The translations under genes and the position numbers were made by a program. Positions 1 through 48,257 of a stretch of DNA of 48,257 nucleotides are shown piece by piece (within the stretch, counting starts at the first letter, position 1; every line of letters begins with the position of its first letter). Source of the DNA: Fimbriiglobus sp. (GTDB taxonomy: Bacteria; Planctomycetota; Planctomycetia; Gemmatales; Gemmataceae); the NCBI GenBank assembly GCA_031414395.1, contig JANNVG010000850.1, forward strand, positions 1 to 48,257, read 5' to 3'. Under the pieces are notes generated by a model. The model was not told the DNA's origin. It was given only the letters and a program-made list of their open reading frames with translations, and did not search any database.

Positions 1-119
1 CCGGACCCCATGTCCGCCAACGTCGTCATCATCGTCTGATACTTCGGGACGACCGTCGCCACGGCACCCCCCGCCGTCAACACCGCTCCGGCGATCCCCA
101 AAAACCCGGTCGTGACCTG
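1..119. repeat. Terminal overlap copy 1 (identical to 48139..48257)
   Basis: Read directly: 119/119 identity. It lies inside the tape-measure ORF and in phase with it, so it is most simply an assembly circularisation overlap. Confidence 0.9.
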
Positions 120-1283
120 CATCATCCCTGGGGGCATGTCCCCCAGCCCGTTGACCAGCGTGGTGGCCGCCTGCGTCATGCCCCGCAGAGCCGACGTCGC
201 CCCGGCGCCGCCCTTGATGAACGTCGTTTCCAACGATCCTTTGAACGCCTCGACGTCACCGGCGAGGTTGTCAAGCTTCTTCGCCGCCAAATCCTCGGCG
301 TAGCCGGCGTCATTGACTTTCGCCACCCACGAATCAACGCCGGTGCCGCCCTGCTCGTACAGGATCGCCGCCGACCGAATCGCGTCCGCCCCAAAAATGG
401 TTTGCATCGCGGTCGCCCGCGTTTCCTGCTGCAACGGGCCCAGCTTGTCGTGCAACATCTGCGCCGACTTCGAAATCCCAATGAACTGCCCGTTCGCGTC
501 GAAGAAATCGAGGCCCAACGCTTTCATCATCGACGCCGCCTCCGCCGACTGCGGAACCAAACGTTGTAACGCCGTCTTCAGCGACGTCCCCCCATCGGAC
601 CCCTTCAATCCGGCCTGGGCGAACATGGCAAGAACCCCGGACGTGTCTTCGAGGGTCAAGCCGAGCTGGCCGGCGACGAGCCCCGATTGCTGCAGGGCTT
701 GACCCATGTCCTCAACCTCAGCCGCGGACTTGTTCGCCGACGCCGCCAACACATCCGCAATATGGGGGACGTCGGATCCTTTGAGATGAAACATGTTCAT
801 CGCGTTCGCCGACAGCTCCGCCGCCCGCCCCAGCTCGAGGTGCCCGGCGGACGCCAGGTTCAGTGACCCGACGAGCCCCCCGCCGAGAATGTCGGAGGTC
901 GACACCCCGGCCTTCGCCAACTCCGTTTCGGCCTGAGCGGCCTCGGACGCGGAGAACACGGTGTCCGCCCCGGCCTGCAACGCGGCCTCCGACAGTTTTG
1001 AGAGTTGCTCGCCGGTCGCGTCGGACACCGCACCGACTTCGGAGAGTTCCGACTCGAACCCCATCGTTGCCTTGGTGATCAGCCCGAACCCGGCGAGCAT
1101 CGTCCCCCCAAGAATCAGCGACGTCTTGCCGAGCTTGTCGAGATCCCTCGCCCCGCCCGCCGAGAAGTCGGTGAGTTCCTTACCGAACGCTTTGGTTTGC
1201 GCCGCCGCGACGCCAAGACCGGCGGTGTACTCGCCGACCTTCAACCGCAACGCTATCTCGATGTTCTTCAGGCCCGCGGACAT
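1..1283 (-). CDS. Tape measure protein, N-terminal part (continues across the circular junction into 46599..48138)
   Basis: ATG at 1283 (MSAGLKNIEIALRLKVGEYTAG...). I checked every codon down to position 1 and found no stop. The frame is in phase with track ORF 46599..48239 (pos 101 = 48239). It follows the G/G-T chaperones. The joined ORF is 2823 nt. Confidence 0.85.
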   Translation of the reverse strand, partial: MSAGLKNIEIALRLKVGEYTAGLGVAAAQTKAFGKELTDFSAGGARDLDKLGKTSLILGGTMLAGFGLITKATMGFESELSEVGAVSDATGEQLSKLSEAALQAGADTVFSASEAAQAETELAKAGVSTSDILGGGLVGSLNLASAGHLELGRAAELSANAMNMFHLKGSDVPHIADVLAASANKSAAEVEDMGQALQQSGLVAGQLGLTLEDTSGVLAMFAQAGLKGSDGGTSLKTALQRLVPQSAEAASMMKALGLDFFDANGQFIGISKSAQMLHDKLGPLQQETRATAMQTIFGADAIRSAAILYEQGGTGVDSWVAKVNDAGYAEDLAAKKLDNLAGDVEAFKGSLETTFIKGGAGATSALRGMTQAATTLVNGLGDMPPGMMQVTTGFLGIAGAVLTAGGAVATVVPKYQTMMTTLADMGS

Positions 1284-1327
1284 GTCAGGACCGTGCGCCC
1301 ATCAGGCCCGCGACCATGGGATGCAGG

Positions 1328-1726
1328 TCACTCATCGTCACGAACGAAATCGGTGGGTGTCGACGACCGCAACGACACATACGCCGACTCGCGGGCACCC
1401 GGATCGATCGTCGCCCGCGCCGACGCGACCAGCGCACACCCCGGACACTCGGACACCTCAACCACCCATCCCGGTTCGGTCCACGGCCGTTTACTGACCG
1501 GGTCGACAAGCTCATCCGGTCGGGTCCCACAAGACGGGCACCGCCGGTTCCGTTCCCGCCGCTGGTAGTCGATCCATGCGAGCGCCTTGTCCTGGTCGTC
1601 ATCGAGCCACAACACCTCCCCCGGCCCGGGATGCGGACGGCCGGTGAATATCGAGTACGGGGTTCGGTAGTGGTGGCAGGCCTCGAGCTGGTCTTGGAGC
1701 TCGGGGTCTGCCTCTATCCGTTTCCC
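1328..1726 (-). CDS. Tail assembly chaperone -1 frameshift extension (T part of the G-T fusion; joins 2265..1720)
   Basis: The -1 frame is open from 1729 to the stop at 1328 and overlaps the end of the G ORF. It contains track ORF 1328..1615 and carries CPSC...CPGC zinc-ribbon-like motifs. Confidence 0.7.
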   Translation of the reverse strand, partial: GKRIEADPELQDQLEACHHYRTPYSIFTGRPHPGPGEVLWLDDDQDKALAWIDYQRRERNRRCPSCGTRPDELVDPVSKRPWTEPGWVVEVSECPGCALVASARATIDPGARESAYVSLRSSTPTDFVRDDE

Positions 1727-2265
1727 AGGTCATGCCGCCGCGACCGCTGGTTCACGAGCAGCGCGGTGCCGAACAGCTCGGCGAGTTCCGCTTCGGAGAA
1801 CCGGTCCGAGTCCCACAGAGCGGCGGCCTGTTCCACGGTCATGGTCGGGTCGACGCAACACGAGGCGATGAGCGCCGGGGGGAACGTGTCGGGGTTGTGG
1901 GTGAGATCCCCGGCGAGGTGCGGGGGGATCCCCCGGCCGAGGGCCGCCTTCTTGTACAAGTCGCGTTGGGGTTTCGTCGCAGGGTGTTCGTCGCGGAGCT
2001 GCTCGAACGGTTCGCGGCCCATGGCCTCGAACCGGAACACGGCGGTCACGTCTGCGGCGGCCGCTTTCGCGTCGTCGAGTTCGTTGTTCGCGGCGACCAG
2101 GTCGGCGGCGACCCCACCGTTGTTCGGGGCTGATTCGGCGGCGCGCCGGGCTTTGTCCTGGGCGTCAACCGCGGCGTCGAGGCGTTCACGGATCCCGGCG
2201 TCGAGCACAATCGGGACAGTCCCCCGGATTGGCTGTTTGCGGGCCAGAACGTCGTTGATGTCCAT
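1714..2265 (-). CDS. Tail assembly chaperone (G-like)
   Basis: Track ORF 1714..2619 trimmed to ATG 2265 (MDINDVLARK...), which is preceded by AGGAG. It lies between the major tail and tape measure genes. Confidence 0.8.
   Translation of the reverse strand: MDINDVLARKQPIRGTVPIVLDAGIRERLDAAVDAQDKARRAAESAPNNGGVAADLVAANNELDDAKAAAADVTAVFRFEAMGREPFEQLRDEHPATKPQRDLYKKAALGRGIPPHLAGDLTHNPDTFPPALIASCCVDPTMTVEQAAALWDSDRFSEAELAELFGTALLVNQRSRRHDLGNG
1720..1726 (-). promoter_or_regulatory. Programmed -1 ribosomal frameshift slippery heptamer G_GGA_AAC
   Basis: The minus strand reads ctG GGA AAC gga tag in the G frame (X_XXY_YYZ). After slippage it reads GGG AAA CGG ATA GAG... without stops. Confidence 0.75.
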
Positions 2266-2378
2266 GGGTTGCTCCTGGGGCGTCGGAGGGGGCGTGTGGG
2301 GGGGTGTGGTGGGGTGTTCGCGGTGGGCGCCGGTAAGCCCACGCCCGGACCGGCCGGCACCCACCGCGACTAGGCCGA

Positions 2379-2864
2379 TCAGGCGGTGATGACACCGTTC
2401 TTGTTCGGGGCGGAAGTAACCGCGAACGTGACGACGAACATCGACGCCGTGTTCTCCGCGTTGATCTGCGAGTCGTTCAAAGTGGAAACCTTGCACGGGT
2501 ACACCTGCGCCCGTTTCCCGGTGGTACCGCCGTAACGCATGATGATCATGTACCCGGCGGTCGCTTCGGCGAGGGCGGTACGGATCGTGGAGGACGCGTC
2601 GTCGTCGTAGAACGTGCACGACGCCTCGGAGGCCTTCGTGCGGCCGGGGATCTGCCCGTCGAACGTGGTCTGCACGTCGGGGACATCAATGTTCGACACG
2701 GCGGTCTCCCAGCCGTCCATGTGGGCGAGACCGGCGGCGACGGTGCCACCGGCGACGTTGAGGACGGTACCGGCAGTGATTTCGGCTTGGGTGGGGGCGG
2801 CGATCGACGCGCACGCCGGGGCGAACACAACTTTCGAGACGCCGGATGGGATGTAACGGGACAT
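2379..2864 (-). CDS. Major tail (tube) protein
   Basis: 161-aa track ORF with a TP901-1/phi13-like tail tube pattern, directly upstream of the chaperones. Confidence 0.7.
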   Translation of the reverse strand: MSRYIPSGVSKVVFAPACASIAAPTQAEITAGTVLNVAGGTVAAGLAHMDGWETAVSNIDVPDVQTTFDGQIPGRTKASEASCTFYDDDASSTIRTALAEATAGYMIIMRYGGTTGKRAQVYPCKVSTLNDSQINAENTASMFVVTFAVTSAPNKNGVITA

Positions 2865-2866
2865 GG

Positions 2867-3157
2867 TCAGTCCTCTCCGGCGGGGTCGCCGAGATCGTCG
2901 TCGTCTCCGACGGGGTCGTCGTCAAGATCGATGGGGTCGGGTGAGTCGTCGAACAGGTCGGTGCCGTCACCGGTGATGATCAGGTCGGCGCCGAGGCTCG
3001 ACCGGGTACCGTTAAACGTTTCGACGACCACTTCAAGCGGCCCGTCATCGGCCGGTTCGGGAGCGGGTTCCCAGCCGAGCGTTACGAGGTGTTCCGCTTG
3101 GGCTTGGTTGACAGCGAAACAGTCGCCGCCGGTGACAGGGTGGGTCATGGCGATCAA
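2867..3157 (-). CDS. Hypothetical acidic protein (virion module)
   Basis: Track ORF with an Asp-rich C-terminus. ATGA overlap with the upstream ORF. Confidence 0.6.
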   Translation of the reverse strand: MIAMTHPVTGGDCFAVNQAQAEHLVTLGWEPAPEPADDGPLEVVVETFNGTRSSLGADLIITGDGTDLFDDSPDPIDLDDDPVGDDDDLGDPAGED

Positions 3158-3486
3158 TGGGTGAACACCCCCACGGTCAACGACGTCACACCGGAGTAGG
3201 TGATGTCCGCGAGCCCGTCCGAACCTTGGAACCGCTGGGCGGGGAACGGGCCGATCTTCGCCCGGGCGCCAGCGCCGACCACTACGGCGTCGTTGACGTC
3301 GGTCCCGTAGTTCGATGCGACCTTCGAGTCGACGGTGACGGTGATCGCCCCGCCGGACCCGTTGATCACCTCGAGGTACGTGTTGTCCCCGGGAGTGAAT
3401 TTGTCGCCGCCGCCGGCCGCCGCCGCGAACGACGGGGTGATGCCGGTTTGGGAGATGGTTTGGGTGGTCAGCGTGGCCATCGGCAT
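3154..3486 (-). CDS. Hypothetical structural-module protein
   Basis: Track ORF of 110 aa with a GAGGA RBS, between the tail terminator and tail tube genes. Confidence 0.6.
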   Translation of the reverse strand: MPMATLTTQTISQTGITPSFAAAAGGGDKFTPGDNTYLEVINGSGGAITVTVDSKVASNYGTDVNDAVVVGAGARAKIGPFPAQRFQGSDGLADITYSGVTSLTVGVFTH

Positions 3487-3558
3487 CCTCGATCGCTGGT
3501 TGGTGCGGTCATCCCGGTGATTGTTCGTGCCGGCGCGAACATTGGGAGGGATGCACTG

Positions 3559-3987
3559 TCAAACCGATGACAGGGTCAGGACGTACCGGTCGATCGCGTT
3601 GAACAGGATCCCCTCACGGGCCACCCCACCGGACGAGTCATGGACCCGGTTCATCACCCGCGTCGGGGCGGCCGGAGTTATCGGTTTCGCGAACCCGTCG
3701 GGGACTTTCGCCAACAACACCTGAAACGCCCGCGCGCCCAACGCGGCGGCGCCTTCACGGGTCGGGGCGACACACGTGACCTGCACGACCAGGTCGAGCA
3801 TCGACGACGGCTGCCCGCAATCGCCGTACGCCTGACCGCCGGGAATGACCTCAACAATCCCGTACGGGTAATCGGGTTCACCGCGTTCGGGATCGGGGGC
3901 CTGCCCATCGCCGAACGGCCGGCCGGTCGCCTGGGCGAGAGCGACGATAACGGCGGCGGTCGCGTGGTTGGCGTTCGGAACGGTCAC
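3559..3987 (-). CDS. Tail terminator-like protein
   Basis: Track ORF. Size, position and ATGA coupling after the gp10-like gene fit; assignment is mainly by synteny. Confidence 0.5.
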   Translation of the reverse strand: MTVPNANHATAAVIVALAQATGRPFGDGQAPDPERGEPDYPYGIVEVIPGGQAYGDCGQPSSMLDLVVQVTCVAPTREGAAALGARAFQVLLAKVPDGFAKPITPAAPTRVMNRVHDSSGGVAREGILFNAIDRYVLTLSSV

Positions 3988-4394
3988 AGGTCGACCTGCC
4001 CGATCGCTACGACGGCCGCCTCGAACTCGGGGGCGGTCTTGTCGAACGCCGGCCCGAAATGAGGCAGAGCCGCCTGGTTGTACACCCGGCCTTTCGTGTC
4101 CGCCCCATGAAACCCGAACTCCAACCGGCGGCCCTGCGGCCGGTTCGTCCCTACCCGCGCCGCGACACCACCCGCCTCACGGCCGACCCGCAACGAAATC
4201 GACCGCGAGTAGTCACCGGTCTGGATACGCGGACCGGGGCGGCCCGCCGCGTTCGCTTTGACCCGACCCTGCAGCACCACCCCGAAGTGTTGGGTGACCG
4301 CGAATGCCCGCACGCCGGCTTTCACCCCGGCGGCTTCTAACCGGACAGCGAGCTGGCCGAGCTGCCCCCGGTCGTCAACCCCGAACGTGGTCAT
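3984..4394 (-). CDS. HK97 gp10-like head-tail joining protein
   Basis: Track ORF with gp10-family-like ...TGDYSRSISLRVG... and a FGxH segment. ATGA overlaps on both sides. Confidence 0.6.
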   Translation of the reverse strand: MTTFGVDDRGQLGQLAVRLEAAGVKAGVRAFAVTQHFGVVLQGRVKANAAGRPGPRIQTGDYSRSISLRVGREAGGVAARVGTNRPQGRRLEFGFHGADTKGRVYNQAALPHFGPAFDKTAPEFEAAVVAIGQVDL

Positions 4395-4816
4395 ACCCGC
4401 GGCCCCCGGGTCCGTTCCACCATCCGCAGAATCCGGGTTACCGCGTACGTCCGGCCGGACACCCCGGTGATCGTGAACGTCCGATCGGCCAGCGACGGGT
4501 CATTGACCGCGGTGGTGACGGTGACAACATCACCGATCTGCGGGACGTCGGCGTCCATCGGGATCCGGCAGCGGAACAGGTCCCGCCACAGATCCTGACC
4601 GCCTTCCGTCGATGACCCCTGCCCGCCGTCGGGCATGTCACCCACCAACCCGACTCCTTCGTACACCGTCTCGGCGTCCGAACTTGGTGGCGTGTAGGTG
4701 AGGGTGAGTTCGTCGAACACGTCATCGGTCGGCCCTTGGGTGTCGCGGGTGATGAGCACGGCGTCGACCATGCGGGCCTCAGCGGTCGCACGTTGCGGGC
4801 CGAGGGTTGTTGTCAC
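4391..4816 (-). CDS. Head-to-tail stopper-like protein
   Basis: Track ORF 4391..4843 trimmed to GTG 4816, which forms a GTGA overlap with the stop of 4813..5163. Function is by synteny only. Confidence 0.45.
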   Translation of the reverse strand: MTTTLGPQRATAEARMVDAVLITRDTQGPTDDVFDELTLTYTPPSSDAETVYEGVGLVGDMPDGGQGSSTEGGQDLWRDLFRCRIPMDADVPQIGDVVTVTTAVNDPSLADRTFTITGVSGRTYAVTRILRMVERTRGPRV

Positions 4817-5163
4817 AGCCCCACCCCTCGAGCGTAGGCGCACAGCATCTGCAGCATCGGCCCCGTCAACGTTCCGGCGGCGGTCTGGGCCATCAACGCG
4901 TCCTGCTCCAACTGGACCGGGTCGATCTGTTCGAGAAACGCGCAGATGATGTCGGCGTCATCACGATCGTCGGCTTCGACGACCTGGACGATCCCTTCAC
5001 CCTCGATCGGGCCGGCCCCGTCAAGGTGGTGGAGGGTGAGTACGGTCGGGTCGTACCGGCCGACCCTCAGCTCGGCGGCGGCTACCCGGTCAGTGACATC
5101 CTCACCGTTGATCGTGATGCGACCACCGACGGGTTGGGCGTCGATACGGAACGGGGTGGCCAT
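4813..5163 (-). CDS. Hypothetical protein (head-tail region)
   Basis: Track ORF of 116 aa with ordinary protein-like composition. Confidence 0.6.
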   Translation of the reverse strand: MATPFRIDAQPVGGRITINGEDVTDRVAAAELRVGRYDPTVLTLHHLDGAGPIEGEGIVQVVEADDRDDADIICAFLEQIDPVQLEQDALMAQTAAGTLTGPMLQMLCAYARGVGL

Positions 5164-5270
5164 GGTGTTGACCGTGGCCGCTGAGCGGGTGTTCGGGTCG
5201 GATGCAGACCCTCACCCGGCACGGAGCCGCCACCCTGTTCCAGGACAACGAGGCGACTGCCGTCGGGCTC

Positions 5271-5294
5271 TGACATGGATCGTCTTCGATGTCA
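5271..5294. promoter_or_regulatory. Imperfect palindrome TGACAT-N12-ATGTCA upstream of the MerR/DUF433 gene (candidate operator)
   Basis: Read directly in the divergent 5164..5314 intergenic region, 21 nt upstream of ATG 5315. MerR-type regulators bind palindromes within promoters. Confidence 0.4.
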
Positions 5295-5314
5295 CATTGG
5301 GTGGGGAAGATTGA

Positions 5315-6007
5315 ATGATTAAGCCGATGGGCGCCACGATGCAAGACTGGGGCACGATGGTGAGGATGGACGAGGATGAAGTGATCGGTTTGACCAGCCA
5401 CCGGGCGTGCGCCCTGGCCGGAATCAGCATGCACCAGCTCGCTAGCTGGGAACGCATCGGCCTCGTTCATCCTGGGGTCAGCGTCAAGCTCAACGGTCGC
5501 CGGGTCCGCGTCTACGGCCTCGAGCAGCTCGTCGAGCTGCGAGTCGTGAAGGAACTCGCAGACCGGTCGATCGAGATCATTGCAATCCGAGCGATCGCAG
5601 AAGCCCATCGGTCCGCAGTGGAACACCCGCTCCGAGAGTTGCGGTGGGGCGTCGTACCCAAGGACAAGGGCCGCCCCGATGTGTACGTTGGCTACCCCGA
5701 CGGCGGTTGGGTAGGAGGTCGTGTCCCGATGCAGGGCGTAATGATCGAGGTGCTCAACCTTGAGGAGATCCGGACCGCGCTCCGTCAAGAGATCCGACAG
5801 CGACCCGTAGACCTGGTCGGGCGTACCGAACGCCGCAGAGCGACCATGGGCAACAAGTTGTTGTTCGCCGGCACGCGTACGCCAGTGGAGGCGGTGCAGT
5901 CGTACCTGCGACGGGGTTTGCCTGAGAGCGAAATCCTCGAGGCGTTTCCGCATCTGTCCCAGGACGACATCGACGTTGCCCGATCGATGCTCGTTAGCGT
6001 CGGCTGA
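5315..6007 (+). CDS. MerR-type HTH + DUF433-like protein (candidate antitoxin/regulator)
   Basis: The N-terminus (LTSHRACALAGISMHQLASWERIGLV...RVYGLEQLVEL) looks like a MerR HTH. The C-terminus (FAGTRTPVEAVQSYLRRGLPESEILEAFPHLSQDDIDVA) matches the DUF433 pattern. The true start may lie at a downstream Met. Confidence 0.65.
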   Translation: MIKPMGATMQDWGTMVRMDEDEVIGLTSHRACALAGISMHQLASWERIGLVHPGVSVKLNGRRVRVYGLEQLVELRVVKELADRSIEIIAIRAIAEAHRSAVEHPLRELRWGVVPKDKGRPDVYVGYPDGGWVGGRVPMQGVMIEVLNLEEIRTALRQEIRQRPVDLVGRTERRRATMGNKLLFAGTRTPVEAVQSYLRRGLPESEILEAFPHLSQDDIDVARSMLVSVG

Positions 6008-6034
6008 GCCAAGCCACAAACGAGGCGGAGCGGC

Positions 6035-6388
6035 GTGCGGTTCTACCTCGACAACGACGTCGACCACCGATGCCGTAAAATCCTGATGGAGCGCGGTCAG
6101 GAGTGTTGGGCAACCAGCGAAGCTGGCCGCTCTGATGCGTCCGACGACGATCAGGCCGTCTATGCCGACGACAAACACGCTGTCGTGGTCACGCATGACC
6201 GCGAGTTCACCGAACGCATGAAGAAGAACACGACCGGTCGACATGTTCGCCTTTGCGGTGAGCAACCCGATGGGCCTCGTCTCCTCGAGCGTTGGATCGC
6301 CTTGGTTCTGCCGGCGCTCGAGGCGATGCCCTATGTCGTGATCGAGTTGCGCCAAGAGGGCTACCAGGTCTTCTCGGCTTGGAAATGA
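6035..6388 (+). CDS. DUF5615 (Mut7-C/PIN-like) protein, candidate toxin
   Basis: MRFYLDNDV...DDDQAVYADDKHAVVVTHDREF matches the DUF5615 layout. It sits 28 nt downstream of the DUF433 gene. Confidence 0.65.
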   Translation: MRFYLDNDVDHRCRKILMERGQECWATSEAGRSDASDDDQAVYADDKHAVVVTHDREFTERMKKNTTGRHVRLCGEQPDGPRLLERWIALVLPALEAMPYVVIELRQEGYQVFSAWK

Positions 6389-6437
6389 CCGGCCGGTAAT
6401 CGGGGCTTTCCCGGACGTCAGATGGCCGGGCCGAGCC

Positions 6438-6581
6438 TCATTCGAGCGGTTCCCGGTCGGGGTCTTGCCAGAGGGCGACGAGGGTCTCGGCTTCGTCCCG
6501 ATCGAACTGGCCGGACGCGACCAACTCCTCGACGAGTTCGGCGGCCGGTCTCGTGAGGTCAAGATCGGCGGAAATGATCAT
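6438..6581 (-). CDS. Small acidic protein (47 aa), ParD/RHH-like signature
   Basis: Hand-translated and not in the track (<60 aa): MIISADLDLTRPAAELVEELVASGQFDRDEAETLVALWQDPDREPLE. High GC3. The ATG is 3 nt after the upstream stop. Confidence 0.45.
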   Translation of the reverse strand: MIISADLDLTRPAAELVEELVASGQFDRDEAETLVALWQDPDREPLE

Positions 6582-6584
6582 CGA

Positions 6585-6827
6585 TCAGTTGTCGAGTAGG
6601 CCGGCGGCGGCCAGGCGCTCATTCAGCATCCGATCGAAGTCGTCCATCTGCTCGGGTGTTGCTTCAACGTCGAGGACCTCGACGTTGTAGTCGGAATGGT
6701 CCGGATGCTCTTCCGGGGCGAAACGGACGGCGTTGTGCCGTCGTGACCATTCACGGTGCACTTGAGAAGTGATCCGACAAATGAAGCGGTCTCGTTCCTC
6801 ATTTTCTGCCAACGTTCGGTTGCTCAT
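6585..6827 (-). CDS. Small acidic protein (80 aa), candidate immunity partner of the MuF C-domain
   Basis: Track ORF 6585..7175 trimmed to ATG 6827 (MSNRTLAENEERDRF...), which forms an ATGA overlap with the MuF gene stop. Confidence 0.55.
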   Translation of the reverse strand: MSNRTLAENEERDRFICRITSQVHREWSRRHNAVRFAPEEHPDHSDYNVEVLDVEATPEQMDDFDRMLNERLAAAGLLDN

Positions 6828-8548
6828 AGTATCAGTCGGCCATGCCAAGACGTTCCCAGCATCATCCGCTTCCCACGGTGAATGATACTCGAATCTTCGG
6901 TCCGACCGAGGTTCGCGATGTCGGCCGGGCGCGGCGAGTCCTTTGTCGCCCACCGGGCAGGATCGAGCAGATCTTTCAATAGACCCTCCAATTCGGTGCG
7001 CTCCGCCCCCGGATCCATACCAGCGATCTCTCGACGAAGCGCGGCCGGGACAGTGCCGACATCGGGGCGTCCGGACGTGTAGTCCCAATTGAACCCTTTC
7101 CGGGCCCACGTGTAGCCGCCCACGTCGATGTTGGCGTGAACGTCGATGTGGTGCACGTCGTTCGCCCGGTACCATTCCTCCAGCCGGCCCAGGTACTCCG
7201 TGGCAAACCCGTCGCCCTGGTGGGCTTTGTCGATCGACAGGTAGGCGTTATACACCGACAGTTCGCCGTCCGGGGACCGGCGAATCTCCCGTTGGACTTG
7301 CCCCACGACCGAATTGCCGTTCATGATCCGACCGGAGACCCCGATCGTGTTGCCCTGGTGACGGGCCGATTCCAACTGGACATGAAGGTCGTCGACTGTC
7401 TGTTCGAACACCGGTCGGAGAGCGTCGGTGAGATCGGCACCGCGTTCGTTGTTGTTGAACAGGTCTGTGATCCTCGGTAGCTCTCCTGGTGTGAGCTGCG
7501 TCGGCGCAGAGATCGGCGGTGGTGGCGAGAGAGGCGGAGCGGTGGGCGGCGGCGACTGGGAGCGACTTGCTCGCGGTGAGCGCGGCTGTCGTGTCGGTTG
7601 AGCGCGTGCGCCGGTGGGTGCTGGACGTGGTGTTCGTACCTGGCGTGGCGGGCGTTGCCGGGGTCGACCGGACCGTGCTATCCGTTCGGCCCGGTCCTTC
7701 TCGGCCTGAGCCTGATCGGCCCGTTGCGCCTCGGTCGTCGACGGCTCAGCATTAGCGGCCTGGGTCTTGGTCGTGACGTCCGGACGGCCAATAAACGAAC
7801 GGCGACACCTCGGATGGCTGAGCGAATGCTGATTCGCGTCGTCGACGCTCCGAACCGTCCCGTTCGCCTTGTCCCCGTCGTCGTGGCTGGACCATCCGCA
7901 GTCCGCCCCGTCCAAAACCTCGACGAAACTGACACCGGCGCCGTGCAACTGGTTGAGGGTCCCCGCATTGAAACACTGCGCCGTTTTGGTGCGCAACAAC
8001 ATGTCTGCGTAATCGGCCAACGTCCGATAGGACCCGTCAGCGTAGCGAATCACTCCGATCGGGCCGCCCAACAGATCCACCGCCTCCCCCGCCCCGGCCC
8101 GGGTGAACTCGCGGGCTGCTTGCTGGGCGGTACGCCCCTCGATCAGGGACAGGGCCGTCTGACGGCGCGCCGCCGCCCGCACCCAACTCTTCGCATCGGC
8201 ACGAACATTCGCTGTCGCGACCAACACATCATCGAACGTGTCCGCCGCCAGTCGTTGCACAGCGTCAACATGGATCTGCGACCAGGTGAACACGTTCACG
8301 CCCGCTTGGCCGGCCCCCAACTCGTAGATGGGTGGCAGGTTCCCTTGCAGCCATCCCGCAGTGTCCGCCTCGAGGGCGGCGAGTTCGGCGTCAACGGAGC
8401 GGCGCAGCTCGATGAGCCGGCGGCGACGGGATGTGGTCGCGGGGTCGGTGGCGGCGGCGAGGGTGCGTTGTTCGATCTCGGCTTGGGCGGAGCGGAACAG
8501 GGCGACGATCCGGTCGGCGGCGGCCTGGACCTCGGCGGGTTGCGGCAT
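6824..8548 (-). CDS. MuF-like minor capsid protein fused to a Pro/Arg-rich linker and a C-terminal GNAT-like domain
   Basis: aa 1-255 carry MuF/SPP1 gp7 hallmarks (ADYADMLLRTKTAQ...SHPRCRRSF). aa ~262-350 are a P/R/Q-rich linker. aa ~351-574 contain Q-G-D-G-F-A (Q/RxxGxG/A) followed by HHIDVHAN...GGYTWARKGF. Confidence 0.7.
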   Translation of the reverse strand: MPQPAEVQAAADRIVALFRSAQAEIEQRTLAAATDPATTSRRRRLIELRRSVDAELAALEADTAGWLQGNLPPIYELGAGQAGVNVFTWSQIHVDAVQRLAADTFDDVLVATANVRADAKSWVRAAARRQTALSLIEGRTAQQAAREFTRAGAGEAVDLLGGPIGVIRYADGSYRTLADYADMLLRTKTAQCFNAGTLNQLHGAGVSFVEVLDGADCGWSSHDDGDKANGTVRSVDDANQHSLSHPRCRRSFIGRPDVTTKTQAANAEPSTTEAQRADQAQAEKDRAERIARSGRPRQRPPRQVRTPRPAPTGARAQPTRQPRSPRASRSQSPPPTAPPLSPPPPISAPTQLTPGELPRITDLFNNNERGADLTDALRPVFEQTVDDLHVQLESARHQGNTIGVSGRIMNGNSVVGQVQREIRRSPDGELSVYNAYLSIDKAHQGDGFATEYLGRLEEWYRANDVHHIDVHANIDVGGYTWARKGFNWDYTSGRPDVGTVPAALRREIAGMDPGAERTELEGLLKDLLDPARWATKDSPRPADIANLGRTEDSSIIHRGKRMMLGTSWHGRLIL

Positions 8549-8554
8549 GGCCGG

Positions 8555-8878
8555 TCAGCGGAGTCGGGGGGTGCGGACCAGCGTCGCGACGGACACCGTG
8601 TTCTCGCCGACGACCCGTTCAAGCTGAGCGATGTTGTCGGCGAGGCGTTTCAGGTTCTCGACCCTGGATTCGGAGTAGTCACCGGAGATGTTGAGCACCG
8701 CGGGGGCGGTGAGCATGTCGGCGCGTTGCTGGCGAAGAATCTCCAGGGCGGCGGCGTGGGCGGTACCAAGCCGGCCGATACGCGAGTCAAGGTCGTCGTT
8801 GTCGTACGGGTCGTAGTCGTCGCCTACCGCGCTACCGACCCATGAGCGGATGATGGCCAGGTCATCGGTGGAAGGCAT
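8555..8878 (-). CDS. Head-to-tail adaptor-like protein
   Basis: Track ORF of 107 aa with an acidic N-half (DDYDPYDNDDLD), typical of gp6-like connectors. Called by position. Confidence 0.5.
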   Translation of the reverse strand: MPSTDDLAIIRSWVGSAVGDDYDPYDNDDLDSRIGRLGTAHAAALEILRQQRADMLTAPAVLNISGDYSESRVENLKRLADNIAQLERVVGENTVSVATLVRTPRLR

Positions 8879-8911
8879 GGGCTGGTCCTTGGGGTGACTG
8901 GTTGGGGGGGG

Positions 8912-9385
8912 TTAGAGGGTGTCGAGTAGTGCGGTGAGTTTGTCGACGAGGGTGGAACGTGCGTTGTCGCCTCGGGCGGTTTCGGTTTCGTGGGCGGCGT
9001 ACGCCCGGACCGACCAGTATTCGGCGGGTTCGCTGTCGGGTTCGGGGTTGCCGTGGACCCAGGCGAGGATGTCGGCGATGGAGCCGTGGGGCACGTCGGG
9101 ACTCGCGGCGGTGTCGACGGGCGGCCGGTCGTTCTCGGGGGCAACTTCCGCCAGCTCGGTGGCGACGGCGGCTGTCAGCTCGGGTTCGCCGTGCCATGAC
9201 CCCGTCACCTTGATCGGGCCCGGCCGCGGCGGTTCCTGACGTTCCCGAACGGCCGCCGGAACGGCGACGAACCCGACGAACAACGACCGGTCGACCCGGT
9301 CGGCGACCTCATCCGGTACGGGCCCGTAGTCCGGGCCGAACCACACCCCGCCCACCGCAACATTCCGGGTGATCTCTCGCATCAT
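8912..9385 (-). CDS. Hypothetical protein downstream of the major capsid gene
   Basis: Track ORF 8912..10048 trimmed to ATG 9385 (MMREITRNVAVGG...) with a GAGGGG RBS. The longer N-terminus is an out-of-frame read-through of the capsid gene. Confidence 0.6.
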   Translation of the reverse strand: MMREITRNVAVGGVWFGPDYGPVPDEVADRVDRSLFVGFVAVPAAVRERQEPPRPGPIKVTGSWHGEPELTAAVATELAEVAPENDRPPVDTAASPDVPHGSIADILAWVHGNPEPDSEPAEYWSVRAYAAHETETARGDNARSTLVDKLTALLDTL

Positions 9386-9422
9386 GTTCCCCTCGTTGGG
9401 CGTGGACGTGACGGAAACCGAA

Positions 9423-9446
9423 CGGGGCCGGAACCCGAAGGCCCCG
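9423..9446 (-). terminator. Stem-loop after the major capsid gene (possible attenuator/terminator)
   Basis: CGGGGCC-N10-GGCCCCG, followed on the minus strand by UUCGGUUUCC. It lies 26 nt after the capsid stop. Confidence 0.35.
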
Positions 9447-9471
9447 ACCCCGATAGGCGCATCGCCAGGAA

Positions 9472-10494
9472 TCAGAGGACGACGTCGGCGACAAGAAGCC
9501 GGTTCGGGTTCACAATGATCGGCATCGCGACCGCGCCAACCTTCGTCCACCGCGACACCGGATCGTCGGTCTTCATCACCACGGCCACCAAACCGGGGGC
9601 CGCTTCGAGGCTGAGCTTCTGCGCCTCGACGAGCTCGAGCGCTTCGGCGGTCATGCCCCACGCGGTGTAACCAAGATCCGCCGGGTTTTCCGGGAGGAAA
9701 CAGATCTTGTCGACGGGGATCGCCCGGGTGGTGACCCCGTCTACGTCGAACCGGCCGTTGTACACCTCGATCGGGGGGAGCCCGTTGACCTCGAGCAGCG
9801 AGTTGAGCTGGGTCTGGTTGATCTGCGACGGGATGATCCCGTTGGCGTTCGCCAACGCCCGCAGACCGGCGTTCTGCAGCATGTGACGCAGCACGGTCTT
9901 CGAGACCACGATCCGGCCGCAGGGGCCGCCGTCGTCCTCGTACACGTCGAGCCACGTTTGTAGGTCGCCGACGACGTCGGCGGAGGCGTGCGTCGCCCAC
10001 GACACCGCTGTCGACACGATGTGGGTGCCGGGCACCGCGAAATCGCACTCGATCGTAAGGCCGTTCTCGGCGGTGAGCGTGAACTTGCCGTCAGTGAGCA
10101 CGTCACCTCGGGCGAGCTCCACCCGGATCTGAACGGCGCGGGCGTTGAGGTCCACGTCGTCGTAGATCGCCCGGGTCAACGCGTCGGTCGACGCACCCTG
10201 CAAACGCTGCAGCTGCAGGCGTTCGAATTCGCCGATCATCGTTTTCTGGCCGAGGGGCGGCAAACCGACCCGGTCCCGGGAGAACGAGTCGCGTTTCCCG
10301 ACCGGGGTTTCGGCGTCCCACGCCCGGAACTTCGCCGCCCGGTTCGTGCGCGATACCCGATCGATGATCGCTTCGATGTCGTCGATCTCGCGGTCCGGGA
10401 GATACCGGTTGAGGCCGATCTCGGCGGGCACGGGGAGTTCCCGGACGTAGCCGGTGAGTTCGGCCGGGTCGACCAGGTCGTACAGGATCGTCAT
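9472..10494 (-). CDS. Major capsid protein (lambda gpE-like family)
   Basis: 340-aa track ORF. Its layout resembles the phage major capsid protein E family, and it is preceded by a gpD-like decoration gene and a scaffold gene. Confidence 0.8.
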   Translation of the reverse strand: MTILYDLVDPAELTGYVRELPVPAEIGLNRYLPDREIDDIEAIIDRVSRTNRAAKFRAWDAETPVGKRDSFSRDRVGLPPLGQKTMIGEFERLQLQRLQGASTDALTRAIYDDVDLNARAVQIRVELARGDVLTDGKFTLTAENGLTIECDFAVPGTHIVSTAVSWATHASADVVGDLQTWLDVYEDDGGPCGRIVVSKTVLRHMLQNAGLRALANANGIIPSQINQTQLNSLLEVNGLPPIEVYNGRFDVDGVTTRAIPVDKICFLPENPADLGYTAWGMTAEALELVEAQKLSLEAAPGLVAVVMKTDDPVSRWTKVGAVAMPIIVNPNRLLVADVVL

Positions 10495-10559
10495 TCGATT
10501 CCCTTTCGTTGATCAGAACTGTGGTGGTCGAGCCGAGGGCGCGGGCCGGCTGGGTGGGG

Positions 10560-11282
10560 TTAGATGTAGCGGAGGCGTCCGGCGACGTCGGCTTTGCCGG
10601 CGGCGTCGAGGCCGTGGTTCGTGGGCAGGTTCGCTTCGCGGATCTTGCCGTGGGTGAGGAGAGCGCCGCCCATGTCGTGGGTGGTGGCGGCGGTGTCGAC
10701 TTTGACGTCGGTGTACAGGTGCCCGACCATCGTTTCGAGCCCCCCTGAAGCGGACCCGCCGCCGGCGGTCGTGGTGGCCACGACCGCGGTGCCGGCCCCG
10801 CCGGTGAGGGACCCGGCGCCGGTGGTGACGGCGGGGACGTTCAGGCCGAGGTACCGGCCGGCGAACGTGAGCGTGTACGTGTACGCGTTCGCTGAGCCGG
10901 AACGGACGATGGAGAGGTCACCCGAGTTGATCGTCGAGAGCAACTCCAGGGCGGCGAGGACGGTCGCGGCGGTGACGTTCGCGGCGATCGCGGCGGTGGT
11001 CTCACCGTCGAAGCTGACCGTGAACGTGCCACCGGTCGCGTCGACGACGATGGTCTGCACCTCGGACGGCGACGCCGCGTACGGCCCGTAGAGGCCGGAG
11101 GCGGTGATCAGGCCGAGGCAGGTGCCGCCCTTGATGTACGGGGTCAGTACCGAGTAGTGGGTGTCCAAAGTGAACGCGGACACGTCGAGGGTGATCGTCT
11201 CGGTTGAGTCGGTGCCGTGCGCCGACCCCAACCAGGACTTGTCCTCGGCGGTGAAGGACTCGGTGTGGAGCGTGATGTCCAT
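10560..11282 (-). CDS. Head decoration protein (gpD-like) with inserted domain
   Basis: Track ORF. The N-terminus is MDITLHTESF...SWLGSAHG and the C-terminus is ...ALLTHGKIREANLP. There is a central TFTVSFDGETTAAIAANVTAATVLAALE insert. Confidence 0.55.
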   Translation of the reverse strand: MDITLHTESFTAEDKSWLGSAHGTDSTETITLDVSAFTLDTHYSVLTPYIKGGTCLGLITASGLYGPYAASPSEVQTIVVDATGGTFTVSFDGETTAAIAANVTAATVLAALELLSTINSGDLSIVRSGSANAYTYTLTFAGRYLGLNVPAVTTGAGSLTGGAGTAVVATTTAGGGSASGGLETMVGHLYTDVKVDTAATTHDMGGALLTHGKIREANLPTNHGLDAAGKADVAGRLRYI

Positions 11283-11294
11283 GTGATGCGTCTC

Positions 11295-11993
11295 CTACGC
11301 TGCTGTGCGGGGTTGGGGGTGGCGTTTCTGGGCGAGGGCTTTGCCTCGTTCGAGTGACGTGGTGATGGTTTGGCCGCCGGCCGGGGGTTTCTTGGCGGGG
11401 CCTCCGCCCGGCGGCGGGGGTTTCGGCGGTTCGCCGTCACTGGTGGCGGTGAACAGGGCGGGCATGTCCTCTTTGAGGGCTTCGATTTCGGCGTCGATCG
11501 TGGTGTCATCGGCGTCGAAGGGAAGGTCGAGCATTCGGGCGGCGCGGGCGGACGCCCCCGCGGCGGCGAGTTTCCGTTCGACTTTCGCGGCGAGCCGGTC
11601 GGCGGCCGCTTCCGTTCTGGCCCGATCGGCGTCAGCCTGCGCGGTTTTCGCGGCTTCGAGGGCCCGGTCGGCTTCGGTTTTCTTGCCGTCCTCTTCGGCT
11701 TTACGGGCGGCGATGATCGTCTTCGCCTCTTCGACAGTCACACCGAGCTGTTCGGCGATGGCTCTCTCCGCCGCGGTTTTCGCTTCGGCGGCCCGCCGAC
11801 CGGCATGCCGGTCAAGGTCGGCCTGCGTGAATGTCTTCGGCAGGTTGCCTTCGTCGAGGTCGGGTGGGGGATCGGAGGGCTCGCTGCCACCGGACACGAC
11901 CGGCAGGTACCGGTCCCGGGCAAGGTCATGGATGAAGTCGCGACCGTTACGGGTCACGATCCGGATCTCGTCATCTCGAATGTCGGTGAGCAT
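11295..11993 (-). CDS. Scaffolding protein
   Basis: Ala/Glu/Arg-rich coiled-coil sequence between the portal and capsid genes. Trimmed to ATG 11993, which has GGAGG 8 nt upstream (the track start, GTG 12008, overlaps that RBS). Confidence 0.7.
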   Translation of the reverse strand: MLTDIRDDEIRIVTRNGRDFIHDLARDRYLPVVSGGSEPSDPPPDLDEGNLPKTFTQADLDRHAGRRAAEAKTAAERAIAEQLGVTVEEAKTIIAARKAEEDGKKTEADRALEAAKTAQADADRARTEAAADRLAAKVERKLAAAGASARAARMLDLPFDADDTTIDAEIEALKEDMPALFTATSDGEPPKPPPPGGGPAKKPPAGGQTITTSLERGKALAQKRHPQPRTAA

Positions 11994-12120
11994 CAACTGG
12001 GCCTCCACAAGGGGCTGTCTCCCCGCTTGACGGCTACGGGTCGCCGCCCCCGGCGGGCGTGCCGGGGTTGTGCGCTCACATTGCGGGGCGCACGATTCGG
12101 GGTGGGGGATGCAGTCCCTG

Positions 12121-14004
12121 TCACGGGGCGGGGGGTGGGGGAAGGTTCAGGGTCGGGGGAACCACCGGGGTGACTGTCGCGTCCGGGAGGTCCAACCCCA
12201 GTCGGGTCGCGGCGAGCTGCTCGGACCCGGTGGCTTCCGCTACCTGTAACGCGGAACTGGTGTCTTCGGTGTCGATCCTTGCGAGCTCATCAACCAGATC
12301 ACCGATGTCAACACCGGCGTCAACGAGTAGCCGCAACGCGGTGCGACGTGACACCCCGTGCGCTTGGAGTAACGCGACGGCCATCTTCGTCGCCTCTGAC
12401 AGATCGGACGGTAGGTACGACCCGAACACAACCCGCGCGGTCGGGTTCGGACCGGGGTCGAGGACCCCGCCGGCCTGACCGAACCGTTGCACCATTTTCA
12501 ACAGCAGCCGGTACTTTGGGTCGCGGGTCAACCGGAGCAGTTCGACGAGTTGACGGAACGGGCCGAACGTCAACGCGATCGCGATCCCGGACGGCGCCTC
12601 GGACACTTTCACCCGGCCGAGGACCTCGGCGGGGATCCGCGAGTTGACCGACAGCCGGTCTTGCAACGCGAGGTTCACGTGGCCGAGCTGCTCCAAGCCG
12701 GCGGAGAGGTCCAGCACGTCCATGCGGCCGTTCTCACCGAGGCCCCACACAACCCCGGGGGTGACTTCTTGGCGGGCGGGGGCGTTCCCGCCGGAGAGGG
12801 CGATGACGGGGCCGGCGGCGAGCGCGGAGGCGGCTTGGACGTCGGTGTCGGAGGCTTGGAGGTCGTCGAGGATCTGGGCGACGACGTCGAGGATGGACCG
12901 GCCGAAGTGCTCGCGGGTCGCGGGGGTGTTCGGAATGTGGACGACCGGGACGAAGTCGATGTGCATGTCGAGGTGGCGGGCGACCCGACCGTCCGTCATG
13001 CGGGCGTACACGGCGTGGTCGGGGTTGAGGTTGTCGAGGCCGGCGGCGGTCGTGAGGCCGGTGAGGGGCCAGGTGGCGTCGGTGAACAGGCAGGTCACCG
13101 TGGATGGCTGGTCGGGGGCCCACGGGTACGGGCGAACAACACCCAGTTCCGGGTCGTACCGGTCTCCGGTTTGCAACCCGCCAGACACGGCCCCGTCGGG
13201 GCCCTCAACGAAAACGGTGTCGCCCGTGTCGTCGACGGCGAACGGGATCGATCCGAGCTGGTAGGTGACGCGGCGCACGAACCGCTCCACGACACCGGAA
13301 GCGCTGGTCGTATCGAACTCCCAGGCGAGATGCACCTTCGTCGGGTAGCCGCGTTCGGTGTCGTCAAGGACCGGGAAGTAGAAGCCGGGGTCGTACACGT
13401 CGACCGTGGGGCGGCGGTCGGAGTCGGACCAGTCGAGGACGTAGACGCCGTCGCCGAGCCCGGCGATGTCGTTTTCGGCTTCAACGATTTTGCCGGTGAG
13501 GAACTCGGTTTCGGCCCACGCTCGCAGCCATTCCTGGCGGACCTGGAGGGACGGTTGGGTGTTCCACGCCTGCTCCCATTCGTCGACGGTCCGGGCGGCC
13601 TGGTCGGCCCATCGGGCGGTACGGGCGGTGTGGATCCGTCGGGCGATCGGGTCGGCGGTTTCGGGGAGCGGGCCGGGTTCGGGTGGAAGTTCGGGGGTGT
13701 CGGGGAGGTCGTCGTCGGCCCCGTCAACAACGATTTGGACGGTGTCGCCGAGTACCCCGGCGGTCGCCCGGGCGACGAGAAGTTCGGCGTCGCCGTACTC
13801 GCGTCGTTCGGTGGCGTCGGTTTGGTCGGGGAGGAGGTGCCGGGACACGTTGGCCCGGTACGCGGCGAGGACTTTGTAGGCGTCGAGGCGGCGGCGTTGC
13901 GCGGGAGGAACCCAGGTGGGGGCGAGGGATGAGTCGCGGGGCCGCAGCGGGAGTTTGTGGGTGAGGGGGGCGTATTGGTCGAGAGTCAAGTCCTGGGTGG
14001 CCAC
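12121..14004 (-). CDS. Portal protein
   Basis: 627-aa track ORF immediately downstream of TerL. Confidence 0.8.
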   Translation of the reverse strand: MATQDLTLDQYAPLTHKLPLRPRDSSLAPTWVPPAQRRRLDAYKVLAAYRANVSRHLLPDQTDATERREYGDAELLVARATAGVLGDTVQIVVDGADDDLPDTPELPPEPGPLPETADPIARRIHTARTARWADQAARTVDEWEQAWNTQPSLQVRQEWLRAWAETEFLTGKIVEAENDIAGLGDGVYVLDWSDSDRRPTVDVYDPGFYFPVLDDTERGYPTKVHLAWEFDTTSASGVVERFVRRVTYQLGSIPFAVDDTGDTVFVEGPDGAVSGGLQTGDRYDPELGVVRPYPWAPDQPSTVTCLFTDATWPLTGLTTAAGLDNLNPDHAVYARMTDGRVARHLDMHIDFVPVVHIPNTPATREHFGRSILDVVAQILDDLQASDTDVQAASALAAGPVIALSGGNAPARQEVTPGVVWGLGENGRMDVLDLSAGLEQLGHVNLALQDRLSVNSRIPAEVLGRVKVSEAPSGIAIALTFGPFRQLVELLRLTRDPKYRLLLKMVQRFGQAGGVLDPGPNPTARVVFGSYLPSDLSEATKMAVALLQAHGVSRRTALRLLVDAGVDIGDLVDELARIDTEDTSSALQVAEATGSEQLAATRLGLDLPDATVTPVVPPTLNLPPPPAP

Positions 14005-14050
14005 GATCTGACCATGGGCGGATCGGGCGCGTGGGGTCGGGATGCAGGGT

Positions 14051-15535
14051 CTACCGGCGGCCTTTTAGCCGGCGGTCCTGGTACCGCTCCGCCGCGGCAA
14101 CCGTCGACCCTCCAGCAACCAGCGCCTCGAACGCGGTCGCCGCGGCGTCGACCTGGTCGTCGTGGCGGGCCTTCGGGAACCCGGCGTGCTCGACAACGAA
14201 CCGGCCGTTCCACTCCCCCTCCACGAGCACCACCTGGGCGCCTTGCTGCTGCGCGGCGTACCCGGTCGCGCGCAACTCCTTCGACCCGGACACCGGGATG
14301 GTGTGCACGTCGAACCCGGCGAGCATGCGCACGAACCCGGCGGCCTGCGCCTTGCCGGCCTGAGCCGGGTCCTGAGGCAGCTCGATGCGGGTCCCGTCAG
14401 GATCAGTTTCCGCGCACGTTCTCACCTGGTTTTGCACATCGAGGTCCGACCACTGGCCCCGCACCACGTCGGCGATGAACGTCCGGCCGTCGTGGTGCCG
14501 GCCCATCAGCACCCCGACCGTCCAGTCGCCGCCGTTTTCCGTCGCGGCAAGGTCCCAGCCTCGCACCCACCGGCACGAGTCCCGCAGATCGATCGTGAAG
14601 TGTGGGACGAACCGCCATTTGTCCTCTGGGAACTTGCCGCCCTTGGGGGTTTGCGGGGTTTGCTGGGCTTGGGCCAACCAGACCGATTCGCCCAACGTGA
14701 GGGACATGCCTTCGCGCATCCGTTCGAGTTCTTCGATCGGGTAACGCTCCGGCCACAGCGCTTCGCCGGGTGTCCGGCCGAGCGGGTCGTTGTCGGTGTC
14801 GGCGATCGCGGGGAGGCGCACCTCGCGCCACTCGTCGGGCTGTTTGGTGAGAAGGAACCCGGACAGGTCGTCTTCGTGCCAGCGCGCGCAGATCACGATG
14901 ACGGCGCCGCCGGGTTCGATGCGGGACACCATCGTGCCGGTCCACCATTCCTGGACTCGTTGCCGTTCGAGCGGCGACATGGCCTGCGCGAAGTTGCGGA
15001 ACGGGTCGTCGACAACGATGAGGTCGCCGCCTCTACCGATGGGTGAGCCGCCGACACCGATGGCGATCATGCCGCCGGTGTTGTGGGGTTTGGCGAGGTC
15101 CCAGCGGTTCGCCGCGTTTGATGCGCGTGACACGGTGACCCCGAACACGTCGGGGCCGTACTCGGTGAGGATGTCGCGGGCGGCCCGTCCGTGGGCGGCG
15201 GCGAGGTCGGCTTCGCCGGTGGCGAGGATGACGCGGCGGTGGTAGCGGGCGATGAACCAGGCGACAAGCCATCGGGCGATGAACTCGGACTTGCCGTGTC
15301 TCACGGAAACGCTGATGATGAGCCGGCCGGCGGTGTTGATGGTGTGGAGGACTTCCCGTTCGATGAGTTCGAGGTGGGGGGCGGTTCGCCATTGGTTGCG
15401 GGACCGGGCGACGGCGAACGCGATGGGTGACGCTTGTTCTTCGCCGGTGGGTTCGGGTGGTGGTGGCGGGTCGACGAGGTCGGCGGCGATAGCCCACGGG
15501 TCGACGATGGTGGTCATGTCGGCCGGTGGGCCCAC
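14051..15535 (-). CDS. Terminase large subunit
   Basis: 494-aa track ORF with an ATPase region (...RVILATGEADLAA...), a Walker B-like LIVVDDP and a C-terminal nuclease-like half. Confidence 0.85.
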   Translation of the reverse strand: MGPPADMTTIVDPWAIAADLVDPPPPPEPTGEEQASPIAFAVARSRNQWRTAPHLELIEREVLHTINTAGRLIISVSVRHGKSEFIARWLVAWFIARYHRRVILATGEADLAAAHGRAARDILTEYGPDVFGVTVSRASNAANRWDLAKPHNTGGMIAIGVGGSPIGRGGDLIVVDDPFRNFAQAMSPLERQRVQEWWTGTMVSRIEPGGAVIVICARWHEDDLSGFLLTKQPDEWREVRLPAIADTDNDPLGRTPGEALWPERYPIEELERMREGMSLTLGESVWLAQAQQTPQTPKGGKFPEDKWRFVPHFTIDLRDSCRWVRGWDLAATENGGDWTVGVLMGRHHDGRTFIADVVRGQWSDLDVQNQVRTCAETDPDGTRIELPQDPAQAGKAQAAGFVRMLAGFDVHTIPVSGSKELRATGYAAQQQGAQVVLVEGEWNGRFVVEHAGFPKARHDDQVDAAATAFEALVAGGSTVAAAERYQDRRLKGRR

Positions 15536-16134
15536 CAGTCAGCGAACGCCTTCCCGTGTGTTTCGCACGCGGGTAGCGGCGCCCCTTCGATTTCCGGTTG
15601 GGTGCAGCCGGGGTGGGCGCAGCGTGCAGTTCGGGGTTGGGGGGTGGGGGTGCCGTCCTCGGTGGCCCTGATTTGTTTCACGGCGTTTCGGATGTCGTTC
15701 CTGGTCCATTGGTGGGCGGCGGCGGCGGTGAGGACCGCTTCTTGCGCGTCGATGTCGAGGGGGGCGACTGCGCGGTGATGCGACCATGACAAATTTTCGC
15801 GCCGGCGCGAAGTTTCGATCTCGCCGCTCACCCACACGGCGTTCGCCAGGGTGTTCGGCGCGAGTCCGGTGAGTTCCACCGCGGCCAAATACTTTTTGCC
15901 CCACTCCGGTCGGTCTTGGCGGCGTTCCGCGTAGCGGATCCAGTCGCCGACCCACCACAGTGATGCGCGGGCCGCGAGGAGGAGCGGTGGGCCGATAGCG
16001 GACCATTCGTCGAGGGTGAGGTCGGGGGCGAACTCGGCGCCGGTGGGGGTGAGGGTCACTCCTTCGGGGAGGTCCATGGGCAGGTCCCCTGGTTCGGGGC
16101 GGACAGTGTTGGGGTGGGTTTCGAGTGTGGTCAT
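15514..16134 (-). CDS. DNA-binding protein upstream of TerL (possible small terminase)
   Basis: Track ORF with a WWVGDWIRYAE...LSWSHHRAVA motif and a C-terminal Cys/His cluster. Overlaps the TerL start by 22 nt. Function is inferred from position only. Confidence 0.4.
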   Translation of the reverse strand: MTTLETHPNTVRPEPGDLPMDLPEGVTLTPTGAEFAPDLTLDEWSAIGPPLLLAARASLWWVGDWIRYAERRQDRPEWGKKYLAAVELTGLAPNTLANAVWVSGEIETSRRRENLSWSHHRAVAPLDIDAQEAVLTAAAAHQWTRNDIRNAVKQIRATEDGTPTPQPRTARCAHPGCTQPEIEGAPLPACETHGKAFADWWAHRPT

Positions 16135-16601
16135 GCGACCTCCTGGTCAGGGTTTTTGCGGCGGCGCACCTTTTTGCGGCGGAGACAATCGAGTGACGTC
16201 CCAAACTCGCACCGTTGGCAGCGGCACCCGCGGTTGTAGGTGACGCGCAGACCGTGGGATGCGTTGGGTCCGTTGCGGTTCAGAATGTCGACGACGGACC
16301 CGTCGAGCCGCCCGATGTGTTCGTCGATCGCGGCGGCCCACATCGCCGGGTCGGCGTCTTTCTGGTTGTACGCGCGGGCGAGTCCGCGTCGGATGTCGGC
16401 GCCGGCACCACCCCAGATGCCGTTCTCTTCGTTGCGGTCCAGCGCGGCTCGGAGGCATTCGATGAGAACGGGGCAGGCGGCGCAGATCTGTTTGGCTTCG
16501 GCGCCGTGGTTGGGTTGGCCGGCGTCGAGTTCGGGGAACCACAGGTCGGGGTTCGGATGGTTTTTGCAGGCGGCGAGCGCCTCCCATTTGCGGTCAGTCA
16601 T
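16131..16601 (-). CDS. whiB: WhiB-family transcription factor with C-terminal extension
   Basis: Trimmed to ATG 16601 (AAGGAG RBS). It has C-X(n)-CAACPVLIEC, GIWGG, and then a ~70-aa Cys-containing tail. Confidence 0.8.
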   Translation of the reverse strand: MTDRKWEALAACKNHPNPDLWFPELDAGQPNHGAEAKQICAACPVLIECLRAALDRNEENGIWGGAGADIRRGLARAYNQKDADPAMWAAAIDEHIGRLDGSVVDILNRNGPNASHGLRVTYNRGCRCQRCEFGTSLDCLRRKKVRRRKNPDQEVA

Positions 16602-17382
16602 GGGGTTCTCCTTCGACAGTCGATTCGATTGCGGCCCGTAACAGCCCGGGGATTTCCTCCCGCCACAGCACATCGATCACGGTGCGCTGCTCCGGTAGCC
16701 GCTCGCTGAGCATGGTCAGGACGGCCCGCATGAACCCTCGGAGCACCACGGCGATGCGTTGGGCTTGGTCTTCAGCCAACTGGATTTGCCGTTCGGAAAC
16801 ACCGGCGTCCAACGCCATTTTGCAGATCTTGGCCTGCGATTCGGTCCACACGCGGAGCAGCTCGAGGAGGACGTGCGGTTTCGGGTCGCCTTGGTGATCG
16901 GCACCCCACATCGCACTGTTTTCGTTTCGCCACGAGACTGTCACCCCGCCCCGATCGCCGTAGACCTGGTCGACGGCGACGTCCGGTTTCAGGTCCAGTT
17001 CGCCGCACATCAGCCACAGGGCCCGGGCCATCAACGTCGTCCGGTCCACCGCCTCCAAAAGCGAATCCAACGAGTCAATGCGTTCGTCGGGGCGGCGGAC
17101 CTGGCCGAGGAGCTCGGCGAGCTCACCGGCGAACCGGGTCGCTTCAGCCCGGGCGATCCGCCGTTTGCCGGCGGCTTTCGCCGCGGCGGTGCCGCCACCG
17201 TGAAACGCGCACGTGCGCTGTCCGACGGATGGCGGACGTTGACACGGCGGGTTCTTTCGCTGCTTGGTGTGCGCTACGCAGGCGGGGCCGCCGTGCCGGG
17301 TGAGATGCTGCATCCCACATTTCGGGCACGGCGAAGTCCACGGCGGCCCTGTCCGCACGATCGATCCTTGTGCCCCGGTCAC
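16594..17382 (-). CDS. Hypothetical protein with N-terminal zinc-ribbon / C..HGG motifs
   Basis: Track ORF with CPKCG...TRHGGPAC...CAFHGGG and then a helical domain. Small terminase or a regulator are both possible. Confidence 0.5.
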   Translation of the reverse strand: MTGAQGSIVRTGPPWTSPCPKCGMQHLTRHGGPACVAHTKQRKNPPCQRPPSVGQRTCAFHGGGTAAAKAAGKRRIARAEATRFAGELAELLGQVRRPDERIDSLDSLLEAVDRTTLMARALWLMCGELDLKPDVAVDQVYGDRGGVTVSWRNENSAMWGADHQGDPKPHVLLELLRVWTESQAKICKMALDAGVSERQIQLAEDQAQRIAVVLRGFMRAVLTMLSERLPEQRTVIDVLWREEIPGLLRAAIESTVEGEPHD

Positions 17383-17762
17383 GTGTCATCACCGGGCCGA
17401 TAGTCGGCGGGGTCCGCCATGAAGGCGGGGATGCACTCGGGGACAGCGGCGAGGTGGGTGCGGTGTTCGGTGAGTTGTGTTCGGATGTCGGCCGGTGATG
17501 TTGCTGGTGCGGGTGTCGGGATCGGTTGAAGGTCGGCGAGGGCTTCGATTTCGGTTTGTCGGGCGGCGGTTTGGTCGGGGGTTTCGGTGATGCGCCGCAT
17601 CTGGGCTCGTTGGGCGGGGTCGTCGATGGGTGCCGGTCGGTTCGGTGGTCGGGCGTCGGGTTGGTCGGTGCGGGTGTCGAGGTCGCGTTTGATGCTGGCG
17701 ATCAGGTCGAGGATCGTGGTTTGTTGCCGGAGGATGAGGTCAAGTTTTTCGTCTCTGGTCAT
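17379..17762 (-). CDS. Hypothetical protein
   Basis: Track ORF 17379..17876 trimmed to ATG 17762 (MTRDEKLDL...), ATGA overlap with the upstream stop. Confidence 0.55.
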   Translation of the reverse strand: MTRDEKLDLILRQQTTILDLIASIKRDLDTRTDQPDARPPNRPAPIDDPAQRAQMRRITETPDQTAARQTEIEALADLQPIPTPAPATSPADIRTQLTEHRTHLAAVPECIPAFMADPADYRPGDDT

Positions 17763-18541
17763 GCGGCGCGTTCTTCTCGGAGGATCGTGACGAGCGTGTA
17801 TGGCTCGACGTCGGGGTACAGCTGTGCGAGTCGTTCGAGGTCGGCGCCGTCTCGTTGTGTGGCTGTGGCCAGGCATTTGGCGAGGACGGCGGGGCGGTGT
17901 CGGACGTTGGGGATGCTGTCGGTGTCGGCGTTGGCGATGATCGTGAGGGCGTTGGTTACCCGTGGGTCTCTCTGGGTTTGGTCCCCATCGGTTGATGAGA
18001 GAGAACTGTCGATGAAACCAAGAGAAGAGGACGGGTCGGGTCGGGTCGGGTCGGGGGGACCGTGACTAGCGGCGTGAGTCACGGCGTGACGGTCGTCGGT
18101 GTCACTGTGTGAGTCACGGCGTGACTTCGTCAGAAGTTCTTGCCGTTCGGGTTCGTCTTTCACAGCTTTTCCGAGGGCCGCTTTTTCTCGTGCTCGGCGT
18201 TGGCGTTCGGCGGCGGCGTGACGGTCGGCTTCGACCTCGGCCCGGGACTTCTGATATTTGAGGTAGTCGTGGATGAGGTAGTGACCTGGAGGGCACGGGT
18301 CGCAGGTCGGGCAGGTGTGGTCGGGTTCATGCCACATTCCTTCGTCGATGAGCCGGCGGATCTGCTGGTTGGCTTTGGGGACTTCGGCGATGCGTGGCGC
18401 TTTGGACGCGATGATGAGGCCGTCCGTGAGGTAGGTCGCGCAGTGGCAGAGCGCGGCGACGTGGAGCCACGCTGCGAGCGGGCCGGCGGCTTCGGTTTTG
18501 GGGTGTCCGGCGAACTGGTCGTCGAGTTTGACCCATGTCAT
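17759..18541 (-). CDS. Putative replication-organiser/DNA-binding protein
   Basis: Track ORF 17759..18904 trimmed to ATG 18541. The MTWVKLDDQFAGHPK... N-terminus is typical of phage replisome-organiser/DnaD-like wHTH proteins. The extension removed from the N-terminus is Pro/Arg-rich and looks non-coding. Confidence 0.45.
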   Translation of the reverse strand: MTWVKLDDQFAGHPKTEAAGPLAAWLHVAALCHCATYLTDGLIIASKAPRIAEVPKANQQIRRLIDEGMWHEPDHTCPTCDPCPPGHYLIHDYLKYQKSRAEVEADRHAAAERQRRAREKAALGKAVKDEPERQELLTKSRRDSHSDTDDRHAVTHAASHGPPDPTRPDPSSSLGFIDSSLSSTDGDQTQRDPRVTNALTIIANADTDSIPNVRHRPAVLAKCLATATQRDGADLERLAQLYPDVEPYTLVTILREERAA

Positions 18542-18852
18542 CAGGTGGGGTCTTTCGGTCGGAGGCGAACAAGGACGATCAGGCCGTGTTCGAGTTGGAA
18601 GCGTTTGGAGTCCAATGTGTGGGTGGCGATGTGGCGGGCGCCGACGACGGCCGGGTCGGAGGGCGGTCGGCCGCGAGGTTGGGGCCGGTCGGGGACGAGC
18701 CGGACGCGGTTGCGGTTGTGGGTGGTGAGGCGGGTGGCGTGGCCGGGGGGGATGAGGGGCATGATTTGGTTGACGATGTCGGTTCTCGGGTGCCATTGGC
18801 CGTCGGTGAGGAGTTCGATGGCCCGGGCGGCCCACGGGGTGAGCGGTCGCAT
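18541..18852 (-). CDS. Hypothetical protein
   Basis: Tail of track ORF 18541..19248, from ATG 18852 (MRPLTPWAARAIELL...). ATGA-coupled upstream. Confidence 0.5.
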   Translation of the reverse strand: MRPLTPWAARAIELLTDGQWHPRTDIVNQIMPLIPPGHATRLTTHNRNRVRLVPDRPQPRGRPPSDPAVVGARHIATHTLDSKRFQLEHGLIVLVRLRPKDPT

Positions 18853-19040
18853 CAGGTGAGGCCTTCCCGGTACCAGTCGACATGGGCGGTGGTGCTCCGC
18901 ACATACTTGTCGTGGGCGAGGGCCTCGAACATGTCGGTGAGGGCGTTGTCGAGGAGTTCGGCGACGTGTTGGCGTTTGGTGGGGGTGAGGTCGTCGAACC
19001 GGATGGTGATGTGGGCGACGATGGTCGGCTGCGGACTCAT
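18852..19040 (-). CDS. Hypothetical protein (62 aa)
   Basis: Tail of track ORF 18852..19406, from ATG 19040 (MSPQPTIVAHITIRF...). ATGA overlap with 19037..19303. Confidence 0.5.
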   Translation of the reverse strand: MSPQPTIVAHITIRFDDLTPTKRQHVAELLDNALTDMFEALAHDKYVRSTTAHVDWYREGLT

Positions 19041-19303
19041 TTGTTGGCGGCTTTCTCGATGATGGTGGCGATGGTGTCCCACAGGGCGCAGTAGGCGGTG
19101 TCGTCCCCGTCGTCGAGGATCTGGTTGGCGTGGCCGCGAACGTCGGACGGCATTTCCCACCAGGAGACGTCGGGGGTTTCTCCGTCGAGTTCGACGGTGT
19201 AGAAGGCTTGGCCGGTCCAGTCCGGGTCGGGGTCGGGGCAGATAGCAATGCTGCGCCCGGGGATGGAGACGAGAGGTCCCGAGGTGATCACGGGGCCGCT
19301 CAT
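19037..19303 (-). CDS. Hypothetical acidic protein
   Basis: Track ORF of 88 aa, ATGA-coupled to the ParB-like gene. Confidence 0.6.
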   Translation of the reverse strand: MSGPVITSGPLVSIPGRSIAICPDPDPDWTGQAFYTVELDGETPDVSWWEMPSDVRGHANQILDDGDDTAYCALWDTIATIIEKAANK

Positions 19304-20301
19304 GATGCGAGTGCTTTGTCGATGGCGATGAGGGCGGTGACCGTGCGCTTGATCTCGGTGCGCATCGTGCGGCGGGCGTCGACCCCGGGGGCGGACTCAT
19401 CAACATCGATCGGGTTCACATTGGCAAGCTGATTGAGGGACCGGGCCGTCAACGTGAACGCCGTTTCGGCCCGTGCCCGTTTCCCCGGTTTGATCTTGCT
19501 GGCTGCCCGGGCCTGGAGGTCGTCGAGGAGCTCGGTGTGCGCCTGGGCGATCACGGCGAGGGCGGCGGCCTCCGACGTTTTCGCGGCCGCAGTGACCGTC
19601 GTACAGAGCCCTTTGGTTTGGGGGGCGGTCAGTCCGGACTGCACCGTGAGGGCGGCGGCGGCGGCGAAGATCGGGTCGGCGGTGATCGTGCGATGTAACG
19701 TGAGTTTCGTGGAGGCGGCGAGCAGGTGGAACCCGTTGATGGTGAGGGTTCGGGCTCGTTGGTCGGCGGCCCGTTCGGCCCGGTAGGTGGAGATCTCCGA
19801 TTCGCCGACGCCGACGGTTTGGGCGGCGGCGCGTTGTTCCATACCCATGGCGACCAGGTGGGCGCCTTGGGCGATCCGTTCGGTTTTGGAGGGTTGGGCG
19901 CCGTGGCGCAAATTGTCGGCGTAGGCCAATGGCATGACCGCGTTGTCGGTGCATTCGATGATGAACGCCGGGTGGGTGGTGAGGTGTTCGGCGAGGGCGG
20001 CGGTGGTGCGGTGGTTCCCGCCGACCGTCACCAACTTCGCTTTCGATGATGCCTGCCGGACGATGATCGCGGGGAACGGGTCGCCGTTGCGGTACCCCTG
20101 CCGGTACAAATCAACCGTGTCCGCGATCAGGGGTTCGGTGCGGGCCTGGTTGTGCCTCGACTTCTCCAGGTTGATGCGGGCCAACTCGAGGGCGGGGTGG
20201 TACGTCCACGCGATGTGGAGGGCGTCGAGGTGGTCGGCGGTTTCCTGGTCGCGGGCCGGTAGCGGGGTGGCCAGGTTGTGGATGGTGGCGGTGTTGGTCA
20301 T
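19300..20301 (-). CDS. ParB-like N-terminal (nuclease/CTPase-fold) domain protein
   Basis: Track ORF with ...LVTVGGNHRTTAAL..., resembling the ParB/Srx GxxR box, followed by an HTH-like segment. Confidence 0.6.
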   Translation of the reverse strand: MTNTATIHNLATPLPARDQETADHLDALHIAWTYHPALELARINLEKSRHNQARTEPLIADTVDLYRQGYRNGDPFPAIIVRQASSKAKLVTVGGNHRTTAALAEHLTTHPAFIIECTDNAVMPLAYADNLRHGAQPSKTERIAQGAHLVAMGMEQRAAAQTVGVGESEISTYRAERAADQRARTLTINGFHLLAASTKLTLHRTITADPIFAAAAALTVQSGLTAPQTKGLCTTVTAAAKTSEAAALAVIAQAHTELLDDLQARAASKIKPGKRARAETAFTLTARSLNQLANVNPIDVDESAPGVDARRTMRTEIKRTVTALIAIDKALAS

Positions 20302-20615
20302 GCCGGTTCGCTTCTTTCAGTTGGTCGGTCGGCCCGGCGGGATATGCCGAGCCGGGTGTAGCGGCGGCGACGGATGGAGGTCCGACCGGGCTCGGTGGTC
20401 CCGCCCCAGGTGCCGGCCTCGTGGTTATCGAGGGCGTGGTTGAGGCATTCGCTACGGACCGGGCATGCGGCGCACAGTGCGGCGGCCGTCGGGTCGATCT
20501 CGTTCGGTTCGCGGGGGAAGAAGATCTTGGTGCGGTACCCGTGACAGGCCGCCTGGTCCCACCAGTCGACGTCGACTGCGCTCATGGTGTCGTGGGCGTG
20601 TTGCCGGGACATCAC
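20298..20615 (-). CDS. whiB: WhiB-family transcription factor
   Basis: Track ORF with C-X21-CAACPVRSEC and GTWGG. Confidence 0.8.
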   Translation of the reverse strand: MMSRQHAHDTMSAVDVDWWDQAACHGYRTKIFFPREPNEIDPTAAALCAACPVRSECLNHALDNHEAGTWGGTTEPGRTSIRRRRYTRLGISRRADRPTERSEPA

Positions 20616-22021
20616 GCCGTCTCCATCGCTTCACGAACCCGGCCAACAATCCATTCCATGACCGGTGGGGTCACCGCGTTGCCAGCGAGCTTGATCTGAT
20701 CCTTTTTTGTGAGGGTGCGGGGGATGTAGCCGGGTGGGAATGCCATGGCGGCGGCGCACTCGTACGGTTCGAGCATGCGAAACCCGCAGTCGGCGACGGC
20801 TTGGGCGGTGTCGATGTAGGCGAACCGGTCGCGGGTCGGGATGGTCGGTACGGGCCGGTCGGTGGGCTGTGGGATCGACGTCCCGTAGTACGGCACAAGT
20901 AGGGACTGGTGACCGGAAGCGGTGAGGGTTCGTGCGGGTTCGGTGGCCGGAGTGACCATCTCGGGTCCGCCGCTGTTGTTCCGCATGAGGAGCCCGTGGT
21001 GGGTTCCGCCCGCGGTCAGCGTGTGGGCGGGCTTGGAGGTCGGGTAGGCGTGACCGTTGCGGCGGAGGGGCACCATCATCGCTGGCGGTGTCGCGAGGGC
21101 GTGGGTCGATGTGGTTTGCTGAACGGCGACGGGTGCGGTCAGTGGGCGGGCCCGGTTGCCGGGCGTCGTTTCGTAGGTGTTCCCCGCCCCGGCGGTGATG
21201 ATGGGGAGCCAGCCGTACCGCTCTAGCCCGGCGAGGATTCGGGCGTTCGTCGCGGGGGCGAGGGGTTTGGTTCGGTCACCGATCCGGGGGCAGGGCAGCG
21301 ACCAGTCAAGAATGTCGTTCGCGGGGCGGGTGGCGGGTTCGCCGCGGGTGCCGCACTGGGCGCATGACCACAGCCACTGTTGATCGTACCGGCCGACTGT
21401 TCGGCCGTTCTTCCATGTTTGGCGCATGATGCTGTCACGGTCACATCGTGGGCATCGGGCGGTGCGTTCCATGTCGAGGTTGATGGTGAGGCCGTTGCGC
21501 CAGAACACGATGTAGATCCGGTCACGGGATTGGGGCACGCCGTGGTGCATTGAGTTCGTCGAGATCACCCGATGCTGATAACCAAGGTCGGCCATCGCTA
21601 CATGCCAGCCGCGCCACCCCACCCACTTCGTGGCCTCGACCACGTTCTCGACAACGATCACGTCGTAGCGGAGTTGTTCGGCGAACCGGACCACATCCCA
21701 CATCGTCGCCCTCGACCGTTCCGCGGCGGGGTCGGGTGCGTCCCACAGTGATGGGTCTTGCTGTTTCCGGGACACCCCGCGGGCCTGCGAGTGGTTTGTG
21801 CATTCGGGGGATGCGAGAAGGATGTTTGTGCGCGGGTAGCGGCGAGGGTCGGCTTGGGAGATGTCGGCGCAGTCATGGCCGGCGGCGGGGAAGTGTGCCT
21901 GGTGGACGTCGACGGCGGTCTGCCAATGGTTCGCGGCCATTACCAGTTCGACGCCCGCGGTTTTCGCGCCGAGCGATGATCCGCCGGCCCCGCAGAATAG
22001 GTCGGTTGCGGTGAGGCTCAC
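20612..22021 (-). CDS. DNA (cytosine-5)-methyltransferase, orphan
   Basis: Motif I DLFCGAGG, catalytic SPEC(T), and ENV (VVENV). No cognate endonuclease gene nearby. Confidence 0.85.
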   Translation of the reverse strand: MSLTATDLFCGAGGSSLGAKTAGVELVMAANHWQTAVDVHQAHFPAAGHDCADISQADPRRYPRTNILLASPECTNHSQARGVSRKQQDPSLWDAPDPAAERSRATMWDVVRFAEQLRYDVIVVENVVEATKWVGWRGWHVAMADLGYQHRVISTNSMHHGVPQSRDRIYIVFWRNGLTINLDMERTARCPRCDRDSIMRQTWKNGRTVGRYDQQWLWSCAQCGTRGEPATRPANDILDWSLPCPRIGDRTKPLAPATNARILAGLERYGWLPIITAGAGNTYETTPGNRARPLTAPVAVQQTTSTHALATPPAMMVPLRRNGHAYPTSKPAHTLTAGGTHHGLLMRNNSGGPEMVTPATEPARTLTASGHQSLLVPYYGTSIPQPTDRPVPTIPTRDRFAYIDTAQAVADCGFRMLEPYECAAAMAFPPGYIPRTLTKKDQIKLAGNAVTPPVMEWIVGRVREAMETA

Positions 22022-22320
22022 GCGGCAGCCTTGCGTCGGCGGGCGGTGTTCGCGGCGAGTTTCCGTTCATAAGCGGCGGCGTGCCGGTCGTCTGCGGCCG
22101 TCCATTCGCGTTCCCATTCGATCGGCCAGACGGTCGCGGGGTGCCATCCGCCGGTGCACGCGGCCCGGTCCGAGATCGGGAGCGGAACCCCGTCGTGTTG
22201 CCAGCGGGCCACGGTGCGGGGGGTGACCCTGAGCAGTTCGGCGTATTCGGCGAGGGTGGCATCAGGGTGGGCGATCGCGACGGCGAGCGGGGCCCACGGG
22301 AGACGAACTGTGCCGGTCAT
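22018..22320 (-). CDS. HTH DNA-binding protein
   Basis: Track ORF with LAEYAELLRVTPRTVARWQHDG. Confidence 0.6.
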   Translation of the reverse strand: MTGTVRLPWAPLAVAIAHPDATLAEYAELLRVTPRTVARWQHDGVPLPISDRAACTGGWHPATVWPIEWEREWTAADDRHAAAYERKLAANTARRRKAAA

Positions 22321-22514
22321 CGTCCTACCTGACCACGCGGGGCCTGCCCCATGTAAGGGGCGAAACCCTGGGAATCTCCGACGAGACGCTGGTATTCGCG
22401 GTACACGGGTGACAGGCCGACCCGTTCGGCGGTTTGGGCGCGGCGAATGGATTTGCAGAGGGCGAGGACGGCGTCGCAGATTTCGTCGTCGCGGCGGTCC
22501 TGCTCGGCGGTCAT
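22317..22514 (-). CDS. Hypothetical protein (65 aa)
   Basis: Track ORF 22317..22628 trimmed to ATG 22514 (MTAEQDRRDDE...), ATGA overlap. Confidence 0.5.
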   Translation of the reverse strand: MTAEQDRRDDEICDAVLALCKSIRRAQTAERVGLSPVYREYQRLVGDSQGFAPYMGQAPRGQVGR

Positions 22515-22696
22515 CGCAGCGACCTCGGTCGCGATGACGGGTGTTCGATGCGTTCCAGGTCGGCTTTCAGTTGCGCCCGGTCGTCGTACCAGTCGCACAG
22601 CTCGTGGTCGATGTCCCGGTTGACGCACAGGACGTAGATGGCGGTGAGGGCGGCGAGTAGGGCCAGGCCGATGAGATTCCAGGGAACGTCATACAT
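22511..22696 (-). CDS. Small membrane protein (1 TM)
   Basis: Track ORF with the hydrophobic segment LIGLALLAALTAIYVLCV. Its start overlaps the stop of the (XG)n ORF. Confidence 0.6.
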   Translation of the reverse strand: MYDVPWNLIGLALLAALTAIYVLCVNRDIDHELCDWYDDRAQLKADLERIEHPSSRPRSLR

Positions 22697-22943
22697 AGCC
22701 GCCGCCGTTGCCGTAGCCGTAGCCGTTGCCGTAGCCGTCGCCGTAGCCGTAGCCGTAGCCGTTGCCGTCGCCGTAGCCGTAGCCGTCGCCGTCGCCGTCG
22801 CCGCCGCCGTAGCCGTAGCCGTCGCCGTAGCCGTCGCCGTCGCCGTAGCCGTAGCCGTCGCCGCCGCCGCCGCCGTAGCCGCCGCCGTTGCCGTTGCCGT
22901 TGCCGTTGCCGTCGCCGTCGCCGTCGCCGCCGCCGTTCACCAT
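22689..22943 (-). CDS. (X-Gly)n low-complexity protein A (84 aa; only G/Y/D/N between residues 3 and 83)
   Basis: Track ORF. Gly occupies every even position from residue 4 to 82. The ATG overlaps the upstream stop (ATGGTGA) and the stop overlaps the downstream ATG. Confidence 0.55.
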   Translation of the reverse strand: MVNGGGDGDGDGNGNGNGNGGGYGGGGGDGYGYGDGDGYGDGYGYGGGDGDGDGYGYGDGNGYGYGYGDGYGNGYGYGNGGGYV

Positions 22944-23260
22944 TTGTCGGGGTCACAGTCAATCGTGAACAGCACCGCACCGGCGTCGACAACCACGGTC
23001 CCGTTGCAGGGGTCGAGAATGGTCTTGTTGGTCGGGCCGTTTTTGGCGATTTGGCCGAGTCCGGTGGTGGTGCCCCAATACCGGATGACCTTTGCGTCGG
23101 TGAGGGTGATGGCCCCGTCGTCGTCCATGTCGGTGAGATGCCCGACGAGGTTCCACCGGTCTTTCAACACCAGGATTTTTACCGGGCTGTCGGTGGGGAT
23201 GAGCGAGTCGGCCCGGATGTATTCGGTGCCGGCGATACTGATGGTGGTGGGGGTGGTCAT
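22937..23260 (-). CDS. Conserved 107-aa protein, paralog A
   Basis: Track ORF 22937..23464 trimmed to ATG 23260 (MTTPTTISIAGTEY...VIRYWGTTTGLGQIAKNGPT...). Near-identical to 24058..24381. Confidence 0.7.
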   Translation of the reverse strand: MTTPTTISIAGTEYIRADSLIPTDSPVKILVLKDRWNLVGHLTDMDDDGAITLTDAKVIRYWGTTTGLGQIAKNGPTNKTILDPCNGTVVVDAGAVLFTIDCDPDKW

Positions 23261-23285
23261 AGCTTCCTTTGGGTTGGTTTGTTGT
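22937..23285. repeat. 349-bp dispersed duplication, copy A (pairs with 24058..24406)
   Basis: By-eye alignment shows roughly 90% identity. It covers the 107-aa gene, its RBS leader and the first codons of the (XG)n gene. Confidence 0.8.
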
Positions 23286-23289
23286 GTGG

Positions 23290-23670
23290 TCATGTGTCCG
23301 TCTCCGCGTCTAGGGCGTGGGTTGCGTCGCCGGGTGTTGTCGGCCATATCCCGGTCATCATCGGGTTCGTCTCCGGGTTCCCTTGTCCCAGAATTGTGCG
23401 CAGCAGATCGCCGACCGGGGCGTGCAAACAGCCGGGGTGCAAGTGGTAGGTATGGGCGCAACACGTAGCGTCGTCACGGAGGCAATCGGCGGCGGCATGA
23501 CGAATCAAATCGTCCCGCTCCCGAATCAACTCTTTGAGGAAGGCGACCGTTTTCGTTTCCTCGCCGGACAACTGGTCGGCAATACCGTTGATCCGGGCGG
23601 CGTACCCGGTCAGATCCACCGCAGCGAGATCGACGGCCAACGACCGCAATTCCCACACAACGTCACTCAT
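23290..23670 (-). CDS. Hypothetical protein (126 aa)
   Basis: Track ORF 23290..23733 trimmed to ATG 23670 (MSDVVWELRS...), ATGA overlap. Confidence 0.55.
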   Translation of the reverse strand: MSDVVWELRSLAVDLAAVDLTGYAARINGIADQLSGEETKTVAFLKELIRERDDLIRHAAADCLRDDATCCAHTYHLHPGCLHAPVGDLLRTILGQGNPETNPMMTGIWPTTPGDATHALDAETDT

Positions 23671-23709
23671 AGCAACCCCATTTCGATCAGGTGGGCCAGG
23701 GCGTCGCTG
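23663..23709. repeat. 47-bp gene-boundary repeat, copy 1 (pairs with 25457..25503)
   Basis: TCACTCATAGCAACCCCATTTCGATCAGGTG(G/A)GCCAGGGCGTCGCTG, one mismatch. It spans the stop of one ORF and the start of the next. Confidence 0.8.
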
Positions 23710-23860
23710 ACTCGGCCTCGTGCGTCCACACACTCGGGCAACGTCGCGTCAATGATCCGGGTTTGGACGGCCCTAAGGTGTTGTTGAGCGACCGCGTAAT
23801 CGCGCCATGCGTTGCGTTGCTCGCGTAACACATCACAGTTATCGCACCGAGGCAGATCGG

Positions 23861-23864
<4 letters not shown>
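23667..23864 (-). CDS. Hypothetical CxxC protein (65 aa)
   Basis: Tail of track ORF 23667..24113, from ATG 23864 (MTDLPRCDNCDVLRE...HLIEMGLL). ATGA overlap with the (XG)n B stop. Confidence 0.55.
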
Positions 23865-24057
<193 letters not shown>

Positions 24058-24064
<7 letters not shown>

Positions 24065-24381
24065 TTGTCGGGGTCACAGTCAATCGTGAACAGCACCGCC
24101 GCGGCCTCGACAACCACGGTCCCGTTGCAGGGGTCGAGAATGGTTTTGTTGGTCGGCCCGTTTTTGGCGATCTGGCCGAGTCCAGCAGTGGTGCCCCAGT
24201 ATCGGATGACTTTCGCGTCGGTCAGGGTGATGGCCCCGTCGTCGTCCATGTCGGTGAGATGCCCGACGAGGTTCCACCGGTCTTTCAGGACCAGGATCTT
24301 TACCGGGCTGTCGGTGGGGATGAAGGAGTCGGCCCGGATGTATTCGGTGCCGTCAATGCTGATAGTGGTGGGGGTGGTCAT
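24058..24381 (-). CDS. Conserved 107-aa protein, paralog B
   Basis: Track ORF. Differs from paralog A at only a handful of residues. Confidence 0.7.
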
Positions 24382-24406
24382 AGCTTCCTTTGGGTTGGTT
24401 TGTTGT
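24058..24406. repeat. 349-bp dispersed duplication, copy B
   Basis: See copy A. Confidence 0.8.
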
Positions 24407-24788
24407 CGGGGTTGTTGTCAGGTAGTTCGAGGATGTGTTCCGCCATTTTTGTGTCGGCCTGGAACCAGGACACTTCGGCGGCGATCAGGTCCACGAGACG
24501 CTGGGCAACCTCGATGATTTCGGGGTTGTTGGATGGTCGGCCGTGCTGCCACGGGTCGTCGGTGAACACGCCGGTATCGGACGTGTGCTCTTCGATCCAT
24601 TCGACCACTGTCGCGGCGTCGGGGATCTGGGTGGCCGGGTCGGTAACCGACCATTCTTCGATGATCCACGGACCAAGGTTGTCGTCGTCGAGTAGCGGTT
24701 CGATGGACAGTTCCCACACATCCATAAGTTCTGATCGGAGGGTTTCGTCTCCGGGTTGGCCGTACAAACGGGCGGGCGGGGTGCTCAT
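24378..24788 (-). CDS. Hypothetical acidic protein (136 aa)
   Basis: Track ORF 24378..24971 trimmed to ATG 24788 (MSTPPARLYGQPG...), ATGA overlaps on both ends. Confidence 0.55.
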   Translation of the reverse strand: MSTPPARLYGQPGDETLRSELMDVWELSIEPLLDDDNLGPWIIEEWSVTDPATQIPDAATVVEWIEEHTSDTGVFTDDPWQHGRPSNNPEIIEVAQRLVDLIAAEVSWFQADTKMAEHILELPDNNPDNKPTQRKL

Positions 24789-25210
24789 CGGTTGTCGCCT
24801 TCGGTCATGTGAATTTCGACGGCCCGCACACCGACATCCAGGCCGTCTTTCAGCGATGATTCGGGCACCTGTCGGTACTCTGAGCGGACCAGATCGGGGA
24901 TGGCCCGCAGTCGGGTGATCTCGGCTACCAGTTCGGCAATGCGGTTCCTTAACCGTTGGGTTTCCGCCCACAAGTGAGCCGCTTCGATCTTGTGGGATTC
25001 GTCGGCTGTTGTGCGAGCGAGTTTTGCGGCCGATGCGGCGCCTTTGGTCGCTTTCACAGCAGCGTCCCTTTCGGCTTCCAACTCGGCGACGCGGGTGTCA
25101 TCACTCGGGAGGTTGTACCCGTATTGGTGCAGCCCATCGTGGCCGTTGTGAAGGATGCACCGATGGGAACACAGTGGCGTCATAGCGCCTGGCTCGGCGG
25201 GGTCACTCAT
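24785..25210 (-). CDS. Hypothetical protein with coiled-coil C-half
   Basis: Track ORF of 141 aa. Confidence 0.6.
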   Translation of the reverse strand: MSDPAEPGAMTPLCSHRCILHNGHDGLHQYGYNLPSDDTRVAELEAERDAAVKATKGAASAAKLARTTADESHKIEAAHLWAETQRLRNRIAELVAEITRLRAIPDLVRSEYRQVPESSLKDGLDVGVRAVEIHMTEGDNR

Positions 25211-25464
25211 CCGGTTTCTCCGTTCTCGATAGCGGCCTGCATTCGGCGCCTCAAGTCAGTGATCGGGGCCTGGTTGCCCTGCTCGAAATACTTGGATTGA
25301 ACGATGCGGAGGCACCGTGCCCGTTCGGCCGCGACCTGTTCGTCGGCGTAGTCCTGAGCGAAGTCAGCGACCTCGCCGTATGAGATGACCAGATCGTCAG
25401 CCTCAAACTCAGCCGCACGTCGGGCGAATTGTCGGGCGAGTAGTTCCGGGTTGAGATCACTCAT
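25207..25464 (-). CDS. Hypothetical protein (85 aa)
   Basis: Track ORF, ATGA-coupled on both sides. Confidence 0.6.
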   Translation of the reverse strand: MSDLNPELLARQFARRAAEFEADDLVISYGEVADFAQDYADEQVAAERARCLRIVQSKYFEQGNQAPITDLRRRMQAAIENGETG

Positions 25465-25503
25465 AGCAACCCCATTTCGATCAGGTGAGCCAGGGCGTCG
25501 CTG
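25457..25503. repeat. 47-bp gene-boundary repeat, copy 2
   Basis: See copy 1. Confidence 0.8.
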
Positions 25504-25574
25504 GGGATAACGATGACGAACCCGAGTTCAGCGAGGATCGCCACGAAGTTTTCCGGCGACAAGTCACGAGACAT
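25461..25574 (-). CDS. Small ORF (37 aa) ending ...ALAHLIEMGLL
   Basis: Hand-translated: MSRDLSPENFVAILAELGFVIVIPSDALAHLIEMGLL. AAGGAAG RBS. The C-terminus and junction duplicate those of 23667..23864. Confidence 0.4.
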   Translation of the reverse strand: MSRDLSPENFVAILAELGFVIVIPSDALAHLIEMGLL

Positions 25575-25594
25575 AGCTTCCTTGACCGCTTCGA

Positions 25595-25909
25595 TCACAG
25601 AGTCCCCCCGCATCGCTCACACCTCCCGTTCTCGCGTCCCGAATAGTTCTCGCACTCACATGGATCGGAGTTCTGCAATATGATCCTTGTGAACGCACGC
25701 CGCATCTGAGTAACGGCGCCGTCTTCCCGATAGTCAGCGCACCCGTATCCGCATATCCCGATTGGACCATCAATGGTGCAGTCGTAACCGATACACCGAA
25801 ACTCGGCGGCGGGGTCAACTGGCGAAACATTCGTGCTGTCGTCTAATCGGTGCCAATCGGCGGGGTGACCACACTCACCACACGACGGCAGATCTGCTCC
25901 ATCGCTCAT
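25595..25909 (-). CDS. Cys-rich small protein (104 aa)
   Basis: Track ORF with multiple CxxC/CxC motifs. The local G+C looks lower than the backbone. Confidence 0.6.
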   Translation of the reverse strand: MSDGADLPSCGECGHPADWHRLDDSTNVSPVDPAAEFRCIGYDCTIDGPIGICGYGCADYREDGAVTQMRRAFTRIILQNSDPCECENYSGRENGRCERCGGTL

Positions 25910-26055
25910 CGTTCCTCCCTCAGATCAATGTCGGCCAGATCCCGTATGCCTTCCGGCAGTCGTGGTTCGTCGGCGGCCATGACACACAGCCCCAGAGCGA
26001 GCAGTCCGACCGCGGCGCCGACGGCCATGCCGGCTACGAACACGGCGACAGTCAT
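25906..26055 (-). CDS. Small membrane protein (49 aa)
   Basis: Hand-translated: MTVAVFVAGMAVGAAVGLLALGLCVMAADEPRLPEG.... ATGA overlaps with both neighbours. Confidence 0.5.
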   Translation of the reverse strand: MTVAVFVAGMAVGAAVGLLALGLCVMAADEPRLPEGIRDLADIDLREER

Positions 26056-26432
26056 CGGTCGACCCCCGTCAGAATCCGTTGGATGTCATCCAGATCCGAA
26101 GGCCGCCACAAAAACGATTCGACACCCGCACGGCCAAGCGACGTGAGAACATCAAGCTGCTCGACGGTCGCCTTGCCGGTCTGCGACTTCAACTCGGCGG
26201 CAATGACGCGGCACTGCCGCTCCGACCACAAAACCAAATCGGGCCAACCGGCAACGTTCGTGGCGGTCGTCCACGATCGGCCTTTGCCGATGGATCGGCG
26301 GACGTGCATATGTTCCCAACCGAGCATGTGAGCGAGTTCGACAACCTGCTCTTGGAAAACGGCTTCGGTGATGCCGAGGTGTTGGAGGTGCGCGGCTTTC
26401 GAACGGTTGAGCCGGTCGATCGACCCGCTCAT
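26052..26432 (-). CDS. VRR-NUC domain nuclease
   Basis: Track ORF 26052..26594 trimmed to ATG 26432. PD-(D/E)xK-like GWPDLVLW...AAELKS. Confidence 0.65.
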   Translation of the reverse strand: MSGSIDRLNRSKAAHLQHLGITEAVFQEQVVELAHMLGWEHMHVRRSIGKGRSWTTATNVAGWPDLVLWSERQCRVIAAELKSQTGKATVEQLDVLTSLGRAGVESFLWRPSDLDDIQRILTGVDR

Positions 26433-26704
26433 GATGCGACCTGCTCTCGGACGATCGGCGTGTAGATCAGACCGACCCGATACCGCTGACCCTGCTCCTG
26501 GCATCGGGCGCACACATGCCACCGTCCCGACTGCGGCCGTTTCGGATCGGCCGCGATCGCGACACACGTCCGGTCCTGACCGCACGTCGCGCAATGCTCG
26601 GGTGTCCCGTACGGGTCACCGTTGATTGTTGTTGGTGTCGCCGTTTTCGGCAACCAGCCGCCACCCTGACGGCCGTACACGGTTTCTGCTACGGAGCCCG
26701 GCAT
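26429..26704 (-). CDS. Zinc-ribbon protein (91 aa)
   Basis: Track ORF 26429..26719 trimmed to ATG 26704. CATCG...CARC. Confidence 0.5.
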   Translation of the reverse strand: MPGSVAETVYGRQGGGWLPKTATPTTINGDPYGTPEHCATCGQDRTCVAIAADPKRPQSGRWHVCARCQEQGQRYRVGLIYTPIVREQVAS

Positions 26705-27204
26705 CAGAGGTACCGCCATTCGATCCGAGTGACCATCTGGTCAGGTCGACCACCGAACGTCTCGCACCACCACGACACCCACGCGTGAACGGTCGGCCCG
26801 CAGATCCCCGTTTCATCCGGCCACCACGCCTCGGCGAACGGGCCTCCCGGCGTGTAGGTCAGCCCTTCACGCACTATGTCCTCGGCGGTGATGTCCCACA
26901 GTCGTTCGCGTCGCACTGATACCACATCAACATCGCAGAGGCGGACGCTCGGGGCGCGTCGCACACCCGTTCCGTTACATGGATCGCAGTCGTAGTCGGA
27001 GTCGTAGCGGTGCCCTTCGCCGTCACACTCTGGGCAGTTCACGAGGGGCAGACCCATGACCTGTTCACACAGGGTCAACCGGTCGCCGTCGGCCAATATG
27101 CGCCGCCCGTTCTTGTCCTCCCACCATCCGAGCCGGCGGGTAACCGTCTTCGTGCGGTCGCGGACCTGGTCGGTCGTATGTGACACGCTCATCAGTCGGC
27201 TCAT
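26704..27204 (-). CDS. ASCH-domain protein with inserted DnaJ-type CxxCxGxG zinc finger
   Basis: Track ORF 26704..27420 trimmed to ATG 27204. It has ...DRTKTVTRRLGWW..., then CPECDGEGH and CDPCNGTG. Confidence 0.5.
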   Translation of the reverse strand: MSRLMSVSHTTDQVRDRTKTVTRRLGWWEDKNGRRILADGDRLTLCEQVMGLPLVNCPECDGEGHRYDSDYDCDPCNGTGVRRAPSVRLCDVDVVSVRRERLWDITAEDIVREGLTYTPGGPFAEAWWPDETGICGPTVHAWVSWWCETFGGRPDQMVTRIEWRYL

Positions 27205-28727
27205 GTCGTCGCCGTTTCGGCGGTGCCAACAGTTTCGGTCAAATGGTCGATGATCAGCCCGCACAGATCGGCGTCGATATCGGAGCGGGATGTCAAACCG
27301 GGGGTACCCAAATCGGCGCACAATTGGAGTAGCGCGCACCGTTCGTTCTCCTCCGACGCGGACCGCAGATCGGCGGGGGGCATCGGCGGGAACTCCGGCG
27401 GCTGGTACGCCTTCGCCCACAAGGCGAACATCATCCCTTTGGCTTTCGCTGTCGGTTTCGGTTTCCCCGACGCGGTGCGCCGACCACCGGGTGGGCCAGA
27501 CCGGGGGGGGGCGGGGGGAGCCGTGTCCCCTTCCCGGTCCGACATGGTGGTGGTAGGGGTACGGCGAGGCGGATTCGCCGCACCCCCACCCTCAGGAGCC
27601 GTCAACGGGGTCGTACCCCCGTCGGGCGTCACTGAGACTGTGCCGTCAACGTCCGGGGATGACACGTCTTCGGCTTCGGCGGGGTCTATGTTCCCGCCGG
27701 TCGCCTCGATGCCATCCCCGTCAGTTGACGCGTGCCCCGGATCGCCAACGAAGCGCTCCGACACACTCCCCGCCGGATGCGGGGAGTTCTCAAAACGGGT
27801 TCGGGTCTCAGAGAACGTCTCGACCCGACCCTGATCTTCGTCTCGCTCATCATCCGCGGGCAGGTTCGCGATCACGGCATCCAACTCCAGACGGGCCACT
27901 TCGGTCACATCACCGAACGCCTGGCCCCACAGCACCTTCGCCGCCGGCCGCACCCCACCAACCGCCGCTAACAACTCCCGCTTAGCCTCAGCGACCGGGA
28001 CCGTCTGAACACGCGGAGCGGCAGGTACACCCGACTGCAACCAGTCACGGAACGTCTGCGCAGCGTCAGCCGCGCGACCCGGCTGGACCATCACATCCGC
28101 CAACGCGGAGCACCGCGACTTCGTGAACAGCAGCCGGTGTTCCAGGTCGATGTCGCCGCACATCGTGAACTCGTACTCGACGCCCTGACGCATCACCGGG
28201 GCCATCCCAACCTTCTTAGGGACCTTCTTCCCGCGACTGTCCTCTTCAAGGACGTATTCCATTTTGGATCGCATCGTCCCGATGACGTGCATGTCGCAGC
28301 CGAGCATCACGTCGATGAGGTGCCGAAGTTGAGGGGTCGCTACTTTCCAACCGGCAAAGCTGTTCCCCCCGGATCGCTGCCCGGCAGCGTCGGCGATATC
28401 AAGGGTGCCGCCTTCGCCTTCCCAAAAGTGGGACATGGAGTCAAGGACGCAGACGGCGTAGCCGGCCTTCTCGGCGGCGGTGATGGTGTCGGCGAGGCGA
28501 CCGGGGTCGTACGGCGGCGCCCAGGTGAGGACGTCGAAATCGAACATGTCTGCGTAGAGGGACGCTGAGCCGTGTTCGGTGTCGACGACGGCGATAGGCG
28601 CTCCGTCGGCGAGGATGGTGGCCCATTCGAGTGCCGTGTAGGTCTTGCCGGAGCCGGTCGGTCCGGCGAACGCTATGCGGGCTTTCAGTTGGTGTTTGGC
28701 GGCGCGGGTGAACGGGTTGGCGGTCAT
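27201..28727 (-). CDS. Sak4-like/RecA-fold ATPase (AAA_24-like) with a long C-terminal extension
   Basis: Walker A GPTGSGKT, Walker B-like VCVLDS, and a typical ...GMAPVMRQGVEYEF... segment. About 250 extra residues include a Pro/Gly/Thr-rich tract. Confidence 0.7.
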   Translation of the reverse strand: MTANPFTRAAKHQLKARIAFAGPTGSGKTYTALEWATILADGAPIAVVDTEHGSASLYADMFDFDVLTWAPPYDPGRLADTITAAEKAGYAVCVLDSMSHFWEGEGGTLDIADAAGQRSGGNSFAGWKVATPQLRHLIDVMLGCDMHVIGTMRSKMEYVLEEDSRGKKVPKKVGMAPVMRQGVEYEFTMCGDIDLEHRLLFTKSRCSALADVMVQPGRAADAAQTFRDWLQSGVPAAPRVQTVPVAEAKRELLAAVGGVRPAAKVLWGQAFGDVTEVARLELDAVIANLPADDERDEDQGRVETFSETRTRFENSPHPAGSVSERFVGDPGHASTDGDGIEATGGNIDPAEAEDVSSPDVDGTVSVTPDGGTTPLTAPEGGGAANPPRRTPTTTMSDREGDTAPPAPPRSGPPGGRRTASGKPKPTAKAKGMMFALWAKAYQPPEFPPMPPADLRSASEENERCALLQLCADLGTPGLTSRSDIDADLCGLIIDHLTETVGTAETATT

Positions 28728-29323
28728 CTGTCGGCTCCGGTGTCTATCGTGAATCGGGGTTCTCTAATCAGGACCGTGACCCCGGGGGGGACCTCTCCGT
28801 CGGCGTCAACTGGGGTAACCGTGGACCCCACAACAGGCTTTCCGGGGATCGACAACGCCTTCTTGATGGCGGCCCGATCGGGGGTGACCACAGCAGGTTT
28901 CGGGGCCCCGGGGTTGACGAGCTCGGGGCGGTTCACGGACGCCCAGGGGAGGAACACGTCAGGGTCGATCGTCCACTCGGGTGGCTGACGGACAGATCGG
29001 AGGGTGCCGTAGGGCAGGTCAATCGACTTTTGTTCCGGGTTTCGGGTGAGGACGGCCCGGTGATACCCGACGAGGATCTGCTCCAGCCATCCGGTGGCTT
29101 TCGCGAGCTGTTCCAGCCGCCCGGTTTCCCATGTGTCGATCCGGGCCCGTTCCGCCGCGGCGATTTCGTGGACCTCGTCGATTTGGCGGCGGGTGCGGTG
29201 TAGCCGGCGAAGGTACCTGTCGGCGGTTTCCGCGGCGGCGGGTGGTTCGGGCGTGTTGTCGTATTCGGGTTCGTCGCCGCATAGGTCGCGGTCGAGGTCG
29301 TCCCATTCGGCGGCCAAAGTCAT
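28724..29323 (-). CDS. Mu Gam-like host-nuclease inhibitor
   Basis: Track ORF with an N-terminal coiled coil followed by ...KSIDLPYGTLRSVRQPPEW...DRAAIKKAL, resembling the Gam-like family. ATGA-coupled to the ATPase. Confidence 0.5.
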   Translation of the reverse strand: MTLAAEWDDLDRDLCGDEPEYDNTPEPPAAAETADRYLRRLHRTRRQIDEVHEIAAAERARIDTWETGRLEQLAKATGWLEQILVGYHRAVLTRNPEQKSIDLPYGTLRSVRQPPEWTIDPDVFLPWASVNRPELVNPGAPKPAVVTPDRAAIKKALSIPGKPVVGSTVTPVDADGEVPPGVTVLIREPRFTIDTGADR

Positions 29324-29628
29324 GTCGGGACCTGCCAGACGATTGCCATGCGACCCGTCGAGGTTGGGCGGCGGTGACCGGAATCCACGATCAGACCCGC
29401 GCCGGACAGTTCGGACCGACGTTTCTTCACGGTTGTCCCGTGATGCTTCGGGAGCCGTGCTACCAACTCGTCGTCGGTCATACCCCGCCCGTCGTAGAAC
29501 GTTTGCCAGTCAACGAACGTCCCGAACACGAGATCCTGGAGCCGGGACAGGTGCCCGGTGGACGGGACCGCCGTGCGGGATGTCTCAGGGTCCGCGGCCC
29601 GTGACGTCGGGCCGGTCGGGGCGATCAT
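29320..29628 (-). CDS. Winged-helix DNA-binding protein
   Basis: Track ORF with ...MTDDELVARLPKHHGTTVKKRRSELSGAGLIVDSG.... Confidence 0.5.
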   Translation of the reverse strand: MIAPTGPTSRAADPETSRTAVPSTGHLSRLQDLVFGTFVDWQTFYDGRGMTDDELVARLPKHHGTTVKKRRSELSGAGLIVDSGHRRPTSTGRMAIVWQVPT

Positions 29629-29882
29629 CGCTTTACCTCAGCGAGGAGCCGTTCGGCTTCGTCGACCAGAACCTGGGCCTTCTCGGTTCGGTAACCGCCG
29701 TCCTGGCCGATCAGGACACGCCGGGCGTGGTCGACGACCCCGATCAACGCCGAGATCGCGTGGTACTCGCTGTCGGTGTACGTCGGCTGGGCGAGCTCGT
29801 TGAGGAGGTTCTGCAACGCCGACTGTGCGTTTCGCAGCAGTATCGACGCATCGTCCCGGTACATGGTCGCGCCCGCGCTCAT
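29625..29882 (-). CDS. Hypothetical helical protein (85 aa)
   Basis: Track ORF 29625..29912 trimmed to ATG 29882 (ATGA overlap). Confidence 0.5.
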   Translation of the reverse strand: MSAGATMYRDDASILLRNAQSALQNLLNELAQPTYTDSEYHAISALIGVVDHARRVLIGQDGGYRTEKAQVLVDEAERLLAEVKR

Positions 29883-30400
29883 GACGCCATCTCGGCGTGC
29901 GCACGATCGCACCGGTCGGCTTCCGATGTGTCGGCCGGTCGGGGGCAGATCACATGGTGGACGTAATCGTGCGGGTACCAGACGTAATGGTCATGGCCGG
30001 AGATCAGGATCAGCGTCCCCTCCCATCCGGTGCCGAGACCGTCGACCGTGGTCCGATCGAGGAGCCGGTCACCCATCCGGAGCTGGTGGGAGCGGACCTG
30101 TTCAAGTCGGGCCGGTCGGGGGCGGGCGGGTTGGGTGCGGCCCAACGAGAACCCGGCCCATTCTTCGGGGGTGTACGCGTCAAGCGGGTACACGGTGAGG
30201 CGGGACCCGTTGTCTTCGAGGGTGCACCCTTCCCGGCCCCGGAACAGCGGCGGGCGGTTAGCGGTGCCCAGGTCGGCGATGATGGTCTTCGCGGCGGCCT
30301 CGTATTCTTCGGGGGTCCAGTCGGTGTCGGTGGGGACCGGGACATCGACGTCGATTGTGACGATGAGGGGGACGGTGGTGTACCCGTCGAGGTCGGTCAT
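29879..30400 (-). CDS. Hypothetical protein (173 aa)
   Basis: Track ORF 29879..30586 trimmed to ATG 30400 (MTDLDGYTTVPL...), ATGA overlap. The removed N-terminus is an out-of-frame reading of the pentapeptide repeats. Confidence 0.55.
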   Translation of the reverse strand: MTDLDGYTTVPLIVTIDVDVPVPTDTDWTPEEYEAAAKTIIADLGTANRPPLFRGREGCTLEDNGSRLTVYPLDAYTPEEWAGFSLGRTQPARPRPARLEQVRSHQLRMGDRLLDRTTVDGLGTGWEGTLILISGHDHYVWYPHDYVHHVICPRPADTSEADRCDRAHAEMAS

Positions 30401-31014
30401 GATTCCGCCTTTGGGGTCCGTTGGATGGTTCCGGTGTCGGTGATGGTCCACCCGGCGGGGATGGTGACCGTGCGGCGCGCTCTGGTGCCCACCGGACCCA
30501 GATTGGCGCCCCCGAGATCGGCGTCCCTGAGATTGGCGCACGTGAGATTGGCGCACGTGAGATCGGCGCCCCCGAGATCGGCGCACGTGAGATCGGCGCC
30601 CCCGAGATCGGCGCCCCTGAGATTGGCGCCTGCTCGGATCGCGGCGAGCAAGGTGCGCGGCTCGGCCAACCCGGCCAACAGTCGCAACGTCGCGGGCATC
30701 GACACCGGGGCGTAACTACCCGCGAAGATGGCTTTCGCTAGATCTGGGGACAGTCCGAGAGCGACCGCCCCGGCACCCTCCCAGTCCAGTTCCCCGTCGA
30801 TCAGTTCGGAGGGTGACAACCGGACCGCCCACCCCGCGACACACGCCGTGGTACCGCATTCCGGGCCGCGTCCAACCTGACCGGTAGGTGATTCGGGGGT
30901 GTCGTCGGAGGTGTCGGCCCATGTTTGTTGGTCCCACCGTTCGGGGTGCGCTTCGATCAGGTCGGCGACGGCTAACAGCCGTTCGCTGGTGGTCATGTTC
31001 AGGTCGGTGTTCAT
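30397..31014 (-). CDS. Pentapeptide-repeat protein with N-terminal globular domain
   Basis: aa 129-172 read ANLRGADLGGADLTCADLGGADLTCANLTCANLRDADLGGANL, i.e. A(D/N)LXX repeats. First gene after the cro-xis unit. Confidence 0.8.
   Translation of the reverse strand: MNTDLNMTTSERLLAVADLIEAHPERWDQQTWADTSDDTPESPTGQVGRGPECGTTACVAGWAVRLSPSELIDGELDWEGAGAVALGLSPDLAKAIFAGSYAPVSMPATLRLLAGLAEPRTLLAAIRAGANLRGADLGGADLTCADLGGADLTCANLTCANLRDADLGGANLGPVGTRARRTVTIPAGWTITDTGTIQRTPKAES
30499..30630. repeat. Tandem ~15-bp repeats (GAGATYGGCGCNCNY) encoding the pentapeptide repeats
   Basis: Read directly; about nine consecutive units. Confidence 0.8.
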
Positions 31015-31055
31015 TGGTGGGTGTACCCTTTCGGTGGTTACGAGGTATCTGTTTG

Positions 31056-31090
31056 GGGTCGCCGGTGTCCGTGGTAGGGGCCGGCGACCC
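31056..31090 (-). promoter_or_regulatory. 10-bp stem-loop between the xis-like gene and the early operon
   Basis: GGGTCGCCGG-N15-CCGGCGACCC in the 117-nt gap. No clear U-tract on the minus strand. Confidence 0.35.
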
Positions 31091-31131
31091 TCATCGTTTT
31101 CAGGGGGTGGGTGGGGGGAAGGTCGGGTCGT

Positions 31132-31365
31132 TCATGACGCCAGCTCGTCTTCGGCGAGGTTGTCGATGGGGCGGCGGGTTGCTTGGGCCCATTCGTGGAG
31201 GGGGCCGACGGGGATGAGGATGCGTTTCGTGCCGGTGTTGAGGGTGGGGAGGATCCCTTTGCGGCACATGGTGCGGACGGTGGATGGGTCGACGCCGAGG
31301 AGGGGGGCGACTTCGTCGGGTGAGAGCGCGAGGCGTTCGACTGGCTTCCGATCAACAGCCATCAC
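31132..31365 (-). CDS. xis: Excisionase-type (MerR-superfamily) HTH protein
   Basis: Track ORF with LSPDEVAPLLGVDPSTVRTMCRKGILP...RILIP. ATGA-coupled to the cro-like gene. Confidence 0.6.
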   Translation of the reverse strand: MMAVDRKPVERLALSPDEVAPLLGVDPSTVRTMCRKGILPTLNTGTKRILIPVGPLHEWAQATRRPIDNLAEDELAS

Positions 31366-31574
31366 GCCGACACCGGGGCCGCTCCAAGGAGGGCGGTTGT
31401 GGGGATCTGGAGGGCTTCGGCGAGGGCTTTGATGGTCGCTGGTCGCACGTTGAGCTGCCCGGCTTCGAGTTCGGAGATCCGGGCTTGTGAGACGCCGGTC
31501 TGAGCAGCGAGGTCGGTTTGGTTGAGGCCGGTTCGTTCGCGAATGGCTTTGAGGGCGGGGCCGTTGAGGACCAT
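31362..31574 (-). CDS. Cro-like XRE-family HTH regulator (70 aa)
   Basis: Track ORF 31362..31784 trimmed to ATG 31574. LKAIRERTGLNQTDLAAQTGVSQARISELEAG. Confidence 0.8.
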   Translation of the reverse strand: MVLNGPALKAIRERTGLNQTDLAAQTGVSQARISELEAGQLNVRPATIKALAEALQIPTTALLGAAPVSA

Positions 31575-31777
31575 CACGCCACCGCCGCTACGGGTTCGGG
31601 GGTCGAGGACATGACCACACTTTAACCAGTAGTTACCGATAGAGCAAGTTTTTGATCTGGTTTTATCGAAACCTACCTGTGACCTGCGAAACGACAGGCG
31701 TGAAACTAGAACTTCAACCGTGGAATATCGGCCTCGACTGGTGGCTATCGGTAGGTATCTGTGCGACTCTGAAAGAC
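31575..31777. promoter_or_regulatory. Divergent immunity-switch intergenic region with repeated TATCGR/YCGATA half-sites
   Basis: Low-GC 203-bp gap. TACCGATAG (31634-42) is the reverse complement of CTATCGGTA (31745-53). Extra TATCGA (31664-69) and TATCGG (31726-31) sites are present. Confidence 0.55.
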
Positions 31778-32152
31778 ATGGCAACCCGGAACATGCAGGA
31801 AGTCGGCGAGCTGATCCGCGAACGACGAGAGTCGCTCAACATCCGCCAGGACGACTTCCCCGACGTCAGCTCGGCCACCATCGGCAAGGCGGAACGTGGC
31901 GTCGCTCTCCCCGCCCGCGGCCTGACTGTCGCTGCACTCTGCCGGGGCCTTCGGTGGAGACCAGATGCACTTGACCTTCTCGCCGAAGGAGCAGACCCCC
32001 CCACCGTCGAGCTGGAGAGCCAGCCGGACCCGGATACTCCCGCTCCGATGATGCTCGCCGCCCTCAACCGAAAACTCTCCGAAGCAACACCCGACGAACT
32101 CGCCCGCCTAGAGGCCTACCTCGACGGCCTCATGTCCAACCGCGACAAATGA
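31778..32152 (+). CDS. XRE-family HTH repressor (candidate prophage immunity repressor)
   Basis: Track ORF 31652..32152 trimmed to ATG 31778. ELIRERRESLNIRQDDF...SSATIGKAERG. Co-oriented with ImmA and int. Confidence 0.7.
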   Translation: MATRNMQEVGELIRERRESLNIRQDDFPDVSSATIGKAERGVALPARGLTVAALCRGLRWRPDALDLLAEGADPPTVELESQPDPDTPAPMMLAALNRKLSEATPDELARLEAYLDGLMSNRDK

Positions 32153-32604
32153 CACCCATGTTGTACGTCACACCCCCCACGTACCGTCACACCATGCCCA
32201 CCACATGGAACCCCTGGCGTGCCCTACGCGACCGAGACCATCTCACCTTCGCGTACTCGCGCCACGCCCAAATCGGCGGCGGCGCCATCTACGCCCGCCG
32301 CGGCACCCACGCCGCGATCATCATCGACCCCGACATGCCACGATCCGAACGCAACGCCGCCCTCGCCCACGAACTCATCCACGACGAACGCGGCGGACTC
32401 CCAACCGGCGCACCCGACTGGATCGTCACCAAAGAAGAACACGCCGTCGACCTCGAAGTCGTCGCCCGCCTCGTCCCCGCCACCGAACTGCGCCGATTCC
32501 TCGAACAGCGGGCCACCGTCGGCACAGTGACCGTGCACGACGTCGCCGAAGAATTCGACGTCCCCACCGAGATTGCCAGCTCAGCCATGAGGAGCACCCG
32601 ATGA
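32149..32604 (+). CDS. immA: ImmA/IrrE-family zinc metallopeptidase
   Basis: HEXXH (AHELIHDE) in a ~150-aa protein, ATGA-coupled to the XRE repressor. Confidence 0.75.
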   Translation: MTPMLYVTPPTYRHTMPTTWNPWRALRDRDHLTFAYSRHAQIGGGAIYARRGTHAAIIIDPDMPRSERNAALAHELIHDERGGLPTGAPDWIVTKEEHAVDLEVVARLVPATELRRFLEQRATVGTVTVHDVAEEFDVPTEIASSAMRSTR

Positions 32605-32900
32605 CCGAATCGATCAACTGCCCCTGGTGCCAAACTCTGATATCCGACGAAGCCAAAGTCTGCCCGGCATGCCACGCGTACCACAACAACGAAAGATGGC
32701 GGCCCGTTCACGCCGACCGGCAAGACGAACTGAAACGACTGAAAAGCATCAACACCGCCGTCACCATCGTCGCCCTCCTCGCGCTACTCATCATGTGCGG
32801 AGCAGCGCTCACCGCTATAGCGAGCACCAACAAGTCCAGTTCGTCGTACACACCGGTCACGACATGCCCACGATCGCACATCAACTATCCGTATTGCTGA
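32601..32900 (+). CDS. Zinc-ribbon + single-TM membrane protein (99 aa)
   Basis: Tail of track ORF 32205..32900, from ATG 32601. CPWC...CPAC, then the hydrophobic segment AVTIVALLALLIMCGAALTAIA. ATGA overlap. Confidence 0.6.
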   Translation: MTESINCPWCQTLISDEAKVCPACHAYHNNERWRPVHADRQDELKRLKSINTAVTIVALLALLIMCGAALTAIASTNKSSSSYTPVTTCPRSHINYPYC

Positions 32901-33033
32901 CACGAGCGAAGCGCGTTCCCTGCCCCTCAGAAAACCATCCTTCTGCCACCCCTTCCCCCTGAGATAGCCCGGATAGCTTCCATCCACCGAACCGAACGCC
33001 CGCAATACCAGGCTATCCGCGACCAGGACTGCC

Positions 33034-33074
33034 CTCCTAAAGAGGATACGCAGGTTCGATTCCTGTCGGGGGCA
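33034..33074 (+). other. attP core candidate: 3' part of a tRNA (anticodon loop CUCCUAA to acceptor end; Arg-CCU-like)
   Basis: CTCCTAA-AGAGG-ATAC-GCAGG-TTCGATT-CCTGT-CGGGGGC-A read directly. No matching 5' acceptor or D-arm upstream. It lies 100 nt before int. Confidence 0.55.
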
Positions 33075-33173
33075 CTATAAAACACCAGGTCACAGGCCAT
33101 TTCCTGCCCACTTACCGACCACCCGAAAAAGGTTACCAACCCGCTTTCCATCCCTTTGAGCCATACTGGACCA

Positions 33174-34358
33174 ATGGCAGGCAACGTGAGGTACCGCTCA
33201 GGGGCGTGGCGCATCCAGGTCTACGCCGGCACCGACCCGATCACCGGCCGCAAAAAACGCGTCGCCCGCACCGTCCACGCACCCAACAACCGCGCCGGAC
33301 GCAAACTCGCCGACGAAGCACTCGCCACCCTCCTCCTTGAAGTAGCAGCTCGAGGAACGGCGATCGCGGACGACATAACCGTCGCCGAACTCCTACAACG
33401 ATGGATCGCATCACGCACCGCCGACTGGGCCCCCTCCACCGTCCGCGGCCACCGCCAAATCGTCGACACATGGATCACACCCCGCATCGGCCACCGGCGA
33501 CTCCGCAAACTCCGCGCGGTCGACATCGACGCCATGTACGCCGACCTCCGAGCCCACGGCGGCCGCAACCGCACCCCGCTCTCCGCCGGGACCGTCCGAC
33601 GCATACACACCGTCCTGCACTCCGCGTGCAACCAAGCGGTCCGCTGGGGCCTCATCACCACCAACCCCGCCACCATCGCCAACAAACCGACCGTCGAACC
33701 CCACAACATCAGCCCTCCCAACCCCACCGACGTCGCGAGGGCCATCACCGAAGCCGACCCCGACTTCGCCCTCTGGGTCCGGGTCTCAGCGACGACCGGC
33801 GCCCGCCGCGGCCAGATCGCCGCTTTGCGTTGGGACGATCTCGATCTCGACGCCGGCACCATCACGTTCGCCCGGGCGATCTCGATTGGTACCGGGGAGC
33901 TCGTCGAGAAAGGGACCAAGACCGGTCGGATCTACACGGTGTCCGTCGACCCGGGCACCATCGCTCTCCTCGCGACGCGCCGGGCCGACTGGTACCGCCA
34001 GGTCCTCGCCGAACCATCACTCCCCAAAAACGGGTTCGTGTTCGCTAGACCCGACGGCCGGTGCTGGCACCCCACCTCCGCCTCCCACGCCTGGCGCACC
34101 CTCCGAGACACCGTCGGCCTCCCGAACGTCCGCCTCCACGACCTCCGCCACCATGTTGCGACCGAAATGCTCGCCGCCGGCGCCGACGTTCGCACCGTCG
34201 CCCACCACCTCGGCCACGCCAACCCGTCGACCACCCTCAACGTGTACGCGGCGTTCGTGCCCGCACTCGACCGGGCCGCGTCCGACGGTCTCGGGGCCCG
34301 GCTCGATCAGGCGATGCCAACGGTCAGCGAGCCGACGGAACTCGCACAGGAGCAGTAA
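33174..34358 (+). CDS. int: Tyrosine integrase
   Basis: Track ORF 33156..34358 (TTG), here started at ATG 33174. The C-terminal catalytic region reads RLHDLRHHVATEMLAAGADVRTVAHHLGHANPSTTLNVYA. Confidence 0.9.
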   Translation: MAGNVRYRSGAWRIQVYAGTDPITGRKKRVARTVHAPNNRAGRKLADEALATLLLEVAARGTAIADDITVAELLQRWIASRTADWAPSTVRGHRQIVDTWITPRIGHRRLRKLRAVDIDAMYADLRAHGGRNRTPLSAGTVRRIHTVLHSACNQAVRWGLITTNPATIANKPTVEPHNISPPNPTDVARAITEADPDFALWVRVSATTGARRGQIAALRWDDLDLDAGTITFARAISIGTGELVEKGTKTGRIYTVSVDPGTIALLATRRADWYRQVLAEPSLPKNGFVFARPDGRCWHPTSASHAWRTLRDTVGLPNVRLHDLRHHVATEMLAAGADVRTVAHHLGHANPSTTLNVYAAFVPALDRAASDGLGARLDQAMPTVSEPTELAQEQ

Positions 34359-34626
34359 CCAGCTCCTCGACCCCGAGCATCGTCAGCGGGTCCTCGTGAT
34401 CGTGCGAGTCCGGCTGGCGGTCGGTGTTCGGTGTTGGCTGCGCACCAAAGATGAACCGTCGACCAAACAACATCGCCTCGGACTGACGGGCAACAGCCGC
34501 AGGGATCCCCATGACACCCATCATGCGCGGGGGTGTGACAAGCGAAGTTGGTGCTGGGCGGCGCCTTGTTGAAGGTACATCGCTGTTCGTTGCCATCGAG
34601 CTACACACTGCTACCCTCCCATAGCT

Positions 34627-35085
34627 ATGGCGGCGAGCGATGGTCAAGACCGATCGATTGAGGCCCAGGCGGCCATCTACAGCTACGGCAACGTCCAACG
34701 ACTGATAACCGTAAGCGGGCGCCTTGGGGCCATCCTGTTTTCGATGGGTCCGCTGTGGATCATGTATCTGATGGTCGATGCCATTGCTGGCAAGAACACG
34801 AACTTCAACGCGTCGGTCACAATCGCGGTCACCCTCATATCCACGGTCACAATGAGCGGGGGCGCTGCAACCATCTATACCCAGCGAAAGACTGTCCTAC
34901 GGCTCAGAGCTCGCGAACAGGACCTTGAAGAACTTGTCAAGTCCAGTGGACACAAGCTCGATCTCCAAGAACTGGATTTGAAAGAGAAGGCTTTGGAAAT
35001 GCGCCAACTCAACCGGCAGCTCCTTGATACTGAAGCTCGATTGACGGAGGTGACCAGAAAACTAGGCAATGATGGTGGACACTGA
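34627..35085 (+). CDS. Membrane protein (2 TM) with C-terminal coiled coil
   Basis: Track ORF with hydrophobic segments GAILFSMGPLWIMYLMVDAIAG and VTIAVTLISTVTMSGGAATIY, then a heptad-like Leu/Glu-rich tail. Markedly lower G+C than the backbone. Confidence 0.65.
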   Translation: MAASDGQDRSIEAQAAIYSYGNVQRLITVSGRLGAILFSMGPLWIMYLMVDAIAGKNTNFNASVTIAVTLISTVTMSGGAATIYTQRKTVLRLRAREQDLEELVKSSGHKLDLQELDLKEKALEMRQLNRQLLDTEARLTEVTRKLGNDGGH

Positions 35086-35133
35086 AGTCGTTTCTGGCAC
35101 ACTACCCACCCAAGGTGAACAGGAATTACAGAC

Positions 35134-35733
35134 ATGGAATTTGTCTCGCTTCTCCTCCTAGGCTCACTCTCAGCTGTCGCTGTCGCGTTTGTTCTTATCC
35201 CGCGGTGGTGCCTCCGGAGCATCTCTCGGCATAAGTTGTGGGAAATTCGTGACGGGGTAGTTGACGCCATCTTCCACGGCGACCTGCCATCAAATGAGAT
35301 TACCTGGGGCCTCGTTTCCAAAGCCGAATCGGCTATCCGTTTGACCCCCGACTTGACGATGGGCACAATCGTCGCGTGCGAGTGGACACAACGCACAGTA
35401 TCGAACGCGGTGCGCAAAGAATTGGGTTGGGACATCAAACGCCGCCCCGAAAGCGGACTATCCGCCGATCACCTCATCGTCTACCGGAAATTCGAGCGGT
35501 CACTCGAGTACGTCCTTAGCCGCCAGGCGCTTTGGGGCTCCTGGCCAAGCCTCATCGTATTCGGTCTCCTTCTGGTGAAGTCACTAATTGAGTCGATCGG
35601 CAAACGAAGCAACGATAATTTCAAGGCCGTTGTAACCAATCAAACGAATCCCCGTTGGGTCCGACAGGCTTCGTCCTACGCCGAATCGGCATCCCCTCGA
35701 CAGTACCGGCCCCTTAAGGAACTCGTCAGCTGA
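35134..35733 (+). CDS. Membrane protein (N-terminal and internal TM), unknown function
   Basis: Track ORF of 199 aa with FVSLLLLGSLSAVAVAFVLI and WPSLIVFGLLLVKSLI. G+C roughly mid-50s % by eye. Confidence 0.65.
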   Translation: MEFVSLLLLGSLSAVAVAFVLIPRWCLRSISRHKLWEIRDGVVDAIFHGDLPSNEITWGLVSKAESAIRLTPDLTMGTIVACEWTQRTVSNAVRKELGWDIKRRPESGLSADHLIVYRKFERSLEYVLSRQALWGSWPSLIVFGLLLVKSLIESIGKRSNDNFKAVVTNQTNPRWVRQASSYAESASPRQYRPLKELVS

Positions 35734-35902
35734 CCTGCTGAGTGTCGGAGGCTACCGGGACTCGGGGACCTCGATCGCTCTTGCGGTCCTGACCTTCCTT
35801 CTGGGCGGGGTTATCGGGGTCGCTCTCACCCGAAACTCCGACATCACAGTTCCGTTCGTTGCGACGACAACGGTACCGCCGGTTCACACGATCACGGGAA
35901 CG

Positions 35903-36220
35903 ATGCGCCTAACGGATTCAGACCTGGGTGGCGGCACCGTTTCTTGTTATGGGACCGGTGGTTTCAGCGACATGAAGCCCGGCGCCCAGGTGGTTGTTAA
36001 GGACGCGGCCGGGAAGATCATCGCTCAGGGTGCGCTCGGCGACGGGGTGCACCCGACAAGCGAGAAGTACGCGGGTGTCGTATGTGAGTTTCCGCTCACG
36101 GTCGAGAACGTGCCCGACTCAGATTTCTATCAGGTGTCCGTCGGGCATCGTGGCGAGATCAGTCACACTCGAGCGGAGATGGAGCAGTCGGGTTGGACCG
36201 TCGGGTTCACACTCGGGTGA
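35903..36220 (+). CDS. Small beta-rich domain protein; coding probably extends upstream (TM segment without start codon)
   Basis: Track ORF of 105 aa. The same frame is open from 35636 and encodes ...GYRDSGTSIALAVLTFLLGGVIGVALTRNS... with coding-like GC3, but there is no ATG/GTG/TTG. Confidence 0.55.
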   Translation: MRLTDSDLGGGTVSCYGTGGFSDMKPGAQVVVKDAAGKIIAQGALGDGVHPTSEKYAGVVCEFPLTVENVPDSDFYQVSVGHRGEISHTRAEMEQSGWTVGFTLG

Positions 36221-36230
36221 GCCTGCACGC

Positions 36231-36264
36231 GACGAAGAGCCCCACCGAAGCGGGGCTCTTCGTC
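36231..36264. terminator. Bidirectional hairpin terminator between convergent genes
   Basis: Perfect 13-bp stem GACGAAGAGCCCC / GGGGCTCTTCGTC with an 8-nt loop. It lies 11 nt after the 36220 stop and 18 nt from the 36282 stop. Confidence 0.7.
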
Positions 36265-36281
36265 ACATGCCTCGTAACGAT

Positions 36282-36605
36282 CTACACGGTAGCGGCGGCC
36301 TCGATGCGTTCCGGATCCACACCGAGCGCCTGAGCGGCGTCCTCGGCGGTGAACCCGTCGACCTTCTTCACAACCGCTGCCGCCAACCGTTCGATGTCGG
36401 TGGGCGGGTCGGGTAACGGGCCCTCATCCGGTACGGGTACCGGGACCTGTATCGGGGTCGCCGTTCCCGGGTTACCGTCGACATACATGGTTTCTGTCGC
36501 GGTGCCGTCTCCCTTATCGTCGACGGTGCGAACAATGATGCCGGGGACCGTGGCGCCTGTTTCGGGGTCGACGGTCGGCGGGCCAACAAACGTAGTGGTG
36601 GGCAT
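36282..36605 (-). CDS. Hypothetical protein (107 aa), last gene of the fibre block
   Basis: Track ORF 36282..36686 trimmed to ATG 36605 (MPTTTFVGPPTVDPETG...). Confidence 0.55.
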   Translation of the reverse strand: MPTTTFVGPPTVDPETGATVPGIIVRTVDDKGDGTATETMYVDGNPGTATPIQVPVPVPDEGPLPDPPTDIERLAAAVVKKVDGFTAEDAAQALGVDPERIEAAATV

Positions 36606-36613
36606 CGGGTCTC

Positions 36614-37870
36614 CTACAGGGTTTCGGTGGACATCCACGCCATATTCATGGACCGCACTACGGCGTCGATTGACCACACCCCGCAACAGGTCGCCATCGC
36701 GGTGGCGGTGTCGGGCAGGGTGCCGGTCGCGGACCCGGACGCGGTGGTCGCCGCGGTCAGATCATCGATCCGCCAGTACACCGTCGAGTCGTTCGGTTTG
36801 CATTCGATGTGGAAGTCGTAGACGTGTTGCGCGGTGAACGGCATCCCGGTATCACCGACAGTACGGCCGCCGCCGGAGCTGGTGACGAATTGCCAGTTGG
36901 TGTCCGTCGCCGCCCCGTTGACGTGTTCCCTCGCGAACATGGCGTTTTGGGCTGCGGTGGTCCCGTAGTCGGTACCCATCCATGTCGCGAACACCGCCGA
37001 CCCGAGACCGATGTGGATGCGGGACCCGGTCGACGCCCCCGTGTTGTTGTACGACGCGTCGGGGAAGTAGTGGCGGGAGTGATACTCGAACCCGCCGTGC
37101 AGTTGGGTGGATGACGCCCCGCGCAGGAACACGGATGTGCCGACGTACCCGGACCCGGCCCCGGCCCCGCCCGACGATGGGAACGTGGTCATATACCCGT
37201 CCGCGGTCGCGGCGTGGGTCGGGGTGCCGGTGATGGTCCCGGAACCACCGACTCCCGCCTGGCGCAACGCGGCCGCCGATTGCGGGGTGATCACCTGCAT
37301 TTGCCGCGACCAGTCAGCGCGCCCCAGCGGGTGATAGCGACCGTAATCGGGGCGGAACCACGGGCGGACCGCCTTCGCGAGTTTCCGCCAGGTGTACTGT
37401 CCGAATCCGGCGACCGCGGCGGGGTCCGTTGATTGGGCGGCCCCGGTGAACACCCCGGTACCGTCGGTGTCGGAGATCGCGACGCCGGTCACGGCCAGAT
37501 CCCCGGTCATCGTGTCGCCCTCCGGGGACAGGCCCTGGCGGATCACCAGCCAGGTGTTCGTTGCCGTTTTCTCCAGGACGATGCTGTCGTATTGGCGGAC
37601 GGTGAGCTTCCCGTTGATTGTCGGGGGGGCCGCTCCGGCGATGGTGAGGAGTCCGGCGCCGAGGTTCTCCACCTTGATCTGGGTGCCCACCGGAAACGCG
37701 ACGGAGGCGTTCGTCGGCACGGTCAGGGTGACCGCTGTGCCCTTGGTCATTGTCACGGTCTTACCGGCGTCGAGCAGGACGAGGGTGTAGTTGTTGACCT
37801 GAGCGGTCAGGGTGCGCTGTTTGCGCGGTTCGGCGTAGTCCTGCAATGCGATTTGGGTGGCGGTGGTCAT
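36614..37870 (-). CDS. Minor tail / receptor-binding-like protein
   Basis: 418-aa track ORF, Gly/Thr/Ala-rich and beta-type in composition. Called by position in the fibre block. Confidence 0.5.
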   Translation of the reverse strand: MTTATQIALQDYAEPRKQRTLTAQVNNYTLVLLDAGKTVTMTKGTAVTLTVPTNASVAFPVGTQIKVENLGAGLLTIAGAAPPTINGKLTVRQYDSIVLEKTATNTWLVIRQGLSPEGDTMTGDLAVTGVAISDTDGTGVFTGAAQSTDPAAVAGFGQYTWRKLAKAVRPWFRPDYGRYHPLGRADWSRQMQVITPQSAAALRQAGVGGSGTITGTPTHAATADGYMTTFPSSGGAGAGSGYVGTSVFLRGASSTQLHGGFEYHSRHYFPDASYNNTGASTGSRIHIGLGSAVFATWMGTDYGTTAAQNAMFAREHVNGAATDTNWQFVTSSGGGRTVGDTGMPFTAQHVYDFHIECKPNDSTVYWRIDDLTAATTASGSATGTLPDTATAMATCCGVWSIDAVVRSMNMAWMSTETL

Positions 37871-37880
37871 GTTGTCAGCC

Positions 37881-39362
37881 TCATTCGAAGTAGCCGTCGA
37901 TGGTGCACGCCGTACGGATCACCTGCGAGCCGGTCGCCGCGGACGCTCCGATAACGCGGGCGAAGACGTGCACATACCGCCCGGCGGGAACAAACCAGGG
38001 GGTGCCGGGCCGCAAATCAATAGGTGGGGTGGTCGGCGCGGCACCGATAGCGGCCGCGTTGGCGATCGTTTCGAAACCGAGAGCGAGCCGGGCGCCGGGG
38101 TAGGTGCCTGCGGTCGCGAGCGACAGGGCTGACAGTCCGAGGGACAAACCCCATTCGATGGTGTAGATCGCGGCGCCGTTCGCGGCGCCCATGTTCACCG
38201 ATTGGAGATGGATGCCGGTGAGCATGAAGTTGTACGGGACCGGGATCTGGTAGTCGAAGATGATGAGGTCGAGCGTGTCGGACGCACCAAACGAGTTGGC
38301 GCCGTTGGACCAGGAGCAGATACCGCCGAGTCCGACTTCGCCGGCGGCGGTGGTGTTGGTGGGGGTGCGGGCGGTGGGGGCGGCGTTGTTCGCGAACGCG
38401 GTCAGTGTCGTGAACGCGGTGGGGCTGCGGAGCGCAGACATTTCGGTGGCGGCCTGGATGTGCGACCACGGCTTACCGGCATTGGTGTCGAGCTGGTAGA
38501 CGGCGGATTCGGCGGCGAGGATCTGCACCGCGGTGCCGGCACCCGCCGAGTTGTAGGTGCGGGTGTACGCGTTGAAATGGGTGCAGGTCCAGTCGCCGGT
38601 CCCGACCGGGAAATCAATTCGCTGCTCCGACACCAGCACCCCGGCGGTGGTCACGATCCGGAACGAGGCGCCCATCTCGTCAAGCTCAACCTCGAAGATC
38701 GCGTAGTCGGTCGCGGCGACCGCGGCAACGAACGTCGCGTTACTGATCGCGGTGCCGACGGTGAGAGCCCCGTTGATGAACAGCGACGGGATGTACTGGC
38801 CGGTGCCGTCTTTCTGCCAAACCGCCCCCGACGCCAACTGAACTTGCAGAGTCGTGGTCGCGGACGGGGCGGCGATGTTGAGAAGGCCCAGTTCGATGAG
38901 GTTGTTGTTGAAGTGGGCGGTGTGCCGTTGCCGGGACCGCCACAACACCCGTCCGCGCGATGGCAGGACAAACGATCGTTGGGACATTTGGGCGGCGCCG
39001 ACCGTCGTCGCGACCGACGAACCGGCGTTGTAGGTCGTGACCCCGGTCGCCTGGGTGATCGTCATCGTGGTCGTGGTCTGTACCTGAAGGTTGGTGTTCA
39101 CCGCGGCGCCTTCGACGGTATCGGACCACAACAGTGTTGGGCTGCCGTCGGCGAGCGACCCGTCCGACATGGCCCGGACAGCGCGACCGATCTTGTAATC
39201 GGCCCCCAGGATGGGGAGACCCTGGATAGTGGCGGGGACGATCGCCGCCTTGTCGACCTTGAGAGCGTCAGCGGCATTGGAGTCGCGCAGACGGCTGTAG
39301 GCGGCTTTGCCGGTGTCAACGGTGAGCTGGTCCGAACCAGCCCCGGATTTGATGATGGTCAT
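37881..39362 (-). CDS. Minor tail protein (493 aa)
   Basis: Track ORF, ATGA-coupled to the collagen-like fibre gene. Confidence 0.5.
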   Translation of the reverse strand: MTIIKSGAGSDQLTVDTGKAAYSRLRDSNAADALKVDKAAIVPATIQGLPILGADYKIGRAVRAMSDGSLADGSPTLLWSDTVEGAAVNTNLQVQTTTTMTITQATGVTTYNAGSSVATTVGAAQMSQRSFVLPSRGRVLWRSRQRHTAHFNNNLIELGLLNIAAPSATTTLQVQLASGAVWQKDGTGQYIPSLFINGALTVGTAISNATFVAAVAATDYAIFEVELDEMGASFRIVTTAGVLVSEQRIDFPVGTGDWTCTHFNAYTRTYNSAGAGTAVQILAAESAVYQLDTNAGKPWSHIQAATEMSALRSPTAFTTLTAFANNAAPTARTPTNTTAAGEVGLGGICSWSNGANSFGASDTLDLIIFDYQIPVPYNFMLTGIHLQSVNMGAANGAAIYTIEWGLSLGLSALSLATAGTYPGARLALGFETIANAAAIGAAPTTPPIDLRPGTPWFVPAGRYVHVFARVIGASAATGSQVIRTACTIDGYFE

Positions 39363-40837
39363 GCTGTCGCGCTCCTCAAATAGTTGATCGTGTACGTGCC
39401 ATGGGCGCCACCGGACAGGTTGGTGACGATCAAATCAAACGACGTTGCTACGACAATGGTGCCGATAGCGACGGTGAACTGTTCCGCTTCCATTTCATCG
39501 GCGTCCCGGCCGTCCGCCGGGGCGGCGACCATCGCGGTGATAATCGAATCTGCGGCAACCGCGGCGTCTGAAACGGTGACGGTGACGGTTTCGACGTAGG
39601 TGACCGCACCGAAGTCGGCGACGGCGGTACCGTGCCCGGTACGGCCCGCCAACACGTCGAGGGCCGCTTCAACGTCCGTGGAAGACAGTCCGACACCGCC
39701 GGCATAGGAGATCGCGGACGCGGCTAGCGATGACAGTGTCGCTAGTGTCCCGAGGCCGAGAGTTGCCCTCGCTGTCGCGGCGTCGGCGGCGTCGAGCAGC
39801 GTCCGCATGAACGTCGTCAGCGTTGTGACGGCGGCTGTTCCAGACCCGGTGAAATATGGGAGATTGTCGGCTGCGGAGGTCAATCCGGCGATGGCGTCGA
39901 GGTCGGCGTCCCACGCTTGGACGTTCGTGCCGATCACAGCACCCGCCAACACACGCAACGCCGCGGCGTCAGCGGCCGTCAACAACGACCGGCCGAACGA
40001 TGTAGTTGATAGTGCTGCGATGGCTGTCAGATCGGCGTCGACCTGCTGGAAGTCTGTCGACGCCGACAGGGCCGCCGTACCCAGCCCGAGGGCGGTGCGG
40101 GCAGCCGCCGCGTCAGCGAGCACGAGGAACGCCCGACCATACGATGTCGTAGACAGGGCAGCGATAGCGGTCAGGTCAGAGTCCAGGGGTTGTGACGCGG
40201 CGATAGCGGCAGACACCGAAGCTGCATCGCCAGCAATGCGAGCAGCCTGCTCGTCGGAGATCTCGGTTTGGATCGTCGCAAACGACGAGGCGAACGCAGC
40301 CGTATAGGCGGCAGCAACAGAGACAACCGGAGCCGACGATGTGCCAGAGACCGTGATCGTCCCGTCACCATTCGTGACCGTGTCAACCCGCCCCTTCTCC
40401 GCGTCCAACTCCGCGAGAGAAGTCTGAACGTTCGTCGACGCCAAGTTGCCGGCAGGGACAGTCGAGATCGCCGACGCATCATGAGCGTCAACGGTGTCCG
40501 CGAGATGATCGGAGATCGCCGTCGCGTTAGCGGCGTCCGCGGCGTCACGCGCCGCCGTATACGCCGTCGAGACTCTAACGGTCGGGTTTGCCGGGTCCGC
40601 CGAGTTGACCGTGACCGTCGCATCAGCCGCGACGATCGACGCCATGATCCCGTCGACACCGTCAACCCCATCGATTCCGTCCGCACCATCAACACCATCG
40701 ACTCCGTCAGTGCCCGCCGCTCCCGCCGTGCCCGCCGGACCAACAATCCCCACAACATCCAACGTGACCGACTCAACCGCCACGTTCAACGCGACCGCCT
40801 CCGCTGGGGTCAGATCAAGAGTGACCGACTCAGGCAT
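39359..40837 (-). CDS. Tail fibre protein with collagen-like Gly-X-Y tract and internal sequence repeats
   Basis: GPAGTAGAAGTDGVDGVDGADGIDGVDGVDG (aa 33-63). D(A/S)DLTAIAALSTTS(Y/F)GR occurs twice, with a third degenerate copy, each followed by DAAxAR..LGLG. Confidence 0.75.
   Translation of the reverse strand: MPESVTLDLTPAEAVALNVAVESVTLDVVGIVGPAGTAGAAGTDGVDGVDGADGIDGVDGVDGIMASIVAADATVTVNSADPANPTVRVSTAYTAARDAADAANATAISDHLADTVDAHDASAISTVPAGNLASTNVQTSLAELDAEKGRVDTVTNGDGTITVSGTSSAPVVSVAAAYTAAFASSFATIQTEISDEQAARIAGDAASVSAAIAASQPLDSDLTAIAALSTTSYGRAFLVLADAAAARTALGLGTAALSASTDFQQVDADLTAIAALSTTSFGRSLLTAADAAALRVLAGAVIGTNVQAWDADLDAIAGLTSAADNLPYFTGSGTAAVTTLTTFMRTLLDAADAATARATLGLGTLATLSSLAASAISYAGGVGLSSTDVEAALDVLAGRTGHGTAVADFGAVTYVETVTVTVSDAAVAADSIITAMVAAPADGRDADEMEAEQFTVAIGTIVVATSFDLIVTNLSGGAHGTYTINYLRSATA
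40649..40741 (-). repeat. Collagen-like (Gly-X-Y)10 coding tract
   Basis: Derived from the protein coordinates of 39359..40837. Confidence 0.75.
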
Positions 40838-41183
40838 GCGACACGTCCTTCGCTACCCGCATCGCGGTCACAATCCACCAGGTGCGCACCACCGGGGTCA
40901 GTTGCTCCAAATCGAACACGTCACCCGACCGCAACAACGCGGTCTGTGACGCGGTCGCGTCCAACAACAACACGTTGCCATCTCCGCCCGATTCAACCGA
41001 CGTAGCGAAAGCGAAGAGCAGTTCGCCGTCGGCGAACTTGCGGCGGACCTGCGCCCGCCACGTCCACGTCGTTATGTCCTGAGCAACCCCCGCTACAGTG
41101 ATAGGGACACTGATCGTCAACGGGTCACCCCGCACGATCGGATCAGCGGCAGAGGTCGTCGGATAGGTCGAGATAGCGGCCAT
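40830..41183 (-). CDS. Hypothetical protein (117 aa) preceding the fibre gene
   Basis: Track ORF 40830..41258 trimmed to ATG 41183 (MAAISTYPTTSAADP...), TAATG junction with the upstream small ORF. Confidence 0.55.
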   Translation of the reverse strand: MAAISTYPTTSAADPIVRGDPLTISVPITVAGVAQDITTWTWRAQVRRKFADGELLFAFATSVESGGDGNVLLLDATASQTALLRSGDVFDLEQLTPVVRTWWIVTAMRVAKDVSHA

Positions 41184-41296
41184 TAGCCGAACCTCCGATA
41201 AAGCTCGCGGATACGAGCGGCGGCGAACCCGGCGGCGCACGCGACACCGAGCACGCACAGGTACAGGGCGATCAGGGCCAGGTCCCGGTATCTCAC
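41183..41296 (-). CDS. Small membrane protein (37 aa)
   Basis: Hand-translated: VRYRDLALIALYLCVLGVACAAGFAAARIRELYRRFG. GTG start in a GTGA overlap with the upstream stop. Confidence 0.4.
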   Translation of the reverse strand: MRYRDLALIALYLCVLGVACAAGFAAARIRELYRRFG

Positions 41297-41505
41297 GGTC
41301 GGACCTCCGGGTGACCGGCTCGGAGATGATCGAGATCCTGGCCGAGCCCGTTCACGCGCTCTTCGAGTCTCGCTACGAGGTTAGCGAGGCGGACGACGGT
41401 CGTTAGCGTCCACGACATGATGGCGATGCCGGCTGACACGACGAGCACGAACGCGGCGACGAGCAGCCCCGAGTCGAGCGTGATGGTCTCGGCGAACATC
41501 AACAT
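41293..41505 (-). CDS. Membrane protein (TM + coiled coil), lysis-cassette associated
   Basis: Track ORF 41293..41649 trimmed to ATG 41505 (or 41499). LLVAAFVLVVSAGIAIMSW, then a helical tail. Confidence 0.5.
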   Translation of the reverse strand: MLMFAETITLDSGLLVAAFVLVVSAGIAIMSWTLTTVVRLANLVARLEERVNGLGQDLDHLRAGHPEVRP

Positions 41506-41846
41506 GACCTCCAGGTGTTGCCCTCGTCCAAATAGCCGTGCCAGTACTCGCCGAGCTGCTCGCCCGTGTCCGGGTCGATGTCGTGGTGACCGCACGCGAT
41601 CGACGCCCGGATCTCGATGCTGCCGTCGTCGCACTCGCGGAACGTCCACGGCGGCTCATACACACCATGAATACCCGACCCGCGACTGGGCCGGTCGTAC
41701 TTCGTTTCGCCCTCATGGATCGGTAGCAGGAACCACATGGCCCGCTTGGACTCACCGTGATCGTCGATGCTGCCAAGCGCGTAGTCGCCGGCGTGTTCGA
41801 GGTCGCCGAAGAACTCCACCCGCCGAGCTGGCCAAGTCTCAGCCAT
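41499..41846 (-). CDS. Hypothetical protein (115 aa)
   Basis: Track ORF 41499..41861 trimmed to ATG 41846 (TGATG junction). Confidence 0.5.
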   Translation of the reverse strand: MAETWPARRVEFFGDLEHAGDYALGSIDDHGESKRAMWFLLPIHEGETKYDRPSRGSGIHGVYEPPWTFRECDDGSIEIRASIACGHHDIDPDTGEQLGEYWHGYLDEGNTWRSC

Positions 41847-42070
41847 CAGTCGCCCTCCCACTGCCCGAACAGGCCCTCATGCATCAAACCCTTCGTCATC
41901 AGCCCGTTCGTGGTCGGCCCGACGATCCGGGACACCCACGTGCGATCATCCGTCACAGACGACCAGCGGGCCATGACCACCCAGTCCGACACGAACCAGT
42001 CGCCATCCGGCGCGTGCTCGGCGTGGCCCCCTTGGATCGCCGCGTTGATCCGATCAACCGACCCGCTCAC
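41846..42070 (-). CDS. Hypothetical Trp-rich protein (74 aa)
   Basis: Tail of track ORF 41846..42388, with GTG 42070 in a GTGA overlap with the holin stop. Confidence 0.4.
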   Translation of the reverse strand: MSGSVDRINAAIQGGHAEHAPDGDWFVSDWVVMARWSSVTDDRTWVSRIVGPTTNGLMTKGLMHEGLFGQWEGD

Positions 42071-42264
42071 GACGCCGGACCCGACTTCGTGGACACGAGC
42101 ACCGCGGCCAACGCACCCAACGCCGTTGTGGTCGGAGACGACACCAACGCGATAAGCGCCGCGTCCGTCCCCGTCCCGGCCAGCCACACAATCCCCGCCA
42201 ACCCCGCCAAGGTCACGACGGCCAGCGCGGCGACCACCATTCGCACCGTCGACACGTCGGTCAC
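42067..42264 (-). CDS. Holin-like membrane protein (2 TM)
   Basis: Track ORF of 65 aa with two hydrophobic segments. It directly follows the endolysin, and its GTG start overlaps the endolysin stop. Confidence 0.55.
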   Translation of the reverse strand: MTDVSTVRMVVAALAVVTLAGLAGIVWLAGTGTDAALIALVSSPTTTALGALAAVLVSTKSGPAS

Positions 42265-43106
42265 AGCGCCGCCTTGATCGCCGCGACGACCTGCGCCGGC
42301 AACGCTCTAATCGCCGCCGAGATCGCCGCCGCATCCCCCACCGTCGCCCCCGCCGGAGACGCGAGGATCGCCGCGATACCAAGCGCATCGCCGTGCAACT
42401 GCAAGTTTGCGACCGTGTTGTCGTTGTACGCGTTGTTGTCGTTCTTCACGAGCTCGTCATGGATGACGGCTCGCAGGGTTTTTTCGTCCATGTCAAAATC
42501 CTCCGGTAGGGGTGCGCCGCCCGCGGCGGCGATGATGGCGTCGATAAGCATTCGGTCCAGGTCGCGGCGGCGGGGGTGCAACGCCCACGCATCCGACCGG
42601 TCCCCCGGCTGCACGGTCCCGTGATGGACCAGACCAACAATCCGCCCACCCGAATCGCGCACCTGATCATGCGTCAACCACCGTGCCGACTTGATGGGGT
42701 CGAGACCTTGCCGAACCCAGAAAGCGCAGATCGCCGCGCCCATACGGCCGATGATGGCCTTGGTCCATTCGGCGTCGGGGTCCCACTCCGCCGACCGGCA
42801 CGCCGCGCTGATACCCCACCCCGGCCCGTTCAGGTTGTACGCGGCGGTATGCCACGTCATCAGCCCATCCGGGGCCATATCGACCGTCGAATCGGTATCG
42901 ACGAGAACGTGATAGCCACCCGGATCGCCTCGGGTGGCGATGTAATGGGCGACGTTCTCCGCTCCGGTATCCGGGGCGATCCGATCGAGGGCGCCCTCCG
43001 CTGTGTGGACGGTCACCAGACCGGTCGGCTTATCCCACCCCCACGCGGTGCGCGGGCGGGTCTGCGGGTAGGACACGTTCGGATGGTCGAGCAGCCAGTA
43101 GCTCAT
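42261..43106 (-). CDS. Endolysin, N-acetylmuramoyl-L-alanine amidase (Amidase_2/PGRP-like)
   Basis: Track ORF 42261..43247 trimmed to ATG 43106 (MSYWLLDHPN...). VTVHTAEG...HYIATRGDPGGYHVLVD...WHT...HHGTVQPGDRSD. Confidence 0.75.
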   Translation of the reverse strand: MSYWLLDHPNVSYPQTRPRTAWGWDKPTGLVTVHTAEGALDRIAPDTGAENVAHYIATRGDPGGYHVLVDTDSTVDMAPDGLMTWHTAAYNLNGPGWGISAACRSAEWDPDAEWTKAIIGRMGAAICAFWVRQGLDPIKSARWLTHDQVRDSGGRIVGLVHHGTVQPGDRSDAWALHPRRRDLDRMLIDAIIAAAGGAPLPEDFDMDEKTLRAVIHDELVKNDNNAYNDNTVANLQLHGDALGIAAILASPAGATVGDAAAISAAIRALPAQVVAAIKAAL

Positions 43107-43222
43107 CCGGTCACCACCGCAACAAACGCGAACGCGACCAAACACACCAAAGCTCCGACGGTCAACCACCAGAAAATTCGGGCGTGATAACGGGGCGCGG
43201 CCATGGGTACGATCGTGCCCAT
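43103..43222 (-). CDS. Small membrane protein (39 aa) upstream of the endolysin
   Basis: Hand-translated: MGTIVPMAAPRYHARIFWWLTVGALVCLVAFAFVAVVTG. ATGA overlap with the lysin start. No clear RBS. Confidence 0.4.
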   Translation of the reverse strand: MGTIVPMAAPRYHARIFWWLTVGALVCLVAFAFVAVVTG

Positions 43223-43246
43223 GACCAACCGACCGGCAAGGATGCA

Positions 43247-43486
43247 ATGAGACTCTACGCGCCGACCACCCCGACGATCAGCACCGCCGATCTGGCCATG
43301 ATCGAAACGGAACTCGCCGCCGAACTCGGACCGATCCGCGCCCACCACGTCGTCGCAACCGTCGACACCGGTGAACTGGTCGTGACCGTAACCACCGGCG
43401 ACCGGGACCATCGGGGGGTGTGTCGGCTGGTGGAAGCGCTTCTCTACGGCATGAACCCGACAGTGGTCATCGTCGCCGCGTCCTAA
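43247..43486 (+). CDS. Reverse-oriented hypothetical protein (79 aa) between the tail and lysis genes
   Basis: Track ORF 43184..43486 trimmed to ATG 43247 (AAGGA RBS 5 nt upstream). High GC3 and balanced composition. Confidence 0.5.
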   Translation: MRLYAPTTPTISTADLAMIETELAAELGPIRAHHVVATVDTGELVVTVTTGDRDHRGVCRLVEALLYGMNPTVVIVAAS

Positions 43487-43494
43487 CCGGCCGT

Positions 43495-45393
43495 TCACGC
43501 CTCTTCTTCTACCGGGGGTTGCGGGGGGCAACAGTTCGCCGGGGTGGCCGTTATCGCCGACACCGGCGACGCTGGACGCGAATCGCCCCGCAACGTGCCG
43601 TCCACCATTTTCTTCAGCGCGGTAGCGTCCGCCTCGTACCTCGTAGCGATCACATCGGCGATTTCGACGCTGTAGCGCAGATGCCCGTGATCGCCCGGTT
43701 CGACCGTCACGGACAGCACCCGGGCGTCGACCAGATCACCGTCGATGTCGGGGACCTGCACGGTGTCCCCTACCCGCACGCCCAGCCCGGGGGTTTCGGT
43801 ATCGGACCGCGGTTCTACACCGACCACGATCGCGGTGCGGACGTCCGCGTAGCGGACCAGCTGTTGCGCCGCGATCCGTTCCAGTTCCGCGACGGACGGG
43901 ACGTAACCCAACCCGAGGAGCGCCATCTTCGGCCGTTCGCCGGGTGGGGTGGCATCGACCATGTGCCACCCGCCGGGCCACTTCACCATCAGCATTGTCG
44001 CGGTGACCGCCCGCCGCTGATGGGTCAACGCGGTGAGGTTTCCCGATGTCGGATCAGTGACGTCGGTCGGCGACCGGTACGTCACCCCGGGGGTGTTGTC
44101 CATCGTCCCGAAGTTGTACGCATCGAGCACCAGCCCGCCGGGCTGGGCGCGCACATCACAGTACGTTTGGCAGAGCTCGTCGAGAATGAAGGTGCGTAGA
44201 TCCCGGCCGACGTCGGTCGCGATGTCCGCGGTGACCGCCCACGGGGTGCCGTTGCTGTCGACCTGCTCGTCGAATGACCATTCCCACCCGTCGAGCAGCC
44301 CGTACGCCTGGGCTTCGTCGAGGACGTGGGTGAGGACTTCGCCGATGGTCATGCCGGGCGGCCCGGGCGGGTATTCGGACACCTTGTTCGCGGCGTTCGA
44401 ATTGATGATCGGCGTGTCGCTCGTGATGGTGCCGTCGGCGGCGGCGGGCAGGATGGTGTACAGCACCCCGCCGGGGTTGTGGGTACCCGGGGTCAACGCC
44501 GGGTCGGGGGCGGCGTTGTAACCCGCGACGCCGATGGTGTGCCCGCCGGCGGTGAGGTACACCATCGCGGTGCGAATATCGGTGGGGGTCGCGTTGCCGT
44601 TGTCGGTGGACACGATGAGCTGCCCGTCGATGTACAGGTTGGCGCGGTCGTCGGCGGTGAGATACACCATCGCCCACGTCGCGTCGATCGCGTCGGTTGT
44701 GGCCCGGAAATAGCACCAGCCCTCGGCGGCGTATTCTTGGGTGCCGGTGTGCGCCCAGATCCATTGGGCGTGCGGGTCAGGCCACGTTTCGGTGGGTAGG
44801 TCCGTCCAGTAGTTCGACGGGGTTTGCTGTTCGCCGAGCAGCGTCGCCCACCGCCAGCCGGCGTCTTCGAAATCGACGGACGCCCAGTTGAACGGGCGGG
44901 TTTCTTCGGTGGGTGAAGAATCGAATCCGCGGGCGGGGAGCACGACCGCTTCGGCGAGCAGGCCGAGGTGGCCGGGCCCGCCGATTTCTTCGGTTTGGCC
45001 AGGCCCGCCGGTTTGGGATTCGGTGACGCGCATGAAGTCCGACGCGATCGACGCGAACGCGGCCCGTCCGTTGAGGTAGTGGCGGATCAGGTCATCGGGT
45101 TCAACGAGTCCGATGTCAGCATGGTCGAGGGGGATGAGCATGGTCGCCGTGCCGACCTGGTCGATTTGGTCTTGCCACGACCATTGCTTGCGGCCGGTGA
45201 GGGTGCCGACGGGGGTGCGGTAGTCGGGGTGGCGGAACACAAGCGCCGAGAACGGTGAGGGTGCGGGGTCGGACGCGAGGGCGACATCGGGGCCGTACGC
45301 GACGGCCCCGGAGTTCGCGGGGGCGAGCGTGATGTTATGGGGGACGGCGGGGGTGTCCGCCGCGAGGTACCAGAGGAGCTGGTTGACGGTCAC
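43495..45393 (-). CDS. Minor tail protein (632 aa)
   Basis: Track ORF, the largest gene downstream of the tape measure. Confidence 0.65.
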   Translation of the reverse strand: MTVNQLLWYLAADTPAVPHNITLAPANSGAVAYGPDVALASDPAPSPFSALVFRHPDYRTPVGTLTGRKQWSWQDQIDQVGTATMLIPLDHADIGLVEPDDLIRHYLNGRAAFASIASDFMRVTESQTGGPGQTEEIGGPGHLGLLAEAVVLPARGFDSSPTEETRPFNWASVDFEDAGWRWATLLGEQQTPSNYWTDLPTETWPDPHAQWIWAHTGTQEYAAEGWCYFRATTDAIDATWAMVYLTADDRANLYIDGQLIVSTDNGNATPTDIRTAMVYLTAGGHTIGVAGYNAAPDPALTPGTHNPGGVLYTILPAAADGTITSDTPIINSNAANKVSEYPPGPPGMTIGEVLTHVLDEAQAYGLLDGWEWSFDEQVDSNGTPWAVTADIATDVGRDLRTFILDELCQTYCDVRAQPGGLVLDAYNFGTMDNTPGVTYRSPTDVTDPTSGNLTALTHQRRAVTATMLMVKWPGGWHMVDATPPGERPKMALLGLGYVPSVAELERIAAQQLVRYADVRTAIVVGVEPRSDTETPGLGVRVGDTVQVPDIDGDLVDARVLSVTVEPGDHGHLRYSVEIADVIATRYEADATALKKMVDGTLRGDSRPASPVSAITATPANCCPPQPPVEEEA

Positions 45394-45395
45394 GG

Positions 45396-45722
45396 TCAGG
45401 TCAGCCGGGCGATCTGATACGGGAAATCGGTGCCGGTGTTCACGGTCTGCTCAATCGAGATTGTGATCGTGTCCCCGGCGAATACGGGTTCGATCTCGAA
45501 ACCCTCGGTTTGCACGCCGATCAGATGCGTCGACCGGATGATCGGGACGGTCGTGCCGACGTCGACGCGAACCCGGATCGTGACCTCGTCGGTGGCGGCC
45601 ATGTCGGCCAGGTCGATCAGGCCGGTGTACGCCTTTTCCCCGCCCGGGGCGGCGTCGGTGTAGATCGTGTCTTCGGCGCCCGTGGCGGTGAGGACGGCTT
45701 GGGCTACGACGGCGATGGCCAT
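45396..45722 (-). CDS. Minor tail-module protein (108 aa)
   Basis: Track ORF, tightly packed in the tail block. Confidence 0.55.
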   Translation of the reverse strand: MAIAVVAQAVLTATGAEDTIYTDAAPGGEKAYTGLIDLADMAATDEVTIRVRVDVGTTVPIIRSTHLIGVQTEGFEIEPVFAGDTITISIEQTVNTGTDFPYQIARLT

Positions 45723-45724
45723 GA

Positions 45725-46147
45725 TCAGATCCTCAGCAATCTGCCGTCGGGAAACGTGACGGTGACGTCGGTGTCGTCGGTAACGACAACGATGGGGGTG
45801 GTGTCGGACTGTTTAAAATAGGCGGCGATGAGCAACCGGTTGATGTCCGCGGCGCCGGTGGTGCACAGGATCACCGCGCCGACATCGTCGGCGTTCACGG
45901 GGACGGTTGGGATGGTGGTGGTCTCGGTGTCGGTGGAGAGGACCCCACCGGTCGCGGTGATCGTCCCGGCGAGGGTTGTGATCGCGGAGATGCGAACCCC
46001 GGCGGGAATGTCGACCATGGTTACGTCGGTCGGGTCGTACACGTAGGTGTCGTCTATCAGGATGATGCGCAAACCGACCGTGGTCAGGTTCACGGCCCCT
46101 TCGAGGAGGGTGTCGAGGATTGAGGGGTACACCTGGTTGACGGTCAT
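45725..46147 (-). CDS. Minor tail-module protein (140 aa)
   Basis: Track ORF 45725..46957 trimmed to ATG 46147 (MTVNQVYPSILD...), ATGA overlap. The rest of that ORF is an out-of-frame reading of neighbouring genes. Confidence 0.55.
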   Translation of the reverse strand: MTVNQVYPSILDTLLEGAVNLTTVGLRIILIDDTYVYDPTDVTMVDIPAGVRISAITTLAGTITATGGVLSTDTETTTIPTVPVNADDVGAVILCTTGAADINRLLIAAYFKQSDTTPIVVVTDDTDVTVTFPDGRLLRI

Positions 46148-46602
46148 GTGAGTTCCCCGGCGAGGACTCTCAGGCGCATCGTGACGTTGACCATGACGGG
46201 TTGCTGTTCCCAGTCCCAGTCGAAGTCCACGACTTGAACCACCCCGGTTTTGGTGGTCCCGTCGGGGAGGTGCAGGACACAGGTGCGGGTTTCGTTGGTG
46301 GTGCCGGGCAGGTCTGCCCAGTTCGTGGTGAGGTAGTCGAGGTTGGTGCGGAGCCCGGAGAACAGGTCGGTGTTGCGGTTGCCGTTGCGGTCCGCGGCCC
46401 CGTATACCTGTCCGTCGATGATTCGGTCGGTGGCCGCCCGCCACATGCGGTTGGGGAGCGCCCCGTGGGCGCCGGGGATGATGGTGGGTTCGTCGCCGCG
46501 TTTCTCGGCGGGTTTGTCCAAGTCGAGAATGTTGATCATTTTCCATGCCGGTGTTTCGGAGGGGACGCCGTCGAGGGTGAAGAAGGCGCGGGTGACGGTC
46601 AT
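46144..46602 (-). CDS. Minor tail protein (152 aa; distal-tail position)
   Basis: Track ORF, ATGA-coupled to the tape-measure stop. Confidence 0.55.
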   Translation of the reverse strand: MTVTRAFFTLDGVPSETPAWKMINILDLDKPAEKRGDEPTIIPGAHGALPNRMWRAATDRIIDGQVYGAADRNGNRNTDLFSGLRTNLDYLTTNWADLPGTTNETRTCVLHLPDGTTKTGVVQVVDFDWDWEQQPVMVNVTMRLRVLAGELT

Positions 46603-48257
46603 AGGTGTGTCGCTCCCATCGCGGCTTTGCGTTGCGCGTAGATGATGTCGGACACGGTCCGATCATCCGTCGACCCGATGTTGAACGTCTGATGTTGCGT
46701 GACCTTCTTCGAATGGTCGTTGATCTGCGGGCCGCCCCCCGACCCGTCAGCGAGCTGGTATCCGAACCGGTGCGCGGTCGCGGCGAGGATTCTCGTGGAC
46801 CGGGCCCGTTTCGATGGGGCGTGCGGGATGTATGACTCGCCGCCCGTTTCCGGTTCGGCCCACACCCGCATGTCACCGGCCCGGGCGATCTGAGCGACGT
46901 GATGCTCTCCGCCGTTGCCGTAAGTGATGATGTTCCCATCAGCGTTCGGCAAGACACCGCCGAATGAGTCGACGATATCCTGCGCCCAGTTATGCCACGG
47001 CTTACTCAGGTCGGCGTGCGCACCAACGTCGACCATCGAGTTCCGGGTTTGAGCCCCGGCCGCTTGCGCCGTCGCTACCTGAACACTGACCGGGATGACC
47101 GCCCCCTGTCTCACCAAATCCAACTGCCGTTGAATATCAGCGATCTCCGTTGACGCCTGAGCAGCACCAGTGACCGCCACCTGAGTGAACGCCGTGTCGG
47201 GAATCTCATCAAGTATCGAGATGTACCCGCGGGCCTGTTCCTCCGTGATGTAGTACTGCTTCGAGATATCCATGAACGATCGGGACAACTCCTCCTTTTT
47301 CGCTTTGATCGCCTCCGGGGTGGCACCCTTTTTCACGAACGCGGCGAGTTCCGTCTGCACGTCCTTCGCCATCCCCTGCAGATGAGCGCGCAGCGCGATT
47401 GATTCGTCGGACCCGCCGGTGAGGTCGCCCTTCGCCGCGGTCAGCACTTCGCCGAGATGGTTCAGTTTTCCCTGGTACGCGTCGGCCGCATTACCCGCAT
47501 CAAACTTTTGGGAGAACAACTCGTCGAGGAGGTCTTTGAACGCCCCGAACTTGTCTTTCACGGACATGGTCTTGTCGCCCAACCCGTCAAGAGACAGGCC
47601 CAACTCCTGCGACGCGGGGGTGCCGAACCCCATGGTGTGGAACGCCACCGTGAAGGCCGGGACGGTATCGGTCAACGCCCCGGTCAGATCGACCCCCAGT
47701 TTCGACGCGAGGTCGTCGACTTCGGTTTGGCTGAGACCCAACGAGTGTTGCAGCAGAACGTTCGCTTCCCGCCAGTTGTTCGTGGGCGTCTTCATATCGT
47801 CCAGGACCTTCGCCAACTTCGTAGCGGAGCCCTGAGCATTCGCGATCTCGTGTGAAAACCCGGGCAGGTTCTGGCCGAACTCCTTGAAGAACCCGCCGAC
47901 ACCGTCGCCCTCCGCCCCTATCTTCTTCAGGTTTTCCATCTCGACGTTCAACTTGTTGAACTGGTCGGCCTGCTCCGCGTACGACGCCGGCGCCTTCCAT
48001 CCCTTCGTGAACGTCTTGTACGCCTCCTCCGACGCCTCCTGAATCGAGCCCCACAAGAGCGCCCCCGCGACCAAACCCGGTCCGGCGACCATCAGGGCGT
48101 TCGTCGCGAACGAGATCCCTTTCCCCGCCGCGACCCCCCCGGACCCCATGTCCGCCAACGTCGTCATCATCGTCTGATACTTCGGGACGACCGTCGCCAC
48201 GGCACCCCCCGCCGTCAACACCGCTCCGGCGATCCCCAAAAACCCGGTCGTGACCTG
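46599..48257 (-). CDS. Tape measure protein, C-terminal part (48139..48257 duplicates 1..119)
   Basis: Track ORF 46599..48239. The frame remains open to the window edge and is in phase with 1..1283. Confidence 0.85.
   Translation of the reverse strand, partial: QVTTGFLGIAGAVLTAGGAVATVVPKYQTMMTTLADMGSGGVAAGKGISFATNALMVAGPGLVAGALLWGSIQEASEEAYKTFTKGWKAPASYAEQADQFNKLNVEMENLKKIGAEGDGVGGFFKEFGQNLPGFSHEIANAQGSATKLAKVLDDMKTPTNNWREANVLLQHSLGLSQTEVDDLASKLGVDLTGALTDTVPAFTVAFHTMGFGTPASQELGLSLDGLGDKTMSVKDKFGAFKDLLDELFSQKFDAGNAADAYQGKLNHLGEVLTAAKGDLTGGSDESIALRAHLQGMAKDVQTELAAFVKKGATPEAIKAKKEELSRSFMDISKQYYITEEQARGYISILDEIPDTAFTQVAVTGAAQASTEIADIQRQLDLVRQGAVIPVSVQVATAQAAGAQTRNSMVDVGAHADLSKPWHNWAQDIVDSFGGVLPNADGNIITYGNGGEHHVAQIARAGDMRVWAEPETGGESYIPHAPSKRARSTRILAATAHRFGYQLADGSGGGPQINDHSKKVTQHQTFNIGSTDDRTVSDIIYAQRKAAMGATHL
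48139..48257. repeat. Terminal overlap copy 2
   Basis: Identical to 1..119. Confidence 0.9.

Follow-up and report, generated by a model that had tools for sequence, protein, structure and literature searches.

A MuF-GNAT fusion gene and its small partner in a temperate actinobacterial phage: a candidate packaged acetyltransferase effector

Gene layout and the MuF carrier

We analyzed a 48,257-nucleotide stretch of DNA (hereafter the window) in which one gene joins a MuF-type head domain to a GNAT-fold acyltransferase domain and overlaps a small acidic ORF at its end (Table 1). The original prediction had placed this gene and quoted the strings ADYADMLLRTKTAQ, SHPRCRRSF, QGDGFA and HANIDVGGYTWARKGFNW from its product, and both the coordinates and the strings were exact in the minus-strand translation of 574 residues. 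Two homologues, P0003 (56% identity) and P0004 (49%), cover 100% of the protein.

Table 1. Features of the MuF-GNAT locus (positions in the window)
Feature	Position	Strand	Details and basis
MuF-linker-GNAT fusion gene	6824..8548	-	574 aa; ORF listing; full-length homologues P0003, P0004
MuF / SPP1-gp7-type minor head domain, aa 1-265	7754..8548	-	PHROG matches; relatives 60-69% identical
Linker, aa 266-350	7499..7753	-	Conserved helical stretch TTEAQRADQAQAEKDRAERIAR, then Pro/Arg-rich low-complexity segment; translation
C-terminal GNAT-fold acyltransferase domain, aa 351-574, core aa ~395-574	6827..7498	-	AlphaFold2, Foldseek, Pfam, profile
GNAT motif A, acetyl-CoA pyrophosphate-binding loop, Q444-G-D-G-F-A449	7202..7219	-	Translation, family alignment
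GNAT motif B region, A472-N-I-D-V-G-G-Y479-T-W-A-R-K-G-F486	7091..7135	-	Translation, family alignment
80-aa acidic helix-loop-helix partner ORF (candidate inhibitor, accessory subunit or docking module)	6585..6827	-	Co-occurrence with GNAT
ATGA stop/start overlap, GNAT gene / small ORF	6824..6827	-	Junction sequence ...CTGATACTATGAGCAAC...

The first ~255 residues had been read as a MuF module, and the PHROG profiles agreed with this reading: aa 28-264 match phrog_37388 (E=1.8e-37), and the 574-aa protein matches phrog_4611, a minor head protein family (E=9.5e-19). Membership in the MuF/SPP1 gp7 superfamily was reached through these profiles, whereas the direct matches to Pfam Phage_min_cap2 and, over aa 179-253, to TIGR01641 (phageSPP1_gp7) are weak and sub-threshold. 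Nine homologues with E<=1e-44 contain PF06152. The linker, predicted at ~90 residues and Pro/Arg/Gln-rich, was found at residues 266-350 with that composition. Its first ~25 residues are conserved in the printed tails of relatives, whatever their cargo, and the linker is likely the boundary at which C-terminal modules get exchanged.

The head block runs in the order TerL, portal, scaffold, decoration, major capsid, two small genes and MuF. A MuF gene usually follows the portal gene; here, it lies 3′ of the major capsid gene instead, as had been remarked when the gene was first described as standing away from the portal, and all six related loci examined keep the same order. We considered the post-capsid position as a mark of recent insertion and rejected this idea, because the short MuF genes of relatives occupy the same place. 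The lower G+C content suggested for the 3′ half of the gene proved to be real but mild, with 0.618 in the GNAT segment against a window mean of 0.653 (14th percentile). The 80-aa ORF has a G+C content of 0.576 (4th percentile in the window), and GC3 is 0.74 in the GNAT segment and 0.67 in the small ORF compared with 0.80-0.88 in the structural genes.

A tyrosine integrase gene is present at 33156-34358; therefore, the phage is taken to be temperate. Relatives were found in prophages of Sphaerisporangium and Salinispora genomes. Megablast of positions 6000-9500 against 50,697 phage genomes returned zero matches, which places the phage in a lineage without a close cultured relative, and the closest reach of the MuF domain among phages is Streptomyces phage ZL12, at 26% identity. 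A MerR-DUF433/DUF5615 pair adjoins the MuF-GNAT region; PADLOC assigned nothing to this pair, to the MuF-GNAT gene or to the 80-aa partner.

The C-terminal GNAT domain

The last ~220 residues had been proposed to be GNAT-like, and structure prediction and profile searches on aa 351-574 bear this out. The AlphaFold2 model of the C-domain has a pLDDT of 93.2 and a pTM of 0.87 and contains the mixed beta-sheet, with alpha3 and alpha4 flanking the beta4/beta5 splay, that defines the GNAT fold. When the model was compared with the PDB by Foldseek, GNATs accounted for 50 of the 50 matches listed, which were the best 50 of 126 (E<=1e-3). The best neighbors among the matches listed are Naa30/NatC, Naa50, PA2271, AAC(3)-Ia and NatD, with Naa60 and Gcn5 lower. 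A profile of the family compared with the PDB likewise gave GNATs as its only significant matches. Pfam alone falls just short: Acetyltransf_1 scores 20.0 bits on the isolated C-domain (E=8.9e-4) and 17.9 bits on the whole 574-aa protein, below the gathering cutoff of 20.7. Among 54 viral homologues, three have a Pfam GNAT match at E<=1e-3, and the multi-copy homologues pass the Pfam GNAT thresholds. Superposition on solved GNATs is limited to a core of ~90-100 residues, with a Foldseek TM-score of ~0.33 normalized to the query. The model adds an N-terminal beta-hairpin and a helical insertion of ~80 residues between strands beta6 and beta7, before the last strand.

The eukaryotic and archaeal N-terminal acetyltransferases Naa30/NatC, Naa50, Naa60 and Naa40 are among the best matches over beta4-alpha3-beta5-alpha4, with Naa30 (7l1k_A) reaching E=2.3e-5 in Foldseek and 5e-4 with the profile. 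In the latter alignment, QGDGFA falls on the equivalent RGQGIA of Naa30. However, identity is 15-21% over ~87 residues, and the phage domain carries the additional hairpin and helical insertion; the likeness does not imply common ancestry with the Naa enzymes beyond the GNAT superfamily.

Within motif A, G445 is invariant in the family alignment and G447 is nearly so. In the motif B region, conservation in the family is complete or at least 90% at A122, D125, G127, G128, Y129, W131, A132 and G135 (domain numbering), and the conserved Tyr479 occupies the position of the usual general acid. Because motif A and Tyr479 are conserved, acyl-CoA-dependent acyl transfer is predicted, and from its sequence the C-domain appears to be a divergent but catalytically intact GNAT acyl-CoA N-acyltransferase. 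A different reading is that the GNAT fold has been kept as a noncatalytic binding or structural module of a head protein. The weak Pfam score and the restriction of superposition to the core would fit such a pseudoenzyme, as would the occurrence of up to 9-12 copies of the domain in single giant proteins, a number that is odd for an enzyme. However, cofactor binding and catalysis in GNATs are defined by the motif A glycines, the beta5 Ala/Asn and the motif B Tyr-x-W-A, positions at which the family is most conserved and the present protein is unaltered, so that we give the noncatalytic reading little credence.

The original prediction also drew attention to toxins of the TacT/AtaT type. On this reading, the GNAT would acetylate aminoacyl-tRNA and arrest translation, and the small ORF would encode an antitoxin or immunity protein. 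The locus shares with TacT-TacA, AtaT-AtaR, KacT-KacA and GmvT-GmvA a GNAT fold and an adjacent small partner gene, here one that co-varies with the GNAT domain, and TacT1 (7ak8, E=2.2e-4), TacT2 and GmvT (9ilr) are among the Foldseek matches listed. However, TacT1 ranks 15 and GmvT ranks 29 among these listed matches, at score levels that dozens of unrelated GNATs share, the TacT-type toxins stand below protein N-terminal and lysine acetyltransferases of similar score, and the sequence-profile matches in the PDB include no TacT, AtaT, KacT or GmvT chain. Whereas tRNA-binding GNAT toxins have basic surfaces, the C-domain is acidic (pI 5.6; family median 5.1), and it is fused to a capsid protein. 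Known GNAT antitoxins are RHH proteins encoded upstream. The partner here lies downstream, is a helix-loop-helix protein and has no detectable RHH DNA-binding domain, and no RHH/DUF1778 was detected upstream either: both the partner and the upstream 107-aa ORF lack a Pfam match, and the upstream gene encodes a conserved head-block protein. A tRNA toxin of this type is therefore not specifically supported, its likeness being no better than that to N-terminal acetyltransferases, and we regard it as very unlikely.

Cargo exchange and extent of the family

We compared the C-terminal regions of 45 close MuF relatives. The N-domain is 60-69% identical to that of 20 relatives, and the cargo behind it differs: among all 45 relatives, 24 have none, ~12 carry an HExxH zincin-like domain, one an ART (PF03496), one a Gln_amidase (PF15644) and three a GNAT. 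The MuF protein is thus a carrier with swappable C-terminal cargo, of which the GNAT is one alternative module, in agreement with the exchangeable architecture that had been predicted; the domain is swapped among related MuF proteins rather than conserved in all of them. Because close relatives lack the domain or carry peptidase, ART or deamidase modules in its place, the GNAT is dispensable for assembly in this lineage.

A word-indexed homologue search with the C-domain alone found one protein, whereas an exhaustive HMMER search revealed a family of 1,759 clusters at 50% identity, with 287 IMG/VR loci. The usual site of the domain is the C-terminus of MuF proteins; in a set of 54 viral-contig proteins that end in it, 25 have a Pfam MuF domain. 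ART and Zeta-toxin neighbors occur among the viral-contig proteins with the GNAT domain, and giant multidomain proteins combine it with ART, Zeta toxin, 2H phosphoesterase, peptidase and Gln-deamidase domains. Hosts and relatives include Streptomyces, Salinispora and Amycolatopsis. Annotation with Pfam, NCBIfam and PHROG misses the family almost entirely. A GNAT cargo had been presented as unusual among MuF fusions, an expectation contradicted by these numbers and by the GNATs already described in phage and plasmid polyvalent proteins (Iyer, Burroughs, Anand, de Souza and Aravind 2017, PMC5512222).

The partner ORF and the proposed role of the MuF-GNAT protein

The ATGA overlap predicts translational coupling between the GNAT gene and the 80-aa ORF. 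ORFs downstream of two other GNAT-bearing relatives are ~48% identical to the partner, and a homologue is absent from the examined MuF loci without a GNAT. An alignment of these three sequences, used as a query of viral contigs, gave no match, the patterns being too narrow. We therefore counted the partner by scanning the viral loci that had been retrieved with the GNAT alignment: a partner-family HMM matched no more than 90 nt from the end of the GNAT gene in 47 of the 70 unique viral loci. Two of three reverse look-ups from the partner family reached MuF-GNAT genes. The 80-aa protein has no relative in Pfam, PHROG or NCBIfam, and its profile gave no significant match in the PDB. Thus, the large GNAT family comes with a conserved and equally unannotated partner, which is a new small-protein family co-occurring with it.

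In-frame fusions of GNAT and partner were found in 5 of 195 homologues (G-s, G-s-G-s), and multi-copy giants like P0047 and P0054 are not among these five. In P0160 and P0084, the order is reversed, with the partner domain first and the GNAT last. The natural fusion P0144 was modeled by AlphaFold2 as one compact unit (pLDDT 88.8, pTM 0.87), for which Foldseek matched the GNAT core only and nothing for the partner. In GNATs with a partner, conservation specific to this group marks one face of helix alpha3, beside the CoA loop. The partner is predicted to bind the GNAT domain.

The ORF at 6585..6827 had been named as a candidate for rescue from GNAT toxicity. It does co-vary with the GNAT cargo, and a Streptomyces chromosome holds one orphan copy without a neighboring GNAT, a pattern typical of polymorphic-toxin immunity genes. 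However, the partner is fused to the GNAT and to other effectors and is missing from about a third of the GNAT loci, the locus of Microbacterium phage Jera gp5 included, which weakens a simple toxin/immunity reading. Together with the lack of a multi-copy giant among the five fused proteins, its absence from these loci indicates that the enzyme is not obligatorily dangerous to its producer. For a classical immunity protein, such fusions would be less expected than for an accessory or docking partner. A second immunity candidate, the 47-aa ORF at 6438-6581, was dropped from the module: conservation in relatives is lacking, none of the three other GNAT-bearing loci compared has a counterpart, and no family matched.

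A docking role would mean that the GNAT and the 80-aa domain form a pair that tethers extra effectors to the MuF protein for co-packaging and that the partner in the window is a cargo-less remnant or cap. Four viral loci have a next gene whose product begins with the partner domain and continues with a 2H phosphoesterase, an ART, a Zeta toxin or a further GNAT, and both the partner-first proteins P0160 and P0084 and the compact unit predicted for the fusion are consistent with such tethering. Nevertheless, the partner stands alone, as 62-134 residues with nothing attached, in 41 of the 47 unique viral loci and also in the window, and we consider the docking reading quite unlikely.

The partner could also be an auxiliary subunit of an enzyme that is not injected but acts in the producing cell or within the head, for example on structural or DNA-bound proteins of the phage, which it would acetylate at the N-terminus or at lysines. 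Some eukaryotic Nat catalytic subunits work with auxiliary subunits, and the catalytic subunits Naa30, Naa50, Naa60 and Naa40 are among the nearest solved structures. In-frame fusions are expected of an enzyme and its subunit, and the MuF-GNAT gene lies inside the head gene block. However, relatives with a 60-69% identical MuF domain and the same gene order in six loci omit the GNAT or carry a peptidase, ART or deamidase, and the GNAT family is also found in giant multi-effector proteins beside ART, Zeta toxin and 2H domains. A morphogenetic role of the GNAT thus seems unlikely to us.

The reading we prefer is a packaged effector. In characterized phages, a MuF/SPP1-gp7-type domain places its protein in the procapsid beside the portal. 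By homology, the MuF N-domain would bring the 574-aa protein into the procapsid, with the Pro/Arg-rich linker tethering the GNAT cargo to its carrier. The GNAT would travel inside the head and enter the next host along with the DNA, where it may acetylate a host macromolecule, a protein being likelier than tRNA, and so aid takeover or blunt defense. In the producing cell, the 80-aa partner would most likely restrain or otherwise regulate the GNAT in an immunity-like manner, which is the least certain step. Overall, we hold with moderate confidence that this temperate actinobacterial phage makes a modular internal head protein that delivers a packaged GNAT effector, and that a partner regulates the enzyme in the producing cell. 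A precedent for disabling a host defense protein is AcrVA5, a phage GNAT that lysine-acetylates Cas12a, although AcrVA5 is a small stand-alone early protein, unlike a virion-packaged MuF fusion. More speculatively, the GNAT and the 80-aa protein may form an undescribed two-part module, in which an injected acetyltransferase acts against a defense or takeover target and the partner gates it or tethers 2H, ART and Zeta-toxin effectors; we offer this as a tentative idea and somewhat doubt it. If it is correct, the pair would represent a new enzyme-partner family that is widespread in actinobacterial phages.

As a design, the MuF-GNAT fusion belongs to a known class of phage-delivered effectors with an exchangeable-cargo architecture. 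Roles as phage-delivered effectors have been proposed for MuF fusions and polyvalent proteins, GNATs included (PMC5512222, PMC5576092). The MuF polymorphic toxins of temperate phages (Jamet et al. 2017, PMC5576092) resemble the present protein in that an N-terminal MuF domain is shared with short relatives, the C-terminal extension is swapped among close relatives and a small downstream ORF (<150 aa) appears with the extension, also in a temperate phage. However, these toxins are associated with Firmicutes, whereas the host here is a high-G+C actinobacterium, and the main text of that study makes no mention of GNATs or acetyltransferases, the cargo found here. Their genes lie in the packaging module next to the portal rather than after the major capsid gene, and the occasional fusion of the partner to the enzyme is atypical for an immunity protein of this class. 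Apk2 toxins, which are (p)ppApp synthetases, are among the few characterized MuF cargoes (PMC12226406).

The polyvalent proteins share with the present protein the use of MuF as a virion-targeting hub with enzymatic effectors, GNATs being among their protein-modifying cargo (PMC5512222). However, the protein in the window carries a single cargo domain and is hence not polyvalent, and the passages of that study that were examined mention no dedicated small partner. Compared with Mycobacterium phage Alice gp113, the exemplar of its GNAT family 2, the domain gave an hhalign probability of 1.4% and no significant BLASTP alignment, so that a relationship at the family level is not detectable. A relation to its GNAT family 1 (exemplar BAR32501.1), in which ART is a frequent neighbor, is at most possible: ART neighbors occur in the present family, and a tblastn search of 50,697 phage records found no uvMED match.

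MuF-fused cargo is thought to be co-injected with phage DNA, and very few examples have been characterized. If the GNAT is delivered and acetylates a host protein, protein acetylation would be added to the short list of host-modifying activities known to be carried by virions of actinobacterial phages. The family also provides a concrete label for a common gene that is called hypothetical or is misnamed: gp5 of Microbacterium phage Jera, which carries the GNAT domain, is annotated as a capsid maturation protease.

The MuF carrier and its phage context

Our analysis identified a temperate phage MuF carrier with an exchangeable cargo, which has a GNAT fold, intact cofactor and catalytic motifs and a co-inherited partner protein. 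The 574-aa product has full-length homologues, P0003 (56% identity) and P0004 (49%), both at 100% coverage; therefore, its ORF is a genuine gene. Residues 1-265 matched PHROG minor head families (phrog_37388, E=1.8e-37; phrog_4611 'minor head protein', 9.5e-19). The matches to Pfam Phage_min_cap2 (E=0.04) and TIGR01641 phageSPP1_gp7 (E=0.004, aa 179-253) were below threshold and coincided with the stretch quoted in the original prediction (ADYADMLLRTKTAQ ... SHPRCRRSF). Additionally, PF06152 is present in nine homologues, each of which matches the query at E<=1e-44. We accept from these sequence matches that residues 1-265 correspond to the predicted MuF domain. The predicted linker was present as well, and its helix-like start recurs in the tails listed for MuF relatives.

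The window represents a phage or prophage. The tyrosine integrase indicates a temperate lifestyle, and the contig resembles the complete, or almost complete, genome of a temperate phage. No close cultured phage was found by megablast of positions 6000-9500 against 50,697 phage genomes or by a search with the MuF domain. The MuF gene lies, unusually, behind the capsid gene, but this arrangement is shared across the lineage: six related contigs, including those with short MuF proteins, show the same order. A lower G+C content had been suggested for the 3′ half of the gene. The dip exists, but it is modest: the GNAT segment has a G+C content of 0.618 (14th percentile of same-sized windows) compared with 0.653 for the window, and the downstream 80-aa ORF has 0.576 (4th percentile). 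The corresponding GC3 values are 0.74 and 0.67, compared with 0.80-0.88 in the structural genes.

Residues 2-228 of the 240-aa decoration protein aligned to positions 7-124 of a 155-position PHROG profile. Because the protein aligned over its whole length to a shorter profile, it seemingly contains a ~100-residue insertion, which is Thr/Ala/Gly-rich and gave weak matches to tail-protein families. This phage lineage also contains inteins: LAGLIDADG/Hom_end matches lie in the terminase of locus L002 (1-774), and an intein (PF14890) interrupts the MuF domain of the 917-aa MuF relative P0045.

Features of the contig and of the MuF-GNAT protein
Feature	Position	Strand	Remark
Large terminase	14051-15535	-	First in head block order
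Portal	12121-14004	-	After terminase
Scaffold	11295-12008	-	After portal
Decoration protein	10560-11282	-	After scaffold
E-type major capsid protein	9472-10494	-	After decoration protein
Stretch between major capsid gene and 107-aa gene	8912-9471	-	
107-aa gene	8555-8878	-	Directly before MuF gene
MuF gene	6824-8548	-	After 107-aa gene
Linker of MuF-GNAT protein	aa 266-350		Helix-like start (TTEAQRADQAQAEKDRAERIAR), then Pro/Arg-rich low complexity
Partner ORF	6585-6827	-	80 aa
47-aa ORF	6438-6581	-	Between partner gene and MerR cassette
MerR_1-DUF433/DUF5615 cassette	5315-6388	+	Two genes
C-5 cytosine DNA methyltransferase	20612-22021	-	
AAA_24 protein	27201-28727	-	
Tyrosine integrase	33156-34358	+	

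Fold and putative substrate of the C-terminal domain

The Pfam match of the C-domain to Acetyltransf_1 was borderline (E=8.9e-4, 20.0 bits; cutoff 20.7), and homologues with several domain copies passed the Pfam GNAT thresholds. AlphaFold2, supplied with a 30-sequence alignment drawn from HMMER homologues of aa 351-574, produced a model with a mean pLDDT of 93.2 and a pTM of 0.87. A Foldseek search of the PDB with this model returned 126 matches at E<=1e-3, the best 50 of which were all GNAT acetyltransferases; neighbours among the matches listed included Naa30/NatC (7l1k_A, 2.3e-5), Naa50, PA2271, AAC(3)-Ia, NatD, Naa60 and Gcn5/PCAF. The family profile also matched only GNATs significantly among PDB sequences, with Naa30 at the top (5e-4, over beta4-alpha3-beta5). 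The GNAT-like character proposed originally was thus borne out by both structure and profile searches. Superposition on solved GNATs was limited to a core of ~90-100 residues (TM ~0.33, by query length), and the modelled phage domain is extended by an N-terminal beta-hairpin and, between beta6 and the final strand, by a helical insertion of ~80 residues. Motif A is Q444-G-D-G-F-A449, and the second conserved block is A472-N-x-D-x-G-G-Y479-x-W-A-x-x-G-F486; they contain the most highly conserved positions of the family, all either invariant or conserved in at least 90% of sequences, and these are the positions important in GNATs. Judging from GNAT topology, Y479 would correspond to the tyrosine that usually acts as the general acid. 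We therefore take the C-domain to be a divergent GNAT that is probably active.

The original prediction compared this domain with TacT/AtaT-type tRNA toxins. However, TacT1 and GmvT ranked 15th and 29th among the best 50 of the 126 Foldseek matches and scored no better than other GNATs, which gives the analogy no specific support. Because of the structural neighbours and the acidic pI of the domain (5.6; family median 5.1), a protein amine appears a more likely substrate than tRNA.

Exchange and spread of the GNAT cargo

The full-length query found 45 relatives, 20 of which have an N-domain 60-69% identical to that of the query, and only P0003 and P0004 share its C-domain. More than half of the relatives (24/45) end ~50 residues past the MuF domain, and ~12 carry an HExxH zincin-like module, annotated as PF18796 in one protein. 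ADPrib_exo_Tox (PF03496), Gln_amidase (PF15644) and an intein were found in one relative each. Since most relatives lack the GNAT domain or carry other modules, the C-domain is not a structural part conserved in all related MuF proteins. A morphogenetic role of the GNAT domain is likewise unlikely, because closely related phages manage without it. This layout with swapped cargo is the one that Jamet et al. 2017 (PMC5576092) describe for MuF polymorphic toxins, and it also matches polyvalent effector proteins, for which Iyer et al. 2017 (PMC5512222) describe MuF as a virion-targeting hub. By analogy with SPP1 gp7/MuF proteins and these reports, the MuF-GNAT protein would be built into the procapsid and then released into the host infected next.

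When aa 351-574 were searched exhaustively with HMMER, 1,759 cluster representatives matched at E<=1e-3, 528 of them at E<=1e-10. In IMG/VR, scanning with the domain alignment led to 287 confirmed loci. In the best 80 of these 287 loci, the GNAT domain is almost always the extreme C-terminus of a 450-830-aa protein. Among 54 viral proteins ending in the domain, Pfam recognised MuF in 25, VG15 in three and ART or Zeta toxin in a few, and it recognised the terminal domain as a GNAT in only three. In BFVD, the full domain matched uncharacterised phage proteins of 437-864 aa (TMq 0.58-0.75), including those of Bacillus phages JL and CP-51. The last ~200 residues of Microbacterium phage Jera gp5 (L001 4120-6123) also form this domain (30% identity, E=2e-14); the gene is followed by four small reverse-strand genes and not by the partner ORF. 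The annotation of gp5 as 'capsid maturation protease' is probably incomplete. Between 4 and 12 copies of the domain are strung together in giant proteins, the largest of them 7,703 aa long (P0047, 7,601 aa; P0054, 7,703 aa; P0048; P0049-P0051), and the multi-copy proteins of 1,446-2,200 aa that were scanned against Pfam (P0049-P0051, P0053, P0055) also contain ART, Gln-deamidase, alpha/beta-hydrolase and metallopeptidase domains.

A GNAT cargo on MuF was unfamiliar to the original prediction. The family is indeed unannotated, but it is widespread and its class is known: Iyer et al. 2017 (PMC5512222) count GNATs as protein-modifying components of polyvalent proteins and describe two families. 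Alice gp113, the exemplar of the second, showed no family-level relation to our domain (hhalign probability 1.4%), and Jamet et al. 2017 (PMC5576092) mention no GNAT cargo in their main text. Therefore, the MuF-fused effector is a known kind of system with a widespread but unannotated cargo family.

The partner protein

The partner ORF (pI 4.8) has an ATGA overlap with the GNAT stop codon and is ~48% identical to the ORFs after the two other GNAT-bearing relatives. In four control loci with zincin-type or short MuF proteins, this site holds unrelated small ORFs (three loci) or none (one), and the ~115-aa gene beyond it is kept in all of these loci. The partner, one of two ORFs proposed earlier as immunity candidates, is thus linked to the cargo. 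For the other, the 47-aa ORF, neither a family match nor a counterpart at related loci was found; it may be part of the adjacent inserted cassette or be no gene. All fetched loci were translated in six frames and scanned with a partner HMM, which placed the partner within 90 nt of the GNAT gene end in 47 of 70 unique viral loci (45 downstream on the same strand), with no match elsewhere in the viral loci, in four non-GNAT MuF loci or in Jera. A search from the partner yielded 32 clusters, all 'hypothetical' and without a Pfam domain, the named ones being from Actinobacteria. In two of three genomic look-ups, it lies directly downstream of 633- and 636-aa MuF-GNAT genes in what appear to be prophages of Sphaerisporangium siamense and Salinispora arenicola, with a terminase and a likely portal alongside. 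The third revealed an orphan partner (93 aa) in a Streptomyces sp. chromosome (locus L089, GCA_040629295.1, 5001-5282), with no GNAT domain within 5 kb and cas3 ~4 kb off; this copy might represent an orphan immunity gene, or chance might explain the association. No relatives were found in Pfam, PHROGs, NCBIfam, PADLOC or the PDB, and we came across no description of this conserved partner of the GNAT cargo.

In the natural in-frame GNAT-partner fusion P0144, AlphaFold2 modelled residues 272-564 as one unit (pLDDT 88.8, pTM 0.87), in which the partner is a helix-loop-helix following a low-confidence linker. Moreover, N103, L106 and W109, which share a single face of helix alpha3, immediately following the CoA loop, are conserved specifically in GNATs with a partner (40 versus 12 sequences, phylogeny not corrected for). 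From this compact model and the alpha3-face conservation, we infer that the partner binds the GNAT directly, probably involving alpha3.

The stand-alone 80-aa partner of this window might be an immunity-like inhibitor, a reading that we tentatively place slightly ahead of an accessory subunit or docking module. It is small, acidic, downstream and translationally coupled, it co-varies with the cargo, and one orphan copy exists; these features match the description of MuF toxins (PMC5576092). However, the partner domain is missing from about a third of loci and is fused in-frame after the GNAT in five of 195 homologues, none of them a multi-copy giant. One of the five has the order G-s-G-s, and P0144 has the order 2H phosphoesterase - GNAT - partner - ... 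- Zeta toxin. In four viral loci, the protein encoded next begins with the partner domain and carries a 2H, ART, Zeta-toxin or additional GNAT domain. An accessory subunit or docking module would explain the fusions and partner-less loci better. The partner-headed large proteins stand right after GNAT-ending genes at L040:4701-6755, L042:2003-5812, L051:4642-8628 and L068:4519-6180, which suggests that successive effector polypeptides may be linked through the GNAT-partner contact.

The two-gene cassette, oriented opposite to the surrounding head-tail genes, is wedged into their block. Its products are a 230-aa protein combining MerR_1 with DUF433 and a DUF5615/PIN-like protein of 117 aa. The cassette looks like a toxin-antitoxin-type moron; PADLOC gave no match for it. 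In the GNAT-bearing locus L002, which lacks this insertion, the partner ORF is directly followed by the conserved ~115-aa gene.

Follow-up and report, generated by a model that had tools for sequence, protein, structure and literature searches.

The three plus-strand genes that follow the integrase gene in this phage genome represent two modules. ORF1 and ORF2, judged from their sequences, constitute a conserved and horizontally mobile two-gene unit of small integral membrane proteins, whereas ORF3 is an unrelated, independently distributed gene whose family is predicted to consist of small exported beta-sandwich domains that a transmembrane helix or a lipid anchor holds to the membrane's outer face. 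A sequence-only reading of this region had already placed three ORFs downstream of int, and their coordinates and shared orientation with int are confirmed; it had also grouped them as a single three-gene cassette, which is replaced here by the pair plus ORF3. Genes that appeared as orphans in word-indexed searches now belong to two defined families, a paired membrane module and an exported beta-sandwich found repeatedly in lysogeny modules. Exclusion or abortive infection at the membrane, expressed in the lysogen, is the best-supported reading of what they may do, given where the genes lie, the predicted membrane location of their products and the analogy with characterized actinophage genes.

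The ends of the window, by which we mean the whole 48,257-nt stretch of DNA analyzed, form a 119-bp terminal direct repeat in a repeat check of the window, and the genome is therefore complete and circular. It is an uncultured temperate phage of ∼48.1 kb with a high-G+C host, which is probably actinobacterial. L001 and L002 match the window with 100% identity. Its TerL is at most 37% identical to that of any isolated phage, and the relatives of int and of the neighboring tail protein in IMG/VR are all distant. ORF1–ORF3 are located directly 3′ of int (Table 1), on the same strand as int and the operon encoding HTH and ImmA-like (Peptidase_M78) proteins, and occupy the space between int and the end of a converging virion-gene block. 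The Amidase_2 lysin of the window has small genes of its own downstream. On the other side of int is a stretch, GCAGGTTCGATTCCTGTCGGGGGCA, that looks like the 3′ half of a tRNA; it corresponds to a T-arm and the acceptor 3′ strand, and we take it to be the putative attP core. The canonical T-loop GGTTCGATTCC can be read directly in this sequence; Rfam gives a weak tRNA match (18.6 bits, E 3.9), and ARAGORN finds no complete tRNA in the window. With the putative attP on the upstream side of int, the ORF1–ORF3 region would stay beside int in the prophage.

Table 1. Features of the int-proximal region and related elements of the window
Feature	Position	Strand	Description
Putative attP core	33031–33075	+	tRNA 3′-half-like; upstream of int
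Tyrosine integrase (int)	33156–34358	+	Pfam Phage_integrase (2e-19), Phage_int_SAM_3; phrog_1 (3.8e-66)
ORF1	34627–35085	+	152 aa; first gene of the conserved pair
ORF2	35134–35733	+	199 aa; second gene of the conserved pair
ORF3, homology-supported extent	35735–36220	+	161 codons: anchor, linker, ∼110-aa beta-sandwich
ORF3 transmembrane anchor	35771–35830	+	in frame with ORF3
ORF3 as annotated	35903–36220	+	105 aa
Perfect 13-bp hairpin, G+C-rich	36231–36264		between convergent ORF3 (+) and the next gene (−)
Gene converging on ORF3	36282–36686	−
Amidase_2 lysin	42261–43247	−

G+C makes up 57.2% of the region from 34627 to 36220 and 65.3% of the whole window. Segments of equal size taken elsewhere average 65.6% (SD 2.1) and never fall under 59.2%, which puts the region ∼4 SD below that mean and makes it the lowest in G+C of its size. 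The drop in G+C described in the sequence-only reading is therefore real, but it is confined to ORF1 (54.5%, GC3 0.63) and ORF2 (56.0%, GC3 0.65); ORF3 has a G+C content of 61.5%, and the profile steps up at ∼35700. The perfect 13-bp hairpin said to end the cassette is present, with arms GACGAAGAGCCCC and GGGGCTCTTCGTC separated by an 8-nt loop. RNA folding gives a dG of −31.7 kcal/mol (z −5.9) for the plus strand and −44 kcal/mol (z −7.3) for the minus strand, where a 21-bp stem is capped by a UUCG loop, and none of 200 shuffled sequences was as stable in either case. The strong terminator described earlier is stable on both strands, but there is no U-tract or T-run on either strand and the flanking genes converge, and the element is therefore probably a tail-less or bidirectional terminator that closes the plus-strand unit. 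A hairpin scan from int to 36231 found no others, and a sigma-70 promoter scan found no candidate upstream of ORF1.

Aside from a weak Pfam match of ORF1 to Cas6, none of the three proteins has a family match in Pfam, PHROG or NCBIfam, and the Gasdermin and KxDL matches returned in scans of the three proteins fall below family cut-offs. Megablast of the region found nothing. Searches of 50,697 isolated phages by tblastn gave no match at E ≤ 0.01 for ORF1, ORF2 or ORF3, and none for P0009 or for the ORF2-like protein of L037. Since they are absent from these isolated phages, ORF1–ORF3 are not core lytic functions, which agrees, together with the deviant composition and the lysogeny-side slot, with their earlier classification as int-proximal accessory cargo. 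The same position is used in independent phages, by the ORF1–ORF2 pair in L012 and by ORF3 relatives in L003, L013, L023 and others. Phage tblastn, PHROG and PADLOC searches revealed no homology to any experimentally characterized defense or exclusion protein; the only matches to defense models were weak ones to Cas6 and 1TM-TIR, consistent with the previous statement that no described defense family could be recognized.

An ORF1-like two-helix gene is found directly upstream of an ORF2-like gene in all eight independent contexts that could be read (the window, L012, L037, L038, L039/40, L042/43, L044/45 and L046). The two genes are separated by −4 to +48 bp, and in every case the first encodes the AGxxT loop and the second the PRW..R..LW.LRD motif described below. 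The settings are phages, prophage remnants and one chromosomal island. In L012, an integrase gene is followed by the pair, which converges on a tape-measure gene in a slot like that of the window. In L042, the pair directly follows the last of the tail genes, shares the strand of these late genes and is 1.6 kb from an integrase. In L046 it converges on a capsid gene and has a fragment of a serine recombinase close by. L044/45 is an element that encodes a D5 primase and an HTH_17 protein of the Xis type, and L038 is a chromosomal islet containing XRE regulators, IS1595 and FitA/PIN, with no lysin or virion genes. Pattern-based searches for ORF2-family loci identified one locus on genome contigs (L012), one on metagenome contigs (L037) and none in IMG/VR. 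The pair is 4–11 G+C points below its flanks in seven of the eight contexts. The recent acquisition proposed earlier could apply to ORF1–ORF2 only, and low G+C in seven of eight hosts fits chronically mobile cargo as well as it fits a recent event. A search for flanking repeats marking insertion of the pair yielded only chance 9–10-mers. We infer that ORF1 and ORF2 probably act as a complex.

ORF1 has two hydrophobic segments in hydropathy analysis, at approximately residues 33–53 and 62–83, with an invariant A-G-x-x-T motif in the short loop between the helices and a basic R..R...E segment after the second. A C-terminal extension of ∼50 residues rich in Leu, Glu, Lys and Gln follows. Members of the family are 81–159 aa in length and share the two transmembrane helices and a basic, highly charged C-terminal tail; A54, G55, T58, R94 and E101 are invariant in an eight-member alignment (A5), and the L012 protein is 33% identical to ORF1 (tblastn E 1e-6). 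The two membrane segments previously assigned to this protein are therefore retained, whereas the coiled coil, judged by composition only, is specific to this copy and missing in the seven other members. The Cas6 match, the only one obtained for ORF1 in Pfam or PADLOC (E 3e-4 to 3e-3), is spurious: it occurs in one of eight family members and spans the transmembrane/coiled region. Likewise, the best match of the A5 profile to PDB sequences, to IgA heavy-chain constant regions at E ∼0.006, is a chance similarity to a short motif.

Hydropathy also confirms the two hydrophobic segments reported for ORF2, a strong one at residues 4–22 and a moderate one at 138–156. From the N terminus onward, the protein comprises a transmembrane helix, an all-helical domain and a second hydrophobic helix (GSW.G), and it ends in a variable tail. 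Word-indexed searches of 5.8 billion proteins with ORF1 and ORF2 returned only self-matches, and the relatives of ORF2 were reached by a full HMMER scan alone, which gave 154 remote homologues (E ≤ 1e-3; at least 154 clusters at 50% identity), all of ∼200 aa and colinear. The helical domain carries the family motif PRW..RS..RH+LW.LRD ... LP; in alignment A2, D40 is invariant and P23, W36, R39, L51, P52, G135, W137 and G139 are conserved in at least 90% of sequences. An AlphaFold2 model based on a 50-sequence alignment is all-alpha with a pLDDT of 85.6. The structure and profile comparisons suggested in the sequence-only reading gave no significant PDB match by Foldseek for this model or for that of ORF3, and profile searches with A1 (the ORF3 alignment) and A2 against PDB sequences gave nothing below E 0.6. 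A Pfam search with ORF1, ORF2 and 50 ORF2-family members identified neither DUF4747 nor any consistent family. The PADLOC model 1TM-TIR (PDLC02977) weakly matches eight of the 50 family members (best E 1.5e-4) and gives E-values of 0.003 and 0.029 for two members, one of which covers profile positions 26–138 of 186; the window ORF2 does not match it, and we found no paper on 1TM-TIR in the literature. The all-alpha model contradicts a TIR domain, which has an alpha/beta, flavodoxin-like fold.

ORF3 as annotated is N-terminally truncated because its ATG at 35903 is an internal Met within the conserved first strand of the domain (HTITGT-M-RLTDSD) and because a transmembrane anchor, IALAVLTFLLGGVIGVALT, homologous to the anchors of its relatives, is encoded in frame upstream. 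From the upstream stop (∼35633) to the annotated ATG, including the interval 35735–35902, no ATG, GTG or TTG occurs, and the only starts that would include the helix are the CTG codons at 35735/35738. Alignments with nine homologues span as much as 92% of the extended ORF. Alignment A1 contains 18 invariant columns, including C71 and C117, and the motifs HTITG...GHRG...W..GFTLG; every relative has either a transmembrane anchor or a lipobox signal in addition to the two invariant Cys residues, and the domains are probably disulfide-bonded. The AlphaFold2 model is a beta-sandwich with a pLDDT of 82 overall and >90 in the beta domain. The small beta-rich protein of the earlier description is therefore correct as to fold, but it is not free-standing, given the anchor helix upstream. 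Without a canonical start, this copy may be non-functional. A fusion of ORF2 to ORF3 by a +1 frameshift at CCC-CTT-AAG-G is unlikely since, provided that the second hydrophobic helix of ORF2 spans the membrane, it would leave the beta domain in the cytoplasm, unlike that of the exported relatives.

Members of the ORF3 family occur in 24 IMG/VR viral contigs, where integrases and Cro/CI-type regulators are their most frequent neighbors. Among Pfam families encoded no more than 2.2 kb from ORF3-like genes, the most common are Phage_integrase (six genes) and the XRE-type HTH domains HTH_31 (six) and HTH_3 (five). An integrase is found within this distance at six of 25 loci, where a rough estimate of the chance expectation is ∼3, indicating a modest enrichment, and an ORF3-like gene comes directly after int in L003 and L023.

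Integrase and repressor regions of actinophages carry membrane-protein defenses that are expressed during lysogeny, including Charlie gp32, CarolAnn gp43/44, Sbash gp30/31 and Butters gp30/31 (PMC6426606, PMC7542560). ORF1 and ORF2 resemble the RexAB-type pairs among them, as well as lambda RexA/RexB, in being adjacent, co-inherited genes of the int/repressor region with at least one small multi-pass membrane partner and in being proposed to act at the membrane once a phage has attacked (PMC6426606, PMC7542560). RexAB-type pairs, however, combine a cytoplasmic partner of ∼370 aa that has a weak DUF4747 match with a partner containing four transmembrane helices, whereas ORF1 and ORF2 are both small, membrane-anchored proteins with two hydrophobic helices each and no match to DUF4747 or other Pfam families. 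Hydropathy and Pfam searches thus identify neither a cytoplasmic DUF4747-like sensor nor a four-helix membrane partner in the pair. The tblastn searches with ORF1 and ORF2 matched no RexAB-type pair in the phage collection, which presumably includes CarolAnn, Sbash and Butters.

Single membrane-protein genes for superinfection exclusion also occur in lysogeny modules, as exemplified by lactococcal Sie2009. The position of ORF1–ORF3 directly after int, on the strand of the HTH/Peptidase_M78 operon and in a slot also used in L012 and L003, and their predicted localization agree with a system of this type such as mycobacteriophage Charlie gp32, a small membrane protein encoded beside int/repressor that excludes DNA injection (PMC6426606). 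ORF1 and ORF2 differ from it in forming an obligate pair, and none of the three genes shows sequence similarity to such genes; tblastn, PHROG and PADLOC searches revealed no homology to a characterized Sie protein.

For ORF3, the closest comparison is with Gordonia phage Nyceirae gp39 (annotated ‘Lipoprotein’, UniProt A0A1C9EI20), a remote homologue whose gene lies within the immunity region and is transcribed in the direction of the repressor and int genes. The two proteins are only 17–19% identical but are matched by Foldseek against BFVD (E 9e-8, probability 1.00) and by hhalign (probability 94%, E 1.5e-7). Both have the beta-sandwich and the same two Cys residues, N-terminal export or anchoring is shared at the level of the encoded sequence, and ORF3 retains the family motifs. 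The signal of gp39 is that of a lipoprotein (LLVTSCGGGG), whereas the window ORF3 has a transmembrane anchor that lacks a canonical start. Small phage- or prophage-encoded proteins tethered on the outer face of the membrane that block a receptor or DNA injection include T5 Llp, phi80/N15 Cor and Streptococcus thermophilus TP-J34 Ltp. ORF3 may be likened to these by analogy, with no sequence match and no significant PDB match.

The model that best accommodates these observations is one in which the region is accessory cargo consisting of two independent modules that are expressed from the prophage and act at the envelope against superinfecting phages; we would put this at a little short of an even chance. 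Both modules would be transcribed with, or alongside, int, with the transcript ending at the 36231–36264 hairpin. ORF1 would form a hairpin of two transmembrane helices with the conserved AGxxT loop facing outward and the basic tail in the cytoplasm, and ORF2 would be anchored at its N terminus, with its conserved helical domain in the cytoplasm and a further hydrophobic helix after it. Together they would make up a membrane-embedded exclusion or abortive-infection pair in which one partner gates or senses and the other perturbs the membrane or blocks DNA entry. ORF3 would be exposed on the cell surface and block either a receptor or injection. Its canonical start was lost in this genome or never existed; it is translated perhaps by reinitiation at the CTG codons after the ORF2 stop (35731–35733), or it may be a 5′-truncated remnant left by insertion of the ORF1–ORF2 module. 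Expression in the lysogen is our inference, and the L042 pair argues against it, since its placement behind late tail genes on the same strand fits late expression.

A stronger proposal, which we regard as doubtful though by no means far-fetched, is that ORF1–ORF2 are the founding members of an undescribed two-membrane-protein anti-phage system carried from host to host by temperate phages and other mobile elements of high-G+C Actinomycetota and that ORF3 represents a second envelope exclusion family. If so, the mechanism of the pair would differ from that of RexAB-type pairs in having no cytoplasmic sensor, and ORF3 would belong to an independent envelope-level exclusion family shared with Nyceirae gp39. 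Prophage-encoded defenses shape phage infection of Actinobacteria, including the Mycobacterium and Gordonia hosts relevant to phage therapy and biotechnology, and to our knowledge only a handful have been characterized. Protection by either module would thus reveal a new type of envelope-level immunity and supply a profile with which to search genomes; if neither protects, the region is ordinary moron cargo.

The positional and compositional evidence would fit any moron and is not specific to defense, so the genes could instead be lysogenic-conversion cargo that serves host physiology, with the pair altering envelope properties (transport, stress tolerance or signaling) and ORF3 acting as a surface or adhesion factor. 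The best PDB folds for ORF3, none of them significant, are Ig-like sandwiches of the pilin, adhesin and S-layer type (E 0.06–0.4), and some of its relatives lie outside recognizable phage contexts, beside Rce1-like and Trypco2 genes in L004 and fused in an operon with a RAMA-domain gene in L005/6. The pair, however, is found almost exclusively in phage-derived or mobile contexts rather than in conserved chromosomal neighborhoods, Pfam scans detect no transporter, enzyme or signaling domain in it, and the actinophage genes tested in this slot have mostly proved to be defenses (PMC6426606, PMC7542560). We consider a role in host physiology unlikely, but a serious candidate. A role in timing lysis in the phage's own lytic cycle, with ORF1 as a class II holin-like protein and ORF2 as its regulator or antiholin, seems highly improbable. 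Small size, two helices and a charged C-terminal tail are indeed holin-like, but this architecture is generic, and the late-gene arrangement of L042 is the one case that links the pair to a late operon. In the window, the lysin is on the opposite strand ∼6.5 kb from the pair; the pair occurs without a lysin in the L038 islet and in the L044 primase/Xis element, has no Pfam holin match, and is absent from the 50,697 isolated phages.

It is also conceivable, though improbable, that the genes have no joint function, ORF1–ORF2 being a selfish toxin–antitoxin-like membrane module that would stabilize its carrier element and ORF3 a decaying, 5′-truncated pseudogene. Strict co-inheritance with tight or overlapping spacing, persistently low G+C and occurrence in diverse mobile elements, in L038 beside a FitA/PIN toxin–antitoxin pair and an IS element, would all be expected of an addiction module, but toxin–antitoxin and abortive-infection roles are not mutually exclusive. 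Decay of ORF3 is suggested by the missing canonical start of its anchor-containing form and by the position of the annotated ATG inside the conserved first strand, and G+C rises just where ORF2 gives way to ORF3, as if the pair had inserted into the 5′ end of an older, int-adjacent gene like that of L003. Flanking repeats or scars of an insertion are, however, lacking, and the ORF3 frame is intact over 161 codons and preserves every family-invariant residue.

The genes between int and the converging tail genes form two independent accessory modules, ORF1 together with ORF2 (Module A) and ORF3 (Module B), whose products are predicted to lie in or on the cytoplasmic membrane. Both modules recur in temperate phages of high-G+C hosts, often on the integrase/immunity side, and they are absent from isolated phages and therefore not core lytic functions. 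The sequence-only reading had described three ORFs with hydrophobic segments and a closing 13-bp hairpin, all of which are confirmed, within a single low-G+C cassette. The G+C drop is real, with 34627-36220 at 57.2% against 65.3% for the genome (the lowest equal-sized window, ∼4 SD under the rest), but it is confined to ORF1 (54.5%, GC3 0.63) and ORF2 (56.0%, GC3 0.65). ORF3 is 61.5% G+C, and a 150-bp profile jumps from 51–53% to 62–64% at ∼35700.

A word-indexed search of 5.8 billion proteins matched ORF1 and ORF2 only to themselves, and tblastn of both against 50,697 phage genomes gave no match. With a full HMMER scan, covering 1.84 billion cluster representatives, 154 relatives of ORF2 emerged at E ≤ 1e-3 (best E 1e-12, 25–35% identity), all ∼200 aa and colinear. 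Their alignment contains an N-terminal transmembrane helix, the motif PRW..RS..RHRLWRLRD...D..G.LP..HPAV, a helical domain and a second hydrophobic helix starting GSW.G; D40 is invariant, and P23, W36, R39, L51 and P52 are conserved in at least 90% of sequences. The AlphaFold2 model of ORF2 computed from this alignment has good confidence (pLDDT 85.6), is all alpha-helical and has no significant structural neighbours in the PDB. Pfam, PHROG and PADLOC scans gave no consistent assignment for either family. PADLOC '1TM-TIR' matches occur in 8 of 50 ORF2-family members, all of them weak (best E 1.5e-4; 0.003 and 0.029 for the two viewed in detail), and a TIR identity is contradicted by the all-helical model. 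A Cas6 match to ORF1, found in one of eight family members, is spurious.

To place the pair in its genomic context we used eight independent members, picked solely by DNA availability. In all eight, the ORF2 relative is directly preceded, at a distance of -4 to +48 bp, by a small gene for a protein with two transmembrane helices. All of these preceding genes can be aligned with ORF1, and they have in common an invariant A-G-x-x-T, located in the short loop between the helices, and R..R...E past helix 2; the coiled-coil tail previously ascribed to ORF1 is specific to the copy in the window. The pair is 4–11 G+C points under its surroundings in seven of the eight contexts. The constant ORF1-like neighbor, the contexts themselves (see table) and this G+C deficit show that ORF1–ORF2 is a genuine mobile module, made up of two genes for membrane proteins. 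The chromosomal islet in L038 also holds a truncated GDSL-lipase gene, two XRE regulators, an IS1595 transposase and a FitA/PIN toxin–antitoxin pair. In L042, a 135-aa Ion_trans_2 (K+-channel-like) gene directly adjoins the integrase and is another small membrane-channel gene in a lysogeny region.

Features of the phage genome, the relatives of its accessory modules and their contexts
Feature	Coordinates	Strand	Remarks
TerL	14051-15535	-	
C-5 cytosine DNA methyltransferase	20612-22021	-	early/replication region
205-aa ORF	30397-31014	-	just past divergent early region
XRE-type HTH protein	31652-32152	+	
ImmA/IrrE-like Peptidase_M78	32149-32604	+	
Zinc-ribbon + transmembrane protein, 100 aa	32598-32900	+	closes HTH/Peptidase_M78 operon
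Gap, 256 bp			between 32598-32900 gene and int
tRNA 3'-half-like sequence	33031-33075	+	in gap, 80 bp upstream of int
Tyrosine integrase (int)	33156-34358	+	followed by ORF1-3
ORF1	34627-35085	+	152 aa
ORF2	35134-35733	+	199 aa
ORF3	35903-36220	+	105 aa as annotated
Hairpin	36231-36264		
Tail-like genes	36282-40837	-	
Amidase_2 lysin	42261-43247	-	
Nyceirae gp39	KX557282, 30587-31045	-	'Lipoprotein', LLVTSCGGGG signal
L012 (Actinomycetota MAG)			integrase, then pair overlapping 4 bp, converging on tape-measure gene; slot as in window
L042/43 (39-41 kb phage contigs)			pair ends tail genes, 1.6 kb from integrase
L042, Ion_trans_2 gene	13916-14323	-	on contig carrying ORF1-2-like pair
L046			pair converges on capsid gene, serine-recombinase fragment nearby
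L044/45			element with D5-type primase, Xis-type HTH_17 gene
L037			pair between ORFs that look WhiB-like and Xis-like (sequence reading, no domain scan)
L039			pair adjoins tape-measure-type gene (PhageMin_Tail), HEPN gene
L038	7553-13979		few-kb chromosomal islet with pair, between prmA and phoH-ybeY-era; 2.8-Mb actinobacterial chromosome
L005, ORF3-family/RAMA genes	578-2064		genes overlap by 4 bp
L006, ORF3-family/RAMA genes	913-2399		genes overlap by 4 bp

ORF3, read earlier as a small beta-rich domain protein, is mis-delimited. The annotated ATG, at 35903, is the Met inside a conserved first strand (HTITGT-M-RLTDSD), and so the 105-aa product would miss half a strand and its anchor. The in-frame open stretch upstream reaches ∼35636 and encodes a strong transmembrane helix, IALAVLTFLLGGVIGVALT; nine database homologues (36–59% identity) cover up to 92% of the extended, 161-codon ORF3. 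All of them have either a transmembrane anchor, sometimes after a zinc ribbon, or else a lipoprotein signal whose lipobox is ..GCG/ACG, followed by a ∼110-aa domain with two invariant Cys. The upstream stretch contains no ATG, GTG or TTG; two other runs (L001 and L002, 100% identity) have the sequence unchanged, so a single faulty assembly does not explain it. Either initiation could occur at CTG 35735/35738, 2–5 nt past the ORF2 stop, where reinitiation is possible, or ORF3 may be a 5'-truncated remnant. The G+C step at the ORF2/ORF3 junction, together with locus L003, where an intact ORF3 relative lies directly 3' of int, suggests that an older ORF3-like gene was separated from int by insertion of the ORF1–ORF2 module. 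The flanks of ORF1–ORF2 show no scars of such an insertion.

The AlphaFold2 model of ORF3 is a confident beta-sandwich (pLDDT >90 across residues 50–161) with no significant match in the PDB, the best hits (E 0.06) being pilin, TIE and macroglobulin-type Ig-like folds. Among predicted viral structures there is a single strong match, to gp39 of Gordonia phage Nyceirae (E 9e-8, probability 1.00), which also matches the ORF3-family profile with 94% probability and both Cys in register. Within the immunity region, gp39 is encoded on the strand that also carries the repressor (gene 36) and integrase (gene 34). Pattern searching of IMG/VR yielded 24 viral contigs with an ORF3 relative; their G+C is 63–71%, and ORF1 and ORF2 are absent from all 24. 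When these loci are combined with L003 and L009, less one near-duplicate, the commonest Pfam families within 2.2 kb of the ORF3-like genes at the 25 loci are Phage_integrase (six genes) and the XRE-type HTH domains HTH_31 (six) and HTH_3 (five); by a rough estimate, chance alone would place an integrase within this distance at ∼3 of 25 loci, and the enrichment is thus modest. The ORF3-like gene directly follows int in L023, as in L003, and is the last before a converging block in at least 12 loci. Elsewhere, relatives lie among tail and HNH genes (L009) or near Trypco2 (L004). In L005 and L006, a gene for an ORF3-family lipoprotein shares 4 bp with the end of a 339-aa RAMA-domain gene, suggesting operonic linkage in surroundings that are not obviously those of a phage.

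The exact 119-bp direct repeat at the window ends (1-119 and 48139-48257) is an assembly overlap, and the genome is complete, circular or circularly permuted, and ∼48.1 kb. Nearly all virion, lysis and replication genes are on the minus strand, and the lysogeny functions form a short plus-strand block running from the XRE-type HTH gene to ORF3. The tRNA 3'-half-like sequence upstream of int, GCAGGTTCGATTCCTGTCGGGGGCA, is a weak Rfam tRNA match (18.6 bits) with a canonical T-loop (T-arm GGTTCGATTCC plus acceptor strand) and probably represents the attP core, in which case int and ORF1-3 would remain together at one prophage end after integration, and the attB tRNA could reveal the identity of the host. 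Directly preceding this putative attP is the gene for the 100-aa protein, in which a zinc ribbon (CPWC...CPAC) at the N-terminus is combined with a single strong transmembrane helix and a short tail containing Cys; its SLATT_fungal matches are weak and sub-threshold. The N-termini of the ORF3 relatives P0005 and P0006 have the same zinc-ribbon-plus-helix architecture, and the 100-aa protein is a candidate for a further lysogen-expressed membrane protein.

No further hairpins were found from int to 36231, so that int and ORF1-3 could form one transcription unit. The hairpin beyond ORF3 has a perfect 13-bp stem on the plus strand (dG -31.7 kcal/mol, z -5.9) and is more stable on the minus strand (21 bp, UUCG tetraloop, dG -44 kcal/mol, z -7.3). 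It has no U-tract and its flanking genes are convergent; if a terminator, it is of a tail-less or bidirectional kind, and it may mainly terminate the converging late operon.

Defence is a candidate function for both modules; we infer that the prophage would express them and that their products would counter incoming phages at the envelope. The favored reading is that the pair forms a complex in which the conserved cytoplasmic helical domain of ORF2 would sense or gate, and the ORF1 helix hairpin, with its conserved outward loop, would perturb the membrane or block DNA translocation. ORF3 would act as a tethered binder outside the cytoplasm, masking a receptor or interfering with injection. Lysogenic conversion unrelated to defence is compatible with all of these results; also possible is a toxin–antitoxin-like addiction module with ORF3 as a pseudogene, which is partly compatible with an abortive-infection role. 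A holin/antiholin role would fit the generic architecture of ORF1 and the late-strand position of the pair in L042, but is disfavored by the distant lysin on the opposite strand and by contexts that have no lysin.

Int-proximal moron cargo encoding membrane proteins is well known, as are candidate prophage defences. Described prophage defences of actinophages include the RexAB-like pairs CarolAnn gp43/44, Sbash gp30/31 and Butters gp30/31, expressed in lysogeny from the int/repressor region (PMC6426606, PMC7542560). ORF1–ORF2 resembles these in kind but not in family: it has neither a DUF4747-type cytoplasmic partner nor a four-helix membrane partner, there is no sequence similarity, and in pairing two small membrane proteins it departs from the known RexAB-like architecture. 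The ORF1, ORF2 and ORF3 families are undescribed in Pfam, PHROGs, PADLOC 2.0, NCBIfam or a limited literature search. ORF1–ORF2 offers a cleanly defined, testable two-gene family of at least 154 clusters at 50% identity, alongside a second family tied to Nyceirae gp39 and an anomalous ORF3 start.

Several other genes of the window merit mention. The 205-aa ORF has a C-terminal half consisting of a pentapeptide-like repeat run (ANLRGADLGGADLTCADLGGADLTCANLTCANLRDADLGGANL). The methyltransferase (Pfam DNA_methylase, 7e-31) could give the phage itself protection from restriction. The large tail-like genes, of 418 aa (with a minor-tail C-terminal PHROG match), 493 aa and 492 aa (with a collagen-like repeat), lie downstream rather than upstream of the lysin, an unusual order that is also seen in Nyceirae, where minor tail genes 29-31 come after lysin A.
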